From assembly GCA_018333535.1 (NCBI GenBank), contig JAGXTA010000046.1, forward strand, positions 20,551-84,550: a stretch of DNA of 64,000 nucleotides, given 5' to 3'. Position numbers and translations under genes: made by a program. Shown here piece after piece: positions 1-64,000 of the stretch; positions within the stretch are counted from its first letter, which is position 1, and every line of letters begins with the position of its first letter. This DNA is from Deltaproteobacteria bacterium (GTDB lineage: Bacteria > Desulfobacterota > BSN033 > UBA1163). The notes under the pieces were generated by a model. The model had not been told where the DNA came from. It searched no databases and saw nothing but the letters and a program-made list of their open reading frames with translations.

Positions 1-835
1 TCGCCCGATCCTTCTTCTGCTTTCCGCCAGGGCCTGCGGATATCAGGGAGAGGCGCACATCTCCATGGCCAGTTTAATCGAATTCATCCATACCGCCACG
101 CTTCTCCATGACGATGTCGTGGACCGGGCCGAACTCCGGAGGGGAATGGAGTCGGCCAATGCCAAATGGGGAAATGAGGCCTGTGTCCTGGTCGGGGATT
201 TTCTCTTTACAAAATGCTTCTCCCTGCTCGTGGAAAATGGAAATCGAAAAATCCTTCAAACGATTTCCAGGGCGACCACCCTGATGGCAGAAGGAGAACT
301 TGAGGAATTGATTAAAACGAATGACCTTTCCCTGACCCAGGAGGATTACTTTTCCATCATAGCGCGAAAAACAGCGGCGCTCTTCTCTGCCGCCACTCAG
401 GTTGGGGCTATCCTTGGAGAAGCTTCGAAGGAGAAAGAAACGGCTTTAACCCATTTTGGGATGGATCTCGGAATTGCCTTTCAACTGATTGACGACAATC
501 TCGACTACACGTCCAGGGAAGAGGAATTCGGAAAGAAGATTGGGATCGACCTCCAGGATGGAAAGGTCACGCTTCCTCTCATCTATACCCTGAACCACTG
601 CACTGAGAAAGAGTCGGCCATCATCCGTCAGGCCGTCGAATCCGATCCCATGACCAGTGAATCCTTCTCCCAGGTGATAACGATTATTGATAACTATCGT
701 GGTGTAACCTACACCTGGGAAAAGGCGAGAGAATATGTGGCAAGGGCAAAAGGACACCTCCATCATCTTTCCGGCTCAATGGAGAAGGAAGCCCTCCTAA
801 TCCTGGCTGATTATGTGCTGGAGAGAAGGCTGTAG
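1..835 (+). CDS. Polyprenyl diphosphate synthase (trans-isoprenyl diphosphate synthase family), 5'-truncated at the window edge
   Basis: The frame is open from nt 2. Aspartate-rich motifs LLHDDVVD and FQLIDDNLD are present. The length from the first DDxxD is typical of IspB/GGPPS-type enzymes. Confidence 0.85.
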   Translation, partial: RPILLLLSARACGYQGEAHISMASLIEFIHTATLLHDDVVDRAELRRGMESANAKWGNEACVLVGDFLFTKCFSLLVENGNRKILQTISRATTLMAEGELEELIKTNDLSLTQEDYFSIIARKTAALFSAATQVGAILGEASKEKETALTHFGMDLGIAFQLIDDNLDYTSREEEFGKKIGIDLQDGKVTLPLIYTLNHCTEKESAIIRQAVESDPMTSESFSQVITIIDNYRGVTYTWEKAREYVARAKGHLHHLSGSMEKEALLILADYVLERRL

Positions 836-1101
836 ATGAAGAGGGATGAGTCAGTCCTATAGCAATAAGATTATGAGTAAAAGTGACAATAATGTGTTTT
901 ATAACGAGCGCATTTTAAATCCGAAGCACAAAATCCGGGCGAAGCGTCCAGCAGGACCAATTCGAAACAATCTCAAATGGTCCAATATCAAATGTTCAAA
1001 ACGAAAAAAGTTTAAGAAATTTGAATTTTAAGCATTCGAATTTGTTTCGGATTTCGATATTCGAATTTCGAATTTTTTCAATTAAAATAGAGGAGTGAAA
1101 A

Positions 1102-1434
1102 ATGGTGAATGATTCGAGTTTGCTTCATGTAAACGATAAGAATTTTGCCTCGGAAGTCCTTCAGGCCACCGTTCCGGTGTTGGTTGATTTCTGGGCAACC
1201 TGGTGTGGACCCTGCCGTGCCATCAGCCCCATCGTTGAAGAGCTGGCAAAGGAATTTTCAGGCCGGGTCAAAATAACAAAACTCAATGTGGATGAAAACC
1301 CCGCCATACCCGGTCAGTATGGTGTGCGTGGAATACCCACTCTCATCCTCTTCAAAGAGGGAAAGGTTCTTGATCAGATTGTCGGATCCGTCCCTAAGGT
1401 CCGTTTGAAAGCGTTGATCGAAAAAGCCCTGTAA
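1102..1434 (+). CDS. trxA: Thioredoxin
   Basis: 110 aa with the WATWCGPCR active site. RBS GAGGAG lies upstream. Confidence 0.9.
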   Translation: MVNDSSLLHVNDKNFASEVLQATVPVLVDFWATWCGPCRAISPIVEELAKEFSGRVKITKLNVDENPAIPGQYGVRGIPTLILFKEGKVLDQIVGSVPKVRLKALIEKAL

Positions 1435-1435
1435 T

Positions 1436-1600
1436 AAAGGATATCAGGCTACCAGGAAAACAGGAAGCAGGATACCAGAAGCATTAGAATATCAGGTGAC
1501 ATGAAAGGTAAAAGATTCTAAATCTGACACCCTGATATCCTGATTTCCACCACCTGATAGCCCGATTTTCTGATAACCGATGGGCATTGATTCGAATCTT
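1436..1600. repeat. Intergenic ATCAGG...CCTGAT repeat element, copy A
   Basis: The left arm has repeated (N)ATCAGG units. The right arm has repeated CCTGAT units. The same architecture recurs at about 3790-3965 and 11440-11600. Confidence 0.6.
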
Positions 1601-1622
1601 ATATCCGAAAGGTTGAATATTC

Positions 1623-2144
1623 TTGAGACGTTCTAATCTTTTCTTGCCGTTGCTTCTTATCCTGTGCCTGGGATCACTCTTTCCACTCTTCCATTGTGCC
1701 CAAAGAACGAAGGACCCTGCCTCTGCGCCTGACTTCACGCTTAAAACCATCGAAGGTCACGAGGTTGCCCTCTCCGGATTGAGAGGGAAGGTGGTCTTGC
1801 TCGATTTCTGGGCAACCTGGTGCGGACCCTGCAAGGAATCGATCCCCCATCTGATCCAACTCTATAAAAGTTATCAGGACAAGGGATTCGAACTGATCGG
1901 GATGAGTACGGATAAAGCGGGAGACGTGGAGATGGTCCGCCGTTTTGTCAAATCGATGGACATCCCCTATCCCATCATCATGACTCCCGATGAAGTGGCC
2001 AGAAATTACAAAGTGACCGGCCTTCCCACCACTGTTCTGATCGATAAGGAAGGTAAAGTCCGGGAGAAGATCGTTGGATTTAATAGCGCCATCGGCCAAC
2101 AGATTGCAGCGAGGGTCGAAGAACTCACCTCAGAAAAACCCTAA
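1623..2144 (+). CDS. TlpA/ResA-family thiol:disulfide oxidoreductase (thioredoxin-like), secreted
   Basis: N-terminal hydrophobic signal, WATWCGPC motif and a TlpA-like length. The start is TTG in the ORF track, so the exact start is uncertain. Confidence 0.85.
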   Translation: MRRSNLFLPLLLILCLGSLFPLFHCAQRTKDPASAPDFTLKTIEGHEVALSGLRGKVVLLDFWATWCGPCKESIPHLIQLYKSYQDKGFELIGMSTDKAGDVEMVRRFVKSMDIPYPIIMTPDEVARNYKVTGLPTTVLIDKEGKVREKIVGFNSAIGQQIAARVEELTSEKP

Positions 2145-2215
2145 AATAAATCCAAATGATAGATAGTTTTTATCTTCTAATTCATTTGGCATTTGAACTT
2201 TGACATTTGGTATTT

Positions 2216-2809
2216 CTATTTCTTCCCCTTTTCCTGAAACAACTGAAAGTATCCTTCGATTAACTTCTGAGGATCTAAATTGAGCGCACGGGCATAGGCC
2301 TTCAAAAATCCCTTCAGGTAGACCATAGCGGGGAGATGGTCCAGGTCCTCCTCCTCAATCAGCTCCAGGGTCTTCATATTGATCTTCGTTTCAGCGGAGA
2401 CGGCTTTGAGGTCGATCCCCAGCTTCTCGCGGAGCTGTTTCAGCGACCTTCCTCGATAAGTTATCTCTCCGGTCTCCAGCGAAAGGTCCGTAAAAGAGAG
2501 GTCGCTTCTTATCTCCGATGACTTTACGGGTTTCTCCACCTGTTTTTCCCTTGAAGATCTTTCTATCAGATGGGAGTGAGATTGATCATAACTTCTCCGC
2601 AATGCCTCATCCATCAGAACCCTGTAAGCCTCTTCAATGGCCGCCTGTATCTTCCTCATCTCCTCTTCCGAGAAGAGGGAGTAGATGGCCAGTGAATCAG
2701 CATGAAAGGTCTCCCTCGCATGATCATATGCCCGCTGAATTTCTTTTAAGCCGGCATCAGGGCTCACTTCCAAGATTTCATAATAAGTCTGTTCTTCCAT
2801 CCGTTTCAT
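2216..2809 (-). CDS. HTH (RodZ-like HTH_25/XRE) domain protein with a degenerate J-domain-like N-terminus
   Basis: The C-terminal region SLKQLREKLGIDLKAVSAETKINMKTLELIEE...YLKGFLKAYARALNLD resembles the RodZ HTH. The N-terminal YYEILEV...EIQRAY is J-like but lacks HPD. It is adjacent to and co-oriented with a MinD-like ATPase. Confidence 0.55.
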   Translation of the reverse strand: MKRMEEQTYYEILEVSPDAGLKEIQRAYDHARETFHADSLAIYSLFSEEEMRKIQAAIEEAYRVLMDEALRRSYDQSHSHLIERSSREKQVEKPVKSSEIRSDLSFTDLSLETGEITYRGRSLKQLREKLGIDLKAVSAETKINMKTLELIEEEDLDHLPAMVYLKGFLKAYARALNLDPQKLIEGYFQLFQEKGKK

Positions 2810-2820
2810 TTAATGCCCAC

Positions 2821-3750
2821 TTAAATCCCTGGGTTCATTCGGTGGCTGTTCGCTAATCTGGAGGCAATCTCAGTTACGCATTGGGCCGCCTTGGAACGGT
2901 AGTTCTCAAGAACCAACGGCCTTCTTTTCCGTATGGAGTTCCCCACATCCTGATCATAGACGATATAACCCAGATAGTGGAGTTGAATGCCGAAGTACTT
3001 CTGGCATGCGCTTCGAATCGAAAAACCGATCTCAATATCCTTTTTTGACCGAACCTGGTTTAAAATGAGATTGGGGTGAAACGTTGCGGCCTCCTCGACT
3101 ATCTTCAGGGCATCCTCTTCGTTGATACGCCTCACTTCTCTCAGGAGTTCATAAGGGGAGCGGATGCCCGCCTCGTTTTTCTGATCCATAGCTTCGTCAA
3201 TCAGGCTCTTGGCCGAATAGGAGGAAACGGCCTGTCTCAGTCGCCGATAAAAAGCACTTTTTAAAAACCGGTAGGTATTTTCAATGGAGGTTGGTTCGGG
3301 GGTCACCACCAGGATTCCTCCATCCGACATCAAAAAGAAGTCCAGAACGCTCAGGGCGTTGCCTCCACCCAGGTCGACCAGAATATAATCGCTCTCCAGA
3401 CTCTTAATGGATCGAAGGAGCTTCCTTTTCAGGGCGCTCTTCGCATCGGCCGCATTAAGAAGGTCTTGCGCTCCGGTCAGGAGCTGAAGATTGGGTACGC
3501 CGGTGTGGATGAGCGCATCTTTGAGATGGGGAACCCTCTTCTTGATGAAGTCTGAAAGAGAAGTTACGGGCGGTAGAAGGCCCAGAAAGGTGTGGAGGTT
3601 GGCCCCTCCCAGATCGGCATCGATCAGAATGACCCGTGAGCCCAATTTTGAGAGACAGATTCCGATATTGGTGGTGATAAAACTCTTTCCGCTTCCTCCC
3701 TTGCCGCCACCAATCGTCCAGATGACTCTCTGATGTTGATCTCGGGTCAT
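2821..3750 (-). CDS. MinD/ParA-family P-loop ATPase
   Basis: Deviant Walker A GGGKGGSGKS and the MinD/ParA/FlhG-like fold. 309 aa. Confidence 0.8.
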   Translation of the reverse strand: MTRDQHQRVIWTIGGGKGGSGKSFITTNIGICLSKLGSRVILIDADLGGANLHTFLGLLPPVTSLSDFIKKRVPHLKDALIHTGVPNLQLLTGAQDLLNAADAKSALKRKLLRSIKSLESDYILVDLGGGNALSVLDFFLMSDGGILVVTPEPTSIENTYRFLKSAFYRRLRQAVSSYSAKSLIDEAMDQKNEAGIRSPYELLREVRRINEEDALKIVEEAATFHPNLILNQVRSKKDIEIGFSIRSACQKYFGIQLHYLGYIVYDQDVGNSIRKRRPLVLENYRSKAAQCVTEIASRLANSHRMNPGI

Positions 3751-3789
3751 GCTTGCCTAACCTACCATAGCCAGAAGCCAATAAAGGTT

Positions 3790-3965
3790 TGGAATTAAAA
3801 AATTCAGATATCGATTCTGAAAAGGAAATCAGGAGATCAGGGATTCAGGAGGGAGGGTACCAGAACATCAGGGTACCGGAGAGAATCAAAAAAAGAATGA
3901 CTGACCCTGATGTCCTTATATCCTGATACCTGCAACTTGATATCCTGATATTCTGATAACCATGA
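3790..3965. repeat. Intergenic ATCAGG...CCTGAT repeat element, copy B
   Basis: Units aaATCAGG, agATCAGGG, attCAGG, acATCAGGG lead into CCTGATgtcc, atatCCTGATacc, ttgatatCCTGATattCTGATaacc. Confidence 0.6.
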
Positions 3966-4021
3966 AACTTTGCTTCGGATTTAGATCATAATCAATCGCT
4001 AAAAAATTAGAATACTATTGA

Positions 4022-5029
4022 CTACCAAACGCCGTCAATCTTTGCATGGCAATGCAGGCATTCCCCTCCCACCACCTCATTCCTGACAACCCTGAAACCC
4101 ATCCTTTCGATCACCCTTCGTCCACAATGGGGACATAAGGTATCCTCCCCTTCCTGCCCTGGGATATTACCGCAATAAACATATCGAAGCCCTGCCTTCA
4201 TCCCGATCTCCCTTGCCCGGTGAAGGGTTGCCGCTGGAGTTCTCGGAAGGTTGAGCATCTTATACGTGGGATAGAAGGCGGAGAGATGCCATGGAACCTC
4301 CGCCCCCAACGAGAGGATAAACCGGGCGATCTCTTCAAACTCTCTATCAGAATCGTTGAGGGTCGGAATGACGAGCGTGGTGATCTCCACCCAGATCCCC
4401 AACTCTTTCATCAATTTCAGGCTTTCGAGAACGGGCTTGAGCCTCGCTCCGCACACCTCCTTATAAAACTTCTCCTGAGAGCTCTTCAAATCGACATTCG
4501 CCCCATCGAGATAGGGCTGGATCGTTTTCAGAGCCTCCTCCGTCATATAGCCATTGGTGACAAAGACATTCCTGATCCCTTCCTGACTTGCCAGGACCGC
4601 TGTCTCATACGCATATTCAAAGTAAATGGTGGGTTCGGTATAGGTGTAGGAGATGGAACGGCATCGATTCTCCTTTGCGAGAGAAACGATCTTGGATGGC
4701 GGAACTACGGATCCATCAATTCTTTTTCCGTCGATCGGCATCTGGGAGATCTCATGATTCTGGCACTGGAGACAGTGAAAGTTACATCCCACCGTAGCCA
4801 TGGAGAAGGAGGTCGAACCGGGCAGGAGATGAAAAAGAGGCTTCTTCTCAATGGGGTCGACATTTAGGGAGATGGCCTTTCCGAAAACGAGACTGAAGAG
4901 TAGGCCCTCCCTGTTCTCCCTCACCCCGCAGATTCCACTTTTTGAAGGCGGGATGACACATCGATGACTGCAGAGGTGGCACTTGACCTTTCCCTCTTCC
5001 AAGGGACTATAAAGCATGGCCTCCTTCAT
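4022..5029 (-). CDS. AmmeMemoRadiSam-system radical SAM enzyme (AmrS-like)
   Basis: The N-terminal CHLCSHRC, the GICGVREN motif and the CNFHCLQCQNHEIS radical-SAM cluster motif fit pyruvate-formate-lyase-activase-like AmrS. Confidence 0.75.
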   Translation of the reverse strand: MKEAMLYSPLEEGKVKCHLCSHRCVIPPSKSGICGVRENREGLLFSLVFGKAISLNVDPIEKKPLFHLLPGSTSFSMATVGCNFHCLQCQNHEISQMPIDGKRIDGSVVPPSKIVSLAKENRCRSISYTYTEPTIYFEYAYETAVLASQEGIRNVFVTNGYMTEEALKTIQPYLDGANVDLKSSQEKFYKEVCGARLKPVLESLKLMKELGIWVEITTLVIPTLNDSDREFEEIARFILSLGAEVPWHLSAFYPTYKMLNLPRTPAATLHRAREIGMKAGLRYVYCGNIPGQEGEDTLCPHCGRRVIERMGFRVVRNEVVGGECLHCHAKIDGVW

Positions 5030-5077
5030 ATTCCCTTCCTCTGTGCGTGAGCCGTCCCTGCAGGTGAAGGATAAAAC

Positions 5078-6256
5078 CTAAAGATCGAATTTGGGTAACT
5101 GCTGAAGGACATATTTCCGAATGACCTGAGGAGTGGGCAAGTCCTGAACGACCCTTTTATTCTGAATCAGAGGGAGAAGAAGCTCCTGAAAACGCCCTCC
5201 GCATGAACATCGATTTAACCCCTTGGCGGGGAATCTCCCTCTTGGCCGAAGAGGAACCACCCTGTCCTGAAGACATTTGGAGCATCGGAGGACGCTCTTC
5301 GAACCGGACAGCTTTCCCCTCTTCGCTAATGGCTTTCCTTCGATTTCGACGATGTCCATCGCCAGGTCGACGGACCTCGCGTTGGTAATGGAAGTTCCCA
5401 CTCCATAGGCATCCACCACAGGATTCAGGCTTAAGATACGTTTCTCGTCTAATCCCCCACTGACAAATATCTTCACATGACCAAATCCCCTGAGGTTGAG
5501 CTCCCAGCGGATCTCTTCAATAATCTTCCGGAAGTCTCCCCGCCTTGAACTGGGAGTATCGAGTCTGACGGCATAAAGCTTCTTCCCCAGGGCTTCTGCC
5601 ACACGGATGGCCTCTATCTTTTCATCATTGAAGGTATCGATCAGGGAAACCCGCTTTACCTTGGGATCGATCACCTCGTCAAAGGCTTTGGTCGCTTCCA
5701 CTGTATCGCCGATGAGCAGGACCAGGGCATGGGGCATGGTTCCGGAGGGCTCCTCATGGATCATCTCGGCATCCTTGACAACGGCAACACCGTCACATCC
5801 GCCGATAAAAGCATTCCGTTCCACCATTGGCGCAATCGCCGGATGGATTCGTCTCGCCCCGAAACTGATGACCCTCCGGTCTTCCGCCGCCTTTTTACAG
5901 CGGGCTGCCTTGGTGGCTACGCCGGAAGCCTGGCAGAGGAGACCCAGGATCGATGTCTCGAAGAGACCGAATTCCGTATACATCCCTTCGATCTCCATAA
6001 CCGGCTCGTAGGCCCGAAAGATCGTCCCCTCTTTCATGGCCCTCACTTTGACGGGGAGGTCTTTGAGGAGATAGACCGCCTCTTCAATCCCAGCCAGCAC
6101 GGCCCATCCGTATTCCTCAGGAAACCGTTTGGCGATGAATTCAGCCTTGACCCGTTTGTCAATCTTCTTTGCCTTGAGGATCTCCATCGTCCTCGTAAAA
6201 TAGACATCCGTATACTTGCCGGCCTTGATATCCTTTGGATCAGCGATATGAAACAT
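5078..6256 (-). CDS. Nicotinate phosphoribosyltransferase with a C-terminal zinc-ribbon extension
   Basis: The N-terminal MFHIADPKDIKAGKYTDVYFTRT...LKDLPVKVRAMKEGT matches the NAPRTase family. The C-terminal CSKC...CSCG ribbon is an extension. Confidence 0.8.
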   Translation of the reverse strand: MFHIADPKDIKAGKYTDVYFTRTMEILKAKKIDKRVKAEFIAKRFPEEYGWAVLAGIEEAVYLLKDLPVKVRAMKEGTIFRAYEPVMEIEGMYTEFGLFETSILGLLCQASGVATKAARCKKAAEDRRVISFGARRIHPAIAPMVERNAFIGGCDGVAVVKDAEMIHEEPSGTMPHALVLLIGDTVEATKAFDEVIDPKVKRVSLIDTFNDEKIEAIRVAEALGKKLYAVRLDTPSSRRGDFRKIIEEIRWELNLRGFGHVKIFVSGGLDEKRILSLNPVVDAYGVGTSITNARSVDLAMDIVEIEGKPLAKRGKLSGSKSVLRCSKCLQDRVVPLRPRGRFPAKGLNRCSCGGRFQELLLPLIQNKRVVQDLPTPQVIRKYVLQQLPKFDL

Positions 6257-6404
6257 CGTTAATTCTCTATTAATGGAATTAGAATTCCAATCTATATAAC
6301 AGAAATTTCTCGCCCCTGTCTATAAAAATATTCGGCTCCCCTTTTACAATCCCTCCGTCATAGGGATCATTTCATTTCATTGATAGGTGAAGTCGATAGG
6401 CGGG

Positions 6405-6440
6405 ACAGGAATGACCCGCCTATCGGGTGTAATTTATTTT
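6405..6440. other. Perfect 9-bp stem hairpin (ATAGGCGGG...CCCGCCTAT) between two minus-strand genes
   Basis: Seen directly in the sequence. On the plus strand it is followed by a T-rich tract. Confidence 0.4.
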
Positions 6441-6486
6441 ATCAGGAATTTCGTAACCCCCGTAACCACGGACTTGCCATAGTTTC

Positions 6487-8178
6487 TCAAGATCTTTCCC
6501 CGTGCAAAATCTTTCTCTCCCCTTTTCGTATGGGGATCAGAACGGCCGCCGCACAAAGCCCAAGAACCATCGCAAACGAAACAACAATCCACGCCCATTG
6601 AAATGAGGTTAGGCTTTCCTTGCGGACACCTGACATAAAAAGGCTGTAGACAGGGCCTGCTTCGAGAACCACCACCGCCGCAATAAAGCTCATGCAGAGC
6701 GACATATAGATCAACCCCCCCAGGCTGGTTACCGATTGAGTCGGGCTTTCAGGCTTAAAATCAGGGTAGATGGCGCCCAGTCCTATTCCCATCGCCACAA
6801 TCCCGGGAACCATCAAAAAGACCGTAACCACCGAAAGGACCATCATAAAAGGCGTCACATTCAGGAGAATATTGGTGGAAACGATCAATATTTCGGAGAG
6901 AAGAAGAAGGGGAATGAAATAGACAAAGAACTTAATCCAGAGGAAAGTGCGGATCGATAAAGGGGATGATCTCACGATCCAGAAGGCCTCTCCTTCGAGA
7001 CTCACTGCGGGGAAGACAAATCTCACCGCGATGGCGCTCAGGACAAAGGCGGCTAACCCCATATTTAAAAAAGAAAGGAGGTTTTGAAGATAGTCCAGCC
7101 GTAGGGCGCTTCTCTCAAGAGGAAGGACGGAAAAATTGTAGAGGTAGATCACGATCAATCCCATGACCAGAAAGATTTGAGACCACTGGGTCTGGTCGCG
7201 GAAGAAGGTCTTAATCTCCTTTTCGACAAAACCTCTCATGGGCCGGGGAAGATGATTAAGAAGCAAGTCGTATCCGATCCTTCTCCCACCGATAAACGAA
7301 AACATCTTTCCGGCAGAGGTCTGCGACTTTGAAAAACCCTTGAAATAAAAAGCCCCTGATATCCATGTCGAAATAAAAATCAGGCTGAGGGCGCCGCTCC
7401 AGGCGAGGGCCGTATGGAAGAGAGCGCTTTTCCAGGAACCTGAAAGGCTTGCTTTTAATGTGTCGGAGAACCAGGTGGTGGGTAGGATCGGAGAGCTGAG
7501 AGACTCGAGGGTCCTAAGATAGAGGATGAGAGAGGTGAACGATTCCGGATTGACCAATTTCTCCGGTCTGATCAATCGAAAAGAAAGAATTAAAAGGAGA
7601 GCCAGCAAAAGGCCCAGAAAGACAAAGACACTTCGAATTCGTCCTGCTGGCAGAACAATGGCGGCGATCATGACGATGATCGCGCTGAGACTCGAGGCAA
7701 TGAGACAGAAGGGCAGGAGATTGAGGCCTACCATCGCATAATAGAACCCCCCTGCCCTGTAAACGATGGCATAGGAAAGGAAAACAGGAAGGCTGTAGAT
7801 GAGCACCATCCATGAACTGTCGAGAGTCGATTCCATCCAGCGGGCAAGGAACAGCTTCTCCCTGGATACGGGCATCGAATGAACAAGGAAGAGGTCCTTC
7901 GCCAGATAAAGTTTGGCAAGGGAGGTCAGGATGGCGCTGAAGATGAGGAGGGAAAAGAAGGTAATCAGTGTCATGGAGAGAAGTTTGTAAGCAAGAACAT
8001 CACCAAAGCCTTCTATGCTTTGAAAATAGGTGAGAACCCGGTAAAAGAGAACAAACATCCCTCCCCAGAGCGAAAGGCCAATGGCGCCGAAGATCAGCCC
8101 CCGGAGTCTCCGGCTCGACGCCCCCCGGTTTTTAAAAGACAGAAGTCTGGGCCTCAGAAGGATTAGGACTTCTCTCAT
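6487..8178 (-). CDS. ABC transporter permease (large polytopic membrane protein, ABC-2-like exporter component)
   Basis: 563 aa with at least 10 hydrophobic segments. Its stop overlaps the start of the upstream ABC ATPase. Confidence 0.65.
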   Translation of the reverse strand: MREVLILLRPRLLSFKNRGASSRRLRGLIFGAIGLSLWGGMFVLFYRVLTYFQSIEGFGDVLAYKLLSMTLITFFSLLIFSAILTSLAKLYLAKDLFLVHSMPVSREKLFLARWMESTLDSSWMVLIYSLPVFLSYAIVYRAGGFYYAMVGLNLLPFCLIASSLSAIIVMIAAIVLPAGRIRSVFVFLGLLLALLLILSFRLIRPEKLVNPESFTSLILYLRTLESLSSPILPTTWFSDTLKASLSGSWKSALFHTALAWSGALSLIFISTWISGAFYFKGFSKSQTSAGKMFSFIGGRRIGYDLLLNHLPRPMRGFVEKEIKTFFRDQTQWSQIFLVMGLIVIYLYNFSVLPLERSALRLDYLQNLLSFLNMGLAAFVLSAIAVRFVFPAVSLEGEAFWIVRSSPLSIRTFLWIKFFVYFIPLLLLSEILIVSTNILLNVTPFMMVLSVVTVFLMVPGIVAMGIGLGAIYPDFKPESPTQSVTSLGGLIYMSLCMSFIAAVVVLEAGPVYSLFMSGVRKESLTSFQWAWIVVSFAMVLGLCAAAVLIPIRKGERKILHGERS

Positions 8179-8909
8179 GGGAAGGATTCTCCTTCGGTGA
8201 GGATTAGAAAGACTTTCTCAAGATCCCCTTCTTCAACCCGTGCAGAATCTTTCAGATCCTCCACCGTGCCTATCGCGATCAATTTCCCCTTGTGAATGAC
8301 CCCAATCCGGTCACAGACATCCTCTGCCACACTCAGGGTATGGGTTGACATAAATAGGGTCGTCCCTTTCTCTGATAGATCACGAAAAATATTTTTCATC
8401 ATCCGGATACCCGCAGGATCGAGACCGACCATGGGTTCATCGATCACAAGGACTTTTGGATCGTGAAGAAGGGCGGCTGAAATGATCAGCCGTTGTTTCA
8501 TCCCATGAGAATAAGATTCGATCAGTTCGTCTCTCCAATCATAAATGGAGAACTTCGTTAAGAGGGACCCAGATTTCTCTTTGAACAGGCCATCCTCAAC
8601 CCCGAAGAGGTCTGCCGTAAATCTTAAAAATTCCATTCCTGTCAGCTTTTCGTACAGAAAAGGCCTATCAGGGATGTAACCCATCCTCTGCTTTGCCTTC
8701 TCGGGTTGCCCTGCCATATCGATCCCATCGATGGTCACCGAACCCTCTGTGGGCGAAAGAATTCCGCTCATCATTCGAAGGGTGGTTGTCTTACCCGCGC
8801 CATTGGGGCCGATAAAACCGAAAATTTCACCTTCGGATACGGAGAGGTTGATCCGATTGACTGCCGCCAAGCTTCCAAATTTCTTTGTTAGGTTCTTTAA
8901 TTCGATCAT
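8175..8909 (-). CDS. ABC transporter ATP-binding protein
   Basis: Walker A GPNGAGKTT, signature YSHGMKQRL and Walker B LVIDEP. Confidence 0.9.
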   Translation of the reverse strand: MIELKNLTKKFGSLAAVNRINLSVSEGEIFGFIGPNGAGKTTTLRMMSGILSPTEGSVTIDGIDMAGQPEKAKQRMGYIPDRPFLYEKLTGMEFLRFTADLFGVEDGLFKEKSGSLLTKFSIYDWRDELIESYSHGMKQRLIISAALLHDPKVLVIDEPMVGLDPAGIRMMKNIFRDLSEKGTTLFMSTHTLSVAEDVCDRIGVIHKGKLIAIGTVEDLKDSARVEEGDLEKVFLILTEGESFP

Positions 8910-10384
8910 CTTGTCTCCGATAATATTTCCAGTTTAACCTTCCCAATGACCCCCATCAAATCGACCTGTTGCTCCGTGCCCCGCACAAAACGGATGTGCG
9001 TCACATCGGCAGGAAACTGTCCCATGACCGCATCCGCCGTGATCCATCCTCCGAGATGGAGGACATTCCATGCATGATAATAAAATCTTCCGTTCTGATA
9101 GACCAGACCGGCTTCGATCTCCGCAGGTATGCCCGATGCCCTTGCCAGTGCCGCTAACAGGACGGCATGTTCATTGCAGTCGCCGACCCTGTTTCGAAGC
9201 GTCTCCAGGGCATTGGGAACGGAGAGAACCGGCCTTTTTTGAATGTTCTGATGGACCCATGCCACAAGCTTCTTCGCCTGCACAATATCCGAATCTCCCT
9301 CTGAAACGATCTCTTTCGCTTTGGTCCGGAGTTCAGGATGGTCGGACTGGATAAAAGGGGTGGCCTTCAGGTATCTCGTCCGCTCACTTTGAAACTTCTC
9401 CTCCTCTTTTTGGGAAAGGTTCAAAATCGATTCCTTCCGAATCGTCAATACCCTCTCGTTAAACGACTGTCTGCCCCCGTCTAAAAATAATCCATTCGCC
9501 CCTGTTCCTTCCAACCTGATCCTCAATTCTTTCAGTTCATGGACATTCTGAATGGATTTGTTCGCTGACACAGAGACCACTTCGGCAAGATCCGAACTTG
9601 CAAAGAATGTGCCTTTTTTTAGAGCCTCCTCTCTGGTTGTCCGTTCCAGCCTGATACCAAGCGACCCCTCCTCTCTTAATACCGCTCCATCTCTTCCGAT
9701 CCACGCAAACTGAGGAACCCCCATAAAATCGACTGAAACTTTTTTCGCCCTCTCCTCCCGGCTCATCACGGAAATGGTCTCCTCGATCACCACCGTCACC
9801 TTCATGGGCCTCTGTGCCATGCTCATCGGGTCAAAAACATGGAATATCCGGCTATCCCCCGGCTTCAAATTCTCATTCACCATTGATTCAAGTATGCCGG
9901 TCGGGAGATAAATCTCTTTTTCGATCGGAAGATCGATCTTCTGCTCGGACCCTGTCGGACCGCTATAGAGAGTGAGAAGGTTGTCCTTCACGCCCCCTCT
10001 TGCCTTAAACCGGAAAAGGCTCGATTCCAGTTCAAAGTCGAATGCGGAAAGAGCCAGACGATGATTCAGGTCTCCGATCGTTCTGAACCGGATATCCTGG
10101 ACCATTCCCATGGTGTTGATCCGCATGAAGACCGATTCCAGAATTCGATACCCTTCAGCCGTCCTTAAAAATTGGCGGTGGACATAACCGATTTTCTGTT
10201 CTTTCTGGAAGATATTCATCCATGTCTCACGATCCGATGGAGGTTGAGAAACGGATACCAGAGGAGACATCTCCCATTCATCCTTCTGGAACACTCCAAG
10301 ACGAACAACCAGAAGGGAGACAAAGATGAGGCCAAATAAGATTCCAATGACCCGGTTCAGTTTTATTCGTTGCATGGCCATCAA
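8906..10384 (-). CDS. Transglutaminase-like domain protein (membrane-anchored, putative cysteine protease fold)
   Basis: N-terminal TM helix. The C-terminal DCNEHAVLLAALARASGIPA...YHAWNVL...ADAV triad region is transglutaminase-like. It is first in an operon with the ABC ATPase and permease. Confidence 0.7.
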   Translation of the reverse strand: MMAMQRIKLNRVIGILFGLIFVSLLVVRLGVFQKDEWEMSPLVSVSQPPSDRETWMNIFQKEQKIGYVHRQFLRTAEGYRILESVFMRINTMGMVQDIRFRTIGDLNHRLALSAFDFELESSLFRFKARGGVKDNLLTLYSGPTGSEQKIDLPIEKEIYLPTGILESMVNENLKPGDSRIFHVFDPMSMAQRPMKVTVVIEETISVMSREERAKKVSVDFMGVPQFAWIGRDGAVLREEGSLGIRLERTTREEALKKGTFFASSDLAEVVSVSANKSIQNVHELKELRIRLEGTGANGLFLDGGRQSFNERVLTIRKESILNLSQKEEEKFQSERTRYLKATPFIQSDHPELRTKAKEIVSEGDSDIVQAKKLVAWVHQNIQKRPVLSVPNALETLRNRVGDCNEHAVLLAALARASGIPAEIEAGLVYQNGRFYYHAWNVLHLGGWITADAVMGQFPADVTHIRFVRGTEQQVDLMGVIGKVKLEILSETR

Positions 10385-10426
10385 CCTTTATTTATAATAT
10401 ACTATGTATTCCTTCACTTCAACTCA

Positions 10427-10476
10427 CTCTCCCCCTCTCCCCTCCCTCGACGGGAGGGGGCGAGGGGGAGGGTGAG
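10427..10476. repeat. G/C-rich palindromic REP-like element (CTCTCCCCCTCTCCCC...GGGGGCGAGGGGGAGGGTGAG)
   Basis: Inverted repeat seen directly in the sequence. It is a member of the GGGAGAGGGCGAGGG repeat family dispersed in the window. Confidence 0.5.
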
Positions 10477-10577
10477 CAAAACACACGCGACCCATTTAAC
10501 CAAAGGCTTCGCCTAAAGGCGAGGGTTTTTCTCCCATTCCCCGAATGGGAGAAAAAATATTCCTGAAGAAGTTGAAT

Positions 10578-11435
10578 ATGAAAACATACGGTCTCTTTCT
10601 GCTGGCCCTTTTCTTTACACTCTTACCCTCCCAACAGGGACATGCTTCATCTCCCGGCAAACTCCTCCTCTTTGCAGGAGCGGCAAGCAAGCCTGCGACA
10701 GAAGAGGTGATCAAAACTTTCCGGGAGAAATTTAAAATACCGGTCGATGTAATCTTTGGAGGTTCGGGGTTTGTCCTTTCTCAGATGAAATTATCCAGAA
10801 GGGGGGATATCTATTTCCCGGGTTCATCCGACTTCATGGAAGTGGCAAAAAGAGAGGGGCTCGTCTATCCTGAATCCGAAAAAATCGTTGTCTATCTCGT
10901 CCCTGCCATCAATGTTCAAAAGGGAAACCCAAAGAGGATCTCTTCCCTCAAGGATTTAACGAAGAAGAGAATCCGTTTAGCCATCGCCAACCCGGAGATG
11001 GTCTGCGTAGGGACTTATGCGGTGGAAATTATCGAGAGAAACCTGAATTCACAGGAGAAGGAGAGTCTCAGGAGAAATCTAGTTAATTACACGGAAAGCT
11101 GTGAAAAAACCGCCAATGTCATCTCTCTGAGGGCGGTCGATGCGGTGATTGGCTGGCGGGTATTCCAGTATTGGGACCCGGAACGGATTGAAACGGTCTT
11201 CTTGAAACCCGAAGAAATTCCAAGAATCGGCTACATTCCCATCGCTATCTCCAGGTTTACTCAGGACAAGGTCTTGGCTCAAACGTTTGTCGATTTTATA
11301 CTCTCGCCACAGGGAAAATCCATCTTTCAGAGGTATAACTACATAATGGACCTCCAGGAGGCGCGCCGATTTACAAAACCAGATACCCCTGTGGGAGGAG
11401 AATATATTCTGCCAAAGGAATGGAGAACAAGGTAA
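10578..11435 (+). CDS. Molybdate/tungstate ABC transporter substrate-binding protein (ModA/WtpA-like)
   Basis: Signal peptide MKTYGLFLLALFF. A periplasmic binding fold follows an oxyanion-binding-like GGSG segment (ModA-like). Followed by permease and ATPase genes. An alternative start at 10545 lies inside a hairpin. Confidence 0.75.
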   Translation: MKTYGLFLLALFFTLLPSQQGHASSPGKLLLFAGAASKPATEEVIKTFREKFKIPVDVIFGGSGFVLSQMKLSRRGDIYFPGSSDFMEVAKREGLVYPESEKIVVYLVPAINVQKGNPKRISSLKDLTKKRIRLAIANPEMVCVGTYAVEIIERNLNSQEKESLRRNLVNYTESCEKTANVISLRAVDAVIGWRVFQYWDPERIETVFLKPEEIPRIGYIPIAISRFTQDKVLAQTFVDFILSPQGKSIFQRYNYIMDLQEARRFTKPDTPVGGEYILPKEWRTR

Positions 11436-11439
11436 AAAG

Positions 11440-11600
11440 CAATGAAACGGTTATCAGATGATCAGGTTATCAGGAAGTAGACATCAGGATATTGGGATTT
11501 CAGGTCAAACCAAAAGCCGTTATTCTTTACCTGAGATCCAGGTATCCTGATATTCTGCACCCTGTTATCCTGATCACCTGATATCCGTATTTTCCCGCAT
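11440..11600. repeat. Intergenic ATCAGG...CCTGAT repeat element, copy C
   Basis: GGTTATCAG, gATCAGG, ttATCAGG, acATCAGG, atttCAGG lead into atCCTGATatt, ttatCCTGATcaCCTGATatc. Confidence 0.6.
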
Positions 11601-11644
11601 ACTGGTTATTAATTGGTGATTGGAATTTCAACTAAGGAGGACAA

Positions 11645-12421
11645 ATGGGCTTCAGGTACACCATGATTGGCGCTGCCATATGTATCTTCATCTTCTACTT
11701 TGGCCTTCTTGCCTCGCTCCTCTTCTCGGCAAGCCTGAAGGGTTTCTGGGAATCCCTGTTGCATCCTTCCACCCTCTTCTCCATTCGGCTGAGCCTCATC
11801 GCCGCCACCCTCGCCACACTTTTAGCTGTGGCTATCGGTCTCCCGTCAGCCTATGCCCTCTCCCGCTTCCAATTCAGAGGAAAGCAAATCGTGGATACGT
11901 TTCTCGAAATTCCGATCATCATGTCGCCCATTGCCCTGGGCGCCTCATTCCTCGTCTTCTTTAATACTCCCTTGGGGGAAGCCATCCAGAGAAAAGGAAT
12001 CTTCTTCGTATTTGAATTTCCCGGCATCATCCTTGCTCAATTCGCCACCATTGCAGGTCTGGCAACCCGGCTGATGAAAGCCTCCCTTGATGAAATCTCT
12101 CCACGATATGAAGCCGTGGCCCGCTCTCTCGGCTCCTCCTCATGGCAGGCCTTTTATCGTGTTACACTTCCCCTCTCCTTCCGGGGGCTTTTAGCTGCGA
12201 TCATCCTCTCCTGGGCGAAGGCCGCAGGCGAGTTCGGCGCCACCGTGACTCTTGCAGGCGCCATGCCAGGAAAAACCGAGACCATGCCCATTGCCATCTT
12301 TACGGCTCTGGCTTCAGCCAACATAGAAAAGGCGATTGTTTTGATTCTCATCCTCGTCTTCCTTGGTTTGGTCGCACTCTACGCTGTCCGATTTACCGGA
12401 AAGATCTATCGTTATGATTAA
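11645..12421 (+). CDS. Molybdate/tungstate ABC transporter permease (ModB-like)
   Basis: Six TM segments and the EAA-like loop ...SWAKAAGEFGATVTLAG typical of ModB/CysTW permeases. RBS AAGGAGG lies upstream. Confidence 0.85.
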   Translation: MGFRYTMIGAAICIFIFYFGLLASLLFSASLKGFWESLLHPSTLFSIRLSLIAATLATLLAVAIGLPSAYALSRFQFRGKQIVDTFLEIPIIMSPIALGASFLVFFNTPLGEAIQRKGIFFVFEFPGIILAQFATIAGLATRLMKASLDEISPRYEAVARSLGSSSWQAFYRVTLPLSFRGLLAAIILSWAKAAGEFGATVTLAGAMPGKTETMPIAIFTALASANIEKAIVLILILVFLGLVALYAVRFTGKIYRYD

Positions 12422-12499
12422 GGGATCTTCTCCCAGTCGAGTGGGTAAAAACCTCATGCAGATATGGCTATTTATTATCCCCCTTTGGAAAAGGGCAAA

Positions 12500-12540
12500 C
12501 ACTAACATTCCCCCCCTTTGGCAAAGGGGGGCGAGGGGGG
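12500..12540. repeat. Palindromic hairpin CCCCCCCTTTGGCAAAGGGGGGCGAGGGGGG
   Basis: Perfect palindrome. A related copy lies at 12672-12712 (CCCCCTCTTTGCCAAAGAGGGGG) and another at 50985-51025. Confidence 0.5.
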
Positions 12541-12751
12541 ATTTTAAGAACAAATGCTTTCTTACGATAAACAGTTGAAAATATTTTCCCAGCATCTCAG
12601 AAAAAATATTACAGAGATGTCTTTGAGAATATGGGCGGAGTGATGGAAGGGATATGGAGTTGCTTATGATTTACAAAATCTCCCCTGCCCCCTCTTTGCC
12701 AAAGAGGGGGAGAGAAAAACCAGATATGACCCACTCGATAGGGAAAAGATT

Positions 12752-13846
12752 ATGATTAAGATTGAGGGGCTTACCATCCTTCTCGGTTCTTTTCGTTTAA
12801 AGGATTTCCACATTGAAATTGCGGAGGGAGAGTTTCACTTTCTCCTCGGTCCCACGGGTAGCGGGAAAACCCTGATCCTGGAGTCGATTATCGGACTGCA
12901 TAAACCCAAAAAAGGAAAGATATGGATTGGCGAAAAGGAGGTTCAAAACCTGCCTCCTGAGCGGAGGGAGATTTCTTATGTTCCTCAAGACCTGGCTCTC
13001 TTCCCGCATCTAAGTGTGAAGGAGAATATCCTTTATGGAATTAGGGCAAAAAATCACTCCTTAAAAACCTATGAGGAATATGTCGGGTCTCTCATTCAGG
13101 TCATGAAAGTTGGACATCTTCTCGAACGATACCCGGCCAATCTTAGCGGAGGGGAGAAGAAACGGGTGGCGCTTCTCAGAGCGCTGGCTCCAAAGCCAAA
13201 ACTCCTTTTGCTTGACGAGCCCCTCTCCGGTCTGGACCCCTCCATCAAATTTGAAATTCAGCAACTCTTAAAAACCCTCCACGCCTCTTTTCATCCAACG
13301 GTTTTATGTGTTTCCCATGACTTCGAGGAAGCCTACCTCCTGGGAGATAAGATGACCATTTTCATTGATGGAAAAGTGGAGCAGGTCGGAAAAAGAGACG
13401 ATGTTTTTTTAAAACCCAGATCCCAAAAGGTGGCACAATTTCTGGGGTTAAAGAATCTTTACAGGGGCAAAGTCCTGACAAAGGGGGAGGCCGATCAACG
13501 ATGGGTTCTCGACATCAACGGTCTCCGATTTTCCGTACCGGGCAGTGCCTGTCAGGATCAGATGGAGATAGGAAAAGAGGTGGACATCTACATCCGACCT
13601 GAAGAGGTGATGATCCTCCGTGAAGGGAAGTCTGTCAAAGAATCTCTGAAGAAGAATATCTTCGAGGGGAAAATTTCGGATATTGCCAATAGAGGCAGAC
13701 ACCATACCGTGGCATTCCAGGATGAAGAAAGACGGATCTTTTTCGAAATCTCCATTCCCAATTACGCCTTCCGGAATCTCGATCTGTCGATTGGTAAAAC
13801 CACAAAGGTCGCCCTCCGCGACGAATCCCTCTGGGTGATGGAATAA
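12752..13846 (+). CDS. Molybdate/tungstate ABC transporter ATP-binding protein with a C-terminal TOBE-like domain (ModC-like)
   Basis: Walker A GPTGSGKT, signature LSGGEKKRVAL and Walker B LLLDEP. The roughly 130-aa C-terminal extension is typical of ModC. Confidence 0.85.
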   Translation: MIKIEGLTILLGSFRLKDFHIEIAEGEFHFLLGPTGSGKTLILESIIGLHKPKKGKIWIGEKEVQNLPPERREISYVPQDLALFPHLSVKENILYGIRAKNHSLKTYEEYVGSLIQVMKVGHLLERYPANLSGGEKKRVALLRALAPKPKLLLLDEPLSGLDPSIKFEIQQLLKTLHASFHPTVLCVSHDFEEAYLLGDKMTIFIDGKVEQVGKRDDVFLKPRSQKVAQFLGLKNLYRGKVLTKGEADQRWVLDINGLRFSVPGSACQDQMEIGKEVDIYIRPEEVMILREGKSVKESLKKNIFEGKISDIANRGRHHTVAFQDEERRIFFEISIPNYAFRNLDLSIGKTTKVALRDESLWVME

Positions 13847-13878
13847 TTTAAGAGGATGCTGAAAAAGCCAACCGCCAT

Positions 13879-13947
13879 GTCACTCCCGCGAAAGCGGGAG
13901 TCCAGAAGACCTTTGAAAAACTGGATTCCTGCTTCCGCAGGAATGAC
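13879..13947. repeat. Structured inverted-repeat module IR-a (outer stem GTCAC.../...GTGAC enclosing two hairpins)
   Basis: The hairpins are TCCCGCgaaaGCGGGA and TCCTGCttccGCAGGA, within the outer stem GTCACTCC...GGAATGAC. Confidence 0.55.
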
Positions 13948-14077
13948 CTTCTTCAGCCAGAATGGACTTTTTCAGCAACCTCCTAATAAAACCTCCTAAT
14001 AAATCTTGACGAAGCCGTAGTTTTATGAGATGTTTACAGCACAATGATAGTTGGCACAAACCAAAGGAGAAACTGCG

Positions 14078-14521
14078 ATGGGCGCCCGTGACGAATTCGC
14101 AACCAAAGATGATTTAGAAAAATCCTTAGGAAAATTTAAAGAAGAGATTATCCATGAATTTCATATTGTTGCTGAGGGACTGACTGACCATATGAAACTT
14201 CTGGCTGAAGGCCATTCAGGTTTAGCCCAAAGACTTGACCGGGTGGAAACAAGGCTTGGCGGAGTAGAGATCAGACTTGATCGAACAGAAGCAGGTCAGT
14301 TGGGAATCGTTCAACGACTTGATCATATGGAAACAAGGTTTGACCATATGGAAACAAGGTTTGACCATATGGAAGCAGAAAACGTACGTCAGCACATGGA
14401 AACTCGCTCACTCATTAAACTCTCCTTTTCCGAACTGGACAACCGACTCTCCAGTCTGGAGTTACAGGTCAAAGAACTGCAAGAATGGAGAAAACAGGTC
14501 CAGGATAGGCTTCAAATTTAA
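14078..14521 (+). CDS. Hypothetical coiled-coil protein with tandem heptapeptide-like repeats (RLDHMETRFDHMETRFDHMEAE)
   Basis: RBS AAAGGAG lies 7 nt upstream of ATG 14078. Heptad-like charged repeats. Contains a 21-bp tandem DNA repeat. Confidence 0.5.
   Translation: MGARDEFATKDDLEKSLGKFKEEIIHEFHIVAEGLTDHMKLLAEGHSGLAQRLDRVETRLGGVEIRLDRTEAGQLGIVQRLDHMETRFDHMETRFDHMEAENVRQHMETRSLIKLSFSELDNRLSSLELQVKELQEWRKQVQDRLQI
14321..14383 (+). repeat. Tandem 21-bp repeat x3 (GACCATATGGAAACAAGGTTT) inside the coiled-coil ORF
   Basis: Seen directly in the sequence. The third unit is degenerate. Confidence 0.8.
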
Positions 14522-14805
14522 CATTCCTCTTTTAAACCATTATATCTATCCATCATTATCTTTTCCCTACCCATCAGAAAATACAACCCCTTATTTGCAT
14601 AGAAAATAGCTTCCTTAAATCCCTCCCCGCCTCCCTTTGCCCTCCAGTTCAGAGACCGCTCTGGGTCGGAGACCAAAGGGAGGTGTAATTATCCCCCTTT
14701 GCAAAACTGATCCTTACCCATAACCTGGGTTGCTGGACACAAGGGTTAAGTTGAATATTGTTAACAGGTCGATATCATTATTAATTTTTAAGTTTGTCAT
14801 TCCTG

Positions 14806-14864
14806 CGGAAGCAGGAATCCAGATGTTTCTGTTGGTCCTGGATTCCCGTTTTCACGGGAATGAC
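14806..14864. repeat. Structured inverted-repeat module IR-b (reverse complement of IR-a)
   Basis: The hairpins are TTCCTGCggaaGCAGGAA and TTCCCGttttcACGGGAA, within the outer stem GTCATTCC...GGAATGAC. Confidence 0.55.
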
Positions 14865-15311
14865 ACCTAAATACAGAATGCAAAACCTTCAATTACACCG
14901 GTCATGCCCCCCTTCCTTGTGTTCAGCCCCCCGACTTATGGGACACGGTTAGTTTGCAAAAGGGGGACTGAGGGGGATTTTCATGGTTCGTGCCTGTCCC
15001 GTATAAACGGGAGGTGTCGCTCCGTCATGAAGGATTGCTCTGAAATAAATCCCTCTGGGTGATGAGCTAACTTAAAATCAGAGGAAGTTTGCTACGATTT
15101 TCATGGTTTTTGGTAACCAATTGTACGTGGTCAATTTCCATGATTTTTCAGAATTATTCCCTAAGATTTCTTCCTGAATTATTCAGTTCCTTAATTTCTA
15201 AAAAAGGTGTATATTACAACCCATAAGCAGCGGAATGGTATTTTCTTCATAACAAGATAATTTTCATTTATTGATTTAAAAAATTCCTATTTGGTCATTG
15301 GAGAGCCTGGA

Positions 15312-15608
15312 GTGAAAAAATTATTGGGTTCACTACTTGGCATATTGGTTTTGATTGCAGGATTATACCTTGAATTTTTTGGGATTTATCATTCATTTAG
15401 CAGGCACGGTGTAAAGGATGGGTTAATATCTGTTTTTATTCCACCTTACGGATGGTACCGAGCAATTGAATATTGGTGGCATGATGATTATGCTGGTATA
15501 GAGACCATGAACCCAGTGTGGGAGGCTTTGGGCCCGACAACGATGGTGGATGGAGAAGAAAGGTACTCGGGGGATTCTTTTTTGATAGAAAGAGTATGGA
15601 GAGAATAG
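15312..15608 (+). CDS. Hypothetical small membrane protein
   Basis: GTG start preceded by GGAGAG. One long hydrophobic segment LLGSLLGILVLIAGLYLEFFGI. AT-rich island context. Confidence 0.3.
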   Translation: MKKLLGSLLGILVLIAGLYLEFFGIYHSFSRHGVKDGLISVFIPPYGWYRAIEYWWHDDYAGIETMNPVWEALGPTTMVDGEERYSGDSFLIERVWRE

Positions 15609-15862
15609 AAGGGAAGATCAAATTGTGGGTGAGGATCAAAATACATAATCCAATGGTTCGACGGGAAGGAAAAGAAACTTTTAGATGTGATGAAATCATC
15701 CTAAAATGGATTGTCGATTGTGAAACGAAGGAAGTAAAAACAGATTATATTGTGCTCTATTGGCAGGCGAAGAAACAGTATAGTAAAAAGAAAGATGATT
15801 TGAAGTGGCCTATAATGAAGAACACAAATGCTTATCTGATATACGAATTATTTTGTTTTTAG
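15596..15862 (+). CDS. Hypothetical protein
   Basis: ORF in the AT-rich island, taken from the internal ATG (MERIEGKIKLW...). No recognisable domain. Confidence 0.25.
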   Translation: MERIEGKIKLWVRIKIHNPMVRREGKETFRCDEIILKWIVDCETKEVKTDYIVLYWQAKKQYSKKKDDLKWPIMKNTNAYLIYELFCF

Positions 15863-16626
15863 TGATGAAAGGAGGTAAACTGATAAACTATTTTCAGGTC
15901 GATGGCCGAAGAGAGTAAGATTTGGGGTCTGAATTGACTTCAAGAGGAATGGGTAGCGCTTAACAAATCAGCGGATGGTTTACAAACACCGCTGAATTAA
16001 GTCTTCGGACGGAAGAGATAATGAAAGAAGATGATTACAAACTGACTAAGGCTCAAGGAACCGATTAAGAAGCAGAAAGGACGATGCGCTCTTTCTGGAG
16101 CCGAGATGATTTTTGAGAAGGAATACGGAAATCCAAATATTAACACCAGCGGGTGTCACCCGCTCTATGTGACTATCGACCATATCTCCCCAAATAATGA
16201 TAAATATGGGCACCAGCTTGTGTGCTATGATCTGAACGATCTATTACTCTGGCCAGAATAATGGTAACGTTTTATTCTGAGATAGCTTGCCCACTTCTGA
16301 CCGTATTTTATTGGCCAAAAGCACAATTTCAAAGACATTTTTGGAAGTACCCTTGATCTGTGTGCTCTATGATAAGGATGTTACCTAAATTCAGGCCAAG
16401 GTAGTAAAAGGCTGTCTTCCAAACAAAATTTTCAAGGAACTCCAGGTCACGGAAGCATGGCGACAACTGATGAACGAGTGGCGGTCGCTTGCTAAAAAAA
16501 GACCCTATGGACATAGAGGCGTTCAAGAAGGTGCTTGGAGACTAAAGGTTATTCCAACAGGCGGCTACCTGATCGCCGATAGATCCGGTTTCCAGTGAGC
16601 CGCAATAAACTCATTCGAGGTGATGT

Positions 16627-17337
16627 GTGGTTTTTAATGTAGGATTTTGGGACAGATTTATTCGGGATCAATTAATGCACCAAATAACTATTTTCGTTGA
16701 AAATATAGAGGGACGTCTTCTTCCAACATTTCATGATATAGAAAGTGAGGCTGAAAAAGTTCAAGAGCAGGAATGGAATAGATTGTGTTCCTCGTGTTCC
16801 TCCCCAGATATCGATCTTGCTGATTTAGCGGAGAAAGCCCGTGATGCTGGGATCGATTACTATATGATGGTTTCCGGCGTTAAACAATCCCTTTTGAATG
16901 TTTCGGCAACGAGCTTGTATCACCTTTTTGAGCAACAACTCTTATTTTTTTTACGCCGTGAAATCCTTCATCAATCTGAAGAAAATAATATTGATCTAAT
17001 AAAGATATCTATTTTAAAAGAGCGATGTCTCCAACACAACATCGACGTTGAGATATTTTCATCTTGGCAGACAATAAATGAAATGAGGCTTGTGGCTAAC
17101 ACCGTAAAGCATGCTGAAGGTAAATCTGCCATTGATCTTCGTAAAATCAGACCGGACCTCTTCAGAAATCCTGTCCTGGAAAAATTTGGTCCTAAACTTG
17201 GTGGTAACTTTCGTTGTTTGTATATGCCACTCGCAGGTGAAGATTTGTACCTATCAATTGAGGATCTGAAAAAATACGGTAGAGCTATTACAAGGTTCTG
17301 GGACGAAATGATTTCTGCTATGTACGAACGAAACTGA
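16627..17337 (+). CDS. Hypothetical protein (236 aa, no recognisable domain) in the accessory island
   Basis: Long ORF in an AT-rich region. Confidence 0.45.
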   Translation: MVFNVGFWDRFIRDQLMHQITIFVENIEGRLLPTFHDIESEAEKVQEQEWNRLCSSCSSPDIDLADLAEKARDAGIDYYMMVSGVKQSLLNVSATSLYHLFEQQLLFFLRREILHQSEENNIDLIKISILKERCLQHNIDVEIFSSWQTINEMRLVANTVKHAEGKSAIDLRKIRPDLFRNPVLEKFGPKLGGNFRCLYMPLAGEDLYLSIEDLKKYGRAITRFWDEMISAMYERN

Positions 17338-17479
17338 CTGAAATGCCTCACCTAAAGAATTATTCCAGCGGATGGATTACAGTCACTGCTGTTTTTAGCT
17401 GTTAATGTCCGCTTTCAAAGCGTAATCCTCATCCTCAAGGATCACACTCGGAACAACATTTGTAGGTGCTATAGGCACT

Positions 17480-17704
17480 CTGAAAACTGGAAAGTATAAA
17501 ATAGAGCTTCTGTTAACCCCGTTTGAAGGCCCCAGCATTCCTGCCTGTCGGCAGACAGGTATGCTTGAGGATGGTAGAAATAGAAAGCATCCCTGCCTGT
17601 CGGCAGACAGGAGCTCCTCATTTAGTGTGGGGTTAAACCCCTGCCTCTTCTAACGGGGTTTACTCGCCCTCCATCTGAATCTCAATCTTTTTGGGTTTCT
17701 CGCA
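17480..17704. repeat. Direct repeat DR1 (about 225 bp). It contains two CCTGCCTGTCGGCAGACAGG palindromes and a copy of the last 15 codons of mobB.
   Basis: Near-identical to 18428-18650. The end of the repeat encodes ...CEKPKKIEIQMEGE*, compared with ...IEIQIEGE* for authentic mobB. Confidence 0.75.
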
Positions 17705-17747
17705 ATGGGAGGAAGAATCTGTTGAGAAGAAATAGGTTTAACAACTC

Positions 17748-17778
17748 TTGACAATGATATCAGTAATGGTACTATAAT
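17748..17778 (+). promoter_or_regulatory. Near-consensus sigma-70 promoter upstream of hicA
   Basis: TTGACA, then a 17-19 nt spacer, then a -10 element that is either ACTATA (17-nt spacer) or TATAAT (19-nt spacer), ending about 5 nt before the hicA GTG start. Confidence 0.45.
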
Positions 17779-17781
17779 AAT

Positions 17782-18042
17782 GTGGCTAAAATAGATGATA
17801 TACTTGCACAAATTAAGCAAAATCCAAGAGATGTTCGATTCAGTGATTTGTGCAAGGTATGTAATCATTTTTTTGGGGAGCCTCGCCAAAGTGGGAGCAG
17901 TCATCGAATTTACAAAACCCCGTGGCAGGGTGATCCTCGAATAAATATCCAGAACCATAAAGGAAAGGCCAAGGCATATCAGGTGAAGCAGGTGCTATTG
18001 GCAATTGACAGATTGGAGGTAAGTCATGGCCCTGAAAAATGA
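17782..18042 (+). CDS. hicA: HicA-family toxin (mRNA interferase)
   Basis: Small basic protein with the ...SGSSHRIYKTPWQGDPRINIQNHKGK... motif typical of the HicA/YcfA fold. Overlaps the downstream hicB. Confidence 0.75.
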   Translation: MAKIDDILAQIKQNPRDVRFSDLCKVCNHFFGEPRQSGSSHRIYKTPWQGDPRINIQNHKGKAKAYQVKQVLLAIDRLEVSHGPEK

Positions 18043-18355
18043 TCGATATACCTATCGGGTAACCTGGTCTGAAGATGATAACGAGTATGTGGGTTTGTGC
18101 GCTGAATTTCCCAGCTTGAGTTGGCTGGCTAAGACTCCAGGTATAGCCTTAAAAGGAATCCGTAAATTAGTTGAAGATGTCGTGAAGGATATGCATAACG
18201 CAGGTGAAGCTGTTCCTGATCCAATCGCTTGCAGGCATTACAGTGGAAAATTCATAGTGCGGGTTCCTCCACAAGTTCATCGAAAACTCGCAATCCAAGC
18301 AGCCGAGTCTGGAGTCAGCCTGAACCGTCTTGCCAGTTCAAAGTTAAGTCAATAA
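18026..18355 (+). CDS. hicB: HicB-family antitoxin
   Basis: N-terminal HicB fold (YRVTWSEDDNEYVGLCAEFPSL). C-terminal RHH-like DNA-binding tail (VHRKLAIQAAESGVSLNRL). Confidence 0.75.
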   Translation: MALKNDRYTYRVTWSEDDNEYVGLCAEFPSLSWLAKTPGIALKGIRKLVEDVVKDMHNAGEAVPDPIACRHYSGKFIVRVPPQVHRKLAIQAAESGVSLNRLASSKLSQ

Positions 18356-18427
18356 AGCTCTGCGCCTATCATAACCTTCAATTCCTGAACATGGTTGCAG
18401 TAATGACTTGGAGGTGAAATACGCAAA

Positions 18428-18650
18428 CTGAAAACTGGAAAGCATAAAATAGATATCATGTTTACCCCGTTAGAAAGCCTCAGCATTCCTGCCTGTCGGC
18501 AGACAGGTATGCTGAGGATGGTAGAAATAGAAAGCATCCCTGCCTGCGGCAGGCAGGAGCTCCTTATTTAGGGCGAGGTCAAACCCCTGCCCTTTCTGAC
18601 GGGGTTTACTCGCCCTCAATCTGAATCTCAATCTTTTTGGGTTTCTCGCA
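18428..18650. repeat. Direct repeat DR2 (about 223 bp) overlapping the authentic 3' end of mobB
   Basis: See DR1. Together the repeats bracket the hicAB cassette. Confidence 0.75.
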
Positions 18651-19256
18651 TCCCTTCAATGAACGGACCATTCCCTTAATCGACCCTAACAGGAAATCTC
18701 TGATAAAAGGTTTTAACGGAACGGCCCTGTCATCTACCCTTAGAGTGATTTGTTCTTCCTTTTTTGACTTTAAAAACTTCTTTTCGATAAAATCACCCAC
18801 TCCTTTGACATCATCAAGAAAGAAGCAGGAGACCCCGACATTGAACTCCTTGTCCGATACAATGGCGATGAGGTTATCCTCTTTGGTGCAGAGAAGCTCC
18901 TTGTGCTTTTCCGTTCTGAAGATTTCGATCTTCGGTTGGACATCCTTTTTGTAGCCCTCTGAAAGAATAAGGTCTACATCCTGAACCAACTTGTCCCGGA
19001 TTTCATCCAACCGTAAATCCTTCTCCACATCCCGGATCAGCGCCACTTTGGCAGGAGAGGAGATGATCGTTGTATGGGCGCCTGCCTGCTTATGCCGCCA
19101 GCTATCCTTCCCCTCCCGGTCCACCTCAAACCCGTGAACATCGTGCTTCACGGTTGCGATCCGGTAACCCCTGCGGACTAGCTCAGGCAAAAGTTTCTCG
19201 ATAAATGTGGTCTTTCCGCTATCTGACTTACCAACAATAGAAATGATGGGAATCAC
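18606..19256 (-). CDS. mobB: Molybdopterin-guanine dinucleotide biosynthesis adapter protein MobB
   Basis: IVGKSDSGKTTFIEKL...VKH Walker-A region. Probable GTG start with RBS AAAGGAG 6 nt upstream. The ORF track extends a further 25 codons upstream. Confidence 0.85.
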   Translation of the reverse strand: MIPIISIVGKSDSGKTTFIEKLLPELVRRGYRIATVKHDVHGFEVDREGKDSWRHKQAGAHTTIISSPAKVALIRDVEKDLRLDEIRDKLVQDVDLILSEGYKKDVQPKIEIFRTEKHKELLCTKEDNLIAIVSDKEFNVGVSCFFLDDVKGVGDFIEKKFLKSKKEEQITLRVDDRAVPLKPFIRDFLLGSIKGMVRSLKGCEKPKKIEIQIEGE

Positions 19257-19262
19257 GCTAAA

Positions 19263-19375
19263 CTCCTTTGGAATATTGGAATGTTGGAACAATGGAATAA
19301 TGGGGAAGGCTGAGAAGATTCTTTTCGACACAACATTCCATCATTCCATAATTCCATTCTTCCATGATCAAAAGT
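19263..19375. promoter_or_regulatory. Array of inverted TGGAAT/ATTCCA repeats between moeA and mobB
   Basis: GGAATATTGGAATGTTGGAACAATGGAATAATGG faces CATTCCATCATTCCATAATTCCATTCTTCC. This is either a long imperfect hairpin or an array of protein-binding sites. Confidence 0.45.
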
Positions 19376-20582
19376 TTCGTTCCAGCAATTGCACCTTCAC
19401 TTTCTCCCCTGCCCTGACAATCTCTTGGCTTTCGGGGATGACGATAAGGCCATTGGCCCTGACCATGGATCTCAATATCCCTGACCCCTGTGGACCTGTC
19501 GTTGTCACCGAATAGCCGTCGTTTTCAAATGAGACCATGGCCCGGATAAAATGTTTTTTCCCCGGCTCTTTACGAATTTCCTCCTTTAGAACAGCCTCGA
19601 TAACAGGCTGAAAGATTTGCCGATGGCCCATCATCTTCAAGAGCGATGGCCTTACAAACTGTTCAAAGGTGATCATGGAGGAAACAGGGTTTCCCGGAAG
19701 GCTGAAGGCTGGCTTCTTATCAAACATCCAGAAAGCCACGGGTTTCCCTGGTTTCATTGCGACTCTCCAGAATATCATCTCCACGCCCAGTTCCTTCAGG
19801 ACATCCCTGACGAAATCATAATCCCCTACGGAGACACCCGCTGACGAAATAAAAACATCAGACCGAAGCCCCTGAAGAATCTTCTTTTTAATCTCATCTT
19901 TTTGGTCTTTCGCAATTCCCAATTGAATCGGGATCGCTCCGCACTCCCTGACCTGGGCGGCCAATGTGTAGGAATTGCTGGAGACAATCTTCACCCCATC
20001 CAGGCTCTCACCCACATCCACCAGTTCCTCACCAGTACAGAGGACCGCCACTGATGGCCTTTGATAAACCGAGACGAATGACCTTCCCATAGAGGCAAGC
20101 ATCCCGATTTCTGATGGACGGATGATATCCCCTTTGGTGATCACCCGATCTCCCCTCTTTACATCCTCCCCTGCCCTTCGGATGTACCCACCGGGAAAAC
20201 CAGCCTTCAGAATGATGACAAAACCGTTTCCCCTTTCCGTCTCCTCAACAGGCACAACCGCATCAGCGCCTTTTGGGATGGGGGCGCCGGTCATAATTCT
20301 TATGGCCTGACCCTTTTGGACTGTTTTTTCCGAAATGAATCCAGCGCGAAGATCTTCAATCACTTCTAAGCGGACAGGATTCTTTTCAGAAGCATCCGGA
20401 ATATCTTCATACCTGACCGCATAACCGTCCATCCCCGAATTATCATAAGGGGGAAGATCACGAGGGGCAATCATATCCTCCGCAATCACCCGGCCCAGGG
20501 CATCCAGAATGGATACCTTCTCAAACCCCATGGGCTGGATGTGAGAAAGGGTTTTATCTAAGGCTTCTTCTACGGTGATCAT
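19368..20582 (-). CDS. moeA: Molybdopterin molybdotransferase MoeA
   Basis: 404 aa. MoeA N-terminal and MoCF-biosynthesis domains. SGMDGYAV motif. Confidence 0.9.
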   Translation of the reverse strand: MITVEEALDKTLSHIQPMGFEKVSILDALGRVIAEDMIAPRDLPPYDNSGMDGYAVRYEDIPDASEKNPVRLEVIEDLRAGFISEKTVQKGQAIRIMTGAPIPKGADAVVPVEETERGNGFVIILKAGFPGGYIRRAGEDVKRGDRVITKGDIIRPSEIGMLASMGRSFVSVYQRPSVAVLCTGEELVDVGESLDGVKIVSSNSYTLAAQVRECGAIPIQLGIAKDQKDEIKKKILQGLRSDVFISSAGVSVGDYDFVRDVLKELGVEMIFWRVAMKPGKPVAFWMFDKKPAFSLPGNPVSSMITFEQFVRPSLLKMMGHRQIFQPVIEAVLKEEIRKEPGKKHFIRAMVSFENDGYSVTTTGPQGSGILRSMVRANGLIVIPESQEIVRAGEKVKVQLLERNF

Positions 20583-20697
20583 GGTCGGTATTTATAACAT
20601 AAAACAATTCATATGAAAATTCGAGGATGTTCTTGGGCCCTCATAAGCCATATTCATTTTTTGTTTGGAAATTATTCAAAACTTTCTAAAATACTCC

Positions 20698-20726
20698 TTG
20701 ACAAGTTATGAGCATATGCTTATAAT
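20698..20726 (+). promoter_or_regulatory. Consensus sigma-70 promoter whose spacer contains the palindrome AGCATATGCT
   Basis: TTGACA at 20698-20703, a 17-nt spacer, then TATAAT at 20721-20726. About 25 nt upstream of the DUF134 ATG. Lies in the divergent region with moeA. Confidence 0.6.
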
Positions 20727-20750
20727 TTAGCCTAAAAGTGGGTAATTTGA

Positions 20751-21227
20751 ATGGCAAGGCCAAGACATTGCAGGCGAGTAGAGTGTATTCCTGGAAGCAG
20801 ATACTTTAAACCCAGAGGTATCCCTCTTTCTTCATTAGAGGAAGTCATTTTAACTGTTGATGAATTCGAGGCTATCAGACTGGCTGACCTTGAGGGTTTA
20901 TATCAGGAGCAGGCAGCAGAAAAGATGAACATTTCTCGCCAAACCTTTGGAAGGATTATCGAATCAGCACATCAAAAGGTGGCCGATGCGTTGGTTCAGG
21001 GGAAGGCATTAAAGATTGAAGGAGGTGAGTTTGAAATGGCAGAGAGGAGAAAGTTTAAATGTTATGACTGCCAACACACCTTGGAACTTCCTTACGGAAC
21101 GGGTAGACCGGAGAATTGTCCTTCCTGCAAAAGTGGCAACATTCGCAGAGCAGAAGAAGACAGGGGGAGTGCAAGAGGTTTTGGCAATAGGCAAAAGAGG
21201 GATTGTTTTCGATCTCAGGCAAAATAG
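20751..21227 (+). CDS. DUF134 (UPF0251) family predicted DNA-binding protein with a C-terminal zinc ribbon
   Basis: Hallmark N-terminus MARPRHCRRV. The C-terminus has CYDCQ...CPSCKSG. Confidence 0.8.
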   Translation: MARPRHCRRVECIPGSRYFKPRGIPLSSLEEVILTVDEFEAIRLADLEGLYQEQAAEKMNISRQTFGRIIESAHQKVADALVQGKALKIEGGEFEMAERRKFKCYDCQHTLELPYGTGRPENCPSCKSGNIRRAEEDRGSARGFGNRQKRDCFRSQAK

Positions 21228-21292
21228 CAATGAAGAAAACATTATCGAAGCGTGACAAAATAAATGGACACCCAATAAGAAAGGAGAAAATC

Positions 21293-21532
21293 ATGAAAGT
21301 AGGTTTTGCAGTTCAGACGAACGAAGGAATGGAAAGCAGGGTTTATGATCATTTTGGCTCGGCCCCGGCATTCATCATTGTCGATACCGAAGGGAAAGAG
21401 GTCTTAACAATTAATAATAAGGACTTGCACCATCTTCACGGCGCATGCAATCCAATCATGGCGCTTGATGGGAAGAGCGTCGATGCAATGGTCGTGGGTG
21501 GCATAGGAGCAGGCGCATTGACGAAGTCAGAC
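21293..21532 (+). pseudogene. NifX/NafY-like (dinitrogenase FeMo-cofactor biosynthesis domain) gene, N-terminal fragment interrupted by an IS200/IS605 insertion
   Basis: RBS AAGGAGA. MKVGFAVQTNEG...HFGSAPAFIIVD...MVVGGIGAGAL matches the intact paralogs at 25201 and 25587. The sequence after GAGALTK diverges into IS-end hairpins. Confidence 0.7.
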
Positions 21533-22170
21533 ACCCCCCGCAAAGCGGGTGGCTTGATGAGCGGGGCTGCCTCAAAGGCAGTCGACCCGATAGCTAAACG
21601 TTGCGCTAAAGCGCACCTCAGTTGCCAAATTAAAAATGTTCTCCCGTTCCATCCGCTTCCTCTTGATCGCGGATGTATTGGCGAACTTGCTCTATCTGAA
21701 ATCCAACGGTGGATACCGCATATCCCCGAGCCCAAAGATGTTCCCCTGTGAAATTCCTCTCCTTGCCGCATAGCTGCCTTGAGATCGCAATCGCACTCTT
21801 CCCTTTCAAAAAACCGATCACAGAAGCAACCGCATACTTTGGGGGAATCGCAATACACACATGAACATGATCGGGCATCAGATGACCTTCCAGAATTTGG
21901 CATTCTTTCTGCCGAGCCAAGGCATGAAATATTTCACCTAGGTGGCGTCGTGCCTGCCCAAACAGGGCTCTCCGTCTCTTCTTTGGGATAAACACCACAT
22001 GGTATTTGCAATCCCATTTCGAATGAGATAAGCTTCGATAACCCTGAAAACTTTCTTCCATAACATCCTCCTGTGCCGTTTGCTTTTCTCATCAAGCCAC
22101 GGGAGGATGTTATGCTCAACGGTCAAACCTTTTCAAGTCGCACTGGTAAAACCAGTGGCTTACCTAAATT
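21533..22170. mobile_element. IS200/IS605-family insertion sequence (TnpA only)
   Basis: Contains the HuH Y1 transposase ORF. Subterminal hairpins CCCGCaaaGCGGG, CTGCCtcaaaGGCAG and TGCGCtaaaGCGCA lie at one end, and CACTGGtaaaaCCAGTG at the other. The element splits the NifX-like gene. Confidence 0.8.
21630..22061 (-). CDS. tnpA: IS200/IS605 family transposase TnpA (HuH Y1)
   Basis: 143 aa with SKWDCKYHVVFIPKKRR and the HVHVCIAIPPKY HuH motif. Confidence 0.9.
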   Translation of the reverse strand: MEESFQGYRSLSHSKWDCKYHVVFIPKKRRRALFGQARRHLGEIFHALARQKECQILEGHLMPDHVHVCIAIPPKYAVASVIGFLKGKSAIAISRQLCGKERNFTGEHLWARGYAVSTVGFQIEQVRQYIRDQEEADGTGEHF

Positions 22171-22324
22171 CGAGTTAAACGCATCGGGGATAAGAGTATA
22201 CGGAGCCGGGGCTTCAACCGTAAAAGAAAACCTTTTCCTATTAAGCGAAAATAAGCTCCAGGAGCTTTCGGCGTACAATGCCTGCCGAGCCCATCAGGGC
22301 GGATGCGGACATCAACAAGAATAG
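22166..22324 (+). pseudogene. NifX-like gene, C-terminal fragment displaced by the IS insertion
   Basis: ELNASGIRVYGAGASTVKENLFLLSENKLQE aligns with ALSASGIKVYLVPGGTIREVTEAFKDGKLQE of the paralog at 25587. Confidence 0.65.
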
Positions 22325-22353
22325 TTTGTGAATCAGACAGTTGAGGAATCTTC

Positions 22354-23691
22354 GTGAAAGGGAAAGAGCCGGATAAATTTTTTAATGTCATTCTCAATAG
22401 CATTGCCGATGGGGTGTTCACCACCGACAATGATGGCAAAATCACCTTTATGAATAAAGCTGCTGAGGAGATTACGGGATTTTCGAATAAGGAGGCTATC
22501 GGCCGTTACTGCTTTGACATCTTTCGGGCAGATATCTGTCAGACCAGATGTGCGTTGAAAGAAACCCTCCAGACAAAAAAAGAGATCATCAATCTCAATG
22601 CTACCATTTTGAAGAAGGGAGGCCAAAAAGTCCCCATCAGTATTAGCACTGCTGTATTGAAGAATGAGCGAGGACAAATCATAGGAGGAGTTGAAACCTT
22701 TCGGGATCTCTCTGTCATTGAAGAACTTAAGAAAGAACTCGCCGAAAAATATTCGATTGGCGATATCATAAGTAAAAATCACCTGATTTATGACATCTTC
22801 AACATTCTTCCCGATGTCGCAGAGAGCGATAGCACGGTTCTGATTCAAGGGGCCAGCGGCACGGGAAAAGAGCTTTTTGCAAAGGGCATTCACCATTTGA
22901 GCCGGAGAAAAGAAAAACCTTTCATCAAGGTAAATTGTGGCGCCCTTCCGGATACTCTCCTTGAGTCGGAACTCTTCGGGTACGTCAAGGGAGCCTTTAC
23001 GGATGCGAAAAAAGACAAACCGGGAAGGTTTGCCCTGGCCAACGGGGGAACCTTATTTCTCGATGAGGTAGGGGATATGTCCCCTTCCCTTCAGGTGAAG
23101 TTGCTTCGTGTTCTCCAAGAAAAAGAGTTCGAACCCCTGGGTTCGACGAGTCCCAGAACAACCGATGTCCGAATCATTGCGGCCACCAACAAAGACCTTT
23201 TAAAACTGATGGAAATAGGAAAATTCAGGGACGACCTCTTTTACCGGATCAATGTGGTGAAAATCGAGCTTCCTCTCCTTTCACAGAGAAAGGAGGACCT
23301 CCCCCTGCTCATTGATAGCTTTATTAGGAAATTCAACGCAAAGATGGGAAAACGCATCACCAGGGTATCCGATCAGGCCTTAAGGGTTCTTTTGCGATAT
23401 GATTATCCCGGGAATGTGAGAGAACTTGAAAATATCCTGGAGCATGCCTTTGTTCTCTGTAGGGGAAATCTGATCGATCTTGATTGTCTTCCAAAAGAAA
23501 TGACAGGTGACCAAACGGAAATCGCCTCCTCTTTGCTAACCGATGAGAAGAACCCTCTCGATCAAGCCGAGGCAGAAACCATCCGGCAGGTGTTGAAGAA
23601 ATATGGAGGAGACCGAACCAAAGCAGCCAACGAATTGAGTGTCGGCCGCACAACCCTCTGGAGGAAAATGAAAAAGTATCGGCTTGCCTGA
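22354..23691 (+). CDS. Sigma-54-dependent transcriptional activator with an N-terminal PAS domain and a C-terminal Fis-type HTH
   Basis: PAS region (FNVILNSIADGVFTTDNDGKITFMN), AAA+ sigma-54 interaction domain (GASGTGKELFA...GAFTDA...ESELFG) and C-terminal HTH (RTKAANELSVGRTTLWRKM). Confidence 0.85.
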   Translation: MKGKEPDKFFNVILNSIADGVFTTDNDGKITFMNKAAEEITGFSNKEAIGRYCFDIFRADICQTRCALKETLQTKKEIINLNATILKKGGQKVPISISTAVLKNERGQIIGGVETFRDLSVIEELKKELAEKYSIGDIISKNHLIYDIFNILPDVAESDSTVLIQGASGTGKELFAKGIHHLSRRKEKPFIKVNCGALPDTLLESELFGYVKGAFTDAKKDKPGRFALANGGTLFLDEVGDMSPSLQVKLLRVLQEKEFEPLGSTSPRTTDVRIIAATNKDLLKLMEIGKFRDDLFYRINVVKIELPLLSQRKEDLPLLIDSFIRKFNAKMGKRITRVSDQALRVLLRYDYPGNVRELENILEHAFVLCRGNLIDLDCLPKEMTGDQTEIASSLLTDEKNPLDQAEAETIRQVLKKYGGDRTKAANELSVGRTTLWRKMKKYRLA

Positions 23692-23841
23692 AGGTGCTGA
23701 GACTGGCCTGTCTCATTCTAGCAACTGTTTCATTCAATCCGTTTCATTTATGAAACACAATAAAATCTCCCTTCTTTTCCCCCATAACTTGCATCTCCTC
23801 TAACCTTTTGATATCTCATCTTTTTTATTAAAGCTGATGTT

Positions 23842-23856
23842 TGGCACCTATCTTGC
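23842..23856 (+). promoter_or_regulatory. Sigma-54 (-24/-12) promoter TGGCAC-N5-TTGCT
   Basis: Exact match to the core consensus. It sits 14-20 nt upstream of the two candidate start codons of the NifB/NifX-like gene and directly downstream of the sigma-54 activator gene. Confidence 0.5.
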
Positions 23857-23875
23857 TCTTAATAAGCTCATGGAG

Positions 23876-24256
23876 ATGAAGATTGCAATTCCACTTTTTG
23901 GAACTCGGATTTCACCCCGTTTTGACTTCTCCCAAGAGATTCGGATCATTACGGTAGAGGATGGGAAAGTGGTCCGGAAAGAGAACTTCCCGGTTGCTCA
24001 TCTTAACCTCAGTCAGCGTCTCGACCAATTGGCTTCCAACGGAGTGAGCAAGGTGATTTGTGGCGGAATTGATGGATTCTGCTTAAATCAATTGGGAAGT
24101 AAAGGGATTGAGGTTGTCCACAATGTGGCAGGAGAGGCTGAAATCGCCTCCGACCTTTTCATGAAAGGAAAGCTTCGGACAGGCTTTTGCTGTGAAGGAA
24201 GAGGAAGAAGACGTTTTTGTGTTTGGAAGAAAGGTTCCAGAGGAAGGAGGATATAA
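23876..24256 (+). CDS. NifB/NifX-like dinitrogenase FeMo-cofactor biosynthesis domain protein with a Cys-rich tail
   Basis: MKIAIPLFGTRISPRFDFS...VICGGI...GIEVV. The C-terminus has FCCEGRGRRRFC. The alternative ATG at 23870 is in frame. Confidence 0.75.
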   Translation: MKIAIPLFGTRISPRFDFSQEIRIITVEDGKVVRKENFPVAHLNLSQRLDQLASNGVSKVICGGIDGFCLNQLGSKGIEVVHNVAGEAEIASDLFMKGKLRTGFCCEGRGRRRFCVWKKGSRGRRI

Positions 24257-25204
24257 ATGGCCGAAGAAAAATGTAAAAAAGATGCAGTCTGCGATACCTG
24301 TAACGAATCCAGCTCTTGCAGTCAGCAGGAAAAAGAGGCCCATGCCCAGGAGAGATTGAAATCGAAACTCTCGCATATCCAACATCGAATCATGGTGATG
24401 AGCGGAAAGGGCGGCGTCGGGAAAAGTACCGTATCGACTAATTTGGCTGTTGCACTATCTCTGGATGGGTTCAACGTCGGGCTCCTCGATGCGGACATTC
24501 ATGGCCCCAACATTCCCAAGATGCTTGGAATTGAATCCAAGCATGTGGAGGGATCAGACAAGGGGATGATTCCGGTTGAGGTCTTTCCGAACTTGAAGGT
24601 CATTTCCATGGCCTTTTTCATCGGTGATCGGGATAATCCAGTGGTCTGGAGAGGTCCCCTTAAGCATGGCGCCATCAGCCAATTTCTTGGAGAAGTGGAC
24701 TGGGGAAACCTCGATTTTCTCGTCGTCGATCTTCCTCCTGGGACGGGGGATGAACCGTTAAGTGCAGCTCATCTCATTAAGAATGTGGATGGCTCTATTA
24801 TCGTAACCACTCCTCAGGATGTTGCCCTGCTCGATTCTCGAAAGGCTGTTACCTTCAGTCGGATGCTCAGTATTCCTGTGATTGGGATTGTTGAAAACAT
24901 GAGTGGATTGGAATGTCCTCACTGCCATAAAGAGATTCCTCTTTTTAAGATCGGTGGAGGAGAAAAGGCTGCCCGTGACATGAAGGTTCCCTTTCTTGGA
25001 AGGATCCCTATCGATTCAGAGATGGTTATCGATTGTGATAGAGGAATGCCGTTTGTTATGGCTCATCCAAAATCGGAGGCAGCTAAGGCCTTTAAGGAGA
25101 TAGCCCACCGCTGTAAGGAGTATGTGGGATTCAAGGAGACAGAGAAACAATCTGAAAGGGAAAAATTTCCCTATCATTTCAAAGAACAGGAGGTGAAGAG
25201 ATGA
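24257..25204 (+). CDS. mrp: Mrp/NBP35 (ApbC) family Fe-S cluster carrier ATPase
   Basis: Walker A SGKGGVGKST, CPHCHKEIPLF cluster-binding motif and N-terminal CDTCNESSSC. Confidence 0.9.
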   Translation: MAEEKCKKDAVCDTCNESSSCSQQEKEAHAQERLKSKLSHIQHRIMVMSGKGGVGKSTVSTNLAVALSLDGFNVGLLDADIHGPNIPKMLGIESKHVEGSDKGMIPVEVFPNLKVISMAFFIGDRDNPVVWRGPLKHGAISQFLGEVDWGNLDFLVVDLPPGTGDEPLSAAHLIKNVDGSIIVTTPQDVALLDSRKAVTFSRMLSIPVIGIVENMSGLECPHCHKEIPLFKIGGGEKAARDMKVPFLGRIPIDSEMVIDCDRGMPFVMAHPKSEAAKAFKEIAHRCKEYVGFKETEKQSEREKFPYHFKEQEVKR

Positions 25205-25590
25205 AAAGAATTGCATTAGCTTCTGAAGATGGTTCTGGCCTCGATGGATTGCTGAGTGCCCATTTTGGCAGATGCCCTTTCTATACCTTTGTCAATGTGG
25301 AAGGAGATCGGATTCTGGGATCTGAAGTAGTCAAGAATCCTTACTTTCCAAACCATACACCGGGAGTCATTCCCGAGTTTATCCATTCACAAAAGGCGAA
25401 TGTGATGATCGCAGGAGGAATGGGGCCGAGGGCCATCGACTTTTTCACCCAATTTGGGATTGACGTCGCTACAGGGGCCCAGGGGAAAGTGAAGGATATT
25501 GTTGAGGCCTATTTGAGAGGCGAAATTCAGGGAATCGTTGCTTGTGAGCATCACGGGCATGATCATGAATGTCAGGAGGAGAAACGATGA
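25201..25590 (+). CDS. NifX-like dinitrogenase FeMo-cofactor biosynthesis domain protein
   Basis: MKRIALAS...HFGRCPFYTFVNV...MIAGGMGPRAIDFFTQFGIDV. Start overlaps the mrp stop. Confidence 0.8.
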   Translation: MKRIALASEDGSGLDGLLSAHFGRCPFYTFVNVEGDRILGSEVVKNPYFPNHTPGVIPEFIHSQKANVMIAGGMGPRAIDFFTQFGIDVATGAQGKVKDIVEAYLRGEIQGIVACEHHGHDHECQEEKR

Positions 25591-26126
25591 AAGTTGCTGT
25601 CAGCGCAACAGGAAAAGACCTCAATTGCCAAATCGATCCAAGGTTTGGAAGATGCCAGTATTTTATCTTTATCGATCCTGAGACCATGGAGTTTGATGCC
25701 TTTGGGAATGAAGGGTTAATGGCAATGGGTGGTGCCGGGGTTCAGGCCGCACAGCTTATTGTCCAAAAAGGGGCAAGCGCTCTGATTACGGGCAATCTTG
25801 GACCCAATGCCGCTTCAGCTCTCTCAGCATCAGGAATCAAAGTCTACTTAGTTCCTGGAGGGACAATAAGGGAAGTTACCGAAGCATTCAAGGATGGAAA
25901 ACTTCAGGAGGCAAGTGGGCCTACGGTTCCTCCTCATTTTGGAATATCCCCTTCTCCATCCCTCTCCCCCAAGAGACTGTGTCGTAATTCCGTTCATGGT
26001 TCGAGAGCCTCACCACGAACGGATTATGACATGTTGAAAATCAATCACTTAGCCGTTCGTCCTGAGCGTGTCGAAGGGCGAATGGCTAATTATGACACAG
26101 TCTCCAAGGGGAGAGGGCGAGGGTGA
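25587..26126 (+). CDS. NifX-like domain protein with a low-complexity C-terminal tail
   Basis: MKVAVSATGKDLNCQIDPRFGRCQYFIFID...ITGNLGPNAASAL...GIKVY. The last about 200 nt are highly structured DNA, so the true C-terminus is uncertain. Confidence 0.65.
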   Translation: MKVAVSATGKDLNCQIDPRFGRCQYFIFIDPETMEFDAFGNEGLMAMGGAGVQAAQLIVQKGASALITGNLGPNAASALSASGIKVYLVPGGTIREVTEAFKDGKLQEASGPTVPPHFGISPSPSLSPKRLCRNSVHGSRASPRTDYDMLKINHLAVRPERVEGRMANYDTVSKGRGRG

Positions 26127-26257
26127 GGGGGAGTATGGGTGGCCGTAGAGGTTAAAGAACGAATATTACGAATAGCTACGAATTATTCGAATAAAATCCT
26201 TTCGTTAAATTCGGTACCATTTGAATAATTCGCCTGTGAAAGAAAGGAAGGATAATT

Positions 26258-26470
26258 ATGCCTTACGGAATGGGACCTGCTGGATGGAGACACCATCCTT
26301 ATGGATATGGGAGAGGCTGGTGTTGGAACCCCGGGTCGTACGGAGCGCCTGTTCCACCATGGGGATCTCCAACCAAAGAAGATGAAATCCGATTTCTTGA
26401 AGAGGAAGCCAATTTCCTTCGAGGAGAGTTAGGCCAGATTGAAAAAAGGCTCGACGAACTGAAAAAATAA
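26258..26470 (+). CDS. DUF5320 family small protein, paralog 1
   Basis: Gly/Pro/aromatic-rich N-terminus (MPYGMGPAGW...GYGRGWC). C-terminal coiled helix (EEEANFLRGELGQIEKRLDELKK). RBS GGAAGG. Confidence 0.65.
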   Translation: MPYGMGPAGWRHHPYGYGRGWCWNPGSYGAPVPPWGSPTKEDEIRFLEEEANFLRGELGQIEKRLDELKK

Positions 26471-26478
26471 AAATGCTT

Positions 26479-26615
26479 TAGGGTAAAGGTTAGGAAGCCG
26501 GTTTAGTATTTGGTCATAGGGTTACGGCTTAAAAATTTTAAGCCCCGACTACGTAACCCTTTAACGAAACCGGCATCTTAACCCTAACCTTCCGACTAAC
26601 GACTTTTATTCGAAG
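26479..26615 (+). other. Nested palindromic RNA/DNA structure between DUF5320 paralogs
   Basis: The outer arms TTAGGGTAAAGGTTAGGAAGCCGGTTT and AAACCGGCATCTTAACCCTAACC enclose AGGGTTACG-[GCTTAAAAATTTTAAGCC]-...CGTAACCCT. Confidence 0.4.
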
Positions 26616-26628
26616 GGAGGTGTTTTCT

Positions 26629-26889
26629 ATGCCAGGATTTGATGGAACAGGGCCACGAGGGATGGGCCCAATGACTGGAGGAGGCAGAGGCTTTTGTGCA
26701 ATGCCAAACAGAGGCTACGGTCCATCCGGGTATAGCATGCAGGCACCTTATTATCCACCTTCCGGTGGTTATCCATTTTATGGAAGATCATTTTCCGGCC
26801 CCGTCTTTGGCGCAGGCCGTGATGGCCTCCCATGGGGTGGAGGCCGCGGAAGATGTTTTGGTGGCGGGCGAGGGTTCCGTCGTTGGTAG
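26629..26889 (+). CDS. DUF5320 family small protein, paralog 2
   Basis: MPGFDGTGPRGMGPMTGGGRGFC hallmark. RBS GGGAGGTG. The ORF track begins at an upstream GTG at 26620. Confidence 0.7.
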   Translation: MPGFDGTGPRGMGPMTGGGRGFCAMPNRGYGPSGYSMQAPYYPPSGGYPFYGRSFSGPVFGAGRDGLPWGGGRGRCFGGGRGFRRW

Positions 26890-27047
26890 TGGCAATTTGT
26901 AGTGATTGCATGGGGGCCATCGATGGAACCCAACCCCCTAACCCCTTTAGGGGAGAAGGGAGACCTGCCTACCGGCAGGCATGGGGAGTATTTCTTGCGC
27001 TATACTCTGTGCGCTATGCGGTTTTGTAGGTATAGGAGGTGATAAAA

Positions 27048-27278
27048 ATGCCAAGAGGAGACGGAAAATGTCCCCCCGGAGGCAGTGGTCCAGGAACAGG
27101 AAGGGGTGCCGGAATGGGTGGATCTCGTAAGGGAAGAATGGGTGGTTCCAAAGCAGGTGCAGGCCCTGGAGGAGAATGTATGTGTCCAAAATGCGGGACG
27201 ACTGCTCCTCATGAGGCTGGAGGGCCTTGTTCATTTAAGAACTGCCCGAAATGCGGTGCAAAGATGGTGAGAAAATAA
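27048..27278 (+). CDS. DUF5320-like small protein, paralog 3, with a C-terminal CxxC...CxxC zinc ribbon
   Basis: MPRGDGKCPPGGSGPGTGRGAGMGG... followed by CPKCG...CPKCG. RBS TAGGAGGTG. Confidence 0.65.
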   Translation: MPRGDGKCPPGGSGPGTGRGAGMGGSRKGRMGGSKAGAGPGGECMCPKCGTTAPHEAGGPCSFKNCPKCGAKMVRK

Positions 27279-27300
27279 TTTATTCGATAAGAAAACGAAA

Positions 27301-27777
27301 TTGGATTTAAAAATAGGGGAATCCATGAATGAAATGTTGACCGGTCAAAAAAGGCAGGGAGAAGTCAATCTACACAGAAATTGTTTTGCCTGTGGTTCAA
27401 ATGTCGGAATAGGTTTAGGACTAAAGTTTTATAAGAATGAAGATGGAGCTGTCTTCGGAAGTTTCTTTGCAGATTCGAAGTTTGAAGGTTATTCGGGCAT
27501 CATTCATGGAGGAATTATAGCTACTCTGTTGGATTCTGCGATGACCCACTGTCTCTTAATGAAAGATATCCCTGCCCTCACGGGAAGATTGTCGATCAAG
27601 TATTCTACCCCCATTCGAACAGGAACAGTTGTGAAGTTAGAAGCAAGGATTGTTGACCAAGTCCATGAAATGTTCATTTTACAAGGGAAGGCTTGGGTGG
27701 ATGGGAAGAAGGTGGCAAGTGCAGAGGCCAAATATAGGAGCATGAAAAGAAGGGGCAATCAAGAGGCGAAGAAATGA
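27301..27777 (+). CDS. PaaI/hotdog-fold thioesterase family protein
   Basis: GIIHGGIIATLLDSAM motif and length. Confidence 0.75.
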   Translation: MDLKIGESMNEMLTGQKRQGEVNLHRNCFACGSNVGIGLGLKFYKNEDGAVFGSFFADSKFEGYSGIIHGGIIATLLDSAMTHCLLMKDIPALTGRLSIKYSTPIRTGTVVKLEARIVDQVHEMFILQGKAWVDGKKVASAEAKYRSMKRRGNQEAKK

Positions 27778-27992
27778 CGCTTTTCCCATCTAAGGATCCT
27801 TCTTTAGAAAATAAATTGATCGGGAATATTCTAAGGGAATATCCCCGGATGGCCAGGATCATGGAAAGATATTTTGGTGGACATTGCCTGGAAAGGTCTG
27901 GCTTTAAGATCCAGACACTCGGGATGGCCTGCATCCTATTCGGCGTCGATCAGAAGCAGTTGCTTCAAGAATTTGAGAAAATCCAAAATTGA
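27774..27992 (+). CDS. DUF1858 domain protein (hybrid-cluster-protein-associated redox disulfide-like)
   Basis: IGNILREYPRMARIMERYFGGHCLERSGFKIQTLGMACILFGVD matches the DUF1858 pattern (Y-P...HC...C...TL.EA....G.D). Confidence 0.6.
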   Translation: MTLFPSKDPSLENKLIGNILREYPRMARIMERYFGGHCLERSGFKIQTLGMACILFGVDQKQLLQEFEKIQN

Positions 27993-28951
27993 TAGACATG
28001 ACAAAAAACCCAAGTGGCCCGAAATACATCTTTGGACCGGTTCCTTCCAGAAGATTGGGAAGATCCTTGGGAGTCGATCTTGTCCCATATAAAACCTGTA
28101 CCTTTGATTGCATCTATTGCGATTTGGGAAGGACCACTTTTAAAACAACCTCTCGAAAATCTTATGTATCAACTGAGGAAGTCCAAAGGGAACTGGATCT
28201 TACTTTATCTCCCTTAGAAAAGAAGCCAGATTACATTACTCTCTCCGGGTCAGGGGAGCCCACATTGAATCAAAATATTGGAGATATCATCCACACCATC
28301 AAGCATTGGACTTCTATCCCTGTGGCAGTTCTAACGAACGGCTCTCTCCTCTCTATCGAAGAAGTCAGAAAAGATTTAATTGATGCCGATGTGGTTTTGC
28401 CTTCTCTCGATGCCATCAACGACGTGACTTTCCAGTGTTTGAACAGACCTCACCCGTCGTTAAAAATAGATGAAATCATTTTGGGTCTCATTCAATTTCG
28501 AAATCAGTATCGAGGCCAAATCTGGCTCGAAGTGGTCTTTTGCAGAGGGATAAACGACGATAAAGAGGAGATTGAAAGACTCAAAGGGATCATCGAAAGA
28601 ATCCAGCCCGATAGGGTTCAATTGAACACACCCGTCAGGCCGCCTGCTGAAGAATTTGCTTATCCCTTAACAACAACTCAGATTGAAGAAATAAGGAAAA
28701 AATTGGGAGATAAGGCGGAGATTATTTCTGAATTTACTGCTCCCCTGGGAGAAGAATTTAACTCCGTGAAGGATACAGAGATTCTTAACTTGATCAAGAG
28801 AAGACCTTGCACAACGGAAGATATTTCTAAAGCTCTTGGACTCCGTATAGATGAAGTTGTGAAGCATTTAGATCATCTTACAAAAACAGGGCCAATCCGA
28901 TATCGAATGTATGAGCACCATTGTTATTACGAGTTTAATGTAACTAATTGA
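27989..28951 (+). CDS. Radical SAM protein (COG0731-like) with a C-terminal winged-helix-like region
   Basis: CTFDCIYCDLG CX3CX2C motif near the N-terminus. 320 aa. Confidence 0.8.
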   Translation: MIDMTKNPSGPKYIFGPVPSRRLGRSLGVDLVPYKTCTFDCIYCDLGRTTFKTTSRKSYVSTEEVQRELDLTLSPLEKKPDYITLSGSGEPTLNQNIGDIIHTIKHWTSIPVAVLTNGSLLSIEEVRKDLIDADVVLPSLDAINDVTFQCLNRPHPSLKIDEIILGLIQFRNQYRGQIWLEVVFCRGINDDKEEIERLKGIIERIQPDRVQLNTPVRPPAEEFAYPLTTTQIEEIRKKLGDKAEIISEFTAPLGEEFNSVKDTEILNLIKRRPCTTEDISKALGLRIDEVVKHLDHLTKTGPIRYRMYEHHCYYEFNVTN

Positions 28952-29023
28952 AAAAACCCTCCCCTTTTCCCCTCTCCCTGCTGGGGATAGGGTAAGGGTG
29001 AGGGGTGACAGGTAACGAAGATC

Positions 29024-29890
29024 ATGATCATTTCAATCGCAAGCGGGAAAGGAGGGACCGGAAAGACCACCATCGCCGTTAATTTAGCTCTCTCTCTATC
29101 AAAAGGGACTGTCCAACTAATTGATTGCGATGTGGAGGAACCTAATTCCCACCTTTTTCTATCCCCCACCATCCACCAGGTTACCTCTATGGGAATTCCG
29201 GTCCCCCGAATTGATGAATCAAAATGTACATATTGCGGCAAATGTGGAAAGGTCTGTGAATACCATGCAATTGCTGTCATTTTGAAAAACGTTCTGGTTT
29301 TCGACGAGCTCTGCCACGGATGCGGTGCCTGCTCTTACTTATGCCCAGAAAAAGCCATATTCGAAGTGGAAAGAGAGATTGGAATTGTCCAGGAAGGAAG
29401 TGCGGATGGAATTCCATTCGTTAATGGAGTTCTTAATATTGGAGAACCCATGGCTTCTCCACTGATCCGGAAGGTAAAGGAGAGTATTCAAAAGGATAAA
29501 ACCGTCATTCTCGATGCCCCTCCAGGGACAGCCTGCCCTGTTATTGAAACCGTCAAAGGAAGTGATTTTTGCGTCCTCGTTACAGAGCCGACCCCCTTTG
29601 GGCTGAATGATTTAGAGTTAGCTGTAGGAATGTTGGAAAAATTAGGAATTTCGATGGGAGTTGTAATCAACAAGGCGGATGTTGGGGACCGAGAAGTCTG
29701 GGATTACTGCCAATCGAAAAATATCCCTATTTTAATGGAAATTCCCATGGATCGGAGGATTGCTGAATCCTATTCAAGGGGAGTTCCAATTGTTGTCGAA
29801 TATCCTTCTTACAAGCAGGGATTCAAAGGTCTATTTGAAAAGGTGGAGAAACTCCATGAGTCAAGTCGAAGAAATGGAGCAGTTAAGTGA
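29024..29890 (+). CDS. MinD/ParA-type P-loop ATPase with a 2x[4Fe-4S] ferredoxin insert
   Basis: Walker A ASGKGGTGKTT, then CTYCGKCGKVCEYHA and CHGCGACSYLCP ferredoxin motifs. Confidence 0.85.
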   Translation: MIISIASGKGGTGKTTIAVNLALSLSKGTVQLIDCDVEEPNSHLFLSPTIHQVTSMGIPVPRIDESKCTYCGKCGKVCEYHAIAVILKNVLVFDELCHGCGACSYLCPEKAIFEVEREIGIVQEGSADGIPFVNGVLNIGEPMASPLIRKVKESIQKDKTVILDAPPGTACPVIETVKGSDFCVLVTEPTPFGLNDLELAVGMLEKLGISMGVVINKADVGDREVWDYCQSKNIPILMEIPMDRRIAESYSRGVPIVVEYPSYKQGFKGLFEKVEKLHESSRRNGAVK

Positions 29891-30320
29891 TGAGGTGGGC
29901 TACCTCGTCTATAATGAAACGTTGATCGATCACTTTATGCATCCCAGAAATGCGGGAGAAATAGAAAACCCCGATGCAATGGCGACCGTTGGTGATCCTA
30001 CCTGCGGGGATTTTATTAGGGTGTACCTGAAGGTGGAAGCCGGGAAGATATCCGTCTTTAAATTTTTGACCCAGGGTTGTCCTGGAGCCATTTCCACTTC
30101 CAGCATTGCCACAGAAATGGCTATTGGTAAGACTCTCGATGAGGCGTTGAAATTGACAGACAACGATGTGATCGAAGCTGCCGGTGGCATCCCGTCAAGA
30201 AAAGCCCACTGCTCCCTTCTGGCAATCAGAGGATTGCATCAGGCCATTTTGAATTATCACACCTCATCCCATCCCTCGCCCCAAGAAGGAAGGGGGGAGG
30301 GTGAAGAGGAAAGGAAGTAG
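29856..30320 (+). CDS. NifU N-terminal/IscU-like Fe-S cluster scaffold domain protein
   Basis: HFMHPRNAG...GDPTCGD...TQGCPGAISTSSIATEM...GKTLDEA. RBS GGTGGAG. The C-terminal 17 aa are encoded by a G-rich REP element. Confidence 0.8.
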   Translation: MSQVEEMEQLSDEVGYLVYNETLIDHFMHPRNAGEIENPDAMATVGDPTCGDFIRVYLKVEAGKISVFKFLTQGCPGAISTSSIATEMAIGKTLDEALKLTDNDVIEAAGGIPSRKAHCSLLAIRGLHQAILNYHTSSHPSPQEGRGEGEEERK

Positions 30321-30323
30321 TAA

Positions 30324-31205
30324 GTGGAACAAAATGAAATTAAACAATTAGCCATTGTCAGTGGAAAAGGTGGAACAGGAAAAACCACTCTTGCTGCTGC
30401 TTTTGCCGCTTTAGCTAAGAATAAAGTGATGGTGGACTGCGATGTGGACGCGGCAGACCTGCATCTCTTGCTTCAGCCGAAGATCCTAATGCAAGAGAAG
30501 TACTTTGGGGGAAGATCACCGCATGTCGATTTGGATAAATGCACCCAGTGTGGGCTCTGTACTGAGGTATGCCGCTTCCATGCCATTGATAATGGGGTGG
30601 TTGATCCTGTTTCGTGTGAGGGGTGTGGCTTTTGTAGACACATTTGCCCTGAAGAAGCCATTGTGATGGAAGAGGCTTTTTCAGGAGATTGGTTTGTCTC
30701 CGAAACACCCTATGGTCCATTTGTCCATGCACGATTGGGAATAGGAGAGGAGAATTCCGGTAAACTCGTAACTGTCGTCCGAAAAAAAACGGTTGAGATT
30801 GCAAAAGAGAAGAACCTTGACCTCATACTGATCGACGGCCCCCCAGGCATCGGATGTCCGGTCACGGCCTCGTTGACCGGAGTGAATCTGGTCTTAGCCA
30901 TCACAGAGCCTACTCTTTCAGGAATTCATGATTTGGAAAGAATCTTGAAACTCTCCGATCACTTTAAAATTCCCTCGATGGTCTGCGTCAATAAATTCGA
31001 CATTAACCTTGAGAATACGGCCCAAATAGCATCCTACTGCAAGAAGAACGGTTCCCGCCTCATCGGTCAAATTCCTTACGAGCCAAAAGTGGTCGAGGCA
31101 CTGGTTCAAAGGAAGACAGTGATAGACTACCCTTGCAATGAAGTTCAGGGGATTTTGCTCAAGATGTGGCAGGGCATAGAGATGACTCTGCGGGGCGAAG
31201 CATGA
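30324..31205 (+). CDS. MinD/ParA-type P-loop ATPase with a 2x[4Fe-4S] ferredoxin insert (second paralog)
   Basis: Walker A VSGKGGTGKTT, then CTQCGLCTEVCRFHA and CEGCGFCRHICP. Confidence 0.85.
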   Translation: MEQNEIKQLAIVSGKGGTGKTTLAAAFAALAKNKVMVDCDVDAADLHLLLQPKILMQEKYFGGRSPHVDLDKCTQCGLCTEVCRFHAIDNGVVDPVSCEGCGFCRHICPEEAIVMEEAFSGDWFVSETPYGPFVHARLGIGEENSGKLVTVVRKKTVEIAKEKNLDLILIDGPPGIGCPVTASLTGVNLVLAITEPTLSGIHDLERILKLSDHFKIPSMVCVNKFDINLENTAQIASYCKKNGSRLIGQIPYEPKVVEALVQRKTVIDYPCNEVQGILLKMWQGIEMTLRGEA

Positions 31206-31942
31206 CCGAATACAAGAAATATTGTTATTGGTTGGATTCGAACAGGTTCACATTGGTCAAGAAAGTTCTTGAGGAAGAAGGGAATCAAGGGACCGATGAA
31301 ACTCATTTGCCATGTCGCGTCATCAAAACCTCGACGGAGCTGGGTTATATCGCCCCTTCTGCCTGGAACGGGTTCTGTAAAAGAAGAACTTCCTGGTATT
31401 GGAAGTCTGATAAGGCAGAAAAATTCCTGATTGTCAGTAACAAACCAATGGACATTGCAGGGCGTAAAGATCCAATTACGATTGTGGAGTCGAATTTCAA
31501 ACCCGATCGCTTACCTTCCGAGAAAGAGATTCTTGAATTGATCGAATTAGACGAATACCGCAAGAGAAAACCGAAGGGATGGGACAAGCCTGAGGCTATC
31601 GAAAAGGATTTCTACCAGATATACTTTGAGCGCTATGGGGCCACAGACTCTTTTGATTTCGAAAAACTCCTTAAATACCATTCGGCAAATCATGCCAATT
31701 TCATCGATCCTCAATTCTTCGAAAATATCAAGGGAGAAAAGGCGCCTTATTCGATTTCGGATAGCTTTTATGTCTGTTCCTCATGTCTTGAATTTTTCAA
31801 CATTCTGGGAGAAAAATGGCCAATCAAATATGTAGTGCCGTGCATTGGTGCGGTTAAGTTTGCTGGCCTTCCAATGAACCATTATTTTGAAGTCAAAACT
31901 TTTGGGGCCGTTAACTCAGATGGTAGAGTATCTGCCTTTTAA
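31202..31942 (+). CDS. Hypothetical protein (246 aa, no recognisable domain). The 3' end overlaps tRNA-Lys.
   Basis: Long ORF starting at MTEYKKY, overlapping the stop of the upstream gene. Its last 38 nt run into the tRNA and the stop codon falls in the anticodon loop, so the true 3' end is uncertain. Confidence 0.45.
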   Translation: MTEYKKYCYWLDSNRFTLVKKVLEEEGNQGTDETHLPCRVIKTSTELGYIAPSAWNGFCKRRTSWYWKSDKAEKFLIVSNKPMDIAGRKDPITIVESNFKPDRLPSEKEILELIELDEYRKRKPKGWDKPEAIEKDFYQIYFERYGATDSFDFEKLLKYHSANHANFIDPQFFENIKGEKAPYSISDSFYVCSSCLEFFNILGEKWPIKYVVPCIGAVKFAGLPMNHYFEVKTFGAVNSDGRVSAF

Positions 31943-31977
31943 GCAGAGAGTCGTGGGTTCGAGTCCCGCACGGCCCA
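31905..31977 (+). tRNA. tRNA-Lys (anticodon UUU)
   Basis: Manual cloverleaf fold. Acceptor stem GGGCCGT/ACGGCCC (7/7 bp). D arm ACTC/GAGT. Anticodon stem TCTGC/GCAGA with loop CTTTTAA. T arm GTGGG-TTCGAGT-CCCGC. Discriminator A. CCA is not encoded. Confidence 0.85.
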
Positions 31978-31989
31978 CTATTCTAATAA

Positions 31990-32292
31990 ATGGAACAAAG
32001 ATTCAGTCACGAGATGAAAATGGTCCCCATTGAGTTGAAACCCAATCTATCGAGTTGTATTGAAACCCTATCGAAAAGAGAATATGAAAGGACACTCAAT
32101 CTCCTTCTTAAAGAAGGGAGTGTGGACAAAAGGCTTGGAGAAAGGCTTGAAGTTTTAAGGCTGTTTCTGGAGTCAACAGATTTTGGTCACCTTCGAAGTC
32201 AATATGAAGGATATCTCACGGAGGGGAAAAAGGTCACATTCCTCATCTATCCCGAAGAGGGGAAAGCGAGGTATAAGTTGGTAGTGGAATGA
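31990..32292 (+). CDS. Hypothetical protein
   Basis: 100-aa ORF downstream of the tRNA. No recognisable domain. Confidence 0.35.
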   Translation: MEQRFSHEMKMVPIELKPNLSSCIETLSKREYERTLNLLLKEGSVDKRLGERLEVLRLFLESTDFGHLRSQYEGYLTEGKKVTFLIYPEEGKARYKLVVE

Positions 32293-32407
32293 TAGGGTGT
32301 TACGACAAGCTGATCTGATAGAGGGTTTTTTGCAGCGGGTTGGTGAATTTGCAGGGAAATAATCTAACTGACGAGTCACTCTCTTCAGTTTTTGGAAGGA
32401 GGATTAT

Positions 32408-32641
32408 ATGCCGATTTATGAGTACCGTTGTGAGAGGTGTGGTCAAGAGAATGAATTTCTAATTATAGGAAGGAAGGAGAAACTCCGATGCAAACAATGC
32501 GGGAGCGAGGATTTGACGAAGCTGCTGTCTGCCCATAATACATCCAACAGCTCTTCGCGAAGATCTTCTGAACCCGGTCCCGGAGGCTGTTGCGGGGCGC
32601 CTAATTCCTGCGGAACACCGGGGAGTTGTTGTTCTGGGTAG
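32408..32641 (+). CDS. FmdB-family zinc-ribbon protein with a Cys/Gly/Ser-rich tail
   Basis: MPIYEYRCERCG...CKQCGS hallmark. RBS GGAAGGAGG. Confidence 0.7.
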   Translation: MPIYEYRCERCGQENEFLIIGRKEKLRCKQCGSEDLTKLLSAHNTSNSSSRRSSEPGPGGCCGAPNSCGTPGSCCSG

Positions 32642-32713
32642 GTATGGCACTTCTACGGTTCTTTTCTTAAGAGGGTGTTCGGGTAGTAAAAAGATAAAAA
32701 GGAGGTGAAAACC

Positions 32714-32998
32714 ATGTTATCAAATATACCCATCAATCTTGAGCTTGTTGGAAAGGGAGACACGGACAAAGAAATACTAAGGGCCGGGGTCATCGCGGAA
32801 CTGGACGCTATCAACCTTTACGAACAAATGGCCGCCATGGCCAAAGATAAGAATCTCAAAAAAATTCTGCTTGATATAGCCAAAGAAGAGAAAACTCATG
32901 TCGGAGAATTCCTGACACTGCTCCTGAGAAAAGACGGAGAGCAAGAAGCGGAGCTAGAAAAGGGAAAAAAAGAGGTTGAAGAGTTGATGGAAAAGTAG
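32714..32998 (+). CDS. Ferritin-like/rubrerythrin-like small protein (EncFtn-like)
   Basis: ELDAINLYEQMA...IAKEEKTHVGEF, with the E..H di-iron ligand pattern. Strong RBS AAGGAGGTG. An alternative GTG lies at 32705. Confidence 0.6.
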   Translation: MLSNIPINLELVGKGDTDKEILRAGVIAELDAINLYEQMAAMAKDKNLKKILLDIAKEEKTHVGEFLTLLLRKDGEQEAELEKGKKEVEELMEK

Positions 32999-33131
32999 GA
33001 ATGGTAGGACGTTTCTAAGGATGTTGTCGCCGAGGATATTCATTGTCATATTGAAGATATTGTTTCAAATTCCAAATTGGATTCTAAAAGTGATAAAATG
33101 AGACTAGAACGAAGACCAAAGGAGGTGTCTT

Positions 33132-33839
33132 ATGGCCGAAGCAATAGATGGATGCGTGAAACCGGCAAAAGGGCCAATTATGGCTGGAGAATCGAAAGCC
33201 TCTCAACTGTCACCAATTCAAAAGGAGGAAATCAAAATGATCGCTCGAGTTGGCAAACCGGCGCCCGATTTTGAGGCAAGCGCCTATGTGGATGGGGGAT
33301 TCAAGAACATTAAGCTTTCAAATTATAAAGGAAAGTGGGTCGTCCTTTGCTTTTACCCTGGAGATTTTACCTTTGTCTGACCTACTGAATTGTCGGCAGT
33401 TGCCGCCAAATATCAAGAATTCAAGTCCCTTGGCGTAGAATTTTTATCATTCAGCACAGACAGTCGTTTTACCCACAAGATCTGGCAGGAGGAGGAGCTC
33501 TCAAAAATGGTTCCAGGTGGAGTGCCATTTCCAATGCTGTCAGATGCAGGTGGTCGTATTGGTAGTGTCTATGGAGTCTACGATGAAGATGCAGGGGTGG
33601 ACATTCGGGGTCGTTTTTTAATCGATCCGGATGGAGTCATTCAAGCCATGGAGACGGTCACGCCACCGGTGGGCCGGAACGTTTCTGAACTGATCCGACA
33701 GGTCAAGGCTTTTCAGCATACACGCGTTACAGGTGAGGTGATGCCTTCCGGATGGCAGCCTGGAAAACCGACCTTAAAGCCCGGTCCTGATTTGGTGGGA
33801 AAAGTTTGGAAGGTCTGGAAACCGGAAATGGCCTATTAA
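33132..33839 (+). CDS. Peroxiredoxin (AhpC/Tsa family) with in-frame UGA (selenocysteine predicted) at the peroxidatic-Cys position. Copy 1.
   Basis: ...FYPGDFTFV[TGA 33378-33380]PTEL... where the family has FVCPTE. The ORF track shows two same-frame ORFs split only by this TGA. The N-terminal 35-aa extension is conserved by synonymous changes in copy 2. Confidence 0.8.
33392..33407 (+). promoter_or_regulatory. Candidate bacterial SECIS hairpin 11 nt downstream of UGA in copy 1
   Basis: GTCGGCAGTTGCCGCC, a small stem-loop with GUU in the loop. Conserved in copy 2 at 38734-38749. Confidence 0.4.
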
Positions 33840-33878
33840 ATTTTTTCTGGATATGTCCCAGGGAGGCGGTCACGATCA

Positions 33879-34853
33879 ATGAACGATATCATTCAAGTGA
33901 GAGATCTAACGAAGTTCTATGGGAACACCCCTGCTATTGACCATATCTCCTTTGAAGTCAAAAAAGGGGAGGTCTTTGGTTTCCTTGGACCAAATGGAGC
34001 AGGGAAAACGACCACCATTCGGATGATGGTAGGCCTGACCCAACCCAGTTCCGGCACCGCATTGGTCGATGGCCACGATATTTTGAAGGAACCCGTGGAG
34101 GTCAAAAAGACAATTGGCCTTGTACCTGAAACCTCAAACCTCTATGGGGAGCTTACCGCACTTGAAAACCTTATCTATCAGGCAGAGATCTATGGAGTTC
34201 CAAGAAAAGAGCGCCGAATTAAAGCGATCCAGCTTCTTGAGGAATTCGGTTTGAAGGAACATCAAGACAAATCTTTTCAGAAATTATCGAGAGGATTAAA
34301 GCGAAGGCTAACGATTGCCGCTGCATTGATCCACCATCCCAAAATCCTCTTCCTTGATGAACCCACTACAGGTCTGGATGTGATGAGTGCAAGGGGGCTG
34401 AGGAAACTTATCCTTGATTCAAAAAAGAAAGGATTAACCATCTTTCTCACCACTCATTATATCCCTGAAGCAGAAAGCCTTTGTGATCGTATTGCTATTA
34501 TTGTTCAAGGGAAAATACGGGTCGTGGATACCCCCGAAAATATAAGAGACCAGATGAAGGAGGCCGAAGTCCTTGAGATCGGACTGGATCGCACTCCAGA
34601 GGATTTAAAGAGTAAGCTCCCTTCCGTGGATGGGATCGACAAGATTGTGATAGACGAAAACCGTATCCGTTTTCATACCAGGAGACTCGATCAGGTTGCA
34701 TCTCCTGTTATGAGATTCCTTGAAGGACACGGGGCCAAAATTAAATCGATTAATACGTTGAGTCCAAGCCTTGAAGATGCTTTTGTGAAAATAACCGGTC
34801 TCGATTCAGAGTTGATGAAGATCGATAAGCCAATGAAAGCAGGTCCGGAATAA
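33879..34853 (+). CDS. ABC transporter ATP-binding protein (ABC-2 type exporter)
   Basis: Walker A GPNGAGKTT, signature LSRGLKRRLTIA and Walker B LFLDEP. Confidence 0.9.
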   Translation: MNDIIQVRDLTKFYGNTPAIDHISFEVKKGEVFGFLGPNGAGKTTTIRMMVGLTQPSSGTALVDGHDILKEPVEVKKTIGLVPETSNLYGELTALENLIYQAEIYGVPRKERRIKAIQLLEEFGLKEHQDKSFQKLSRGLKRRLTIAAALIHHPKILFLDEPTTGLDVMSARGLRKLILDSKKKGLTIFLTTHYIPEAESLCDRIAIIVQGKIRVVDTPENIRDQMKEAEVLEIGLDRTPEDLKSKLPSVDGIDKIVIDENRIRFHTRRLDQVASPVMRFLEGHGAKIKSINTLSPSLEDAFVKITGLDSELMKIDKPMKAGPE

Positions 34854-34920
34854 TTTCCTCTCTCTCCCCCATGCGCCTGCCTGCCGGTAGGCAGGGGAGA
34901 GGGCGAGGGTGAGGGGGAAT

Positions 34921-35658
34921 ATGGAAGAACTCAAAAAAGTCTATTTCATAGCTAAAAAAGATATGGGGGCCTACTACCTCAAGCCTCCCTTAATCAGTTG
35001 GGGATTGATGCTTCCCATCGTCTTTGTATTAGCTTTCTATTTCAGAAATCCGGCGGGAATCAAAGAGGTCGTCCCAGGATTGATTGGTTTGACCCTTCTC
35101 TTCTCATGCACGTCCATGGCAGCCATCGTGATTACCTTTGAGAAAAGAATAGGTGCTCTGGAGCGGCTCCTCCTGGCACCATTGGAGATCAGAACGATCC
35201 TCTTCGGCAAGACCCTTGGAAGTTCTGTATTCGGGTTGGTTATCACCATCGTCATCACAATATTTCTCATTCCAATTATAGGCCTTTCTATTAATTATCC
35301 CTTTTCTTTTTCTCTCATTATCATCCTTTCTGGTATCGCCTTCTCACTCCTTGGAATCCTTATTTCTGTAGGAGTAAAGGAAGTCTTCGAAGCCATGACC
35401 ATGTCCAATTTCTTTCGATTCCCAATGATATTTTTATGCGGGGTCTTCTTTCCTGTGCCTTCCATGCCCTTCCCTCTTCCTATCCTCTCTTATCTCCTAC
35501 CATTGACCTATACGGTTGATGGTTTGAAACATTGCCTGTTGGAAGATAAAGGAATGATCCCTTTTTATCTGGATTTATTAATTTTATTAGGATTCGTTTT
35601 TTTACTCTTTAGTCTCTCGTTATTCATTTTTAAGAAAAGAATTCGCCAAGAATTCTGA
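34921..35658 (+). CDS. ABC-2 family transporter permease
   Basis: Six TM segments with an ABC-2-like topology. The ORF track begins at 34909 inside a REP element. Confidence 0.8.
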   Translation: MEELKKVYFIAKKDMGAYYLKPPLISWGLMLPIVFVLAFYFRNPAGIKEVVPGLIGLTLLFSCTSMAAIVITFEKRIGALERLLLAPLEIRTILFGKTLGSSVFGLVITIVITIFLIPIIGLSINYPFSFSLIIILSGIAFSLLGILISVGVKEVFEAMTMSNFFRFPMIFLCGVFFPVPSMPFPLPILSYLLPLTYTVDGLKHCLLEDKGMIPFYLDLLILLGFVFLLFSLSLFIFKKRIRQEF

Positions 35659-35673
35659 AAGGAGGTGAAAACC

Positions 35674-35814
35674 ATGTGCCAAAGTAAATCTGGTTGCACC
35701 CAACCCGAAAATCTGAAGGGAACCCCAAAGGATTGCTCGGCCGAGCAGATCAACGTCTGTCATCCTGGAGAGAAGGGGCATCCCTGTGAGGCTGAGGAAA
35801 CGGAAAGAAAATAG
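35674..35814 (+). CDS. Small Cys-rich protein (46 aa, 5 Cys)
   Basis: Strong RBS AAGGAGGTG, then a 7-nt gap, then ATG. MCQSKSGCTQPENLKGTPKDCSAEQINVCHPGEKGHPCEAEETERK. Below the 60-aa ORF-track cutoff. Confidence 0.4.
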   Translation: MCQSKSGCTQPENLKGTPKDCSAEQINVCHPGEKGHPCEAEETERK

Positions 35815-36093
35815 ATGATGTTTTATAAAAAAGAATGTATCATCAGTTCCGTTGAGACTCAGATTATCTTCACTTAAAAATCCCTCCGAACTTCCCTTTA
35901 GAGAGATGGTGGGATTTGATTTGCAGGGCGAGGCTTTAGCTTTGCATCAAGCAACCCTAAAGAGCTGCCCTACAAATAATTGGAGAAGGGGGTGTATTTG
36001 TTATTTGATCATATGGAAAGGAGGTGATGGACTGAAGATTAAATTCGGTTGGGTGGGGATGAATCTATAAAAATTAAAAGGGAGGTGGAAGTC

Positions 36094-37155
36094 ATGTTAA
36101 AGGAGATGAATCGAAGGGACTTTTTAAAGACAACAGCAGCGACAGGTGCGGTATTGATGGCAGGAGATGTTTTGAAAGGAGGTGCTACAATGGCATATGG
36201 TTCTGTAAAAATCCCAGAGGTTGAAAAATTGGTTATTACCGTCATAACGGACAATTACTATGATTGCCTGAGGCCAAATTACAAGGTGGCTAAGAGATAT
36301 TTCATCATTCCTGGTACATCTATCCATTCAGAGCATGGCTTGGCTTATTACATCGAGACGGCCATCAATGGCAAGCCCAATACCTTTATGTTTGATTATG
36401 GATTGGATTTCCAGGGGGTCGGTAAAAACATGGAGCTTCTCGACATCGACGTGAAGAGAGTAGAGGCACTAGGGATAAGCCATGGCCATTTTGACCATTG
36501 GGGAAATCTTATTGCCATTCTCAAATATAATAGAACGAAAATCAGGAAGGGGATCCCCTTGTATGTAGGTGAGGAAACCTTTTCTCACAGGTTTGCCAAA
36601 CTGCCACCCGGACCTTTCGAAGTAAGTGGTCTCATTGATCTGGAGCAGTTGAGAAGGGATGAGATCGAAAGCCTCGGCACGGTTAAGATTGTAGAGGTAA
36701 AAGATCCGACTCTTATTGTTCCTGGAGCATATCTGACTGGAAATATTGAAAGAGTTACCGAATATGAGAAAGGGTCGCCGATTTTATTAATCAAAAGAGG
36801 AGATAAAATGGATCTCGATCTCTTCATGGGAGAGCAGGCACTGGTATTTAATGTAAAGGGAAAGGGTTTGGTAGTTGTCTCATCCTGTGCCCATGCCGGG
36901 ATTGTCAACACAGTAAAACACGCCCAGAAAATGACTGGAATAGATAAAGTCCATGCCATCATCGGAGGATTTCATTTGAGCGGTGCCAAACCTGAGGTAA
37001 TCCAGAGGACGATTGCCGACATCAAGGCTGTTACTCCAGAATACATCGTTCCCATGCACTGTACTGGATTTGAGGCCGTCACAGCATTCGCCAGAGAAAT
37101 GCCAGGGCAATTTATCATTAACACTGCCGGAACCAGATACATCTTTACAGCTTAG
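36094..37155 (+). CDS. MBL-fold metallo-hydrolase with a twin-arginine (Tat) signal
   Basis: MLKEMNRRDFLKTTAATGAVLMA Tat motif. HGHFDHWG metallo-beta-lactamase motif. RBS GGGAGGTGG. Confidence 0.8.
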   Translation: MLKEMNRRDFLKTTAATGAVLMAGDVLKGGATMAYGSVKIPEVEKLVITVITDNYYDCLRPNYKVAKRYFIIPGTSIHSEHGLAYYIETAINGKPNTFMFDYGLDFQGVGKNMELLDIDVKRVEALGISHGHFDHWGNLIAILKYNRTKIRKGIPLYVGEETFSHRFAKLPPGPFEVSGLIDLEQLRRDEIESLGTVKIVEVKDPTLIVPGAYLTGNIERVTEYEKGSPILLIKRGDKMDLDLFMGEQALVFNVKGKGLVVVSSCAHAGIVNTVKHAQKMTGIDKVHAIIGGFHLSGAKPEVIQRTIADIKAVTPEYIVPMHCTGFEAVTAFAREMPGQFIINTAGTRYIFTA

Positions 37156-37163
37156 ATTGACCC

Positions 37164-37203
37164 GGGGCGTTGAGGTTTCATTCACCTCAACGCCCCCTTT
37201 TTT
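37164..37203 (+). terminator. Rho-independent terminator
   Basis: The stem GGGGCGTTGAGG-tttcatt-CCTCAACGCCCC is followed by CTTTTTTT. Confidence 0.8.
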
Positions 37204-37307
37204 ACAGGGCTTTTTGAGATTGAGATTCAAGTTCTGCTGAATATTTTTGGAGCGAAAAGGTGAGATCCTTTTATCTAAATCAGAAGAGGTGAGGAGGGGG
37301 ATTTTAT

Positions 37308-38459
37308 ATGAGATCTTTTCTTAATCAATATGTTAAATTACCCATCGTTTTATTTGCCTTAATTCTTCCCTTATTTTTTACTATATCAATCTCTCTCGCT
37401 TTAGACTTCGCTCCCATTCGAACCCCGTCCACCGGCTATCAACCTCAATTTCAAGTCTCAGGGAACAAAATCTACTATGTCTGGCATGAGTACGATGGTC
37501 CCTATCGGCAGATTTTCACTGCGGAAATGAACACTGATGGGACAGGATGGAGGTCAGAAAAAAGAACTTCTGGCCAATTTGATAAAGTCTTTCCTCAACT
37601 TCAGGTTGCGAATGACAAGATCTATTATGTTCGTCAGCAACCTGATCTAACAATAAATCGCCAGATCTGGACGATGGAGATGAGCATTGACGGAACAGGA
37701 TGGAAAGAGGTTCAGAGGACGAATACCCCCTTTGATAAGCAGTTTCCCCAGCTACAGGTGGTTGGCAATAAAATTTATTATACCTGGAATGAATCAGATG
37801 GAAAACACCGCCAGGTATGGACAGCAGAGATGAATTTAGATGGGTTGGGCTGGGAGGCAGTGAAAAGGACCTCAACACCTTATGACAAATTTGAGCCTCA
37901 GCTTCAGGTCGTGGGTGAAAAAATCTATTTCGTTTGGAGGGAGTTTGACGGAAGACATTTTCAGATCTGGACGGCTGTCATGGATATTGATGGGAAAGGG
38001 TGGCAAGAAGTGAAGCGGACAAATACCCTGTTCGACAAACATAACCCGCAACTCCAGGTGGATGAAGGAAGAATCTACTATACCTGGCATGAAGCAGATG
38101 GCCCGGATTGGCAAAAAGCAAGATATCAGATATGGACAGCTCAGATGAACATCAATGGAACAGGATGGCTGGCGAATCAAAGAACCTTTGTAGGCTTTGA
38201 TAAGTATACCCCCCAATTACAAGTTCAACGAGGAAGAATTTATTATATCTGGGAGGAATCTGATGGGAAATATCGTCAGATTTGGACGGCTGTGACGAGT
38301 AAGGATGGAACGGGATGGATATCTGAAAAGAGGACGACATCTCCTTATGGAAAATACGACCCCCAATTTCAGATTGTTGGGAATAGAGTTTATTATGTGT
38401 GGCACGAAGACCACGGACCTACTGAACCCATCTGGGTGGCTATAGAGACACTAAAATAG
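37308..38459 (+). CDS. Secreted repeat protein with about 6.5 tandem copies of a roughly 46-aa unit (beta-propeller-like)
   Basis: Signal peptide. Repeats of [48 protein letters not shown]. Confidence 0.7.
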
Positions 38460-38473
38460 AAAGGAGGTTAAAT

Positions 38474-39181
38474 ATGGCTGAAGCAAAAGATGGATGTGTG
38501 AAGCCGGCAAAGGGGCCCATCGGTTTGGCGGAAACCAAAACCTCTCAAACCGCACAAATCCAAAAGGAGGAATTGAAGATGATGGCTCAAGTTGGAAAAC
38601 CAGCACTGGATTTTGAAGCGAGTGCCTATATCGACGGGGGTTTTAAAAATATCAAATTATCTGATTATAAAGGCAAATGGGTAGTCCTCTGTTTTTATCC
38701 CGGTGATTTCACGTTCGTTTGACCTACCGAGTTGTCGGCAGTTGCCGTCAAATACGATGAGTTCAAATCGCTCGGAGTTGAGGTTTTGTCATGCAGTACA
38801 GATAGCCGCTTCATCCACAAGATCTGGCAGGAAGAAGAACTCTCGAAGATGGTGAAAGGTGGGGTTCCCTTTCCGATGCTGTCGGATGCAGGAGGCCGCA
38901 TCGGGAGTGCCTACGGCGTCTACGATGAAGAAGCAGGAGTCAATATTCGGGGTCGTTTTTTGATCGATCCGGATGGGGTCATCCAGGCAATGGAGACTGT
39001 TGCTCCACCGGTCGGCAGGAACGTTCCCGAACTGATCCGGCAGGTCAAGGCCTTTCAGCATGTGCGTGCAACGGGTGAGGTCATGCCTTCCGGATGGCAA
39101 CCTGGGAAACCGACCCTAAAACCCGGACTGGATTTGGTTGGCAAAGTATGGAAAGTCTGGAAACCCGAGATGGCTTTTTAA
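38474..39181 (+). CDS. Peroxiredoxin (AhpC/Tsa family) with in-frame UGA (selenocysteine predicted) at the peroxidatic-Cys position. Copy 2.
   Basis: ...FYPGDFTFV[TGA 38720-38722]PTEL.... About 75-80% nt identity to copy 1 across the whole gene, including the N-terminal extension. Confidence 0.8.
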
Positions 39182-39272
39182 CACTATTCCCTGACCCCCT
39201 GCCTACCGCGAGGCAGGCATCCCTCTCCCCCTGCCTACCGGCAGGCAGGCGCTGGGGAGAGGGAGAGGTAAA

Positions 39273-39734
39273 ATGTACAGATGTATGATGGATAAGGAAG
39301 CTCATCAACTTAAAGATTTTTTAGAATTGGGTGGACTAAAAAGTACCAAAGAAAGAGAAACGATTCTCAAAGAACTTGAAGTTCTGGAGGAACATTTCAA
39401 CGCTGAAAAACTATATTCAATTCTCAGCAGAAAGGGAACGAAGGTCTCACGACCTACTATTTATCGAACGCTAAAGCTTCTTGAACGATTCCATCTCATT
39501 GAAAGGCTCGATGTTAAAAAGAACTGTTTCTATTACGAGCCTATGTCTCATAAAAAGGACCATGGCCATCTGGTTTGCGAGCATTGTGGGAGGATTATTG
39601 ATTTTGCAAGTGAGAGTATTCAAGATTTGAAATCGGAGGTATTCGAGGGGAAGAACTTCAAACTGGACAATATTTCCATTCAGATATTCGGCATATGCGA
39701 GACATGTCAGAAAACATCTAAAATTAAAAGCTAA
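39273..39734 (+). CDS. Fur-family transcriptional regulator (PerR-like by context)
   Basis: HGHLVCEHCG...CETCQ metal sites and the Fur fold. It lies between the Sec-peroxiredoxin and the Sec-NADH-oxidase-like gene. Confidence 0.8.
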   Translation: MYRCMMDKEAHQLKDFLELGGLKSTKERETILKELEVLEEHFNAEKLYSILSRKGTKVSRPTIYRTLKLLERFHLIERLDVKKNCFYYEPMSHKKDHGHLVCEHCGRIIDFASESIQDLKSEVFEGKNFKLDNISIQIFGICETCQKTSKIKS

Positions 39735-39750
39735 ATATGAGGAGAGGAAG

Positions 39751-41118
39751 ATGTTAAAGAAAGAGAAACTTGTCATCATTGGCGGATCGGCCGCTGGCCC
39801 CAGTGCAGCAGCCAGGGCAAAGCGAGTTAATCCTGATCTTGAAGTGACTATGTTCGAACAGGGTCGATTCGTATCCTATGGCTCCTGAGAAACTCCTTAT
39901 TACATCGGTGATGTAGTAAAAGATCAGAGCAAATTGATAGTCCGGACACCCCAACAGTTTAAAGAAATGCAAGATATTGATGTGAAGACCGAGCATCGCG
40001 TCACTAAAATTGATTCCAAAGAGAAAAGGATTGAAGTTGTGAATTTATCAAAATCCGAAACTCAATGGTTTTCTTACGACAAACTTATCGTTGCTACAGG
40101 TGCCCGATCCAGACGTCTCAATATTCCCGGAAGCAATGCCAAGAACATATTCACCCTGAAAGATCTTGATGACGGCATCCGTATTAAGAATTATATCGAT
40201 GAAAAAAGGCCGAAAAGGGTTGCTATCCTCGGTGGTGGCTTTATTGCATTGGAGATGTGCGAGGCTTTTCGGTTAAGAAATTGTGAGACCTTTCTATTCT
40301 GCCGCAGAGATTTACCCGCGGGTAATCTCGAAAGGGAAATCTCTGAAAAAATATTGAAGGAGTTAGAAGAGAATGGCATTCATTTCCTCGCCCATCATGA
40401 ACCCGCAGCATTTAAGATGAATAGTAATGGAGAAGCCATCTCCTTCGAAACCAATAAAGCCGAATATCCTGTGGATATGGTCTTGATGGCCATTGGAGTC
40501 ATTCCGAATGTGGAAATAGCTAAAGAGGCAGGTATTGAGCTTGGAAAGACCGGAGCGATTCGAACAGACACGGCTCAAAGGACTAATCTTACAGACATTT
40601 ATTCGGCAGGAGACTGCTCAGAAGTTTTTAATCTCGTGAGTCAGGATTGGGTTCATACACCCCTTGGAGATATTGCGAACAAACAGGGCCGGGTGGCAGG
40701 TGAGAACGCTGCCGGTGGAAAGGCCACTTTTTCCGGTGCAGTGGGGTCAGCTGCTTTTAAGGTTTTTGAATTGGAGGTGGCCTTCACAGGTTTAGGAACA
40801 CAGACTGCCCGAGGATATGGTTTTGATGTGGATTCACAGATCATTGAGGCTGAATCGAAGGTAGGATATATGCCGGGATCAAAATGGATGCTCATTAAGT
40901 TGATTTTTGATAGAAGGAGTGGAAGGCTTTTGGGTGCTCAGATGGTCGGGAAGGAAGGAGTGGCTCGGAGGATCAACGCCCTTGCGGTCGCGGTTCATCA
41001 GAAGATGAGCGTGGACGAAATTGCACGGCTCGATTTTGCTTATGCGCCTCCTTTCTCCGCTCCCTTGGATCCGATTTTAATAGCTGCCGAGCAGGCAGCG
41101 AAGAAAATCGTTAGGTAG
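39751..41118 (+). CDS. NADH oxidase/CoA-disulfide reductase-family FAD-dependent oxidoreductase with in-frame UGA (selenocysteine predicted) at the redox-active Cys position
   Basis: RBS GAGGAGAGG. N-terminal FAD motif LVIIGGSAAGPSAAARAKR. FVSYGS[TGA 39886-39888]ETPYYIGDVV compares with the family motif ISFANCGLPYYIGG. The frame is continuous with ORF 39934-41118. Confidence 0.75.
39896..39919 (+). promoter_or_regulatory. Candidate bacterial SECIS hairpin beginning about 10 nt after UGA
   Basis: Stem TTATTACATC/GATGTAGTAA with one mismatch. Apical loop GGU. Confidence 0.45.
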
Positions 41119-41164
41119 AAAATACAGGATTCTGAATTTAATAAAAATCCAAAAGGAGGAGAAC

Positions 41165-41341
41165 ATGGCAGTCATTATTGATCTGGAAAAATGCACAGGA
41201 TGCGGTACTTGTGAAGAGGGTTGTCCGGTAGAGGCCATTAAGATTGAGAATGAGAAGGCTGTAGTCGATGCAGAGACCTGCGTTGATTGTGGCACCTGTA
41301 TCGATGAATGTGCTGAAAAAGCCATCAGCGAAGGAACATAA
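41165..41341 (+). CDS. 2x[4Fe-4S] ferredoxin (58 aa)
   Basis: CTGCGTCEEGCP and CVDCGTCIDEC motifs. RBS AAAGGAGG. Below the ORF-track size cutoff. Confidence 0.8.
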   Translation: MAVIIDLEKCTGCGTCEEGCPVEAIKIENEKAVVDAETCVDCGTCIDECAEKAISEGT

Positions 41342-41347
41342 GGAGCA

Positions 41348-41797
41348 ATGAAAAAGTCTGGAAAAGTTGTCGGTGTGTGTACGAGTCAAAGGAGGGCTGA
41401 TCCAAAGATAAATGTTGGTAGGGGTCTCCTCAAAATGGGTCATGGGCTAGTAGGCGATTCTCATGCCGGGACTGAGAAAGAGGTTAGCCTTTTGGCGATG
41501 GAGAGTATCCAAAAACTTTGCCAGGAGACGGGGCTCTCGGCTGGGCCTGGATCCTTTGCTGAAAATATCACCACGGAAGGGATTGATTTGACCTCTCTCC
41601 CCGCAGGTACCCAATTACAGATCGGACAAACAAAACTCAAGGTTATTCAAATTGGAAAAGATCCATCTCAAGCTCACACTTACAACTATCAGGGATTTTC
41701 CATTTTACCGAAGGAAGGCGTGTTTTGTAAGGTCATTGAAGGTGGGGAGATAAAAGTAGGAGATTCTATAAAGATACTCAAAAACCAAGAGGTTTAG
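41348..41797 (+). CDS. MOSC domain protein
   Basis: 149 aa, YiiM/MOSC-like, with GDSHAG and VIEGGEIKVGD. Confidence 0.65.
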   Translation: MKKSGKVVGVCTSQRRADPKINVGRGLLKMGHGLVGDSHAGTEKEVSLLAMESIQKLCQETGLSAGPGSFAENITTEGIDLTSLPAGTQLQIGQTKLKVIQIGKDPSQAHTYNYQGFSILPKEGVFCKVIEGGEIKVGDSIKILKNQEV

Positions 41798-41800
41798 AAG

Positions 41801-42271
41801 ATGATCGGGATAGACATTCCTGGTTGGGGAAATATCAAGATTGAGAATATCGTTCTGGATCTAAACGGGACGATTGCTACGGATGGAAAAATTCCTTCCG
41901 AAGTGAAGGAGAAAATAAATTCCCTATCCAAGAAAACAAAAATTTATATTCTGACGGCGGATACTCAAGAAACTGCCAGCGTCGAGATTTCAGATATGGA
42001 GGTGGTATTGCTAAAGGTTTCAGAAATAGATAGTACTGAAGTGAAATTAAGAGTTTTGGAATCCCTTGACCCGACGAGGACAATTGCTATCGGAAACGGA
42101 AACAATGATCATCTCATTCTGAAAGAGGCTGCTTTGGGCATTGCAGTGTTAGGGGATGAAGGAATGTCTGTCTTAGCGATGAAGAATGCAGATATCGTTG
42201 TAAAGAGTATCTCTGATGCATTGGATATCTTTTTGAAACCCAAAAGATTAATTGCCACATTGCGCGAGTAA
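41801..42271 (+). CDS. HAD-superfamily hydrolase-like protein
   Basis: DLNGTIA...ILTADT...GNGNND motif pattern. Confidence 0.6.
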   Translation: MIGIDIPGWGNIKIENIVLDLNGTIATDGKIPSEVKEKINSLSKKTKIYILTADTQETASVEISDMEVVLLKVSEIDSTEVKLRVLESLDPTRTIAIGNGNNDHLILKEAALGIAVLGDEGMSVLAMKNADIVVKSISDALDIFLKPKRLIATLRE

Positions 42272-42281
42272 GGAGAGGAAT

Positions 42282-43361
42282 ATGTTTCTATTCGATCTTG
42301 GTAAGCTTCCAGGCCAGCAGTCAATGCTAATCTTCCACGCCCTTGCCCGAATGGGAATCGAAGCCCTTATAATCGTATCGCCCATGAGCCCTCTCGTCAG
42401 TATCGGATATTTTCAAGACGCTGAACAGGAAGTGGATATCTCTTACTGTAGGGCCAGCGGTGTCCCGTTCATGCGAAGAGAGGTGGGTGGAGGAGCCACC
42501 TATCTAGATGAGAATCAAATTTTCTATCAACTCATCTGGAGGAAGGACAACCCCAGATTTCCAAAAATCATTCAGGACATTTACCCCTGGTTTTCGGAGG
42601 CTCCTGTGGAGACTTATAGAACCTTCGGAATAAAGGCAGAATATCGAGCCATCAATGACATTGTAACCAAGGAAGGAAAAAAGATTGCAGGTGAAGGTGG
42701 AGGAGATATCGGAGGATGCATGGTCTTTGTGGGCGGCATCCTTCTCGATTTTGATTACAATGCCATGAGCAAAATATTGAAAGTTCCCGATGAAAAATTC
42801 AGGGACAAGGTTTTTAAGACGATGGAAGAAAATTTGACAACGATGAAGAGGGAGCTGGGAGGCATTCCTACGAGGGATGAGGTGGCTGCTGTGCTCAAGG
42901 AGAGATTCGAAAAGAAACTGGGCAAGTTTGCACGGGCCTCTTTAAACTCAGAAATCCTTGGAAAGATGAAACAGTTGGAATCTTGGATGACCTCTGAAGA
43001 ATTTCTCTATAAAAAGACTCCCAAAATCCCGAAAGGGGTGAAAATCAGAGAAGGGGTTGAGATCTTTTATGGCCTTCACAAGGCCAGGGGAGGGCTAATT
43101 CGAGCGGCTGAGGAAATTTCTGAAAAGAAGATTGAAGACATCACCCTTTCAGGGGATTTCACATTTTATCCAAAAGAATATCTAAAGGGGTTGGAAGAAT
43201 CATTGAAAAAGGTACCTCTCGAAGAAAATCAGATCGTTGAAAGGGTGGAGGATTATTACGAAGAAAAGGGGATTGAATCCCCAGGGGTTGAATCCAAGGA
43301 CTTCGCACTGACCATTTTGAACCCTATCCAAGAATTCAAAGAAGATGGGGAGAAAGCTTGA
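42282..43361 (+). CDS. Lipoate-protein ligase A family (biotin/lipoate A/B ligase) protein
   Basis: BPL/LPL catalytic domain region (RREVGGGATYLDENQIFYQLIW...KIAGEGG) plus a C-terminal LplA-like domain. RBS AAGGAGAGG. Confidence 0.75.
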   Translation: MFLFDLGKLPGQQSMLIFHALARMGIEALIIVSPMSPLVSIGYFQDAEQEVDISYCRASGVPFMRREVGGGATYLDENQIFYQLIWRKDNPRFPKIIQDIYPWFSEAPVETYRTFGIKAEYRAINDIVTKEGKKIAGEGGGDIGGCMVFVGGILLDFDYNAMSKILKVPDEKFRDKVFKTMEENLTTMKRELGGIPTRDEVAAVLKERFEKKLGKFARASLNSEILGKMKQLESWMTSEEFLYKKTPKIPKGVKIREGVEIFYGLHKARGGLIRAAEEISEKKIEDITLSGDFTFYPKEYLKGLEESLKKVPLEENQIVERVEDYYEEKGIESPGVESKDFALTILNPIQEFKEDGEKA

Positions 43362-43362
43362 T

Positions 43363-44004
43363 ATGAGGTCAAACAGACAGCGTTACTACGAACTCTTTTC
43401 AAAAGTCTATGACTTCGTCATCCGTTTACACTCTGGGGATAGAGAAGGTTCGCTCAGGGAATTTATCACTGAAAAGGCTAATCTATCAAGGGGAGACAAG
43501 GCTTTAGACCTTTGCACCGGGACGGGTTCAGTGGCTATCGAATTGGCGAGGCGAGCAGGGGAGAATGGATTGGTAATAGGCCTTGATTTCTCTCGGGGGA
43601 TGATTGAGAAGGCGAAAGAGAAAGCTAAGAGAGCTGGGATGGTTCGACTTTATCTGGTCCAGGCCAATGCCAGCCAGCTCCCTTTTCAAAATGCCTCTTT
43701 TCACGGTGTGACCTGCTCCCATGCCTTCTATGAATTAAAAGAAGAAGAAAGAGCCATGGCCATTGATGAGGTGGCAAGGGTTCTCAGGCAGAAGGGAAGA
43801 TTCTGTCTCATGGAGCATGCAAAGCCAGAGAGACCTATACCCAGATTGCTTTTCTACATTCGCCTGCTCTTTCTGGGCTCAAGAGATGTGAGAAAATTTC
43901 TTTCCGAGGAAAATTCTGTCTTTGGAGAAAGTTTCAAAAATATAACAAAGGTGATGAGTCCAACTGGAAAATCAAAACTAATCTATGGAGAGAAAGGGGG
44001 ATAA
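43363..44004 (+). CDS. Class I SAM-dependent methyltransferase (UbiE/COQ5-like)
   Basis: LDLCTGTGSVAIELARR motif I. The ATG at 43345 is an alternative start. Confidence 0.8.
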   Translation: MRSNRQRYYELFSKVYDFVIRLHSGDREGSLREFITEKANLSRGDKALDLCTGTGSVAIELARRAGENGLVIGLDFSRGMIEKAKEKAKRAGMVRLYLVQANASQLPFQNASFHGVTCSHAFYELKEEERAMAIDEVARVLRQKGRFCLMEHAKPERPIPRLLFYIRLLFLGSRDVRKFLSEENSVFGESFKNITKVMSPTGKSKLIYGEKGG

Positions 44005-44008
44005 CGCG

Positions 44009-44476
44009 ATGGAATTATCTATTGAGGAAAAATGGAAACGTTCCAGGGCTGCTCTGTCTATGCTACTGGGGACGTCCATTAAGGCCATATCTGAATCGTA
44101 TGGAAAAGAAGGTCTCGAAAAGGTTGCAAAGGCCTGGGAAGAGAATAATAAAAAGGCGTCCAAAAGGCTGATGGAAATTGTTGGGAGGCAGGAAAGGAAT
44201 CTCGAAACCGTGGCACGAATCATTGATTTTACCGATTCGATATATGGTGTGGAAGGGGAATGGACAGAGATTGGACTAAAAAGAGCTATCAAAATCGAAA
44301 AATCTTGCCCCCTTGCCAAACAATTTCCTTCTGAAACCTGCACGCTATGTTTTTCTGGATCGATGCAGGGAATTGCTCGAGGGGTCTTGGGCCATGATCA
44401 GGTGATCTGTAGAATGCCCAAGTCTCTTCCTGGTGGCGATGACTGTTGTGAAATTATCATTGAAGTTAAAGAATGA
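44009..44476 (+). CDS. Hypothetical protein
   Basis: RBS AAGGGGG. A Cys cluster CPLAKQFPSETCTLCF is its only feature. Confidence 0.45.
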   Translation: MELSIEEKWKRSRAALSMLLGTSIKAISESYGKEGLEKVAKAWEENNKKASKRLMEIVGRQERNLETVARIIDFTDSIYGVEGEWTEIGLKRAIKIEKSCPLAKQFPSETCTLCFSGSMQGIARGVLGHDQVICRMPKSLPGGDDCCEIIIEVKE

Positions 44477-44509
44477 GATCTTGATTTCGGGACTTGCTTA
44501 GAAATCTCA

Positions 44510-45232
44510 ATGAAGATTCTCGACCATCTCCTGTTCAGTCTTAAGGATAATGATTTTCAGGTGAAGAGTGTTCATGCCTGTGTCTTCTGGACGGCTGTGA
44601 TCAGCAAGCATTGTGGCCTTTCCTCCACCTTCAGAGATGAAGGCCCTTCCCATGATCGGGGTGTGAGAGATGTGGGAAAACTCACACAAAAGACTGCCCT
44701 GGAATTGGCAGAATATGCCAGATCAGATAGCCTTTTGGAGGCATCCCTTGGAATGGCAACCATCAATTCACTGATCGATATCGATGAATCGAAATGCGTT
44801 GAGAAAAATGCCTTTGAGATCATTCTGGAAAAGGGAGAGGGGAAACATGTTGCTGTCGTTGGCCACTTCCCCTGGATTCCGAAATTGAGAGAAAGGATAA
44901 AAGACTTTTGGATTCTTGAACAGAGACTCCGGGAAGGAGATTTACCTGCAGAAGAGGCAGAAAGAATTTTACCTCAACGCGATGTTGTAGGTATCACAGG
45001 GACATCCTTCATCAATCACACCCTAGAGGGGCTTTTAAGTCTTTGCAAAGGGGCTTATGTTGTTCTGATCGGTCCCACCTCACCCCTCTCCCCTATTCTC
45101 TTTGATTACGGAATTGATGCCATCTGTGGCTCAAAGGTGATCGATCCTGACCAATTGATTCGTTCCATCAGCGAAGGCGCTACTTTTAAGGAGGTCACTG
45201 GGGTGAGACTTCTCACCTTAACTAAAAAGTAA
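44510..45232 (+). CDS. DUF4213/DUF364 (Rossmann-like, putative metal-chelation) domain protein
   Basis: Domain order and the conserved VAVVGHFPW...GITGTSFIN...VVLIGPTSP pattern. Confidence 0.55.
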   Translation: MKILDHLLFSLKDNDFQVKSVHACVFWTAVISKHCGLSSTFRDEGPSHDRGVRDVGKLTQKTALELAEYARSDSLLEASLGMATINSLIDIDESKCVEKNAFEIILEKGEGKHVAVVGHFPWIPKLRERIKDFWILEQRLREGDLPAEEAERILPQRDVVGITGTSFINHTLEGLLSLCKGAYVVLIGPTSPLSPILFDYGIDAICGSKVIDPDQLIRSISEGATFKEVTGVRLLTLTKK

Positions 45233-45246
45233 TAGGGAGATGGAAT

Positions 45247-45612
45247 ATGCTTGCCCAGTGTGCCAGATGCGGCAAGAAAATAGAAAAGCACCAATGCTAT
45301 GAATACCAGGGCAATTTATTTTGTGAAGATTGTTATATGGATACCCTATCTCCCCCGAAAGCCTGTGATCCATGGGCCGTTCATTCAGCCAAAACCTTTT
45401 TAAGAGGGAAGGACAAACTTTCTGCTTTGACACCTTTGCAGTCGAAGATCGTCGACTACATCAGGGAAAAAGGGGAGGCTACTATAGAAGAAATGGTGGA
45501 GAATCTAAATCTCGCTGAAGAGATATTGAGAAGAGAGTTTGCTGTGCTGAGGCACATGGAAATCCTTAAGGCAACTAAAAAGGGAGATAAGATTTTTTGT
45601 ATACTGTTTTAG
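45247..45612 (+). CDS. Zinc-ribbon plus winged-helix small protein (putative regulator)
   Basis: CARCGKK...CEDCY ribbon. The C-terminal region resembles a wHTH. Confidence 0.45.
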   Translation: MLAQCARCGKKIEKHQCYEYQGNLFCEDCYMDTLSPPKACDPWAVHSAKTFLRGKDKLSALTPLQSKIVDYIREKGEATIEEMVENLNLAEEILRREFAVLRHMEILKATKKGDKIFCILF

Positions 45613-45643
45613 AAACACTACCTCAAAAGGGTTTTTTTAAGAT

Positions 45644-46654
45644 ATGGCCGAGATCAGACAGAATCCCACCACGAAAGATTGGGTCATCATCGCCAGCGAG
45701 AGGACTAAAAGGCCCGATGATTTCAAAGAGCCTCCTTCCCACTCTCACCTACACGAGTATCGGCCTGATTGTCCTTTTTGCCCTGGAAATGAAAAGCTGA
45801 CTCCGAAAGCCATTTTGGTTTTTCCTGGCAACATGGCTCAAGGCTGCCAATCGGAATGGAGCATTCGCGTTGTGGAGAATAAATTCCCCGCACTCCTTCC
45901 ACAGGGCACGGTAGAACGAAAGAGAATGGGACGATTCCATCTCAAAATGAATGGTTGCGGAAGGCATGAGGTCATCATTGAAAGCCCGAAACACAATGCG
46001 ACCATCGGCACCCTTTCTGACCCGGAAGTGGAGATGATTCTACGCGCCTGGCGTTCTCGTTTCCTGGAACTCGGCCAGGATGAACGCATCAGACTGATCA
46101 CCCTCTTTCGTAACCATGGCCTCAAAGCGGGGACCTCCCTGGAACACCCGCATTCACAGATTGTGGCTACGCCAGTGCTTTCCAGCCTGATTCGTCAGCG
46201 GATGGAAGAGGCCACGCGCCATTTGGACACGTATGGAACCTGTCTTTTCTGCGATCTTCTCCGGGAAGAAAAAAAATTGCAGGAAAGGGTGGTGTTAGAG
46301 AGCGAGCATTTTCTGGCCTTTGTTCCCTACGCGCCCCAGGCGACTTATGAGACATGGGTTATTCCCAAGACCCACAAGCCTTCCTTTGGACTGATCGATG
46401 ACACCGAGGTAATTGACCTGGCAAGGAACCTGAATCAAATCCTTGGCATCATGTATCGAAGGCTGAATGACCCGGACTATAATCTGACCCTCAACACGCC
46501 CCCAGTTCGGGAGGCGCGGCAGGAATGTTGCCACTGGCATATCCGAATTCTCCCCCGCATGAGTTATTTATCGGGCTTTGAACTGGGTTCAGGAATTTAC
46601 ATTACCACCACTTACCCCGAAGAGGCAGCCCAATTTCTGCGAGCGGCCAATTAA
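45644..46654 (+). CDS. Galactose-1-phosphate uridylyltransferase (GalT) family nucleotidyltransferase
   Basis: CPFCPGNE zinc site and the HPHSQ active-site His-Pro-His. Confidence 0.8.
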   Translation: MAEIRQNPTTKDWVIIASERTKRPDDFKEPPSHSHLHEYRPDCPFCPGNEKLTPKAILVFPGNMAQGCQSEWSIRVVENKFPALLPQGTVERKRMGRFHLKMNGCGRHEVIIESPKHNATIGTLSDPEVEMILRAWRSRFLELGQDERIRLITLFRNHGLKAGTSLEHPHSQIVATPVLSSLIRQRMEEATRHLDTYGTCLFCDLLREEKKLQERVVLESEHFLAFVPYAPQATYETWVIPKTHKPSFGLIDDTEVIDLARNLNQILGIMYRRLNDPDYNLTLNTPPVREARQECCHWHIRILPRMSYLSGFELGSGIYITTTYPEEAAQFLRAAN

Positions 46655-46682
46655 ATTATATGGGTCTAAATGGAGATAGTTT

Positions 46683-47360
46683 GTGAAGATTCTATTTAAT
46701 GAGAGGGTGGCGCAGGTTTACGACAGATGGTTTGAGATGAAAAAAGGATCGCTGGCAGACTGGTTTGAAAAGGAACTGATGTCGAGAATTGTGGAGCTTA
46801 ACCCGGGAGGGAAAATTTTGGATGTTGGTTGTGGAACCGGGAATCATCTCCAATTCTTCGGGGCAAAAGGAATGAAGGCTATTGGAATTGACATCTCTCT
46901 CCCTATGCTTCGCGTAGCCCAGAAAAAATTAGGTCAGCCGAATGTGTTGTGCCTGGGTAAAGCGGGGGCTCTCCCTTTCAAAGAGAAATCCTTCGACTCT
47001 GTCTCCCTAATCACCACTTTGGAGTTTGTGGAGGATCCATTGAAGGCTTTGCGGGAGGCGGTCCGCGTATCGAGGAAGAAGATCATATTAGGGGTTCTGA
47101 ATAAATACTCTCTTATTGCTATAAGCAGAAGAATAAAAGGGATATTCCGTCCAAGCATTTATAATGAAGCCAAATTTTACAGCATCTGGGAATTGAAGAA
47201 ACTGTTAATTAAAGTTTTAGGGAAAGGCAATCTGAACTGGGGAAGTGCCCTCATGCTACCATTAAGCTTTCAAGAGTGGTTTGGAGGTCTCGAAAGGATC
47301 ATATCCTTCAGAAAGAATCCCTTTGGTGCATTTTTAGTCGTGGGGGTTTGGGCTAAATAA
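46683..47360 (+). CDS. Class I SAM-dependent methyltransferase
   Basis: ILDVGCGTGNH motif I. GTG start. Confidence 0.7.
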   Translation: MKILFNERVAQVYDRWFEMKKGSLADWFEKELMSRIVELNPGGKILDVGCGTGNHLQFFGAKGMKAIGIDISLPMLRVAQKKLGQPNVLCLGKAGALPFKEKSFDSVSLITTLEFVEDPLKALREAVRVSRKKIILGVLNKYSLIAISRRIKGIFRPSIYNEAKFYSIWELKKLLIKVLGKGNLNWGSALMLPLSFQEWFGGLERIISFRKNPFGAFLVVGVWAK

Positions 47361-47391
47361 AAACTTAAAGTTCGAGTGAGAGGGATAGAAA

Positions 47392-48864
47392 ATGGAACAG
47401 ATGGAGACCGAAGTTTTGATCATCGGTGGAGGGGTCTTGGGAGCGGCAGTGGCCAGGGAACTTTCCCGTTACAAGGTGGATGTTATTTTAGTGGAAAAGG
47501 AGGCTGACTTTGGCTGGGGTAGCACCAAGACCAATATGTGTATCGTCTGCCAGGGCGGAGATACCCTGGAGTTCCGTCCGGAATACCACCGTAGCAAACT
47601 CGTCTGGGACAGCATTCCTTTGATGGAGCTTCTCTGTCAGGAGCTTGATGTTCCCTTCAAACGGGTAGGAGAACTCGCCCTCATCCGTAATAATGAGGAG
47701 TTGGGTAAATTCCGAAAGCTGAAATCGAAGGCCGAAAAGTTCGGCCTCGCAGGCCATCAGTTCATAGATCAAGACACACTCAGACAGATGGAACCCAACA
47801 TCACCCGGGAAGCCATCGCGGCACTGTACGATCCAAACATTGCCATTGTTGATCCTGTCAGGCTTACCATCGCCCTCATAGAGAATGCCGGTCAAAACGG
47901 AGTTAAAGTGATGCGGGAGACCGAGGTTCTGAATATCTCTCAGAAAGGTAACCAGTTCGAAGTTGGGACCAATCGCGGCTCGATGAAGTGCCGCTTCATC
48001 GTCAACGCCGCGGGGACCTCGGTGGACAAGATAGCCCGATTGGTGAATTCGGATGATTTTGTTCTTTATCCGATTAGGGGATATGTAGGGATTCTCGATA
48101 AAAACTTAGGGGACTTGATTAAACATGAAATCCATATGCGGCCGGATGCGCCCGGTCAGATGAATATCCTGACGCCCAGCGTCCACGGCAACCTTTTCTT
48201 CGGCACGACCATGCAACCAGCCCGGAGGGGAGATTACTCCACGACCAGGAGAATTGCTCAAATCGGCTTGCAAAATGTCAGGAAAATCATTCCCGACCTT
48301 TCTGAAAAGGACATCATCCATTCCTTTGCTGGATTCCTTATGTTTCGAAACTGGGAAGTCGGCTGGCACGAGTGCGTGGTTCAGGCCTCCCGCAAAGTGT
48401 CACGTTTTATAAGCATATGTATTGGTTACCCCGGGGTGAGCGCAGCTCCGGGGACTGGCCGAGAGGTGGCAGAATTGCTTCGGAGAGAAGGTTTAAGATT
48501 GGAATCAAATCCAGGATTCAGTCCTTTCAGAAAAGCTTCACCGAATTTTAGCAAGCTTTCTGAGGAGCAACAAAAGGAATTGATCGCTCAGGACAGCCGA
48601 TATGGTCATGTGGTCTGTCGTTGCGAGACCGTGACGGAGGGAGAAATCGTTGAGGCAGTCCGCAGAGGGGCCACGACTCTCGATGGGATTAAATTCAGAA
48701 CCAGAGCTGGGATGGGGCGGTGCCAGGGTGGTTTTTGTACTCCTCGTGTCACAAAAATATTAGGTCGAGAACTGGGCCTGCCGGAAGAAAAAATAACCAA
48801 GAAAGGTCGGAAATCCCGACTCTTACTTTATAAGACGAAGGAATTACTTGGGGGAGAGTTATGA
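47392..48864 (+). CDS. FAD-dependent oxidoreductase (GlpA/LhgO-like) with a C-terminal BFD-like [2Fe-2S] domain
   Basis: N-terminal GxGxxG. C-terminal VVCRCETVTEGEI...RAGMGRCQGGFC. Confidence 0.8.
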   Translation: MEQMETEVLIIGGGVLGAAVARELSRYKVDVILVEKEADFGWGSTKTNMCIVCQGGDTLEFRPEYHRSKLVWDSIPLMELLCQELDVPFKRVGELALIRNNEELGKFRKLKSKAEKFGLAGHQFIDQDTLRQMEPNITREAIAALYDPNIAIVDPVRLTIALIENAGQNGVKVMRETEVLNISQKGNQFEVGTNRGSMKCRFIVNAAGTSVDKIARLVNSDDFVLYPIRGYVGILDKNLGDLIKHEIHMRPDAPGQMNILTPSVHGNLFFGTTMQPARRGDYSTTRRIAQIGLQNVRKIIPDLSEKDIIHSFAGFLMFRNWEVGWHECVVQASRKVSRFISICIGYPGVSAAPGTGREVAELLRREGLRLESNPGFSPFRKASPNFSKLSEEQQKELIAQDSRYGHVVCRCETVTEGEIVEAVRRGATTLDGIKFRTRAGMGRCQGGFCTPRVTKILGRELGLPEEKITKKGRKSRLLLYKTKELLGGEL

Positions 48865-50114
48865 AATTCTCGGATGTAGATGTTGCGGTGATTGGCTCTG
48901 GACCAGCTGGAATGGCCGCTGCGATAAAGGCAAAGGAAGAAGGAGCAGAGCATGTCCTTATATTGGAACGTCAGGAACAGCTCGGTGGCCTCCTTCACCA
49001 GTGTGTGCACAATGGTTTTGGACTCCTTTATTTCGGTCAAGACCTGACCGGACCAGAATATGCCTGTCGATTTGTTGAGAAAGTTAGGGATTTAGGAATT
49101 GAGGTACTCCTTGAAACCATGGTGACTCAAATATCCGTTGATCGAAAGCTGACCGCTGTCAACAGTCGCGAGGGACCTATTCACTTGCAGCCGAAGTCTA
49201 TCGTTTTGGCCATGGGATGTCGGGAACGGAGCCGAGGGCAATTGTCCATCCCCGGCACTCGACCCGCTGGAATCTTCACCGCCGGGACTGCCCAGCGACT
49301 GGTCAATGTTGAAGGATTCATCCCTGGGAAAAAAGTGGTCATTTTGGGTTCAGGTGATATAGGCATGATCATGGCTCGTCGCCTCTCATTGGAAGGGGTC
49401 GAGGTGAAAGCGGTTGTTGAGATCCTGCCCTATGTCGGAGGCTTGATCAGAAATGAGGTTCAGTGCCTCCATGATTTCGATATTCCTCTTCTTCTCGAAC
49501 ACACCGTAACACAGATCCATGGTGAACAGCGTGTGGAAGCGGTCACCCTCGCTAAAGTGGACAAGAATAAGAGGCCTGTCGATGGCACTGAACAAAATAT
49601 TGAGTGCGATACTCTGCTGTTGTCGGTCGGCTTGATCCCCGAAAATGAACTTTCGAGAATGGCGGGGGTAGATCTCGATCCGTTGGCCGGTGGGCCCGTC
49701 GTAGATGAACGGAGGGAGACGAACATTCCAGGTATCTTTGCAGGTGGAAACGTGGTTCACGTTCACGACTTAGTCGACGACGTCTCCTGGGAAGCCGAGA
49801 TAGCCGGGGCTTGGGCGGCCAGGCTTCCACAAAAAGGAGATCTTGAAAAGAAAGGGAAAACCATCCTCAGGCCTGGAAGAAATATCCGTTCCATCGTCCC
49901 CCAAACGATCAGTGATCAAAGTGACGTTACCTTCTATATTCGAGTAAAAGAAATGGAAGAAAAAGTTCGGCTGAGGATAGGTGATATTTATCATCGGGCA
50001 TTCAGGGTGGTGAAGCCCAGCGAGATGATCAAGGTCGATCTTCTCAAGAAGGAATTGAAACGGTTGAAGGAAAGAACAACCGAACTAGACGTGGAGTGTG
50101 AAAAGGGAGAATAA
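48861..50114 (+). CDS. NAD(P)/FAD-dependent pyridine nucleotide-disulfide oxidoreductase-fold protein
   Basis: Two Rossmann motifs: VAVIGSGPAGMAAA and ILGSGDIGMIMA. Confidence 0.75.
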   Translation: MKFSDVDVAVIGSGPAGMAAAIKAKEEGAEHVLILERQEQLGGLLHQCVHNGFGLLYFGQDLTGPEYACRFVEKVRDLGIEVLLETMVTQISVDRKLTAVNSREGPIHLQPKSIVLAMGCRERSRGQLSIPGTRPAGIFTAGTAQRLVNVEGFIPGKKVVILGSGDIGMIMARRLSLEGVEVKAVVEILPYVGGLIRNEVQCLHDFDIPLLLEHTVTQIHGEQRVEAVTLAKVDKNKRPVDGTEQNIECDTLLLSVGLIPENELSRMAGVDLDPLAGGPVVDERRETNIPGIFAGGNVVHVHDLVDDVSWEAEIAGAWAARLPQKGDLEKKGKTILRPGRNIRSIVPQTISDQSDVTFYIRVKEMEEKVRLRIGDIYHRAFRVVKPSEMIKVDLLKKELKRLKERTTELDVECEKGE

Positions 50115-50116
50115 AG

Positions 50117-50482
50117 ATGGTGGAAGAAAAAATCATATGTATCGGCTGTCCTCTCGGCTGTGAGACGAATCTAAAGATCGATGATCAGGGAGAGGTGATT
50201 AAAATCACAGGGTACAAATGTAAAGAGGGACGGCAATATGTTCTTGAGGAATATAGGAGTCCGGTTCGCGTGCTTACCGCCACCGTCCTTACCCAAAGCA
50301 GCGCTCGCCCCCTTTTCCCAGTGCGGTCAAATAGACCTCTGCTCAAAACGCAACTCAAGGAGGCAGCGAAAGCGCTTGCAGGAGTGAAGGTCAAACCACC
50401 CATCAGAGTGGGCCAGACCATTTTGTCAAATTTAATGAATACCGGCGTAGATGTGATTGCTACAGATGATCTGACTTATTAG
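50117..50482 (+). CDS. DUF1667 domain protein
   Basis: CIGCPLGCETNL hallmark. Conserved trio with the two upstream flavoproteins. Confidence 0.7.
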   Translation: MVEEKIICIGCPLGCETNLKIDDQGEVIKITGYKCKEGRQYVLEEYRSPVRVLTATVLTQSSARPLFPVRSNRPLLKTQLKEAAKALAGVKVKPPIRVGQTILSNLMNTGVDVIATDDLTY

Positions 50483-50514
50483 AGATATTCGCCTATGATA
50501 AAGAAGGAGCCAAT

Positions 50515-50961
50515 ATGAATGAATTAACCTTGGAGCAGGCCTTAAAAATGATCGAAGCCGCTGAGAGGTGGGCAAGGGATATTGCGGGGTCCCCTTGCAG
50601 CATCGCTGTGGTGGACAAGGCGGGCGCAGCCATCGCTGTCCACCGTATGGATGGAGCGGGCATGGCCACGACAGATATTGCTATTGAAAAAGCCTGGACA
50701 GCAGTTGCCTTTAAAATGCCCACATTAATGGGCTCTCGCTGGCTCGATCCTCGCAACATAGGAAAGCTTTTAGGGGATCACGCCATGGGAATGATTGGAA
50801 GGGGAAAAGGAAGGCTTTGTTTCATTCCTGGTGGGATCCCCGTTACCAACGAAGAAAACGAGGTAATCGGCGCCATCGGTTGCAGCGGTGTTCCATCCGG
50901 TGTGGGAGACATCAGTGATACCTCAGCCAGCCAGGCCGGTGTGACGGCTCTTTATGAATAA
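50515..50961 (+). CDS. GlcG/HbpS-like (DUF336) heme-binding protein
   Basis: DUF336 pattern ...AVVD..G..IA..RMDGA....IAI.KA.TA.... Confidence 0.7.
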   Translation: MNELTLEQALKMIEAAERWARDIAGSPCSIAVVDKAGAAIAVHRMDGAGMATTDIAIEKAWTAVAFKMPTLMGSRWLDPRNIGKLLGDHAMGMIGRGKGRLCFIPGGIPVTNEENEVIGAIGCSGVPSGVGDISDTSASQAGVTALYE

Positions 50962-51033
50962 AGTTGAGAATTTATAATCCCCCCTACCCCCCTTTAGAAA
51001 AGGGGGGGTGGGGGGATTTGAAGGAGATTTTTT

Positions 51034-51465
51034 ATGATGATGAATTTAGAGGCAGCTAAGAAACTACTCCAAACAGGTATTGAGAATGCGAAAGAGATGG
51101 GCAGACCCTGCAGCATCGCTATCGTGGATGAAAACGGATGGTTGGTGGCACTTCATCGTATGGATGGCGCTCCTATCCCTACACCAGAAATCGCCCGCGA
51201 TAAAGCTTGGACAGCCGCCGTTTTTCGGCGACCCAGTTCTGAAGTTTCAGCGTATGGCGATCCCAGGGCGCCGGGATTTGGGCTAAACGCCCAAAACTGG
51301 AACGAACGCCTGACCACCATTCCAGGAGGCATGCCCATCTGGAATGAAAGCCACTTCATCGGGGCGATAGGTGTTTGCAGCGAAACCCCGGAGGAGGACG
51401 TAATTCTCTGCCAGAAAGTGATCAAAGAGATGGGTGCAATACTTAATCGGAAGGTTGGGATATGA
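51034..51465 (+). CDS. GlcG/HbpS-like (DUF336) protein, second paralog
   Basis: Paralog of the preceding gene (SIAIVDENGWLVALHRMDGA). Confidence 0.7.
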   Translation: MMMNLEAAKKLLQTGIENAKEMGRPCSIAIVDENGWLVALHRMDGAPIPTPEIARDKAWTAAVFRRPSSEVSAYGDPRAPGFGLNAQNWNERLTTIPGGMPIWNESHFIGAIGVCSETPEEDVILCQKVIKEMGAILNRKVGI

Positions 51466-51692
51466 CAACTCTGGATCAGGTTTACGAGAATAAGAAAGCA
51501 ACGGTGATCGATATTCAAGGAGGTCAAAGGATAAGGCAACGTCTCGGCCAGATGGGTATTCATCCTGGCGATACGATAACGATGTTGAGGTATGGGGCAC
51601 TCCGAGGTCCTATACTGATTGAGGTGCATGGCAGTCAGGTGGCTCTTGGAAGGGGGATTGCCTCCCGAATCATTGTGGAGAAATTGGAATGA
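51462..51692 (+). CDS. feoA: Ferrous iron transport protein A
   Basis: 76-aa FeoA SH3-like domain. Start overlaps the previous stop, and its own stop overlaps the feoB start. Confidence 0.85.
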   Translation: MTTLDQVYENKKATVIDIQGGQRIRQRLGQMGIHPGDTITMLRYGALRGPILIEVHGSQVALGRGIASRIIVEKLE

Positions 51693-53614
51693 GAATCGCT
51701 CTGGCTGGCCAGCCAAACTGTGGCAAGAGCACCATATTCAACCATATCGCCGGGTACAAAGCGATCACTTCTAACTTTCCTGGAACGACCGTTAAATATA
51801 CCGAAACCAAAACCCATATCGAGGGCTATACCTGTAATTGTATCGATCTTCCAGGAACCTATTCGCTGACTTCGTCAGACCCCGCCGAATTGGAGGCACG
51901 AAAGCATCTCCTTTCCGGAGAAGTGGATGTGATCATTAATGTGGTCGATGCCTCGCTGCTCTGCCGAAGCCTGGAACTGACACTACAGCTTCTTGAGCTT
52001 GAGGTTCCTATGGTCCTTTGCCTGAATATGATGGACGAGGCCCAGAGAAAAGGAATCCAGATTGATGCACAAAAACTCTCGAACCTTCTCGGAGTCCCTG
52101 TTATTTCCACCATAGCCACAACTGGAAAAGGGCTGAAGGAGCTATTTATTGAAGTTTTAAGGGTCCGGGAAGAAAGGAGGATAGGGAAAACCCCAAAATT
52201 CAGCAAAGACATTGAAGAAATCGTAAGTCAATTGGACTCCATACTCAACTCTGAATGGCCAGTAAAAGAAAAGGTTCCCCCTCGGTTTCTTTCCATAAAA
52301 CTCCTTGAAAATGATCAGTTCTTCATTAATGAAACAAAGCGGAATAGTAACGCTATCAATCGAATCAGACCCCTTCAGGAAAAATTGGAGCAAATTCATG
52401 GCGGTCCATCGGATGAAGTTATTTCCTCTGAACGTCATGCCCTGACGATGAATTTATTTGAGAAGGTCTCTACAGTCATCCATCCTCCTAAAAAAGACAT
52501 TCGTATCGTTATCGATCACTGGGTGATGCATAAATTCTTCGGCTATTTAATTCTGGTGGGTGTCTTCTATGGTTTTTTCAATTTCATCTTTGGAATTGGC
52601 GGATATATCGAAGAACCCCTGATGGAGCTCTTTGACCAATGGATCGGTCAGCTGGAGATCGTTTTCGGAAAAGGTACTCTGTCCCACTCTATCTCGAAAG
52701 GAGTCATTCAGGGAATTGCAGGTGGAATTGCGATCGTCCTCCCTTACCTTGTCCCTTTTCTCATCGGGCTTTCCTTGCTTGAGGACATCGGATATCTCCC
52801 GAGAGTGGCTTTCCTGATGGATGTTTTTATGCACCGGATTGGTCTTCATGGGAAATCCATTATTCCATTTATTCTGGGGTATGGGTGCAGCGTTCCTGCT
52901 GTGATGGCCACTCGAATTTTGGAATTCCCTCAACACAGATTTATCGTCTCTATCCTCGCCACCATGATCCCTTGTGCGGCTCGAATCACGATCATCTTCG
53001 GCCTGGTTGCTTTTTTCATCAGCCCCAATGCCGCGCTGGCGATTTTTGCCCTTAACATTCTGGTCGTGGCTATCTCAGGGAAGATCCTCTCCACCCTCTA
53101 TCCAGAACCCGGAAGTCTTGGATTGATTCTCGAAATCCCTGCATACCAATTACCGCCTTTGAAAAATACCTTGAAGAAATCCTGGTATCGAATAAAGGAA
53201 TTTATCGTTATTGCATGGCCTATTCTTATTGTCGGGAGTGCCATTCTGTCCCTGATGGAGTATGGCAAGGTAGACCTTTATTTCAATCGTTTTCTGTCTC
53301 CCCTCACTCACCTCCTCGGCCTGCCGGTTTCTGTGGGGACGACCCTCATTTTCGGCTTATTAAGAAAAGAACTCTCCCTGATCATGCTGACCCAGGCATT
53401 GGGAACCTCCCAGGTCCTTACGGTGATGACCAAAACTCAAATCATTGTCTTTACTGTCTTTGTCACTTTCTATATTCCCTGTCTTGCCACGATTGCTACA
53501 CTCTGGAGAGAGATCGGTAAAAAAGGAGCGCTCCTGGCGATCTTTTTCACTCTATCTGTGGCCATTATTCTGGCGTTGGCAACTCGAATCTTCTTAGGGA
53601 TTTTTTTCTGGTGA
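51689..53614 (+). CDS. feoB: Ferrous iron transport protein B
   Basis: N-terminal G domain IALAGQPNCGKST and the C-terminal polytopic gate domain. Confidence 0.9.
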   Translation: MRIALAGQPNCGKSTIFNHIAGYKAITSNFPGTTVKYTETKTHIEGYTCNCIDLPGTYSLTSSDPAELEARKHLLSGEVDVIINVVDASLLCRSLELTLQLLELEVPMVLCLNMMDEAQRKGIQIDAQKLSNLLGVPVISTIATTGKGLKELFIEVLRVREERRIGKTPKFSKDIEEIVSQLDSILNSEWPVKEKVPPRFLSIKLLENDQFFINETKRNSNAINRIRPLQEKLEQIHGGPSDEVISSERHALTMNLFEKVSTVIHPPKKDIRIVIDHWVMHKFFGYLILVGVFYGFFNFIFGIGGYIEEPLMELFDQWIGQLEIVFGKGTLSHSISKGVIQGIAGGIAIVLPYLVPFLIGLSLLEDIGYLPRVAFLMDVFMHRIGLHGKSIIPFILGYGCSVPAVMATRILEFPQHRFIVSILATMIPCAARITIIFGLVAFFISPNAALAIFALNILVVAISGKILSTLYPEPGSLGLILEIPAYQLPPLKNTLKKSWYRIKEFIVIAWPILIVGSAILSLMEYGKVDLYFNRFLSPLTHLLGLPVSVGTTLIFGLLRKELSLIMLTQALGTSQVLTVMTKTQIIVFTVFVTFYIPCLATIATLWREIGKKGALLAIFFTLSVAIILALATRIFLGIFFW

Positions 53615-53801
53615 GGCCACGAATATTCGAGATTCTTCGCTTCGCCTTGAACCTAATAGGGTTCAGGGCTTCGCTCAGAAGAATGATAGAAAAGGGAATT
53701 CGACGTGTCATTCTGAAGAAGTCACACGTTTGCGGGACGACTGAAGAATCTCATCATTTTTAACGGATTTGCTGAATTAAGAATTCACTGAAATAAGAGG
53801 A

Positions 53802-54107
53802 TTGGGAACATTGATAGAAAATTGGTTTATCCTCCTCTCAAAAAAAATGAAGGGTTGTTCGAAAACCTTTCGAGAGATCCTGTATGGAATGACGGTCCAT
53901 GAAATGGATCTGGAACTGAAAAAGGAAAGGGGAAACTTAGATCACCTTTTTATGCTGATCGTCTTTGGAGATCTTGTAGGATTGCCTTTGCTTCCTCCTT
54001 ATTACTCGATGCGACTTTTGCCTTATATTTTCCCTTCTATTGAGACATGGAAGAGAAGCCTTTTAAGGGAGAGAGATCTGACCGATTTCGCTTCGATGGA
54101 TATTTAA
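53802..54107 (+). CDS. Hypothetical protein
   Basis: ORF only. Confidence 0.3.
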   Translation: MGTLIENWFILLSKKMKGCSKTFREILYGMTVHEMDLELKKERGNLDHLFMLIVFGDLVGLPLLPPYYSMRLLPYIFPSIETWKRSLLRERDLTDFASMDI

Positions 54108-54126
54108 TTTCAATAAGGGAAAGAGC

Positions 54127-54816
54127 ATGGGAAATGAATTGATTTTAAAAGTAAGAAACTTGAATGTAAGGTTGGACCATCAAGGTATCATTGAAAATCT
54201 GTCCTTTGAAGTGAAAAAGGGAGAGGTTCTTACAATTTTAGGGCCAAACGGTGCTGGGAAGTCCGTTTTGCTGAAAACCTTAATCGGGTTATTGCCCTAT
54301 AAGGGAGAAATAGAGTGGGCAAAGGAGTTGAAGATCGGCTACGTCCCGCAGAGGTTACCTTTTATAAAAGATATTCCTCTAAACATTAGAGATTTTTTCA
54401 ATTTAAAAGGATCTCCTGAAAAGGAGACAGAGGCAATTTTAAACTCAGTGGGGTTTCAGAGGGATTTTTTACGAAAAAAAATAGGAGATTTATCTTCAGG
54501 ACAATTCCAGAGGGTATTAATCGCCTGGGGCCTGGTCGGAAAACCGCAGGTTTTACTTTTTGATGAACCGACTACCGGAGTGGATATCAGTGCAGAGGAG
54601 ACCATCTATAATCTTTTGGCAGGGTTGAAAGAGGAGAAGGATTTGACCATTCTATTGGTGACCCACGATTTAAGTGTCGTTTATAAATTTTCTACCGATG
54701 TGATTTGCTTAAATAGACAACCGATATGTTATGGGTCTCCACAGGAGGTGTTGACTCCGGAAAGTTTACAAAAACTTTATGGAGGAGAAGTGAAATATTA
54801 TCAACACAAACATTAG
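54127..54816 (+). CDS. Metal (Zn/Mn-type) ABC transporter ATP-binding protein
   Basis: GPNGAGKS Walker A, LSSGQFQRVLIA signature, ZnuC-like length. Confidence 0.85.
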   Translation: MGNELILKVRNLNVRLDHQGIIENLSFEVKKGEVLTILGPNGAGKSVLLKTLIGLLPYKGEIEWAKELKIGYVPQRLPFIKDIPLNIRDFFNLKGSPEKETEAILNSVGFQRDFLRKKIGDLSSGQFQRVLIAWGLVGKPQVLLFDEPTTGVDISAEETIYNLLAGLKEEKDLTILLVTHDLSVVYKFSTDVICLNRQPICYGSPQEVLTPESLQKLYGGEVKYYQHKH

Positions 54817-54825
54817 GGGCGTAAG

Positions 54826-55590
54826 ATGGATAATCAATTTTTATTGAGTCTAATCGTAGGAATTTGTGTCGGAGGGGTAGCCGGATTCTTAGGATCTCTG
54901 ATGTTAGGCAGAAGAATGGCCCTGGTGGCGGGCCCCCTTGGCCATTTGACCTTGCCGGGGATAGCTCTGGCTTTGATGTATGGTTTCGATGTTTCACTGG
55001 GCGCATTCCCATTTGTTATTTTTGGAATCGTTTTGATCTGGCTCTTTGAGATGAGAACAAAGCTGCCCATGGAGGCTTTAACAGCCGTCGTCTTCGCCTC
55101 AGGAGTGGCTATCGCTTTTTTGCTTTTGCCCATTAAGCAGGCAGAGGCAGTCCTGGTGGGCGATATTACAAAAGTGAGTTTTGCAGAAGCAGCCGTTTCG
55201 GTTATTTTAATCCTTCTTCTTTTCTTTGTGGTAAAGAAAATTTATTCCAAAATCGTCTTGATCAATATTTCTGAAGAGTTGGCCAAATCGGAGAAAATAG
55301 ACATCAGAAGATATAATCTCATTTATTTGGGTTCAATTGCTATCATTGTTGCCTTAGGAGTTAAAATGGTGGGTGGTCTTTTAACCGCAGCTTTGGTGGC
55401 GATTCCGGCTTCCGCTGCCAGAAACCTGAGTCGAAATTTGGCCCAATATGCCTTTGGGGCGATGATCATCGGGGGGCTATCTTCTTCCTTGGGGATTTTA
55501 ACTTTCAAACTTACAGGATTTCCAGCAGGGCCTTTGATCATTTTGGCGAGCACTTTAATCTTTTTGATTTCGATAATCTTCAAAAGATAA
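54826..55590 (+). CDS. Metal ABC transporter permease (ZnuB/MntB-like)
   Basis: 254-aa polytopic protein of the ZnuB family. Confidence 0.8.
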   Translation: MDNQFLLSLIVGICVGGVAGFLGSLMLGRRMALVAGPLGHLTLPGIALALMYGFDVSLGAFPFVIFGIVLIWLFEMRTKLPMEALTAVVFASGVAIAFLLLPIKQAEAVLVGDITKVSFAEAAVSVILILLLFFVVKKIYSKIVLINISEELAKSEKIDIRRYNLIYLGSIAIIVALGVKMVGGLLTAALVAIPASAARNLSRNLAQYAFGAMIIGGLSSSLGILTFKLTGFPAGPLIILASTLIFLISIIFKR

Positions 55591-55627
55591 ATAAGCGGCT
55601 GTGCGCTTGGAGAACGAAAGGACACCT

Positions 55628-56650
55628 ATGAAGAAGATTAGGATCGAAGATGCCGTGGGAATGATTCTCGGCCATGATGTGACCCAGATTATCCCGGGAC
55701 AATACAAGGGACCCCGCTTCAGACGAGGGCACCTGATCAAGGAAGGAGACATTCCTGAATTTATAAAAATCGGCAAGGAACATGTATATGTAATGGAATT
55801 AAAAGCCGGGGTCATTCATGAGGATGAGGCCGCGCTTCGGTTAGGAAGGGCATTCTCTGGAGAAAATATTGACTTGACCGGGCCATCCGAAGGTAAGGTA
55901 ACGTTCCTATCAAAAATAAGCGGAATATTAAAGGTAAACTTATCCTTACTTCACCGTATCAACCTCTCAGGTAATATCATCCTTTCTACCCTTCACCGGC
56001 ATACTCCCTGCTCCCAAAGGATGGCAGTTGGGGCAACCCGAATTATATCTCTCACTGCTCCGGAAAGGCAGATTGAAAAAATAGAAAACTGGCGTGATAA
56101 ATATGGGCCGGTCGTCGAAATTCTTCCTTATCGGACGCTGAATGTCGGTGTGGTGGTAACGGGAAATGAATTCTTTCACGGAAGAACCGAGGACCGATTT
56201 GATGATAGGGTGGGGAAAAAGATTTTAAATTTTGGATCGCAGGTGGTGAAGAAGCAGATCGTTCCAGATGATATTCAACAAATCTCTAAAGCTTTATTAG
56301 AGTTTCAAGATGCCAATATTGACCTCATCTTGATCACAGGAGGGCTTTCTGTTGATCCTGATGATGTCACACGAGCAGGAATCAAAAAGTCTGGCGCCAA
56401 GATCATATTTTATGGTACTCCCGTTCTTCCCGGAGCAATGTTTCTCTATGGGATGCTCGATGGGAAACCAATTCTGGGCCTTCCAGCCTGCGTATTCTAT
56501 CATAAAGCAACTCTTTTTGACGTGATCTTCCAGAGAATTCTGGCGGGTGAAGTGCTCAGCAGGAGAGAAATTAGTCTTCTTGGCCACGGAGGCTTTTGCC
56601 AAGGCTGTGATCCATGTCATTTCCCAGTGTGTCCTTTTGGGAAGGGATAG
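55628..56650 (+). CDS. Molybdopterin-binding (MoCF-biosynthesis) domain protein with a C-terminal Cys cluster
   Basis: LITGGLSVDPDDVT motif. C-terminal GHGGFCQGCDPCHFPVCPFG. Confidence 0.55.
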   Translation: MKKIRIEDAVGMILGHDVTQIIPGQYKGPRFRRGHLIKEGDIPEFIKIGKEHVYVMELKAGVIHEDEAALRLGRAFSGENIDLTGPSEGKVTFLSKISGILKVNLSLLHRINLSGNIILSTLHRHTPCSQRMAVGATRIISLTAPERQIEKIENWRDKYGPVVEILPYRTLNVGVVVTGNEFFHGRTEDRFDDRVGKKILNFGSQVVKKQIVPDDIQQISKALLEFQDANIDLILITGGLSVDPDDVTRAGIKKSGAKIIFYGTPVLPGAMFLYGMLDGKPILGLPACVFYHKATLFDVIFQRILAGEVLSRREISLLGHGGFCQGCDPCHFPVCPFGKG

Positions 56651-56678
56651 ATTCAATTTACGGAAAGGAGGAGTTGCG

Positions 56679-57455
56679 ATGGCTTTTGAAACGATTCTTC
56701 TCGAAAAGAAAGAGCAGGTAGGTCTCATTACACTTAACCGTCCACAAAAGTTCAATACTTTTAGCACACAAATGGCCGAAGAATTAAATGCTACCTTGCG
56801 CCAATTGGATGAAGACACCGAGGTCCGAGTTGTCATCATCAAAGGAGCTGGCAAAGCCTTTTCAACAGGGATTGATGTTAGTGAATTTCACGGAAAGACA
56901 CCTTCCGAGTACCATCGATGGCTTACCCTCATGGATCAGATGCACTTCACCATCGCTTCCATAGGAAAACCCGTGATCGCCATGGTTCATGGATATGCGG
57001 TTGCTAACGGCGCCGGATTGGTGGCGGCTGCGGATTTTGCTATTGTGGCTGAAGGGACTCAAATCGGAACCACAGCGATTAATGTAGGATTGCTATGTAC
57101 CGGACCAATCATCCCCATGAGTTATGGCCTTGGCAAGAAGAAAACCCTGGAGATGCTCTTAAGCGGTGACATGATTGATGCCAGAGAGGCAGAGCGATTA
57201 GGTCTGGTGAATAAGGTCGTGCCAGCAGAAAAACTTGAAGAGGAAACTTTTGCCTTTGCCCAAAAGCTTATTGCAAAAAGTCCTGTGGCAATCGAAATAG
57301 GGAAAAAATTCTACTATCAGATGATCGATATGCCTTTCCGTCAAAGATTTGTGCTCAATAGCGAAATCATGGCCAGGTTGTGCATCACAGAGGATGCCCA
57401 AGAAGGTGTCAAGGCTTTTATTGAAAAACGGAAACCGGTATGGAAAGGGAAATAG
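56679..57455 (+). CDS. Enoyl-CoA hydratase/isomerase (crotonase family)
   Basis: RBS GGAAAGGAGG. ITLNRP...VIIKGAGKAFSTGIDV...MVHGYAVANG. Confidence 0.85.
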   Translation: MAFETILLEKKEQVGLITLNRPQKFNTFSTQMAEELNATLRQLDEDTEVRVVIIKGAGKAFSTGIDVSEFHGKTPSEYHRWLTLMDQMHFTIASIGKPVIAMVHGYAVANGAGLVAAADFAIVAEGTQIGTTAINVGLLCTGPIIPMSYGLGKKKTLEMLLSGDMIDAREAERLGLVNKVVPAEKLEEETFAFAQKLIAKSPVAIEIGKKFYYQMIDMPFRQRFVLNSEIMARLCITEDAQEGVKAFIEKRKPVWKGK

Positions 57456-57508
57456 GCTGTGTAAGAGTATCCCATTTCCCACTTTACGGGAATTGAAGAA
57501 AGGCAAAT

Positions 57509-58894
57509 ATGAAAAAAGGATATCAGGTTGCCATTGTCGGATCAGGGCCATCGGCCCTCTTTGCTGCCCTCACCTTAATGAAGGTGGGTGTGAGGGACAT
57601 CGCCATCTTTGAAAAGGGAAAAGATATCCAGGAAAGAAAGAGAGGGCGAGGAATGGAACTCTTGTGCGGGTGGGGAGGAGCCGGTGCCTTCAGTGATGGG
57701 AAACTTACACTCTCAACAAAGGTGGGTGGTTTCTTAAACGACTTCATCCCCCAAACCGAATTGACAAACCTTCTCAAAAAGGCTGATGAGACTTATCTTT
57801 CCTTTGGCGCTCCAAAGAAAATCCATGGCCAATCCTCTGATAAAACCGAAGCCCTCTATCAGGAGGCAAAACTTGCAGGATTGGAATTCATTCCCATGGA
57901 GATTAGACATCTGGGAACAGAAAATTGTGCGCCCCTTCTCGAAGAGATTCGAGGGGCCATGAGAGACAACGTGGATATTTTCTTCGAAACCCCCGTGAAA
58001 GAAATCCTTGTAGATGGAGGGAAAATCACAGGTGTTCTCCTTCAGAATGGAAGTCGAGCCGAAGCCCAATATGTGATCTGTGGTCCTGGACGGGTTGGAG
58101 CGGAATGGATCAAGAAGGAAGTAGAGCGTCTCGGAATCCCGTCCGTTCCAAGTCCAGTGGATATTGGGCTCCGTGTGGAAGCCCCTGCCTCTATTCTTCT
58201 GAAACTCACCGATATCGCCTATGAAGCAAAATTCATTTACTATTCCAAAACATTTGATGATAGAGTTCGAACTTTCTGTATGAATCCTTATGGAGAGGTG
58301 GTCACGGAAACGATCGATGAGATTGTTACAGTGAATGGACATAGTTATGCTAAAAGGAAAACAGAGAATACTAACTTTGCCATCCTTGTCTCAAGCACCT
58401 TTACCGAGCCCTTCAAGGATCCCATCGGTTATGGGAGGTATATTGCAAGGCTGGCCAATCTCCTGGGTAATGGCGTGATCATCCAAAGACTGGGAGATCT
58501 CCTTGATGGCAGACGCTCCACACCTGAGCGCATCAATCGGTGTATTACGCAACCCACCCTTCCTTCGGCCACTCCGGGCGATCTCAGCTTTGTTCTGCCC
58601 TACCGACATCTGAAGAGCATTATCGAGATGCTGGAAGTCTTGGATCGAATAACGCCCGGCATCTATTCGAGACATACTCTCCTTTACGGCGTAGAGGTGA
58701 AATTCTATACCAATCGGTTGAAACTCTCCCCCACCTTAGAGACTGACATACAGAATTTTTTTCTAATCGGTGATGGGGCAGGTATTACGAGGGGACTCAT
58801 CCAAGCTTCCATCAGCGGGATGATCGCTGCCAATGAAATCTTAAGGAGAATGGGGAAACAAATTAAAGGAAAGGGAGGTAATTACTATGTATAA
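57509..58894 (+). CDS. FAD-dependent dehydrogenase (COG2509-like)
   Basis: N-terminal VAIVGSGPSALFAAL. Confidence 0.7.
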   Translation: MKKGYQVAIVGSGPSALFAALTLMKVGVRDIAIFEKGKDIQERKRGRGMELLCGWGGAGAFSDGKLTLSTKVGGFLNDFIPQTELTNLLKKADETYLSFGAPKKIHGQSSDKTEALYQEAKLAGLEFIPMEIRHLGTENCAPLLEEIRGAMRDNVDIFFETPVKEILVDGGKITGVLLQNGSRAEAQYVICGPGRVGAEWIKKEVERLGIPSVPSPVDIGLRVEAPASILLKLTDIAYEAKFIYYSKTFDDRVRTFCMNPYGEVVTETIDEIVTVNGHSYAKRKTENTNFAILVSSTFTEPFKDPIGYGRYIARLANLLGNGVIIQRLGDLLDGRRSTPERINRCITQPTLPSATPGDLSFVLPYRHLKSIIEMLEVLDRITPGIYSRHTLLYGVEVKFYTNRLKLSPTLETDIQNFFLIGDGAGITRGLIQASISGMIAANEILRRMGKQIKGKGGNYYV

Positions 58895-60059
58895 TTTTCA
58901 ACTTTCAGAAGAGAGGCACCAATTTCAAGAGATGGCAAGGAAATTTGCCGAGAAAGAGATAAAACCTCTAAATGACAAGTTTGAGGACGACTGGGAAACC
59001 CACAGATATATGACCCAGGTATTAAAGAAGGCTGCAGAATTGGGTTTCATGGGGTTAACGATCGATCCTAAGTATGGAGGTATAGGGTCGGACGGAATGA
59101 CGACCATGGCAGTCCTGGAAGAGCTTGCTGCCGTCAATGGGGGTGTAGCGACTGTGATCGGAGATACATGGTTTGCCCAGACGCCGATCATCATTGCTGC
59201 CAATGAGGAACAGAGAGAGCGTTTTCTCAGACCTTTAGCCTCTCGAGAAGAGGTCAATCTTGGGTGCATCTGTATGACAGAACCGGATTCCGGTTCAGAT
59301 ATTGAAGACGAGCGGATGCGTTTCAGGACCGTGAAGACCATTCTTAAAGAGGATGGAGAGCATTATATCCTGAATGGTCTCAAGGCATGGCCCAGCAATG
59401 CGGGGATTGCCTCTCACTATATCGTGGTGGCCACAACGGACCCGAAAATGGAGGAGAAAGGCTCCGGCATCCTTGTTGTAGAAAAGGATAGACCTGGTCT
59501 CTCGTTTGGCAAGATTGAAAGAAAGATGGGAATGGCAGAAGATCAGAATCGCGAGGTGGTATTCGAAAATGTCCGTGTTCCAAAGAGCAATCTACTCGGG
59601 AAGATAGGAGATGGCCTTAGAATCCTCCAAACGACGGTGGCTTATAATAGGTTGGGGGCTGGAATGATTTCCGTTGGGATGGCCAGGGGTGCCTTTGAAT
59701 ATGCCTTACAATATTGCAAGAATCGAGTCGTAGGGGGAAAAGTTCTCGTCAAACACAGTCTAATTTCTGCGATGTTCGCAGATATGGCCACAAAGATTGA
59801 TGCAGCAAGACTGCTTGTATATAGAGCATCATGGGCCCTTAAAAGGAAAGATCCAAATAGAGCAAGGTATTCCAATATGGCAAAGGTCTTTGCCACAAAT
59901 ATGGCAATGGAAGTTACATCCAATTGCGTCCAGGTCATGGGATCCTATGGATACTCAAAAGAATACCCCGTGGAAAAGTATATGAGGGATGCAAAAATAG
60001 TACAGATCTATCTTGGCCCGAATGAGATGGTGCAGCAACTCATTGGAGAAAATCTATAA
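58887..60059 (+). CDS. Acyl-CoA dehydrogenase
   Basis: 390 aa with the ACAD N, middle and C domains. Confidence 0.85.
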   Translation: MYNFQLSEERHQFQEMARKFAEKEIKPLNDKFEDDWETHRYMTQVLKKAAELGFMGLTIDPKYGGIGSDGMTTMAVLEELAAVNGGVATVIGDTWFAQTPIIIAANEEQRERFLRPLASREEVNLGCICMTEPDSGSDIEDERMRFRTVKTILKEDGEHYILNGLKAWPSNAGIASHYIVVATTDPKMEEKGSGILVVEKDRPGLSFGKIERKMGMAEDQNREVVFENVRVPKSNLLGKIGDGLRILQTTVAYNRLGAGMISVGMARGAFEYALQYCKNRVVGGKVLVKHSLISAMFADMATKIDAARLLVYRASWALKRKDPNRARYSNMAKVFATNMAMEVTSNCVQVMGSYGYSKEYPVEKYMRDAKIVQIYLGPNEMVQQLIGENL

Positions 60060-60329
60060 AAGGAAAATGGATCTAGTAGTGGGGTGTTTGAGAATTTAAC
60101 TTTGAAGGAACATTCATATGGATGGCTTAACTTAGTGCTTCGATTCGCAAATACTATCACGTATCCTCATGCTGCGAATTGAAATAATTGCTCACTCAGC
60201 ACTAAGTCCTGAGTAAATAAATACGTTACCGAATTTATGAATCGATGGACTTAGTTTTACACTTCGAAGAAAGGAGGGGTGGGAAAGAAGAGATCGAAGT
60301 AATGGATCGGTACCAACAAAGGATCGATG

Positions 60330-60554
60330 TTACTGAGGATGATTCCTTGAGGAAAATTCTTGAACATAATCGGGATGAAGAGAAGGAACCGACGCCTTGA
60401 ATGGATACCGAAGACCTGTGAACTGGTTTCCTTCAATCTGACCCACAGGAATGTTAAGGTCGATTTTAACCGCCTCACGAACAGGAACACCCGCACATCC
60501 CACCAGAAGTACGAACATTATATGGAAAAGCCATGGACCCAACACCTTTTTCAT
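60330..60554 (-). CDS. Small lipoprotein (74 aa) translationally coupled to znuB
   Basis: The ATG overlaps the znuB TGA as ATGA. MKKVLGPWLFHIMFVLLVGC has a lipobox. Confidence 0.5.
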   Translation of the reverse strand: MKKVLGPWLFHIMFVLLVGCAGVPVREAVKIDLNIPVGQIEGNQFTGLRYPFKASVPSLHPDYVQEFSSRNHPQ

Positions 60555-61378
60555 AAAAGCCTCCTTTTCTTGATATTGTATCTTCTGTGGGCAAACACCA
60601 ACATAAAGATAAAAAAATTGAACAGAACGATCGTTGCACCCGTAGGCAAATTCAACCAAAAAGAAATAAATATCCCTCCGATGACTGACAGAACACCCAC
60701 CAGAGAAGAGATAAGGAGGGAGGCCTTGAAGCCTTTTGAAACCTGTAATGAGGTGACTGCGGGTAGAATCAGAAGGGCAGAGGTCAACAGGATTCCCACG
60801 GCCTTCATCGTTAAGACCACTGTCACGGCGGTCAGAAGGAACAGGAGCGTATTAATCCTCCGTGTCTTGACTCCCGCTGCCTTTGCCGATTCTTCATCGA
60901 AAGTGACGGATAGAAGGTCATGGTAGAAAAAGATAATGACCAAAAACACGACCCCGGAAAGAAGGATCGAGAGGATCATTTCTTCCCGGCTGATCGCCAG
61001 GATATTTCCAAAGAGATAACTGAAGAGATCAATGTTAAAACCGCCTGCCAGACTTGCCAAAAGGATGCCTATGGCAATTCCGAGAGACGACACGATCCCG
61101 ATGGCCGCATCGCCGTGTAGTTTTGCCTTCTCAATCAGTCTCAGGATCCCTAAAGCGCTTATCATCACCACGGGAATGGATACATAAAGGGCAAAGGTTT
61201 TGAAAAACAGCGCCACTGCCACGCTCCCAAAGGTAACATGGGCCAGACCATCGCCGATCAGGGAAAGGCGTCTCAAGACCAAAAAGAAGCCGAGGAAAGA
61301 GCACAAGAGGGCGATAAAAAACCCCGTAATCAGAGCCCTCTGGATAAACCCGTAACTCAAGAAATCGATCATCTCCAT
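60551..61378 (-). CDS. znuB: Zinc/metal ABC transporter permease
   Basis: ZnuB-family polytopic protein. Operon with znuC and znuA. Confidence 0.85.
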   Translation of the reverse strand: MEMIDFLSYGFIQRALITGFFIALLCSFLGFFLVLRRLSLIGDGLAHVTFGSVAVALFFKTFALYVSIPVVMISALGILRLIEKAKLHGDAAIGIVSSLGIAIGILLASLAGGFNIDLFSYLFGNILAISREEMILSILLSGVVFLVIIFFYHDLLSVTFDEESAKAAGVKTRRINTLLFLLTAVTVVLTMKAVGILLTSALLILPAVTSLQVSKGFKASLLISSLVGVLSVIGGIFISFWLNLPTGATIVLFNFFIFMLVFAHRRYNIKKRRLL

Positions 61379-61381
61379 ACG

Positions 61382-62137
61382 TTATTCATGCCTGTGACAG
61401 ATGAGATGCTGAGAGAGACTTCCAAAAAGACTGGACATATCCGTTGAACGACAGAATTCTTCGAAGGTCCCGTAAAAGATGACCCTCTTATCGAGGTACA
61501 TCATCTTGGAGGCATACTTTCCAATACTCCCCATGTCATGGGTCACCAGGATAATCGTGGTTCGCTTCTGATGATTGAGATTCTCCAGGAGATTGAAAAA
61601 TCGTTCCCTCGTCTCCGGGTCGACCGCCGCGGTCGGTTCGTCAAGGATCAGAAGATCAGGTTCGTTAACAATCGTCCTTGCGATGAAGACCCGCTGCTGT
61701 TGCCCTCCGGAAAGCTCGTGAATCAGTTTGTCTTTGATATCGACGATATCCATGCATTCCAAAGCCTTCTCGATAGCCATTTCATCGGAGGACCCCATCC
61801 GTTTTGGAAATCGCTTTTTCGAGAGGAGCCCCATGGAAACAATCTCTTTCACGGTTGCCGGAAAATGATGATAGGAAGCCATGAACCTCTGGGAGAGATA
61901 ACCAACTTTGTACCATTCGCGGAAATCCAAGGAGCTCCTCCCAAATAGGGATACCGTTCCTGCGGATGGCATTAGAAGACCAAGGAGGATTCGGATCAAC
62001 GTTGTTTTGCCGGAACCATTCGGCCCAACAAGACCGATATAGTCTCCGGGCGTGACATCAAAGGATACTTCAGCCAATACCTCTGCCGAGTTATATTGAA
62101 AAGAAAGTTCTCGCACTGAAATGATAGTTACTGACAT
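61382..62137 (-). CDS. znuC: Zinc/metal ABC transporter ATP-binding protein
   Basis: GPNGSGKTT, LSGGQQQRVFIA, LILDEP. Confidence 0.9.
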   Translation of the reverse strand: MSVTIISVRELSFQYNSAEVLAEVSFDVTPGDYIGLVGPNGSGKTTLIRILLGLLMPSAGTVSLFGRSSLDFREWYKVGYLSQRFMASYHHFPATVKEIVSMGLLSKKRFPKRMGSSDEMAIEKALECMDIVDIKDKLIHELSGGQQQRVFIARTIVNEPDLLILDEPTAAVDPETRERFFNLLENLNHQKRTTIILVTHDMGSIGKYASKMMYLDKRVIFYGTFEEFCRSTDMSSLFGSLSQHLICHRHE

Positions 62138-63153
62138 TGAAGTCCAGCCTCAAGATTCTTGCGGTTTTCCTCCATCAATGAGATAAAAGTGACCCCCTTC
62201 TCAAATTCATCTTTGGTCAGATTATGGGCCCCATGGAGCATTAAAAGGGTTGCCCCAGTTTCTTTAGAGAGTGTCTCTGCCACTCTCGGTGTGATCAACT
62301 CCTCATAGTAGATGTGTTTGAGGCCGTGCTTCTTCATGGTCTTCGTTAATTCGATCAGTCTTTTTGGAGACGGCTCCGCATCGGGAGAGAAACCATAGGC
62401 AGCGACGTATTGCAAACCATATCTTCTGGCCAGATATCCAAAGGCGAAGTGCCCGGCATGGATGAATATCTTCTTTTTACAACGGGATAGCGTTTCTTTG
62501 AATTTCTGGTCAAGATCGTTCAACTTCGATTTGTATTGCTCTGCATTCTTGGAATAGAGTTCCTTGTTGGTGGGATCCTTCTTGACAAGACCTTCCAGGA
62601 TATGGTCTACCATCTTCTGGGCATTTGCAAAATTAAGCCAAATATGGGGATCCATTTCATGATCATGCTTGTGCCCTTTTTCATGACTGTGCCTATGTTC
62701 CTTTTCGTGTACTTCCTTCTTCTTTTCATGGTCATGACCGTGCTTCCCCTTTTCTCCCATCAAGGAAATATCCTTGGAAGAATCGACCACGATGAGACTC
62801 TTATTATCTAACCCTTTCAGAATATCGGCCGCCCAGGGTTCCATGAATGGACCCGTATAGATAAAAAGATCCGCTTTGTTGATCCGAACGATGTCATCCG
62901 GCTTCGGCTCAAAGCTGTGAGGCTCAACGCCGGGCGGCAACAAAAGAACAGCATCGACCTTGTCCTGACTTATATTTTTGACAAAGTCATAGAGAGGGAA
63001 AAGGGTTGTGATGACTTGTATCTTTTGAACTTTCTCTACCTTTTGTTCCTTCTTTTGGCAAGATGTAAATGCGAACGCAGCGATCAAAATCAAGGTGAGT
63101 ATAAAAATCCATTTTTGCCGGCGGATAGACATTTTTATAACCTCCTTCTTCAC
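62128..63153 (-). CDS. znuA: Zinc ABC transporter substrate-binding protein with a His-rich loop
   Basis: Lipoprotein signal. HGHDHEKKKEVHEKEHRHSHEKGHKHDHEMDPH is the His-rich loop typical of ZnuA. Confidence 0.85.
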   Translation of the reverse strand: MKKEVIKMSIRRQKWIFILTLILIAAFAFTSCQKKEQKVEKVQKIQVITTLFPLYDFVKNISQDKVDAVLLLPPGVEPHSFEPKPDDIVRINKADLFIYTGPFMEPWAADILKGLDNKSLIVVDSSKDISLMGEKGKHGHDHEKKKEVHEKEHRHSHEKGHKHDHEMDPHIWLNFANAQKMVDHILEGLVKKDPTNKELYSKNAEQYKSKLNDLDQKFKETLSRCKKKIFIHAGHFAFGYLARRYGLQYVAAYGFSPDAEPSPKRLIELTKTMKKHGLKHIYYEELITPRVAETLSKETGATLLMLHGAHNLTKDEFEKGVTFISLMEENRKNLEAGLQCQ

Positions 63154-63502
63154 ATCGGTGAGACAAAAGAGATGGAATCGAACCTGACGTGATACTGTTC
63201 TTTTATGGATAGAAAGTTAGAAGGTTATGCAGGCGGAGCCCGAATGAGGAATTGACCGTGGAAAGTTGAAGGGAATATGAAACGACTCTCCAAAAAAATA
63301 GGAAGATTACAATGAGAGAGTAAAACCGGTTGATCATCCTGAAGAACGATATCTGAATGATGGGCGATGTAAACACAGAGAAGACAGGTGTCATGTACCT
63401 GGCCGTTCTCATGATGGTGAAAGACTGAGACAAGAACAACGAGAAAGAATGCAACCAATAAAACGGAAGCGAACTTTCTGAATATGGAGCCGGGCAACAG
63501 TA

Positions 63503-63940
63503 TCACTGGCAATCCCCACAAAGGCCGTAGAATTCAAGCAGATGATCCAAGACCTTGAAATCCTTTCGCTGAGAGATCTCGTTCTCCTGGCTCAACAAGG
63601 GTTTTTTGAATACCATGGGTTCCACCTTGTTACAGCGAACACAAATGAGATGATGATGATGTACGTCCTGGCAAACCTTGTATCCCCTTTTACTCCCCCC
63701 GACAGGTATCTCGCAAATCATCTTTTTTCCTTTTAAGAAAATGACTTCTCTATAAATGGTGGTTCTATCTGCCCTAATATTATTCCTCGTGAGATTCTCC
63801 TTGATCTCAGAAAGGGAGACAGGGGCTTGACTATTTGCAAGCAAATCAACGATAAATTGCCGGACTTTCGTGAGGCGGTACCCTTGGATCTTGAGTTTTC
63901 TTAGAAGTGGATTCTGTTGAATTTGATCTGAGTGGGTCAT
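63503..63940 (-). CDS. zur: Fur-family regulator (Zur-like by context)
   Basis: Fur fold with HHHLICVRC...CGDCQ. Lies upstream of znuACB. Confidence 0.8.
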   Translation of the reverse strand: MTHSDQIQQNPLLRKLKIQGYRLTKVRQFIVDLLANSQAPVSLSEIKENLTRNNIRADRTTIYREVIFLKGKKMICEIPVGGSKRGYKVCQDVHHHHLICVRCNKVEPMVFKKPLLSQENEISQRKDFKVLDHLLEFYGLCGDCQ

Positions 63941-63953
63941 AAAAAATATTAAC

Positions 63954-63966
63954 GCAACATTGTTGC
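63954..63966. promoter_or_regulatory. Palindrome GCAACA-T-TGTTGC upstream of zur (candidate Fur/Zur-type operator)
   Basis: 13-bp perfect palindrome 14 nt upstream of the zur start, followed by TTGTCA...TATGAT-like promoter elements. Confidence 0.35.
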
Positions 63967-64000
63967 ATTTGTCAAGTATGATGTTAGACCCAAATCCCTA

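Follow-up and report, generated by a model that had tools for sequence, protein, structure and literature searches.

The name hicAB stands for 'hif contiguous' and comes from the hif pilus locus of Haemophilus influenzae, where the pair is a chromosomal accessory insertion. Other small toxin-antitoxin (TA) operons, such as relBE, higBA and parDE, travel as self-promoted modules in chromosomal integrons like the Vibrio superintegron. Genomic islands and CIMEs use a tyrosine integrase and a gene 3' end; targeting of a gene 3' end with its regeneration is typical of such integrase-driven islands, and the target duplications of transposons measure about 2-15 bp. In Campbell-type integration, as of a suicide vector with a gene fragment, the insert becomes flanked by direct repeats of the shared homology. 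As for hicAB loci in general, they are regarded as horizontally transferred (PMC6327479, PMC11594946).

Here we describe a hicAB pair inserted at the 3' end of the molybdenum-cofactor gene mobB, between two copies of a block that holds the mobB end, in a 64,000-nucleotide stretch of DNA (the window, analysed as a whole). Comparison with related lineages led us to favor, with a probability of about 0.55, a single insertion-duplication (a Campbell-type single crossover) followed by homologous exchange, loss between the repeats and gene conversion.

The two direct repeats, DR1 (17460..17704, 245 nt, the distal copy) and DR2 (18408..18650, 243 nt, the proximal copy, continuous with the functional mobB), align by blastn at 89.0% identity (E=8e-88), and no third copy was found by blastn in the 64-kb window. 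An earlier note, made from the letters of this DNA, had reported near-identical repeats of about 225 bp; the repeats are real, and they are slightly longer than that. The alignment has 2 gap columns, and its 25 mismatches are distributed unevenly over four segments (14/69, 2/83, 8/48 and 1/45). This patchiness looks like gene conversion and indicates that parts of the two copies have probably been re-homogenised in the window's lineage. The right edge is sharp: both repeats finish in ...TTTCTCGCA, after which DR1 runs on as ATGGGAGG and DR2 as TCCCTTCA into mobB. No homology was found past either repeat edge and no clear microhomology at the junctions, the 8-nt match CCTTCAAT being not significant (p about 0.1). 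An assembly artefact was ruled out, as two other assemblies carry 100%-identical repeats, insert and proteins, and three diverged lineages have the same arrangement.

The intact mobB lies at 18606..19256 on the minus strand and encodes 216 aa from a GTG start after AAGGAG (PF03205, E=2.5e-49; TIGR00176, 143.6 bits vs a cut-off of 76.2); public assemblies call it with precisely the same extent, 18606-19256. Upstream on the same strand is moeA (19368..20582, minus strand), with MoeA_N, MoCF_biosynth and MoeA_C domains. Within DR1, a pseudo mobB 3' end (17660..17704, minus strand) reads CEKPKKIEIQMEGE and a stop, and differs from the authentic end by 1 mismatch in 45 nt. The two endings had been read correctly from the reverse complement (...IEIQMEGE before the stop in DR1, ...IEIQIEGE in DR2), while the duplicated part is 14 codons plus the stop codon, not the last 15 codons of mobB.

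The repeat is strongly structured. In DR2, a long-range inverted repeat pairs the left arm GTTTACCCCGTTAGAAAG (18460..18477) with a right arm at 18592..18609 that contains the mobB stop codon; in DR1 the corresponding arms lie at 17512..17528 and 17647..17663 (17 nt, 88% complementary), and the right one overlaps the pseudo stop codon. Folding showed that DR2 is strongly structured overall (z=-5.6), with a closing stem of 18 bp that takes in the mobB stop codon and has T-rich sequence after it on either strand. The repeat copy of lineage L088, which is free of the CCTGCC...GGCAGG palindromes discussed below, folds with the same closing stem (z=-4.7), and in L126/L129 the stem arms are conserved around an entirely different interior. 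A consensus terminator scan flagged the small palindromes alone in the repeat, and Rfam gave nothing credible in it, whether over the whole window at the gathering score or over 17350-18750 at E<=1. From its sequence, the repeat looks like the end of mobB joined to a large hairpin terminator.

Between the repeats lies a foreign insert of 703 nt (17705..18407, plus strand; 42.7% G+C vs 46.2% for the window). It is 100% identical in L001-L003, has the same junctions in L084, L088 and L090, and is absent from the one-copy alleles. The near-consensus promoter predicted before hicA was borne out: at 17748..17775 on the plus strand, TTGACA and TACTAT stand 16 nt apart, matching 10/12 consensus positions with an extended-10 TG, and the promoter is invariant in the four occupied alleles. 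The promoter region also contains the 8-bp palindrome TGATATCA, which by analogy with published HicB behaviour is a possible HicB operator (PMC11594946).

The putative hicA (17782..18042, plus strand, 86 aa) starts with GTG only 6 nt past the -10 hexamer and is therefore probably leaderless. Its product matches PF07927 (HicA_toxin) weakly (E=0.003, 18.1 bits, under the Pfam cut-off of 27) and has no NCBIfam, PADLOC or PDB sequence match; a single-sequence AlphaFold model was poor (pLDDT 57), with the order helix-helix-three strands-helix. Homologous plasmid loci of about 70% DNA identity are annotated as 'toxin HicA' and 'HicB family antitoxin'. The assignment of hicB (18026..18355, plus strand, 109 aa) is firmer (PF05534, E=5.8e-15, 55.4 bits vs a cut-off of 21), and NCBI (MBS3918300.1) and JGI records label it a HicB family antitoxin; it gave no PDB sequence or PADLOC match, and a neighbouring 236-aa protein likewise had no PADLOC match. 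With hicA upstream of hicB, a 17-nt overlap and a promoter of its own, the pair has the HicAB type II gene order.

The repeat-hicAB-repeat arrangement was also found in three other Syntrophaceae lineages, L084, L088 and L090, which share the exact junction ...TTTCTC[G/T]CA joined to ATGGGAGGAAGAATCTGTTGAGAAGAAATAGGTTT and the same insert-to-repeat junction. This base identity in four alleles shows that the arrangement had a single origin. The hicAB-less alleles with a single repeat that the earlier note had suggested looking for do exist: at least five lineages carry one full repeat and no hicAB (L085, L086/L131, L087, L089 and L132), and related or variant one-copy forms occur in L004, L124/125 and L126-L130. 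Altogether, 4 occupied and more than 8 one-copy alleles were recovered, and they show that related Syntrophaceae lineages are polymorphic for the presence of hicAB at mobB. The full repeat was found solely beside mobB, at 7/7 loci metagenome-wide and at the other loci retrieved, which speaks against the genome-wide REP element that the earlier note had given as its refuting case. In the deeper relatives L005, L006 and L009 the repeat is absent altogether, and mobB ends in ...IED and a stop.

In the mobB tree, occupied and empty alleles are interleaved, and the occupied ones fall in three sub-clades. Compared with the window, the hicAB segment is 98.1% identical in L088 and 96.1% in L084, against 86.2% and 86.4%, respectively, for the 3' 390 nt of mobB; therefore the common ancestor of the cassette region is much more recent than that of the host genes, showing that the hicAB segment is far younger than its hosts. 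To the left of the repeat, every lineage has different DNA. Among the alleles recovered, hicAB was the only cargo between two repeat copies, and they included no circular intermediate, no donor allele (hicAB with a single repeat) and no isogenic empty site (100% identical mobB).

If two diverged alleles were joined by one crossover, the proximal and distal copies should form a reciprocal mosaic. The comparison covered the repeats of three occupied and four empty alleles, which are themselves recombining. The proximal copies differ from the one-copy alleles at 8/53 sites in their left part and at 4/138 in the rest (Fisher p=0.004). The distal copies show the opposite trend (2/52 vs 11/126), which is not significant, so that statistical support for the mosaic comes from only one copy of the pair. 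The switch point is shared by all four aligned one-copy alleles. Integration and excision would produce one and the same hybrid pattern, so the empty alleles are equally explicable as deletions between the repeats.

The CCTGCC...GGCAGG palindromes form a separate matter. Each repeat had been credited with two copies, which holds for DR1, where the exact 20-nt palindrome CCTGCCTGTCGGCAGACAGG occurs at 17540..17559 and 17592..17611; DR2 has one exact copy (18488..18507) and the 19-nt variant CCTGCCTGCGGCAGGCAGG (18539..18557). In DR1, the first copy is inserted between AGCATT and TATGC, a site that is empty in L088, L090, the distal copy of L084 and L004, and the second between GCATC and AGCTCC, a site empty in L088, L090, L087 and L004. 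Chance alone predicts no match to the 20-mer, and the 64 kb hold eight related hairpins (the four in the repeats and those at 26964, 34876, 39198 and 39230) where about 0.03 are expected. The idea that the palindromes serve as recombinase sites fails on the occupied alleles L088 and L090, which lack them in both repeats, and on some empty alleles that have them. Judged by this pattern of filled and empty sites, the palindromes are shown to behave as independent 20-nt REP-like insertions with no boundary or recognition role. They resemble REP/REPIN elements in being short and intergenic, in occurring as several related copies in 64 kb and in their precise presence/absence insertions; they differ in that they are single short hairpins rather than REP doublets and that no RAYT flanked by them was found. 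A Y1_Tnp at 21630-22061, 3 kb away, was considered as their RAYT and rejected, since it is flanked by different hairpins and represents an IS200-type insertion.

The earlier note had also suggested looking for an integrase or recombinase that recognises the palindromes, and our searches found none linked to the repeat. The insert codes for hicAB alone. A profile of 50 XerD-like recombinases found no such gene in the window, and 29 other window ORFs that were examined contain no recombinase domain besides the one IS200-type Y1_Tnp. In L085, a truncated XerD-like recombinase gene adjoins the repeat, with a tRNA-Gly gene about 0.4 kb away. Protein searches, NCBIfam and genomic contexts led us to reject this lead: the gene belongs to a multi-copy, often fragmented family that scores far under the IntI cut-offs, is not an integron integrase and has no link to the repeat elsewhere. 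No IntI was found within 10 kb in six hicAB contexts, and a strict scan for R''(RYYYAAC)/R'(GTTRRRY) core pairs found none in window positions 14001-19000 or in five array loci. The earlier wording of a site-specific integration or duplication is thus right in that hicAB was inserted at the mobB terminus with a duplication that leaves mobB complete; its site-specific part is unproven, because the palindromes have no such role and the repeat has no linked integrase. A transposable element with target-site duplication was likewise discarded, the duplication being 245 bp and the copies two in total, both at mobB.

The hicAB module is not confined to mobB. About 0.65 kb of it recurs at 84-91% nucleotide identity in many unrelated contexts, and HicB at >90% identity occurs in Nitrospira, Desulfobacterales and Syntrophaceae MAGs, including other phyla. 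Because hicAB is more similar between lineages than mobB, the module lies in unrelated contexts and HicB exceeds 90% identity across phyla, hicAB is horizontally mobile. In these other genomes the module sits in co-oriented arrays of small genes and is bounded by the inverted 10-mers GTTATGTGCA...TGCACATAAC/T. In the window the left 10-mer is lost and the right one is degenerate (18361..18375, plus strand, TGCGC-CTATC-ATAAC), and the inserts of L088 and L084 hold about 90 nt of extra upstream donor sequence. CATAAC...GTTATG hairpins follow the module in other contexts, with attC-like folding in 2/4 (z=-3.4, -2.8); the sequence downstream of hicB varies between contexts, unlike a cassette's own attC. 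The inverted 10-mers resemble Xer half-sites, and a Xer/dif-module origin was considered; inspection of the flanks revealed no complete 11-6-11 site. Long direct repeats around hicAB in L091, L093/L120 and L106 proved not to be duplicated target ends but recurring modules of other kinds or paralogous small genes, and a scan of viral contigs with the hicAB promoter gave no matches. It is a quite improbable idea that the module is a very small non-autonomous mobile element of about 0.65 kb with inverted 10-mers, moved across phyla (about 90% nucleotide identity) by an integron-like or Xer-like system; its capture at the structured mobB terminator with a 245-bp duplication would then be an instance of repeatable targeting of gene ends rich in hairpins rather than a unique accident.

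A foreign fragment of about 0.7-0.8 kb with the self-promoted hicA-hicB operon thus lies between two copies of the 245-bp block, which consists of the last 45 nt of mobB and the putative large hairpin terminator region. According to the single-crossover reading, the resident block would have recombined with a diverged version of itself to which hicAB was already joined, on a circularised or sister DNA molecule, so that host homologous recombination, not a dedicated recombinase, would have made the duplication. mobB would thereby stay whole, and the convergent transcription units, hicAB and mobB, would each have a terminator block of their own. Homologous recombination in the repeat and mobB could then carry the unit to relatives, and recombination between both repeats could remove it precisely. 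HicAB addiction behaviour would favor its retention. The diverged 245-bp duplication fits a homologous single crossover better than an att core, as a short identical attL/attR core is not what a 245-nt repeat with 25 mismatches presents.

An illegitimate insertion with simultaneous duplication, in which a template switch or staggered-break repair copied in hicAB and synthesis resumed 245 nt behind the break with no homologous partner, is a possible but rather unlikely course. It agrees with an insert as imprecise as an arbitrary fragment (the extra upstream 90 nt or so in L088/L084, the degenerate right end), with two sharp junctions that lack extended homology and with the failure to find a recombinase; however, copies made in situ should begin identical and diverge evenly, while the left 53 sites of the proximal copy are about 5 times more diverged from the one-copy alleles than the other 138, and the junctions offer no clear microhomology for such a switch. 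We consider it less likely still that the repeat is an attachment site used by a tyrosine recombinase in trans, with hicAB as an integrase-less, cis-mobilisable mini-element that carries the mobB end and would thereby restore the gene on integration. The regeneration of a targeted gene 3' end as in integrase-driven islands, the left-side DNA, different in each lineage in the manner of an integration hot spot, the recombinase fragment beside the repeat in L085 and an apparent crossover at one place, next to CTG|TT(T/A)ACCCC, would all suit such a site. Against these stand the lack of an integrase in the element, beside it or in the window parts examined, the tRNA-Gly near the L085 fragment together with a family unlinked to the repeat in other loci, the sole cargo hicAB among 4 occupied and more than 8 one-copy alleles, and an insert that is not a clean unit. 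To our knowledge, a 245-bp, 11%-diverged duplication is also far longer than the identity segments of known att sites.

That the whole clade ancestrally had repeat-hicAB-repeat and lost hicAB by repeated deletion between the repeats, with no movement between these lineages, is very improbable. Deletion between 245-bp direct repeats is mechanistically easy and leaves a hybrid single copy, as the one-copy alleles appear to be, and the three sub-clades with occupied alleles are as it would have them; but hicAB would not then be 96-98% identical where mobB is 86%, L005, L006 and L009 are without any repeat, and the shared switch point of the four one-copy alleles aligned also argues against it. 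Hardly to be credited is the last pair of readings, in which the repeats are two copies of a genome-wide REP or MITE, or hicAB is a cassette placed by an integron integrase. The former is largely refuted: the window does have related short palindromes at four further intergenic positions, yet the full 245-bp block, with mobB coding sequence in it, is found only at mobB. The latter could draw on the co-oriented arrays, inverted 10-mers and attC-like hairpins seen elsewhere; the strict core-pair scan (window 14001-19000 and five array loci), the IntI search (10 kb in six contexts) and the changing sequence downstream of hicB speak against it, and insertion by an integron does not duplicate its target.

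The single-crossover reading makes this locus a clean natural case of a recombinase-less TA pair that settles in a chromosome with the landing gene undamaged. The duplicated gene end and terminator would keep mobB intact, insulate two convergent units and make the insertion both reversible and transferable by homologous recombination. The palindromes, as a separate REP-like layer, call for caution when such a locus is read from its letters alone. The part possibly worth more work is the near-identical hicAB module with inverted ends across unrelated genomes.

Compared with described systems, the locus resembles Campbell-type integration of a suicide vector with a gene fragment: direct repeats that match the shared homology border the insert, the target gene stays intact when the fragment has its 3' end, loss between the repeats is possible and hybrid copies result. 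It differs in being natural and in the small size of its cargo, only about 0.7 kb, and no replicon or circular form was observed. Genomic islands and CIMEs share with it the duplicated gene 3' end, the single-copy empty sites and an integrase-less cargo, whereas here there is no linked integrase, a 245-bp, 11%-diverged repeat in place of a short identical core, one cargo and unclean edges. TA cassettes of chromosomal integrons are similar as small self-promoted operons that travel as modules, and the same hicAB elsewhere lies in arrays with inverted ends and sometimes an attC-like hairpin; the difference lies in the absence of IntI within 10 kb and of canonical R''/R' sites and in a hairpin that is not conserved with the module. 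At the hif locus of H. influenzae and here alike, a chromosomal hicAB forms an accessory insertion beside pilus or housekeeping genes. We conclude that hicAB at mobB is an ordinary, well-documented kind of gain/loss polymorphism and not a new mobile system or class of element.

The direct repeats at the end of mobB occupy positions 17460-17704 (DR1, the distal copy, 245 nt) and 18408-18650 (DR2, the proximal copy, 243 nt), with 89% identity (E=8e-88), and the earlier description of a hicAB pair lying between them is borne out. There is no third copy in the whole 64 kb of the window and no homology past the repeat edges on either side. The shared end falls at the same base, after ...TTTCTCGCA, from which DR2 runs on into mobB (18606-19256, minus strand; confidently identified, as is moeA upstream of it) and DR1 into unrelated sequence. 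Each repeat closes with 45 nt of mobB coding sequence (its last 14 codons and the stop), encoding a terminal IEIQMEGE in DR1 and IEIQIEGE in DR2. The 703-nt insert holds a promoter (TTGACA-16 nt-TACTAT, extended-10 TG), an 86-aa ORF and an overlapping 109-aa ORF. The 109-aa product is a clear HicB (PF05534, E=5.8e-15); the 86-aa product matches HicA only below the Pfam cut-off (E=0.003), but its position and overlap are as expected of HicA, and homologous plasmid loci are annotated as toxin HicA and HicB antitoxin. The hicA start codon, GTG in the window but ATG in some relatives (L093, for example), follows the TACTAT -10 hexamer by 6-7 nt (17770-17784), and the hicA transcript is therefore probably leaderless. 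The source is a Syntrophaceae (Thermodesulfobacteriota) MAG, and the arrangement is unchanged in two further assemblies.

The repeat, or block, shows strong secondary structure (z=-5.6, and z=-4.7 for a palindrome-free copy) built around an 18-bp stem, GTAAACCCCGTTAGAAAG / CTTTCTAACGGGGTTTAC, which begins at the mobB stop codon and encloses a variable interior, with T-rich sequence beyond the stem on both strands; no Rfam family matches the block. It is read here as the mobB 3' end plus a large putative terminator, probably bidirectional. The full block was seen at mobB only, and not at many unrelated loci, the pattern that the earlier note had named as evidence against a boundary role. L126 and L129, which are more distant, keep both arms and the outer tail around a wholly different interior. 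MobB of the window clade ends in IEIQIEGE, its stop codon within the first hairpin arm (18606-18611), while deeper relatives (L005, L006, L009) have a MobB ending in IEIQIED, unrelated downstream sequence and no block. Since L005 lacks it although its mobB 3' part is 96% identical to that of L004, the block itself must have been gained, or be exchanged, as a unit.

Almost every lineage has different DNA to the left of the block (helicase/csp, nitroreductase/IS21, other TA pairs/IS, peptidases, tRNA-Gly), so the modABC-mobB interval is a variable zone with the mobB repeat as its right border. In the window this stretch (13850-17459, modC to DR1) contains few long ORFs, namely the 236-aa MBS3918299.1 (no family match), a 114-aa ORF weakly resembling Adhesin_E and a 156-aa ORF with a coiled coil; every related lineage carries unrelated genes instead. 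It is G+C-poor (38-42%), and the insert has 42.7% G+C, against 47-50% for mobB, moeA and modC. TA modules pile up at the zone in some lineages; left of the distal repeat in L084 (6047-9046) are two further TA-like pairs, one RelE-like with an HTH antitoxin and one of PIN and RHH type, together with an IS that has a DDE transposase.

A metagenome collection was scanned with a 31-nt pattern that spans the stop codon of mobB together with the first arm of the hairpin, and all seven loci recovered lay at mobB. Three are repeat-hicAB-repeat (L084, L088, L090); the other four (L085, L086, L087, L089) are hicAB-less, single-repeat alleles of the kind to be sought in relatives. MobB-variant look-ups yielded further one-copy alleles: L131 and L132, five with a different interior (L126-L130) and two truncated after the first arm (L124, L125). 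L004, the nearest species-representative genome, has one partial copy and then the contig end. The junction ...TTTCTC(G/T)CA/ATGGGAGGAAGAATCTGTTGAGAAGAAATAGGTTT is base-identical in 4/4 occupied alleles and the opposite junction is identical too, so the repeat-hicAB-repeat structure arose once. Alleles with and without hicAB are interleaved in a tree built from the 3' 390 nt of mobB; L086, the window's sister, is empty. The core of the original interpretation, insertion of hicAB at the mobB end with a gene-preserving duplication, is thereby supported.

The 616-nt hicAB segment is 98.1% identical between L088 and the window and 96.1% between L084 and the window, versus 86.2% and 86.4% for the mobB 3' part; the cassette is younger than its host lineages. 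HicB homologues number thousands, with more than 100 database clusters at 86-94% identity, and its own 90% cluster unites proteins of Nitrospira, Desulfobacterales and Syntrophaceae MAGs. A stretch running from the -35 box to about 8 nt beyond the end of hicB is found again, at 84-91% identity, in many unrelated surroundings, and the cassette thus travels widely. In several other contexts the module is edged by inverted 10-mers, left (C/T)GTTATGTGCA and right TGCACATAA(C/T). At mobB the right-hand 10-mer is degenerate; the left-hand one is retained in L088 and L084. In the window (17739/17740) and L090, a deletion between AACAA direct repeats has removed 95 nt from the region preceding the hicA promoter. 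These 95 nt, still present in L088 (3751-3806) and the equivalent part of L084, include the left 10-mer (CGTTATGTGCA) as well as a hairpin (CACCGGAT...ATCCGGTT). Since the mobB insert also brings in about 90 nt of donor DNA from upstream of the module, it is a fragment, not a clean module. L088 (about 4474-4617) and L090 (about 2789-2932) also carry, between hicB and the proximal repeat, a MITE-like 143-nt insertion with terminal inverted repeats TCGTAAAAAGTC / GACTTTTTACGA and a 9-bp flanking duplication, CAGTAATGA; it is missing in the window and L084. In other genomes (L091-L123) the module, edged by GTTATGTGCA / TGCACATAAC, sits within co-oriented small-gene arrays with recurring elements between genes, beside TA pairs (BrnT/BrnA, CopG, PIN), restriction-modification genes and HEPN/AbiU2. 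This widely dispersed module with inverted ends is the most interesting loose end.

The CCTGCC...GGCAGG palindromes, previously considered as possible recombinase sites, lie in the window repeats at 17540, 17592, 18488 and 18539, and related hairpins occur at four further intergenic places (26964, 34876, 39198, 39230). In the block, the 20-nt CCTGCCTGTCGGCAGACAGG is either precisely present or precisely absent at each of two sites, AGCATT^TATGC and GCATC^AGCTCC. Both are filled in both window repeats and the empty allele L089, L087 has site 1 only, and both are empty in L004 and in both repeats of L088 and L090 (proximal copy of L090 partly recovered); L085 and L086 have lost the segment between the two palindrome copies. 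Absent from both repeats of two occupied alleles, the palindromes are neither boundaries nor recognition sites but REP-like passengers. They are precise insertions without target duplication, one at the apex of a pre-existing hairpin, CAGCAT-TT-ATGCTG; the 34876 and 39230 hairpins are nested in longer CCCTCTCCCC/GGGGAGAGGG stems. An IS200-type element 3 kb off (21528-22150; Y1_Tnp ORF 21630-22061, minus strand, 143 aa, PF01797, E=1.8e-34) was rejected as a partner of the CCTGCC palindromes, its terminal hairpins being unrelated to them. It splits a Nitro_FeMo-Co family gene, whose N-terminal part starts at 21293 and whose C-terminal part resumes near 22155.

Compared with one-copy alleles, proximal copies differ at 8/53 sites in their left part and 4/138 elsewhere (p=0.004), and distal copies show the opposite, non-significant trend (2/52 versus 11/126). 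A single crossover between two diverged block versions would leave such a reciprocal mosaic, and the duplication probably arose in this way. The simple source would be a relative with a hicAB fragment directly left of its single block, whose hicAB and block circularised and then integrated into the block of another lineage; neither this donor allele nor a circle was found. One-step template switching or staggered-break repair, creating insert and duplication together, agrees with the untidy insert but is at odds with the uneven divergence, and we consider it unlikely. A site-specific recombinase acting in trans is more doubtful still: hicAB is the sole cargo found between two block copies, and no integrase was found in or beside the unit or in the parts of the window examined, which leaves the dedicated recombinase of the earlier note unsupported. 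L085 has a XerD-like fragment right beside the block, but this fragment also adjoins tRNA-Gly, and its family is unlinked to the block elsewhere. The module itself may derive from an integron, since the arrays that hold it are co-oriented and include some attC-like hairpins; however, a 10-kb search around six hicAB contexts showed no integron integrase, and this reading fails those tests that could be run and does not explain the target duplication.

Along the window, DR1/DR2 mismatches amount to 14/69, 2/83, 8/48 and 1/45 over four segments, and the pseudo-mobB end of DR1 lacks three substitutions common to the distal copies of other lineages; together these indicate gene conversion between the copies in the window lineage. 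Inter-repeat deletion would leave the same hybrid pattern as the proposed crossover, so the mosaic does not reveal the direction of individual events. The locus adds a new and well-documented case to a kind of event already known; the single crossover proposed at the mobB block would have the same outcome as laboratory insertion-duplication.

Follow-up and report, generated by a model that had tools for sequence, protein, structure and literature searches.

What is the identity of an 11-kb run of genes that joins NifX-like proteins to iron-sulfur assembly parts, in a stretch of DNA (64,000 nucleotides, hereafter the window) that lacks nitrogenase? Pfam searches placed DUF134, four NifX-like genes, a sigma-54 enhancer-binding protein (EBP), Mrp, a radical SAM enzyme, two MinD-ferredoxin (MinD-Fd) ATPases and NifU_N on the + strand, all co-oriented as the preliminary description of this DNA had reported. 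In agreement with it, NifHDK was not found among the approximately 80 ORFs scanned, and the window also has no NifEN-like scaffold. That description had regarded the neighbourhood as uncharacterised, and its families as lacking a defined function outside nitrogenase. This framing was wrong, since the core is the orp/OrpR system: MrpORP has a curated NCBIfam model, and the structure of the orange protein (ORP) has been solved by crystallography. The orp/OrpR cluster has been under study since 2011, the earlier work having been carried out in Desulfovibrio sulfate reducers, and it is the D. vulgaris system that makes up the core here. Judged from its sequence, the run is an enlarged relative of the ORP cluster together with the redox-sensing sigma-54 activator OrpR, a known kind of system for handling metal clusters, and is probably a Syntrophia/Syntrophaceae-type version of that cluster, with OrpR, ORP, an MrpORP divided over two genes and a pair of MinD-ferredoxin ATPases as its core parts. 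The gist of the preliminary description, a dedicated sigma-54-regulated handling of metal-sulfur clusters without nitrogenase, agrees with the published Desulfovibrio homologues.

The activator and its promoter

The gene at 22354..23691 (+) encodes an OrpR-type EBP (Pfam PAS, sigma-54 and HTH_8), composed of a PAS domain with a cysteine triad, an AAA+ domain whose loop is GAFTDA, and a Fis-type HTH. In the translation, the PAS residues read C53-x-D55-x6-C62-x3-C66, which are Fe-S-binding cysteines of the OrpR type, and the triad and D55 have the spacing of DvH OrpR, whose Fe-S PAS residues are C52, D/E54, C61 and C65 (PMC8359166). The loop form GAFTDA, also read in the translation, is rare and is among those listed in PMC4641369. 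The EBP of a Desulfovibrio-type locus, L154, carries exactly C52/D54/C61/C65 and is 46% identical to that of the window over residues 13-441. The triad is not specific to OrpR: of the 150 best EBP representatives, 67 have it.

The perfect TGGCAC-N5-TTGC promoter noticed earlier was found at 23842-23856, within TGGCACctatcTTGCT (23842..23857, +), and in a scan it was the sole strong sigma-54 site in any intergenic region of the window. It is conserved in the related loci L004 and L005; GG-N10-GC sites occur at the equivalent place, between the EBP gene and NifX-like gene 2 (NifX2), in L006-L009 and L011, so that a sigma-54-like site is present in L004-L009 and L011. Upstream of it, GTYTCAT half-sites at 23710, 23727 and 23741 make up a candidate activator site (23710..23756, +). 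The palindrome GTTTCATTTATGAAAC (23741-23756) has a single perfect copy in the window, some 94 bp 5' of the -24 element, and half-sites and palindrome are both conserved in L004 and L005. This candidate site differs from the Desulfovibrio OrpR operator, for which the published sequence is GGGCGYRTTTTGCGCCC; a search allowing as many as 3 mismatches gave no match to it here. The D. vulgaris orp promoters require IHF (PMC3897727), and an IHF-like site, TATCAAAAGGTTA, fitting WATCAANNNNTTR, was read from the sequence at 23801..23813 (-); it is kept in L005 and not in L004.

In Desulfovibrio, OrpR turns the genes on solely at low redox potential (PMC8359166). The mechanism proposed here and below is drawn by analogy from Desulfovibrio experiments. 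OrpR would carry a [4Fe-4S] cluster on its PAS cysteines and, at low redox potential, would act on the GTTTCAT palindrome, probably with the help of IHF, opening the sigma-54 promoter at 23842 and driving NifX2, Mrp, NifX3 and ORP. The same promoter probably serves one long co-oriented unit that would continue through the Gly-rich proteins, thioesterase, DUF1858-like protein, radical SAM enzyme, MinD-Fd1, IscU, MinD-Fd2 and a 246-aa protein. Coding regions overlap by 4 nt at Mrp/NifX3, NifX3/ORP, 4HBT/DUF1858 and MinD-Fd2/246-aa gene and by 35 nt at MinD-Fd1/NifU, and no + strand terminator was predicted in the intergenic gaps of the run, the three + strand matches falling inside coding sequences. 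However, three intergenic gaps contain hairpin-rich repeats, which make a single transcript to 31942 less certain.

Core and additional genes of the probable sigma-54 unit

NifX2 (23870..24256, +; PF02579, E=2.5e-6), with a Cys-rich basic tail, starts 13 nt past the -12 GC, so its mRNA would be leaderless or near-leaderless; L004 and L005 share its ATG, and in each of the seven orthologous loci examined the EBP gene is followed by a gene of this kind. The Mrp/NBP35 ATPase (24257..25204, +; Pfam E=3.7e-99) has the motifs GKGGVGKS and CPHC and four N-terminal cysteines (C6, C12, C15 and C21). It matched positions 1-261 of the NCBIfam MrpORP profile NF041136 with 369.8 bits, as opposed to 238 bits for ApbC, and is 43% identical to the MrpORP of L154. 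NifX-like gene 3 (NifX3; 25201..25590, +), which overlaps the Mrp stop codon, covers positions 266-364 of the same profile (79.1 bits) and matches the structures of PH0822 (2YX6, E=7.5e-24) and TM1290 (1T3V, E=3e-22). Mrp corresponds to the P-loop half of MrpORP (Orp9) and NifX3 to its Di-Nase half, the pair forming a split MrpORP; their NF041136 scores sum to 448.9 bits against a cut-off of 450, each half being under the equivalog cut-off. The gene at 25587..26126 (+) is an ORP (Orp8) homologue, which matches the D. gigas ORP crystal structure (PDB 2WFB, E=1.6e-20 over residues 6-119) and also 1RDU and 1EO1.

MinD-Fd1 (29024..29890, +) and MinD-Fd2 (30324..31205, +), both identified by Pfam CbiA/MinD, are MinD-type ATPases with a 2x[4Fe-4S] insert of the Orp3/Orp4 type. 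With 34% identity to each other, and 42-44% and 45-46%, respectively, to Desulfovibrio-type copies, they are paralogs matching Orp3/Orp4. Between them lies an IscU/NifU_N scaffold (29856..30320, +; PF01592, E=2.4e-34), whose translation has all three ligand cysteines and no LPPVK motif; in L011 a MinD-Fd::NifU fusion links scaffold and ATPase. The conserved run extends beyond 31205 with a Cys/His-rich protein of 246 aa (31202..31942, +), overlapping the MinD-Fd2 stop codon. No family and no recognisable fold were found for it; it has eight invariant Cys/His residues and is always beside Mrp/NifX genes. A tRNA-Lys(UUU) (31905..31978, +; Rfam 70.4 bits, ARAGORN) marks the 3' limit of the run.

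Three small proteins follow ORP, and the preliminary description had assigned all of them to DUF5320. This is firm for one, with a coiled-coil C-terminus (26258..26470, +; PF17253, E=3e-8, 35 bits), while the second, Gly-rich and with a weak DUF5320 N-terminal motif (26629..26889, +), scored below threshold (21.4 bits). The third (27048..27278, +), also Gly-rich, has no Pfam match and resembles DUF5320 just in the N-terminal motif MPxxDG..P.G.GP; it ends in a Zn-ribbon-like CxxC...CxxC tail, and in L011 a tail of this type is fused to NifX2. The identities to the L004 copies are 83, 79 and 91%, respectively. Next are a hotdog-fold (4HBT) thioesterase (27325..27777, +; PF03061, E=3.2e-8; 82% identity in L004) and the gene previously called DUF1858 (27774..27992, +), which is present and conserved in L004, but whose PF08984 score of 28.4 bits is below the gathering score of 32.2; its domain is of the ScdA_N / hybrid-cluster-protein-associated redox disulfide kind (TIGR03980, E=9.6e-6). 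The radical SAM enzyme (27998..28951, +; PF04055, PF21476), with the motif CTFDCIYC and a C-terminal winged helix, is weakly MoaA-like. Profile searches gave no NifB match for it, and a SPASM or auxiliary-cluster motif was not seen; it is 71% identical to its counterpart in L004 and 46-47% to those in L006 and L011.

In Desulfovibrio, MrpORP carries Fe-S clusters and in vitro transfers them to the MinD-ferredoxin proteins Orp3 and Orp4 (PMC6345978); by the work cited there, ORP homologues hold a Mo-Cu-S cluster, which in D. gigas ORP is [S2MoS2CuS2MoS2]. Following this homologue biochemistry (PMC6345978, PMC8359166, PMC3897727), the IscU-type scaffold would build Fe-S clusters, and a dimer of Mrp, together with its separately encoded NifX-type partner, would hand [4Fe-4S] clusters on to both MinD-ferredoxin ATPases. 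ORP and the other NifX-family proteins may hold labile metal-sulfide clusters, whether Fe-S or, as in D. gigas ORP, Mo/Cu-S. ATP-dependent dimerisation of the ATPases, perhaps at the membrane or the cell pole, could be coupled to the delivery or use of these clusters.

Related loci and possible roles

L004 and L087 retain the whole gene order, their proteins being 56-91% identical to those of the window, which indicates more than chance. Besides L004 and L087, L005 also conserves order and orientation, and parts of the gene set recur in L006, L011, L154, L176 and L194, across large sequence distance. Families of this kind are individually common in anaerobes, and a chance juxtaposition of unrelated Fe-S genes could be imagined; this is scarcely credible and was rejected, being refuted by this synteny, and the coding overlaps and the fusions MrpORP and MinD-Fd::NifU also speak against it. 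Desulfovibrio-type loci were retrieved by a scan with the published OrpR operator alone, and their proteins are 46-50% (EBP), 43-47% (Mrp), 36-42% (ORP) and 42-46% (both MinD-Fd) identical to those of the window. Among them, L154 has the D. vulgaris layout, with two operators, divergent operons and a fused MrpORP of 487 aa. In contrast, in the window MrpORP is split into two genes, and one sigma-54 promoter and operon are combined with one sigma-70 unit (DUF134, NifX, orpR), all co-oriented, whereas D. vulgaris has two sigma-54 promoters. Moreover, about nine conserved genes (DUF134, the three Gly-rich small proteins, thioesterase, DUF1858-like protein, radical SAM enzyme, IscU-type scaffold and 246-aa protein) are missing from the Desulfovibrio cluster that has been studied. 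As these are about half of the genes, the borrowed mechanism covers the core only.

Alternatively, a self-contained pathway independent of nitrogenase could build a complex heterometal cluster along the lines of NifU -> NifB -> NifX -> NifH/NifEN, in which IscU would supply Fe-S units, the radical SAM enzyme would fuse or modify them, NifX-like proteins would carry the product and MinD/Mrp ATPases would insert it into a client, possibly the 246-aa protein. The gene set does parallel FeMo-co assembly, the radical SAM and IscU genes stay with the cluster, at 46-47% identity, even in the distant L006 and L011, and the scaffold-ATPase fusion of L011 and the invariant Cys/His residues of the 246-aa protein would fit. 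However, we consider this unlikely: the radical SAM enzyme gave no NifB match and is no more than weakly MoaA-like, the window has neither a NifEN-like scaffold nor a NifHDK-like client, Desulfovibrio-type orp clusters work without radical SAM or IscU in the locus, and the studied homologues, as far as PMC6345978 and references therein report, bind ordinary Fe-S or a Mo-Cu-S cluster said to self-assemble on ORP. The MinD-like ATPases might instead serve in positioning or cell division, a role proposed for the D. vulgaris ORP complex, with the Fe-S parts needed only for their maturation. In the published work, orpR mutants are defective in morphology, MrpORP is found at the pole, and Orp3/Orp4 end in an amphipathic helix like that of MinD (PMC6345978, PMC8359166); in the window, the MinD-Fd1 tail GFKGLFEKVEK has a hydrophobic moment of 0.60 vs 0.38 for that of E. 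coli MinD. Nevertheless, the locus has no min, fts or par partners, the division role is termed putative by its own authors, and the maturation of two ATPases hardly explains a scaffold, a radical SAM enzyme and up to five NifX-type cluster holders, which makes such a role very improbable.

The flanks bear on a further proposal, that Mo/W is buffered or trafficked as thiometalates in a sulfidic cytoplasm, feeding molybdopterin cofactor synthesis. The Mo-uptake, mobB, moeA and FeoB genes that had been taken as a metal theme were found: a ModA-like ABC transporter (10545-13846), MobB (18606-19331, -) and MoeA (19368-20582, -) upstream, and MOSC (41348-41797), FeoB (51689-53614) and a MoCF_biosynth protein (55601-56650) downstream. 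L005 has an equivalent ModABC-MobB-MoeA flank, MOSC lies near the L087 locus and FmdE near that of L086, and the D. gigas ORP cluster, as cited in PMC6345978, contains Mo. In L004, however, a sugar ABC transporter and a GntR regulator take the place of this flank, with a molybdopterin oxidoreductase nearby, so that the Mo theme is suggestive only. OrpR senses redox potential, not Mo (PMC8359166), and neither a Moco riboswitch nor a ModE site was detected, the Rfam scan giving the tRNA alone. Mo/W trafficking is accordingly quite an unlikely role. The orp/OrpR reading is the one that we prefer.

The sigma-70 unit and two insertions

DUF134, a broken NifX1 and orpR would be transcribed separately, from a consensus sigma-70 promoter (TTGACA-17-TATAAT, 20698..20726, +) that alone scored 12/12 in the scan. 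Promoter and spacer hardly vary 5' of DUF134 among four independent loci (the window, L004, L005 and L086) with differing flanks, and the spacer contains the palindrome TTATGAGCATATGCTTATAA (20706-20725), a candidate operator. The DUF134 protein (20751..21227, +; PF02001, E=2.6e-25), 74-80% identical to the L004 and L005 copies, has an HTH and a C-terminal Zn-ribbon, with weak Pfam matches to sigma-70 r4/HTH and Zn_ribbon_8, and is a putative DNA-binding regulator; the conserved palindrome in the promoter suggests autorepression by it.

The TM1290-like NifX1 (+), placed by Pfam and alignment with L005, is interrupted: its 5' part (21293..21527) matches just profile positions 2-69 of 94, and its 3' part is at 22173-22312. 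L005 has an intact gene of 124 aa, window positions 21278-21527 and 22173-22312 aligning with L005 9551-9800 and 9798-9937. The gene is split by an IS200-type element of 645 bp (21528..22172, -), absent from L005, with a Y1 transposase gene of 143 aa (21630-22061, -; PF01797, E=1.8e-34) and a terminal hairpin at 22059-22114. A second insertion, a small inverted-repeat (MITE/REP-like) element of about 160 bp, lies at the 3' end of the ORP gene (about 25946..26117), with arms of 30 nt, 87% complementary, at 25960-25989 and 26088-26117, and is missing from L087 and L004. It accounts for the foreign tail of ORP, which is native to about codon 119 and continues for some 60 foreign codons, the relatives having 121-138 aa. 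With these two insertions, the system may be partly decaying here. Both of them, the sigma-70 unit, the thioesterase gene and the gene at 31202-31942 had been missed in the preliminary description.

The orp/OrpR core of the gene run

Judged from its sequence, the locus is a variant of the known orp (orange protein)/OrpR system, enlarged and with different wiring. The run, delimited by Pfam and NCBIfam scans together with comparison with relatives, is encoded on the plus strand throughout. It opens with a consensus sigma-70 promoter (20698-20726, a perfect TTGACA-17-TATAAT), which precedes the genes for DUF134 (20751-21227), a first NifX-like protein (NifX1, from 21293, interrupted, with its 3' end at 22173-22312) and a PAS/sigma-54/HTH activator (orpR, 22354-23691). 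A sigma-54 promoter (23842-23857) is followed by the genes for NifX2 (23870-24256), Mrp/NBP35 (24257-25204), NifX3 (25201-25590) and a fourth, orange-protein-like NifX protein (ORP, 25587-26126), three small Gly-rich proteins (26258-26470, 26629-26889 and 27048-27278), a hotdog thioesterase (4HBT, 27325-27777), a DUF1858-like protein (27774-27992), a radical SAM enzyme with a winged helix (27998-28951), MinD-ferredoxin ATPase 1 (MinD-Fd1, 29024-29890), an IscU/NifU_N scaffold (29856-30320), MinD-ferredoxin ATPase 2 (MinD-Fd2, 30324-31205) and a 246-aa protein without family (31202-31942). A tRNA-Lys(UUU) gene lies at 31905-31978.

The gene list of the preliminary description was essentially right according to the Pfam and NCBIfam scans, with some corrections, and its observation was confirmed, since the listed parts were found and keep their order in two relatives. 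Every gene of the run is present in the same order in L004, a 400-kb contig with proteins 56-91% identical and one extra radical SAM/SPASM gene, and the order is likewise retained in L087; thus, the arrangement is not due to chance. The window sequence is also found on metagenome contigs, and activator homologues of at least 80% identity carry the labels Syntrophaceae or Thermodesulfobacteriota MAGs. Literature searches for DUF134 and DUF5320 returned nothing relevant.

In D. vulgaris Hildenborough the orp cluster (DVU2103-DVU2109) encodes an "orange protein complex" of Orp3, Orp4, Orp5, Orp8 and Orp9; OrpR (DVU2106) and IHF control the cluster, which is organised as two divergent sigma-54 operons, and a tentative link of the complex to cell morphology is found among the same reports (PMC3897727, PMC6345978, PMC8359166). 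Orp5 of that system is a small [2Fe-2S] protein. Metagenome contigs were scanned with the experimentally defined OrpR operator, GGGCGYRTTTTGCGCCC, and four of the 120 loci returned (L154, L176, L194 and L155, all of the Desulfovibrio type) encode homologues of the window activator, ORP, Mrp and both MinD-ferredoxins. In L154 (65% G+C) two operators 1.65 kb apart flank the activator gene, the operons are divergent and Mrp and NifX are fused in a 487-aa protein, which is the layout published for D. vulgaris. Identities between the window and L154 are 46% for the activator (over residues 13-441), 43% for Mrp, 36% for the NifX3 domain, 40% for ORP, 42% for MinD-Fd1 and 46% for MinD-Fd2. L176 (72% G+C) has an operator of the GGGCGYRTTTTGCGCCC type, yet its genes are co-oriented in a window-like manner (OrpR, NifX2, Mrp, ORP, MinD-Fd, MinD-Fd, NifX3). 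Thus, the homologues in loci retrieved by the operator, the layout of L154 and the gene order of L176 indicate that the window holds an orp/OrpR locus. The metal-cluster theme that had been proposed for this neighbourhood stands, while the label "uncharacterised" given to it does not.

The likeness to the D. vulgaris system includes an activator of PAS (Cys triad)-AAA+ (GAFTDA)-HTH architecture adjoining its own sigma-54 target, a candidate IHF-like site between the upstream activating sequence and the promoter, Mrp together with a NifX-type protein (a probable split MrpORP), an ORP homologue, two paralogous MinD ATPases with two [4Fe-4S] motifs each, and an anaerobic host in which nitrogenase genes are absent. 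However, the window genes all share one strand instead of forming two divergent operons, and a single sigma-54 promoter is combined with a sigma-70 unit comprising DUF134, NifX1 and orpR. The putative operator is GTTTCATTTATGAAAC and not GGGCGYRTTTTGCGCCC, the halves that correspond to MrpORP are encoded by separate, overlapping genes, the first gene is apparently leaderless, and about nine conserved genes are extra, namely those for DUF134, the three Gly-rich small proteins, 4HBT, the DUF1858-like protein, the radical SAM enzyme, IscU and the 246-aa protein. The Desulfovibrio-type loci all lack genes for DUF134, the radical SAM enzyme, IscU, the thioesterase and the DUF1858-like protein, as well as for the first DUF5320 protein (26258-26470) and the 246-aa protein. 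An equivalence of Orp7 with DUF134 is not supported, as DUF134 has no match in these loci.

The best profile for Mrp is the curated NCBIfam equivalog MrpORP (NF041136), matched over positions 1-261 with 369.8 bits as opposed to 238 bits for ApbC, and NifX3, whose gene overlaps that of Mrp by 4 nt, matches positions 266-364 of the same profile with 79.1 bits. Both halves are in register with the profile and their scores (369.8 + 79.1 bits) compare with a cut-off of 450, but they are encoded by two genes; by these matches, Mrp and NifX3 are probably a split MrpORP. In translation Mrp has the deviant Walker A motif GKGGVGKS and the bridging CXXC (CPHC) that it shares with Nbp35/Cfd1 of eukaryotes and ApbC/Mrp of bacteria. 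Its N-terminus carries C-x5-C-x2-C-x5-C, a pattern reminiscent of CX2CX5C, which belongs to the N-terminal cluster motif of Nbp35. Unlike those proteins, the window Mrp belongs to a dedicated operon that also encodes a scaffold and putative targets. It has been reported that the MrpORP fusion arose several times, with fused and unfused forms intermixed, and that MrpORP bears a bridging [4Fe-4S] cluster and hands a cluster to Orp3/Orp4 (PMC6345978). The product of the fourth NifX gene matches the structure of the D. gigas orange protein (2WFB; E=1.6e-20, residues 6-119 of 120 aligned), and ORP homologues hold a Mo-Cu-S cluster non-covalently, according to work cited in PMC6345978.

MinD-Fd1 and MinD-Fd2 are 34% identical to each other and both contain GKGGTGKT. 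Each also carries a pair of CxxCxxCxxxC motifs, which Orp3/Orp4 likewise have. Orp3/Orp4 end in a C-terminal amphipathic helix; for the last 25 residues of MinD-Fd1 and MinD-Fd2 the hydrophobic moment computed from sequence is 0.60 and 0.59, respectively, as compared with 0.38 for the E. coli MinD tail. The IscU scaffold contains the motifs GDPTCGD, GCPGAI and HCS with the three ligand Cys, without LPPVK; no gene for a cysteine desulfurase, the partner of an ISC-type scaffold, or for HscAB was found within the window.

The activator, its sites and its distant relatives

In translation, the PAS domain of the activator contains C53-x-D55-x6-C62-x3-C66, which is the spacing of residues C52, D/E54, C61 and C65 of OrpR; these bind the redox-sensing [4Fe-4S] cluster through which OrpR is active at low redox potential only (PMC8359166). 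The activator of L154 has the same Cys/Asp spacing, with Cys at exactly 52, 61 and 65 plus D54, and also has GAFTDA. The sigma-54 contact loop of the window activator is a GAFTDA variant (...GYVKGAFTDAKKD... in translation), and DVU2106 has been entered as GAFTDA (PMC4641369). A representative-library search found the PAS motif C-x-[DE]-x6-C-x3-C in 67 of the 150 best enhancer-binding protein (EBP) representatives, many with other architectures, and the Cys triad is therefore necessary, not sufficient, for an OrpR assignment. Fe-S-sensing PAS domains may be common among sigma-54 activators.

The D. vulgaris operator GGGCGYRTTTTGCGCCC has no match in the window with up to three mismatches. Another palindrome, GTTTCATTTATGAAAC, lies at 23741-23756, about 94 bp upstream of the sigma-54 promoter, accompanied by further GTYTCAT half-sites. 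It occurs once in the window, is kept in the relatives L004 and L005 and occupies the place expected for the operator; it is a candidate OrpR-type operator, other than the D. vulgaris sequence. OrpR-type regulators would then recognise different operators in different lineages. An IHF-consensus match (23801-23813) is located between the palindrome and the promoter, and is present in L005 and absent in L004.

In the run, a single good sigma-54 site (at 23842) accompanies a single sigma-70 site (at 20698); a second sigma-54 promoter, sought upstream of DUF134 and of the MinD-Fd genes, was not found. Within the spacer of the sigma-70 promoter there is a palindrome, TTATGAGCATATGCTTATAA (20706-20725), nearly invariant before DUF134 genes in four loci with otherwise unrelated flanks, namely the window, L004 (~8106), L005 (~8984) and L086 (~7775), a further locus with DUF134. 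This near-invariance amid unrelated flanks points to an operator, plausibly one bound by DUF134, an HTH protein, and hence a candidate for autoregulation.

The conserved ATG of NifX2 lies 13 nt past the -12 GC, leaving no room for a Shine-Dalgarno sequence (23842-23872), from which we infer that the sigma-54 transcript is leaderless or nearly so. This arrangement is retained in L004 and L005, and normal leaders are present in the distant loci L008, L009 and L011. An alternative NifX2 start at 23837 (long ORF 23837-24256) was ruled out, as the sigma-54 promoter would be inside the ORF and the conserved ATG is at 23870.

Contigs were also scanned with an OrpR alignment, which chose generic AAA+ motifs; the 80 matches listed were mostly unrelated EBPs, with no named Desulfovibrio or Syntrophus genome among them, and five loci were useful. 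Among the matches listed, these five (L006, L007, L008, L009 and L011) have an activator whose full-length identity is 50% or more, and in each a NifX2-type gene lies directly downstream, a position in which such a gene was found in none of the other 75 loci. L006 comes from a Planctomycetota MAG and L007 from a Spirochaetia MAG. Moreover, in each of the five a GG-N10-GC site that agrees with the sigma-54 consensus at 8 or more of 11 positions lies between the activator and the NifX2-type gene, the site in L007 overlapping the start of the listed ORF. Some of the extra genes recur beside OrpR-like activators in these distant lineages: L011 adds ferritin, ORP, DUF89/ARMT1, MinD-Fd, a Zn-ribbon protein, a radical SAM enzyme (47% identity), FeoB, a MinD-Fd::NifU fusion and NifX3, and L006 adds DUF89, ORP, a radical SAM enzyme and NifX3. 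The fusion in L011 is a single 433-aa ORF (18463-19764) joining a MinD-ferredoxin ATPase to NifU_N (profile positions 2-84 of 127).

The added genes and their possible function

Nitrogenase structural genes, which the preliminary description had stated to be missing, were indeed not found: the Pfam scan of the approximately 80 window ORFs gave neither NifHDK nor NifEN, nor any nitrogenase-like client. The locus resembles FeMo-cofactor assembly (NifU, NifB, NifX/NafY, NifH, NifEN) in that it combines an IscU/NifU_N scaffold, a radical SAM enzyme, NifX-fold carriers and SIMIBI-class Fe-S ATPases, parts that might be read as a FeMo-co-like pathway. However, the radical SAM enzyme is not NifB-like, with no NifB model among the 17 NCBIfam matches at E<0.001; its best match is MoaA, at 47.9 bits and far below the cut-off, and the PDB gives MoaA only (E=3e-4). 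Furthermore, NifEN and NifDK are absent, the ATPases are of the MinD/Mrp type and not NifH, and the regulator is a redox-sensing OrpR-type EBP and not NifA. As the window has no nitrogenase-like client, the FeMo-co-like pathway is a minority reading.

For an expanded orp/OrpR system, the action of OrpR, the transfer by MrpORP and the Mo-Cu-S cluster of ORP probably carry over from the experiments on homologues. The IscU scaffold would feed Mrp, the NifX-fold proteins would hold labile clusters, and the ATP spent by the MinD-ferredoxin ATPases would drive delivery or use of these clusters. An added step, absent or encoded elsewhere in the Desulfovibrio system, could be the task of the radical SAM enzyme, the thioesterase, the DUF1858-like protein and the small proteins.

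The gene for the 246-aa protein overlaps the stop codon of MinD-Fd2 by 4 nt and follows the MinD-Fd2 gene in L004 and L087; in L086 it ends a minimal DUF134-NifX-Mrp-X cluster. The protein has 482 homologues, all unnamed, with eight invariant Cys/His residues; this Cys/His-rich family of about 240 aa corresponds to no Pfam family and always neighbours Mrp, NifX or MinD-Fd genes. AlphaFold models the protein with confidence, but no solved structure is similar and the fold is unrecognised. The tRNA-Lys(UUU) gene (31905-31978) overlaps the last 12 codons of the ORF, which are non-conserved and of low confidence. We regard as rather unlikely the idea that the Syntrophia-type orp locus is a complete redox-gated assembly line making or delivering a non-standard metal-sulfide cluster, with the 246-aa protein as its dedicated client or terminal carrier. 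The parts of such a line may be the IscU scaffold, the non-NifB radical SAM enzyme, five NifX-fold carriers and three SIMIBI ATPases and, were the idea true, the long-enigmatic ORP system would gain a concrete substrate.

The ORP system is found widely among strict anaerobes and has been under study for more than ten years. In the variant described here the studied core is kept and supplemented with a scaffold, a radical SAM enzyme and an unannotated Cys/His family that accompanies Mrp/NifX genes, and these extra co-conserved parts are concrete handles on what the system makes or serves. For annotation, a block of "DUF" and "NifX-like" labels becomes a named system.

Insertions and neighbouring genes

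Two genes of the run have been altered by insertions. Alignment with L005, where NifX1 is intact, placed a 645-bp insertion at 21528-22172 inside NifX1; it encodes on the minus strand a 143-aa Y1 (IS200-type) transposase (PF01797, E=1.8e-34), and the same insertion is found on three metagenome contigs (L001-L003). By the same alignment, ORFs 21779-21991 and 22073-22324 were rejected as genes, being the IS200 flank and the displaced 3' end of NifX1. L087 and L004 lack a second element, of about 160 bp (~25946-26117), whose 30-nt inverted arms lie at 25960-25989 and 26088-26117. The element replaces the last codons of ORP and lengthens the reading frame by about 60 codons (peptide ...LAVRPERVEGR...), giving a product of 179 aa as compared with 121-138 aa in close relatives, from which the native length was taken (ORP-like protein search). 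Small inverted-repeat (MITE/REP-like) elements also occur in intergenic gaps of the cluster, and hairpin-rich repeats lie at 26470-26607 and ~26900-27010.

The molybdenum flank of the window (ModABC, MobB, MoeA, MOSC) is shared by L005 and in part by L087 and L086, and is missing from L004. Between the Mo transporter and mobB, a low-GC stretch at 14-18 kb (41% G+C) contains a HicB-family antitoxin gene (18026-18355) and several short ORFs without annotation. On the minus strand, at 2216-3750, a ParA/Mrp-like ATPase adjoins a DnaJ-domain and HTH_25 protein, a pair also found in L005, upstream of a further radical SAM gene (4022-5029). Metal-homeostasis genes at 32705-32998, 39273-39734, 41348-41797, 44510-45232, 51689-53614, 54127-55590 and 60551-63940 encode an EncFtn-like ferritin, two Fur-family regulators, MOSC, a DUF364/DUF4213 "heavy-metal chelation" protein, FeoB and two ABC-3/ZnuA-type transporters. 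Two AhpC/TSA peroxiredoxin genes on the plus strand (33132-33839 and 38474-39181) each have an in-frame TGA (33378-33380 and 38720-38722) that falls exactly at the peroxidatic Cys site of the DFTFVCPTE motif, and both probably encode selenocysteine peroxiredoxins.

Follow-up and report, generated by a model that had tools for sequence, protein, structure and literature searches.

An IS200-group insertion sequence splits a PF02579 gene at the head of an orp-type gene cluster

In the 64-kb stretch of DNA analysed here (the window), an IS200-group element has very probably inserted into a small metal-cluster-binding gene. This PF02579 gene, of 127 aa, belongs to the leading unit of a cluster of the orp (orange-protein complex) type. 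The disrupted gene spans from its ATG at 21293 to its stop codon at 22324, and the complete insertion sequence occupies positions 21526-22173 on the minus strand, with its left end (LE) at the high coordinate and its right end (RE) at the low coordinate. Alignment of the ends of multiple copies showed that the element is sharply bounded on both sides. The two parts of the gene rejoin in frame, the intervening element is bounded, and a syntenic relative carries the empty site, all of which bears out the sequence-only reading that an IS200/IS605 insertion splits this gene. That reading had put about 640 bp between the two parts; the intervening DNA is confirmed and its exact length is 648 bp (±1 nt). 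We thus regard the structure as an ordinary transposon disruption, by what is apparently an unnamed member of a known IS family.

The interrupted gene and its reconstruction

The 5' part of the PF02579 (Nitro_FeMo-Co / MTH1175-like) gene (21293-21525, plus strand) comprises codons 1-77 and the AA of the AAG codon for Lys78, and the 3' part (22174-22324, plus strand) runs from the third base of codon 78 to the stop, with residues 79-127. The element lies within codon 78, which falls in the middle of the gene's only domain (PF02579), and directly 3' of the minus-strand tetranucleotide 5'-TAAC-3' (plus strand GTTA, 22174-22177), which abuts the LE. Excision in silico joins AA to G in codon 78; compared with the orthologues no base is gained or lost, so the insertion occurred without target-site duplication. 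The reconstructed empty site reads …GCATTGACGAAGTTAAACGCATCG…, and the empty sites of orthologues read ...AAGTTAAATGC..., with GTTA(A) exactly at the junction.

Profile searches were consistent with this reconstruction. The N-terminal fragment matches Pfam Nitro_FeMo-Co over profile positions 2-69 of 94 (46.6 bits), the C-terminal fragment alone has no Pfam match, and the spliced 127-aa product covers positions 2-89 of 94 (68.7 bits); the earlier label 'NifX-like' holds at the level of this domain only, which the protein has in common with the nitrogenase cofactor carriers NifX, NafY and the C-terminal part of NifB. Across 98% of its length, the spliced product shows 85-92% identity to the best 120 of more than 1400 uninterrupted homologues, and its alignment with the intact orthologues (124-126 aa) is free of gaps over the junction GAGALTK|LNASG, which rules out that the two fragments belong to unrelated genes. 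It also aligns without gaps to the three paralogs in the window, in agreement with the first reading of the fragments. Its best match in the PDB is 1RDU (TM1290), aligned continuously over residues 11-112; no significant match to the solved orange proteins in the PDB was found.

The uninterrupted orthologues come from relatives and not from the same strain. At a syntenic locus the gene is uninterrupted and encodes a 126-aa orthologue, in the order MoeA, DUF134, orthologue, 445-aa sigma-54 activator and Mrp. Two other assemblies carry the insertion, but both are 100% identical to the window; they are thus not independent strains and are uninformative on fixation. The exact TnpA sequence is on record at one locus only, in assemblies with this same complete identity. 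It is plausible that the insertion is recent and tolerated, as had been proposed. Among the uninterrupted alleles on record none is from the same strain, the best match being 92% identical, so its recency is judged solely from the lack of secondary damage in 384 bp.

In the occupied allele the reading frame of the 5' part continues into the element and stops at 21751. The resulting 152-aa chimeric ORF consists of 77 genuine residues and a Ser in place of Lys78, followed by 74 residues that the antisense strand of the IS encodes. This ORF is annotated as a gene in other assemblies, and the insertion explains the 152-aa 'Nitro_FeMo-Co' gene call as half a gene plus antisense IS sequence. As the PF02579 domain is cut in half, the predicted chimeric product is almost certainly non-functional.

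Transposase, ends and related copies of the element

Of the 648 bp, the LE, tnpA and the RE take up 112, 432 and 104 nt, respectively. The tnpA gene (21630-22061, minus strand) is the sole gene of the element, in which neither tnpB nor any other ORF with a family match was found. Homology to Pfam, NCBIfam and PDB entries identifies its 143-aa product as an intact Y1 HUH transposase: it matches Y1_Tnp with an E-value of 1.8e-34 and the NCBIfam IS200 equivalog with 133.7 bits (cutoff 55), and it is homologous to the solved TnpA structures 2EC2, 2F4F, 2VJV and 2XM3 (best E-value 4e-26). The HUH motif (H65-V-H67, within the HVHVCI already recognized from the sequence) and Y129-I-R-D-Q133 (Y129-x3-Q133) align with those of the Sulfolobus TnpA structure 2EC2. 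Among 8000 candidates scored, at least 7987 are homologues at E<=1e-20, the nearest being 94-97% identical; identity to plasmid-borne IS200/IS605 transposases (PLSDB) reaches 65.6% at most, and 62% for the ISMex34 family.

The two ends of the element, TCGAATTT... and ...GTCTGAC, are not inverted repeats, and the predicted RE-LE circle junction reads …GGGGTGTCTGAC|TCGAATTTAGG…, i.e. …CTGAC|TCGAATTT…. Both contain subterminal hairpins, as had been noticed from the sequence. The LE (22062-22173, minus strand, top strand starting 5'-TCGAATTTAGGTAAGCC...) forms a hairpin, CACTGG/CCAGTG, at 22141-22157; a sigma-70-like promoter within it, on the minus strand at 22136-22107, reads TTGAAA-18-TAACAT. 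The RE (21526-21629, minus strand, top strand ending 5'-...GGGGGGTGTCTGAC-3') has three hairpins, of which the terminal one is CCCGC/GCGGG (21537-21549), the next CTGCC/GGCAG (21567-21581) and the third GCGC/GCGC (near 21603-21615); its DNA fold has a calculated energy of -22.3 kcal/mol (z -2.4).

The limits of the element and its target were defined by aligning these ends with those of related copies, first 12 of them and then, after addition of metagenome copies, about 20 distinct flanks. All these flanks leave the window sequence at exactly the same two positions, which rules out that the TnpA ORF lies outside a bounded element. TAAC directly 5' of the LE is invariant in the approximately 20 distinct sites and the RE ends in ...CTGAC, which fixes both ends. 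Full-length copies are 91-97% identical; 13 distinct full-length sequences with identical ends, from many metagenomes, give a unit of 648-650 bp. A further copy was sought within the window and none was found; it is the occurrence of the metagenome copies in unrelated genomic contexts that shows the IS family to be mobile. Over the 13 sequences the LE shows 0-2 differences per 112 nt, as against 17-49 differences per 432 nt in tnpA. The window copy has the exact LE of the family consensus and matches its RE at all but two positions. The alignment thus delimits an IS200-group element that is widespread and apparently unnamed, and gives its TAAC target. A literature search found no TAAC-targeting IS200/IS605 element, an absence that is no evidence of novelty. 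One copy lies beside TAAT, at a site that is also seen with TAAC. Three loci (L008-L010) have a common left flank, while L009 and L010 are unlike each other on the right. GC skew around the IS is near zero, next to a skew switch, so that a lagging-strand insertion bias is not readable from it.

A scan of genome contigs with a 28-mer from the LE gave matches only in cyanobacterial MAGs, assigned to the filamentous Leptolyngbyaceae, Pegethrix, Scytolyngbya and Stenomitos. These IS200-like elements belong to another host phylum and are only 66-72% identical overall to the window element in nucleotide sequence, yet they contain the exact 28-nt LE hairpin block, and both cyanobacterial subfamilies have the same TAAC target. 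Their RE terminus is 85% identical and ends in GGGGGTGTCTGAC; TAAC is separated from the hairpin block by 11 or 17 nt, compared with 9 nt in the window element. The RE hairpins show compensatory changes, to CCGGC/GCCGG and CCAGC/GCTGG in the first and to CCGCC/GGCGG in the second. The cis-acting ends are therefore common to these elements although their transposase genes have diverged much further.

The window element resembles members of the IS200 subgroup such as IS200 of Salmonella and E. coli in its size (about 0.65-0.7 kb), in carrying only a Y1 HUH tnpA, in lacking inverted repeats and target duplication and in its subterminal hairpins; it differs in targeting TAAC and in its hosts, which are uncultured anaerobe-type genomes. 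With IS608 of Helicobacter pylori and ISDra2 of Deinococcus radiodurans it shares a homologous TnpA (2VJV/2A6M, E 4e-17; 2XM3, E 4e-13), an insertion site marked by a constant tetra- or pentanucleotide next to the LE, 3' of which the element sits, and an RE that finishes in a related internal tetranucleotide. Unlike these two, it has no tnpB, and its predicted cleavage sites are TAAC and TGAC instead of TTAC and TCAA. In the LE, 16 nt separate the cleavage site from the hairpin foot 3' of it, and in the RE about 11 nt separate the hairpin foot from the cleavage site 3' of it, the corresponding distances in IS608 being 19 and 10 nt (PMC3201880).

The orp-type cluster around the insertion

Profile scans of the cluster-region ORFs and of 30 further large ORFs in the window found no nitrogenase, NifEN or NifB family; matches to MrpORP and an OrpR-like Cys triad were found instead, and the cluster is of the orp type rather than nif. 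The host is presumably an anaerobe that has orp genes, sigma-54 and Mo metabolism. The neighbours of the split gene encode a DUF134 protein, an OrpR-like enhancer-binding protein, Mrp and a DUF5320 protein. The split gene is the second in a unit formed by DUF134 (20751-21227), PF02579 and the orpR-like gene, which stands at the head of the cluster. A perfect match (12/12) to the sigma-70 consensus, TTGACA-17-TATAAT, lies upstream of the DUF134 gene at 20698-20726 (plus strand) and, judged from this consensus match, is likely to be the promoter of the unit.

The OrpR-like sigma-54 enhancer-binding protein (22354-23691, plus strand) is intact, with 445 residues and PAS, AAA+ and HTH_8 domains, and its gene starts 29 nt after the disrupted gene; the orthologue at the syntenic locus is equally long. 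It contains the Cys triad C53-x8-C62-x3-C66 together with D55, for which the counterparts in OrpR are C52, C61, C65 and D/E54 (PMC8359166). The sigma-54 -24/-12 consensus is matched perfectly just once in the window, by TGGCACctatcTTGC (TGGCAC-N5-TTGC, 23842-23856, plus strand). This site precedes the start codon of the next PF02579 gene (ATG, 23876) by 20 nt and is presumed to be an OrpR-dependent promoter of the downstream orp operon. The gene at 24257-25204 matches MrpORP over profile positions 1-261 with 369.8 bits (the full-length cutoff being 450) and the following gene matches positions 266-364 with 79 bits, so that the MrpORP architecture is split over two genes. Orp3/Orp4-like ParA ATPases with inserted ferredoxin domains are encoded nearby.

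The resemblance to the orp cluster of Desulfovibrio vulgaris Hildenborough, with its regulator OrpR (DVU2106), extends to PF02579 proteins, ParA-type ATPases containing 4Fe-4S inserts, an Mrp/NBP35 ATPase that resembles the MrpORP model below its full-length cutoff, a sigma-54 promoter ahead of the structural operon, and a PAS/AAA+/HTH sigma-54 activator in which the cysteines of the C-x8-C-x3-C triad are accompanied by an acidic residue at C+2 (PMC8359166). In contrast to the two divergent operons of D. vulgaris, the window cluster is colinear; it has MrpORP as two genes and additional DUF134 and DUF5320 genes. Genes related to Mo (modABC-like, mobB, moeA) are adjacent, a circumstantial hint that the products may share with the orp system, which also has a role in cell division, the binding of a Mo/Cu-S heterometallic cluster.

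Three further PF02579 paralogs are encoded in the cluster and may buffer the loss of the split gene. They had been described as intact, which is true of their PF02579 domains; the fourth paralog (25587-26126) contains an in-frame 132-bp palindromic MITE-like insert at 25973-26104, in its C-terminal tail. An effect of the insertion on the gene downstream is possible, since the OrpR-like gene starts so closely behind the disrupted gene and has no promoter-like site of its own that we could detect. Scans for plus-strand signals gave no promoter-like site in 21295-22353 and nothing resembling a terminator within the IS, results that speak neither for nor against polarity. From the gene arrangement, polarity may lower the amount of the OrpR-like activator and, through this activator, the expression of the sigma-54-dependent orp operon. 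The locus offers a naturally occurring knockout within an orp-type cluster, immediately ahead of the gene for the OrpR-like regulator, and, were the organism amenable to study, it could serve as a test of paralog redundancy and of polarity in this poorly understood system. The value of the case lies mostly in annotation and bookkeeping, and it will not surprise specialists.

Mode of insertion, alternative explanations and control of tnpA

By analogy with IS608 and ISDra2, the element would have arrived by single-strand 'peel-and-paste' transposition catalysed by a dimer of the Y1 TnpA, which would bind the hairpins and cleave at TAAC| on the left and at TGAC| on the right. Precise resealing of the donor is established for IS608 and ISDra2 (PMC5027513, PMC3201880). 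Excision by such a mechanism would regenerate the wild-type ORF, so that the disruption is reversible in principle. This raises the idea of a reversible switch, in which excision by TnpA restores the PF02579 gene and possibly orpR-like expression, so that the population toggles the orp cluster. The exact restoration of the ORF by excision in silico, the intact appearance of TnpA and of both ends, the precedent of IS608 and ISDra2 and the position of the split gene immediately upstream of the cluster regulator are all compatible with it. However, only the occupied allele is on record, in three identical assemblies in which no polymorphism is seen, and the insertion site is one TAAC among many. 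As any IS200/IS605 insertion has the same reversible property, no selection for switching is implied, and we consider such a switch very unlikely.

Two further explanations, that the TnpA survives as an immobile relic or has been domesticated as a single-copy REP-associated tyrosine transposase (RAYT), outside any mobile IS, and that a repeat-induced chimera placed an IS copy into an intact gene during assembly, appear to us extremely improbable, both to the same degree. A RAYT would agree with the single copy in the window and with the few database homologues bearing the JGI name 'REP-associated tyrosine transposase', but the NCBIfam REP_Tyr_transpos match is weak, at 35 bits against a cutoff of 80, whereas the IS200 equivalog passes its own. 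Moreover, REP arrays flanking the element were sought and none were found, related loci have the empty site, and the 648-650-bp unit lies beside TAAC in about 20 unrelated flanks; this multi-site alignment effectively refutes a RAYT or an immobile relic. Misassembly deserves consideration because the IS family is repetitive in metagenomes, where most related copies are on short, broken contigs, and because the differing right flanks of L009 and L010 show that chimeras or variants do arise. Against it, the junctions are those predicted for real transposition, 3' of TAAC, with no duplication and an exactly restored ORF, which a random misjoin would not produce, and different pipelines (ENA megahit, Logan) gave the identical structure. 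Transposition of an IS200-group element into the gene remains our preferred reading.

Translational repression by a 5'UTR hairpin that occludes the Shine-Dalgarno sequence is known from Salmonella IS200, and the window element likewise has, in its left end, a 5'UTR stem-loop occluding the ribosome-binding site. In the tnpA mRNA this stem-loop (22059-22114, minus strand) has 17-nt arms at 22059-22075 and 22098-22114, which are 94% complementary; in it, an anti-Shine-Dalgarno located upstream base-pairs with the Shine-Dalgarno AGGAGG and with the AUG. Its calculated energy is -31.2 kcal/mol (z -4.1), and none of 200 shuffled sequences was equally stable. The cyanobacterial relatives have a different 5'UTR sequence but the same Shine-Dalgarno-sequestering design, with the loop motif GGTGGCTTGA as in the window element. 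By analogy with IS200, the hairpin probably keeps tnpA expression low. At the gathering threshold, Rfam found only a tRNA elsewhere in the window; over the IS region at E<=5 it gave chance miRNA-hairpin matches to this stem-loop only, and no curated RNA family covers it.

A 13-nt sequence in the loop of the 5'UTR hairpin (22088-22100) has its perfect complement at 21549-21561, where the foot of the terminal RE hairpin includes AAGCCAC. A core of 10-13 nt of this complementarity is kept in the cyanobacterial relatives despite their low overall identity. This could be a previously undescribed regulatory link between the two ends of the IS, which together with precise excision would let insertions of this sort switch the orp regulator unit in a tunable and reversible way, but we think this very improbable. 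If true, the complementarity could serve pairing of the 5'UTR with the 3'UTR in the tnpA mRNA, or autoregulation by TnpA.

The LE and RE hairpins differ in sequence and have the heptamer AAGCCAC in common at their 5' foot, and the guide rule of IS608 could not be mapped onto them: a search for IS608-style guide tetranucleotides for TAAC and TGAC gave no register with four consistent pairs. AAGC precedes both hairpins and is itself preceded by T in the LE and by C in the RE. As a conjecture, this T or C could covary with the A or G at position 2 of TAAC and TGAC.

A PF02579 gene split by an IS200-type element

Listing of the open reading frames in 21293-22324 showed that an ATG at 21293 starts a frame coding for MKVGFAVQTNEG…VVGGIGAGALTK, which runs on into unrelated sequence up to a stop at 21751, and that a second frame, coding for …LNASGIRVYGAGASTVKENLFLLSENKLQELSAYNACRAHQGGCGHQQE, ends at 22324. 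A minus-strand tnpA ORF of 143 aa (21630-22061) lies between the two gene fragments. In Pfam, the N-terminal fragment matches Nitro_FeMo-Co over profile positions 2-69 of 94 only. Removing 21526-22173 in silico gave a junction within codon 78 (…GCA TTG ACG AA|G TTA AAC GCA…) and a 384-nt ORF, in frame, coding for 127 aa. For this reconstructed protein the Pfam match extends over profile positions 2-89 of 94 (68.7 bits), and residues 11-112 align without a break to the solved structure of TM1290 (1RDU). A search at E ≤ 1e-10 gave 1482 homologues; in the top 120, identity is 82-92% with no less than 93% of the reconstructed protein covered, and the usual length is 124-126 aa.

The orthologue alignment is continuous and ungapped at the junction, and GAGALTKLNASG is exact in two orthologues. 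A close orthologue (87% identity) stands in the syntenic locus L016, in the order MoeA, DUF134, orthologue, 445-aa sigma-54 activator, small PF02579-like gene, Mrp, PF02579, PF02579 and DUF5320. Nucleotide alignment with the orthologue empty site, …GC(A/G)AAGTTAAATGC…, places GTTAA, the complement of TTAAC, exactly at the position of the insertion sequence (IS), with no duplicated bases relative to the empty sites. These alignments show that the two fragments are one gene, cleanly split, and confirm the sequence-only reading of an IS200/IS605 insertion with a minus-strand TnpA; the idea that the fragments are unrelated genes does not agree with the continuous alignment or the empty site in L016.

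The boundaries were defined by aligning the DNA of several homologues, together with hits of a metagenome-collection scan with the left-end sequence, all oriented as tnpA. From TCGAATTTAGGTAAGCC… to …GGGGGGTGTCTGAC, every aligned copy runs colinear with the window; outside both points the divergence is complete. About 20 insertion sites thus fix both ends of a bounded 648-bp element at 21526-22173, with an ambiguity of 1 nt, as one base is common to flank and element at each junction. Within it, tnpA (432 nt) is flanked by a left end (LE) of 112 nt, at the high coordinate, and a right end (RE) of 104 nt, which contradicts the alternative of a TnpA ORF outside any bounded element. The tetranucleotide 5'-TAAC-3' stands directly 5' of LE at about 20 distinct insertion sites, the sole exception being a TAAT copy whose site shows TAAC in another contig; the base preceding TAAC is variable, T being commonest. 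RE finishes in the related TGAC and is usually followed by T. Because TAAC abuts LE at so many distinct sites, it is the target and the predicted left cleavage tetranucleotide; TAAC and TGAC parallel TTAC and TCAA of IS608 (PMC3201880).

No second copy of the element was found in the window. Identical TnpA sequences are recorded at this locus only, in assemblies that match the window at 100% identity. With 8000 candidates scored, a protein search returned at least 7987 homologues at E ≤ 1e-20; identity is 94-97% for dozens of them, which come mostly from short contigs, as expected since repeats break assemblies. Four contigs carrying other copies (L008-L010 and L012) share one left flank, and the two that reach past RE, L009 and L010, differ in their right flanks, which points to repeat-induced assembly chimeras or inter-copy recombination in those metagenomes.

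Transposase, ends and relatives of the element

The tnpA product belongs to Y1_Tnp (Pfam, E 1.8e-34) and scores 133.7 bits against the NCBIfam IS200/IS605 transposase model (cutoff 55). It aligns to the solved structures 2EC2, 2F4F, 2VJV/2A6M (IS608) and 2XM3 (ISDra2), keeping the HUH motif noticed earlier (H65-V-H67) and the Y129-x3-Q133 catalytic helix. Identity to the closest annotated transposases from plasmids does not exceed 65.6%, and is 62% for an ISMex34-family transposase. The element is probably unnamed; it is an additional member of the known IS200-type kind, and the event is ordinary.

The subterminal hairpins of the sequence-only reading were confirmed, one in LE at 22141-22157 (CACTGG-TTTTA-CCAGTG) and three in RE. 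LE also carries a sigma-70-like promoter at 22136-22107 (TTGAAA-18-TAACAT). The tnpA 5'UTR forms a stem-loop with 17-bp arms (22059-22114; -31.2 kcal/mol, z -4.1, none of 200 shuffles equally stable), in which the AGGAGG Shine-Dalgarno (SD) sequence and the AUG are paired with an upstream anti-SD. Salmonella IS200 has the same translational-occlusion design, with a 5'UTR hairpin over SD and AUG. In a set of 13 distinct full-length copies, 0-2 of 112 positions vary in LE, against 17-49 of 432 in tnpA, and the cis elements thus appear more strongly constrained than tnpA. Guide tetranucleotides could not be mapped in LE or RE; AAGC precedes both hairpins, with T or C one base further 5'. At the base of the terminal hairpin in RE, 21549-21561 is perfectly complementary over 13 nt to the loop of the SD-sequestering hairpin (22088-22100), for which we estimate a chance expectation of about 1e-4. 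This complementarity is invariant in the 13 copies, cyanobacterial relatives with an overall identity of only 66-72% retain a core of 10-13 nt, and AAGCCAC is also present at the LE hairpin foot (about 22141-22147).

A scan of genome contigs with a 28-nt LE block found these relatives in filamentous cyanobacterial MAGs only. They reach 92-96% identity over LE positions 9-56 and 85% at the RE terminus, and use the TAAC target. Their RE hairpins show compensatory changes, from CCCGC/GCGGG to CCGGC/GCCGG or CCAGC/GCTGG and from CTGCC/GGCAG to CCGCC/GGCGG, and their SD-sequestering hairpin is present with a different sequence. The LE hairpin block, RE terminus and TAAC target are thus common to the anaerobe-type lineage of the window and to elements of Leptolyngbyaceae, Pegethrix, Scytolyngbya and Stenomitos, whereas identity in tnpA has fallen to about 70%; conservation across phyla is thus higher for the cis sites than for the gene of the enzyme.

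The homology to IS608 and ISDra2 suggests single-strand peel-and-paste transposition, in which TnpA would bind the hairpins and cut on the 3' side of TAAC and TGAC. Excision would precisely reseal the donor, as is established for IS608 and ISDra2 (PMC3201880; PMC5027513). A role of the insertion as a reversible switch is conceivable but unlikely, and nothing specifically supports it. TnpA reaches only 35 bits against the NCBIfam model for REP-associated tyrosine transposases (cutoff 80); the model scores and the multi-site alignment rule out such a transposase or a relic. An assembly chimera could in principle have placed the element in an intact gene, but both junctions carry base-perfect transposition signatures, which makes this very unlikely.

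The orp-type cluster and predicted consequences of the insertion

The insertion lies in a region (20751-31205) containing DUF134, four PF02579 genes, an OrpR-like activator, a split MrpORP, DUF5320, a radical-SAM gene (27989-28951) and two ParA/CbiA ATPases with inserted 4Fe-4S domains (29024-29890 and 30324-31205). No nitrogenase family was found in any ORF scanned, in the cluster region or among 30 further large ORFs. The cluster resembles the orp (orange-protein complex) type and is not nif; the earlier name "NifX-like" therefore stands as a domain label only. The PF02579 proteins match the C-terminal domain of the NCBIfam MrpORP model. MrpORP itself appears to be split over two overlapping genes: 24257-25204, coding for the Mrp ATPase, matches profile positions 1-261 with 369.8 bits (full-length cutoff 450), and the following gene, 25201-25590, matches positions 266-364. 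Molybdenum genes lie upstream (modABC-like, 10545-13846; mobB, 18606-19331; moeA, 19368-20582) and at 55601-56650 (MoCF_biosynth).

The OrpR-like sigma-54 activator (22354-23691; PAS, AAA+ and HTH_8 domains) carries C53-x8-C62-x3-C66 with D55. This agrees with OrpR of Desulfovibrio vulgaris, in which a C52/C61/C65 triad and an acidic residue at position 54 are the defining features of the [4Fe-4S] redox-sensing PAS domain (PMC8359166). In the related assemblies L015 (2824-4162) and L017 (2596-3934), this gene is called in two pieces (113 aa + 336 aa) versus 445 aa in the window and L016, which may reflect a frameshift or sequencing error. The single perfect sigma-54 -24/-12 consensus in the 64 kb (23842-23856) precedes the next PF02579 gene by 20 nt. 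When this paralog is called as its longest ORF (23837-24256, ATG 23837), the promoter falls inside it; the gene thus almost certainly starts at ATG 23876, and the resulting MKIAIPLFG… agrees with the orthologue in L016.

According to the 1RDU alignment, the element cuts the domain in its middle, so that neither fragment should fold. Three PF02579 paralogs remain. All three had been taken as intact, which does not strictly hold for the fourth gene of the set (25587-26126), where a 132-bp palindromic MITE-like insert at 25973-26104 adds 45 codons in frame to the C-terminal tail (179 aa, versus 134 aa in syntenic L016, 6025-6429). This insert has terminal inverted repeats GAGACTGTGTCGTAATT / AATTATGACACAGTCTC and a flanking 3-bp direct repeat, CAA; no second copy was found in the window. 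A perfect sigma-70 consensus stands upstream of the DUF134 gene. The OrpR-like gene begins 29 nt past the disrupted gene, and a promoter scan found no plus-strand promoter-like site between them. A polar effect on the OrpR-like regulator, and thereby on the sigma-54-dependent operon, can reasonably be inferred from this arrangement. The insertion may be recent, as the two fragments are without secondary lesions; a homologue search with the reconstructed protein found no same-strain empty allele on record. Plus-strand GC skew is about -0.02 over 1-24 kb and about +0.12 over 24-56 kb; this switch, near the change of gene orientation at about 20.6 kb, may stem from gene-strand bias or from a replication landmark.
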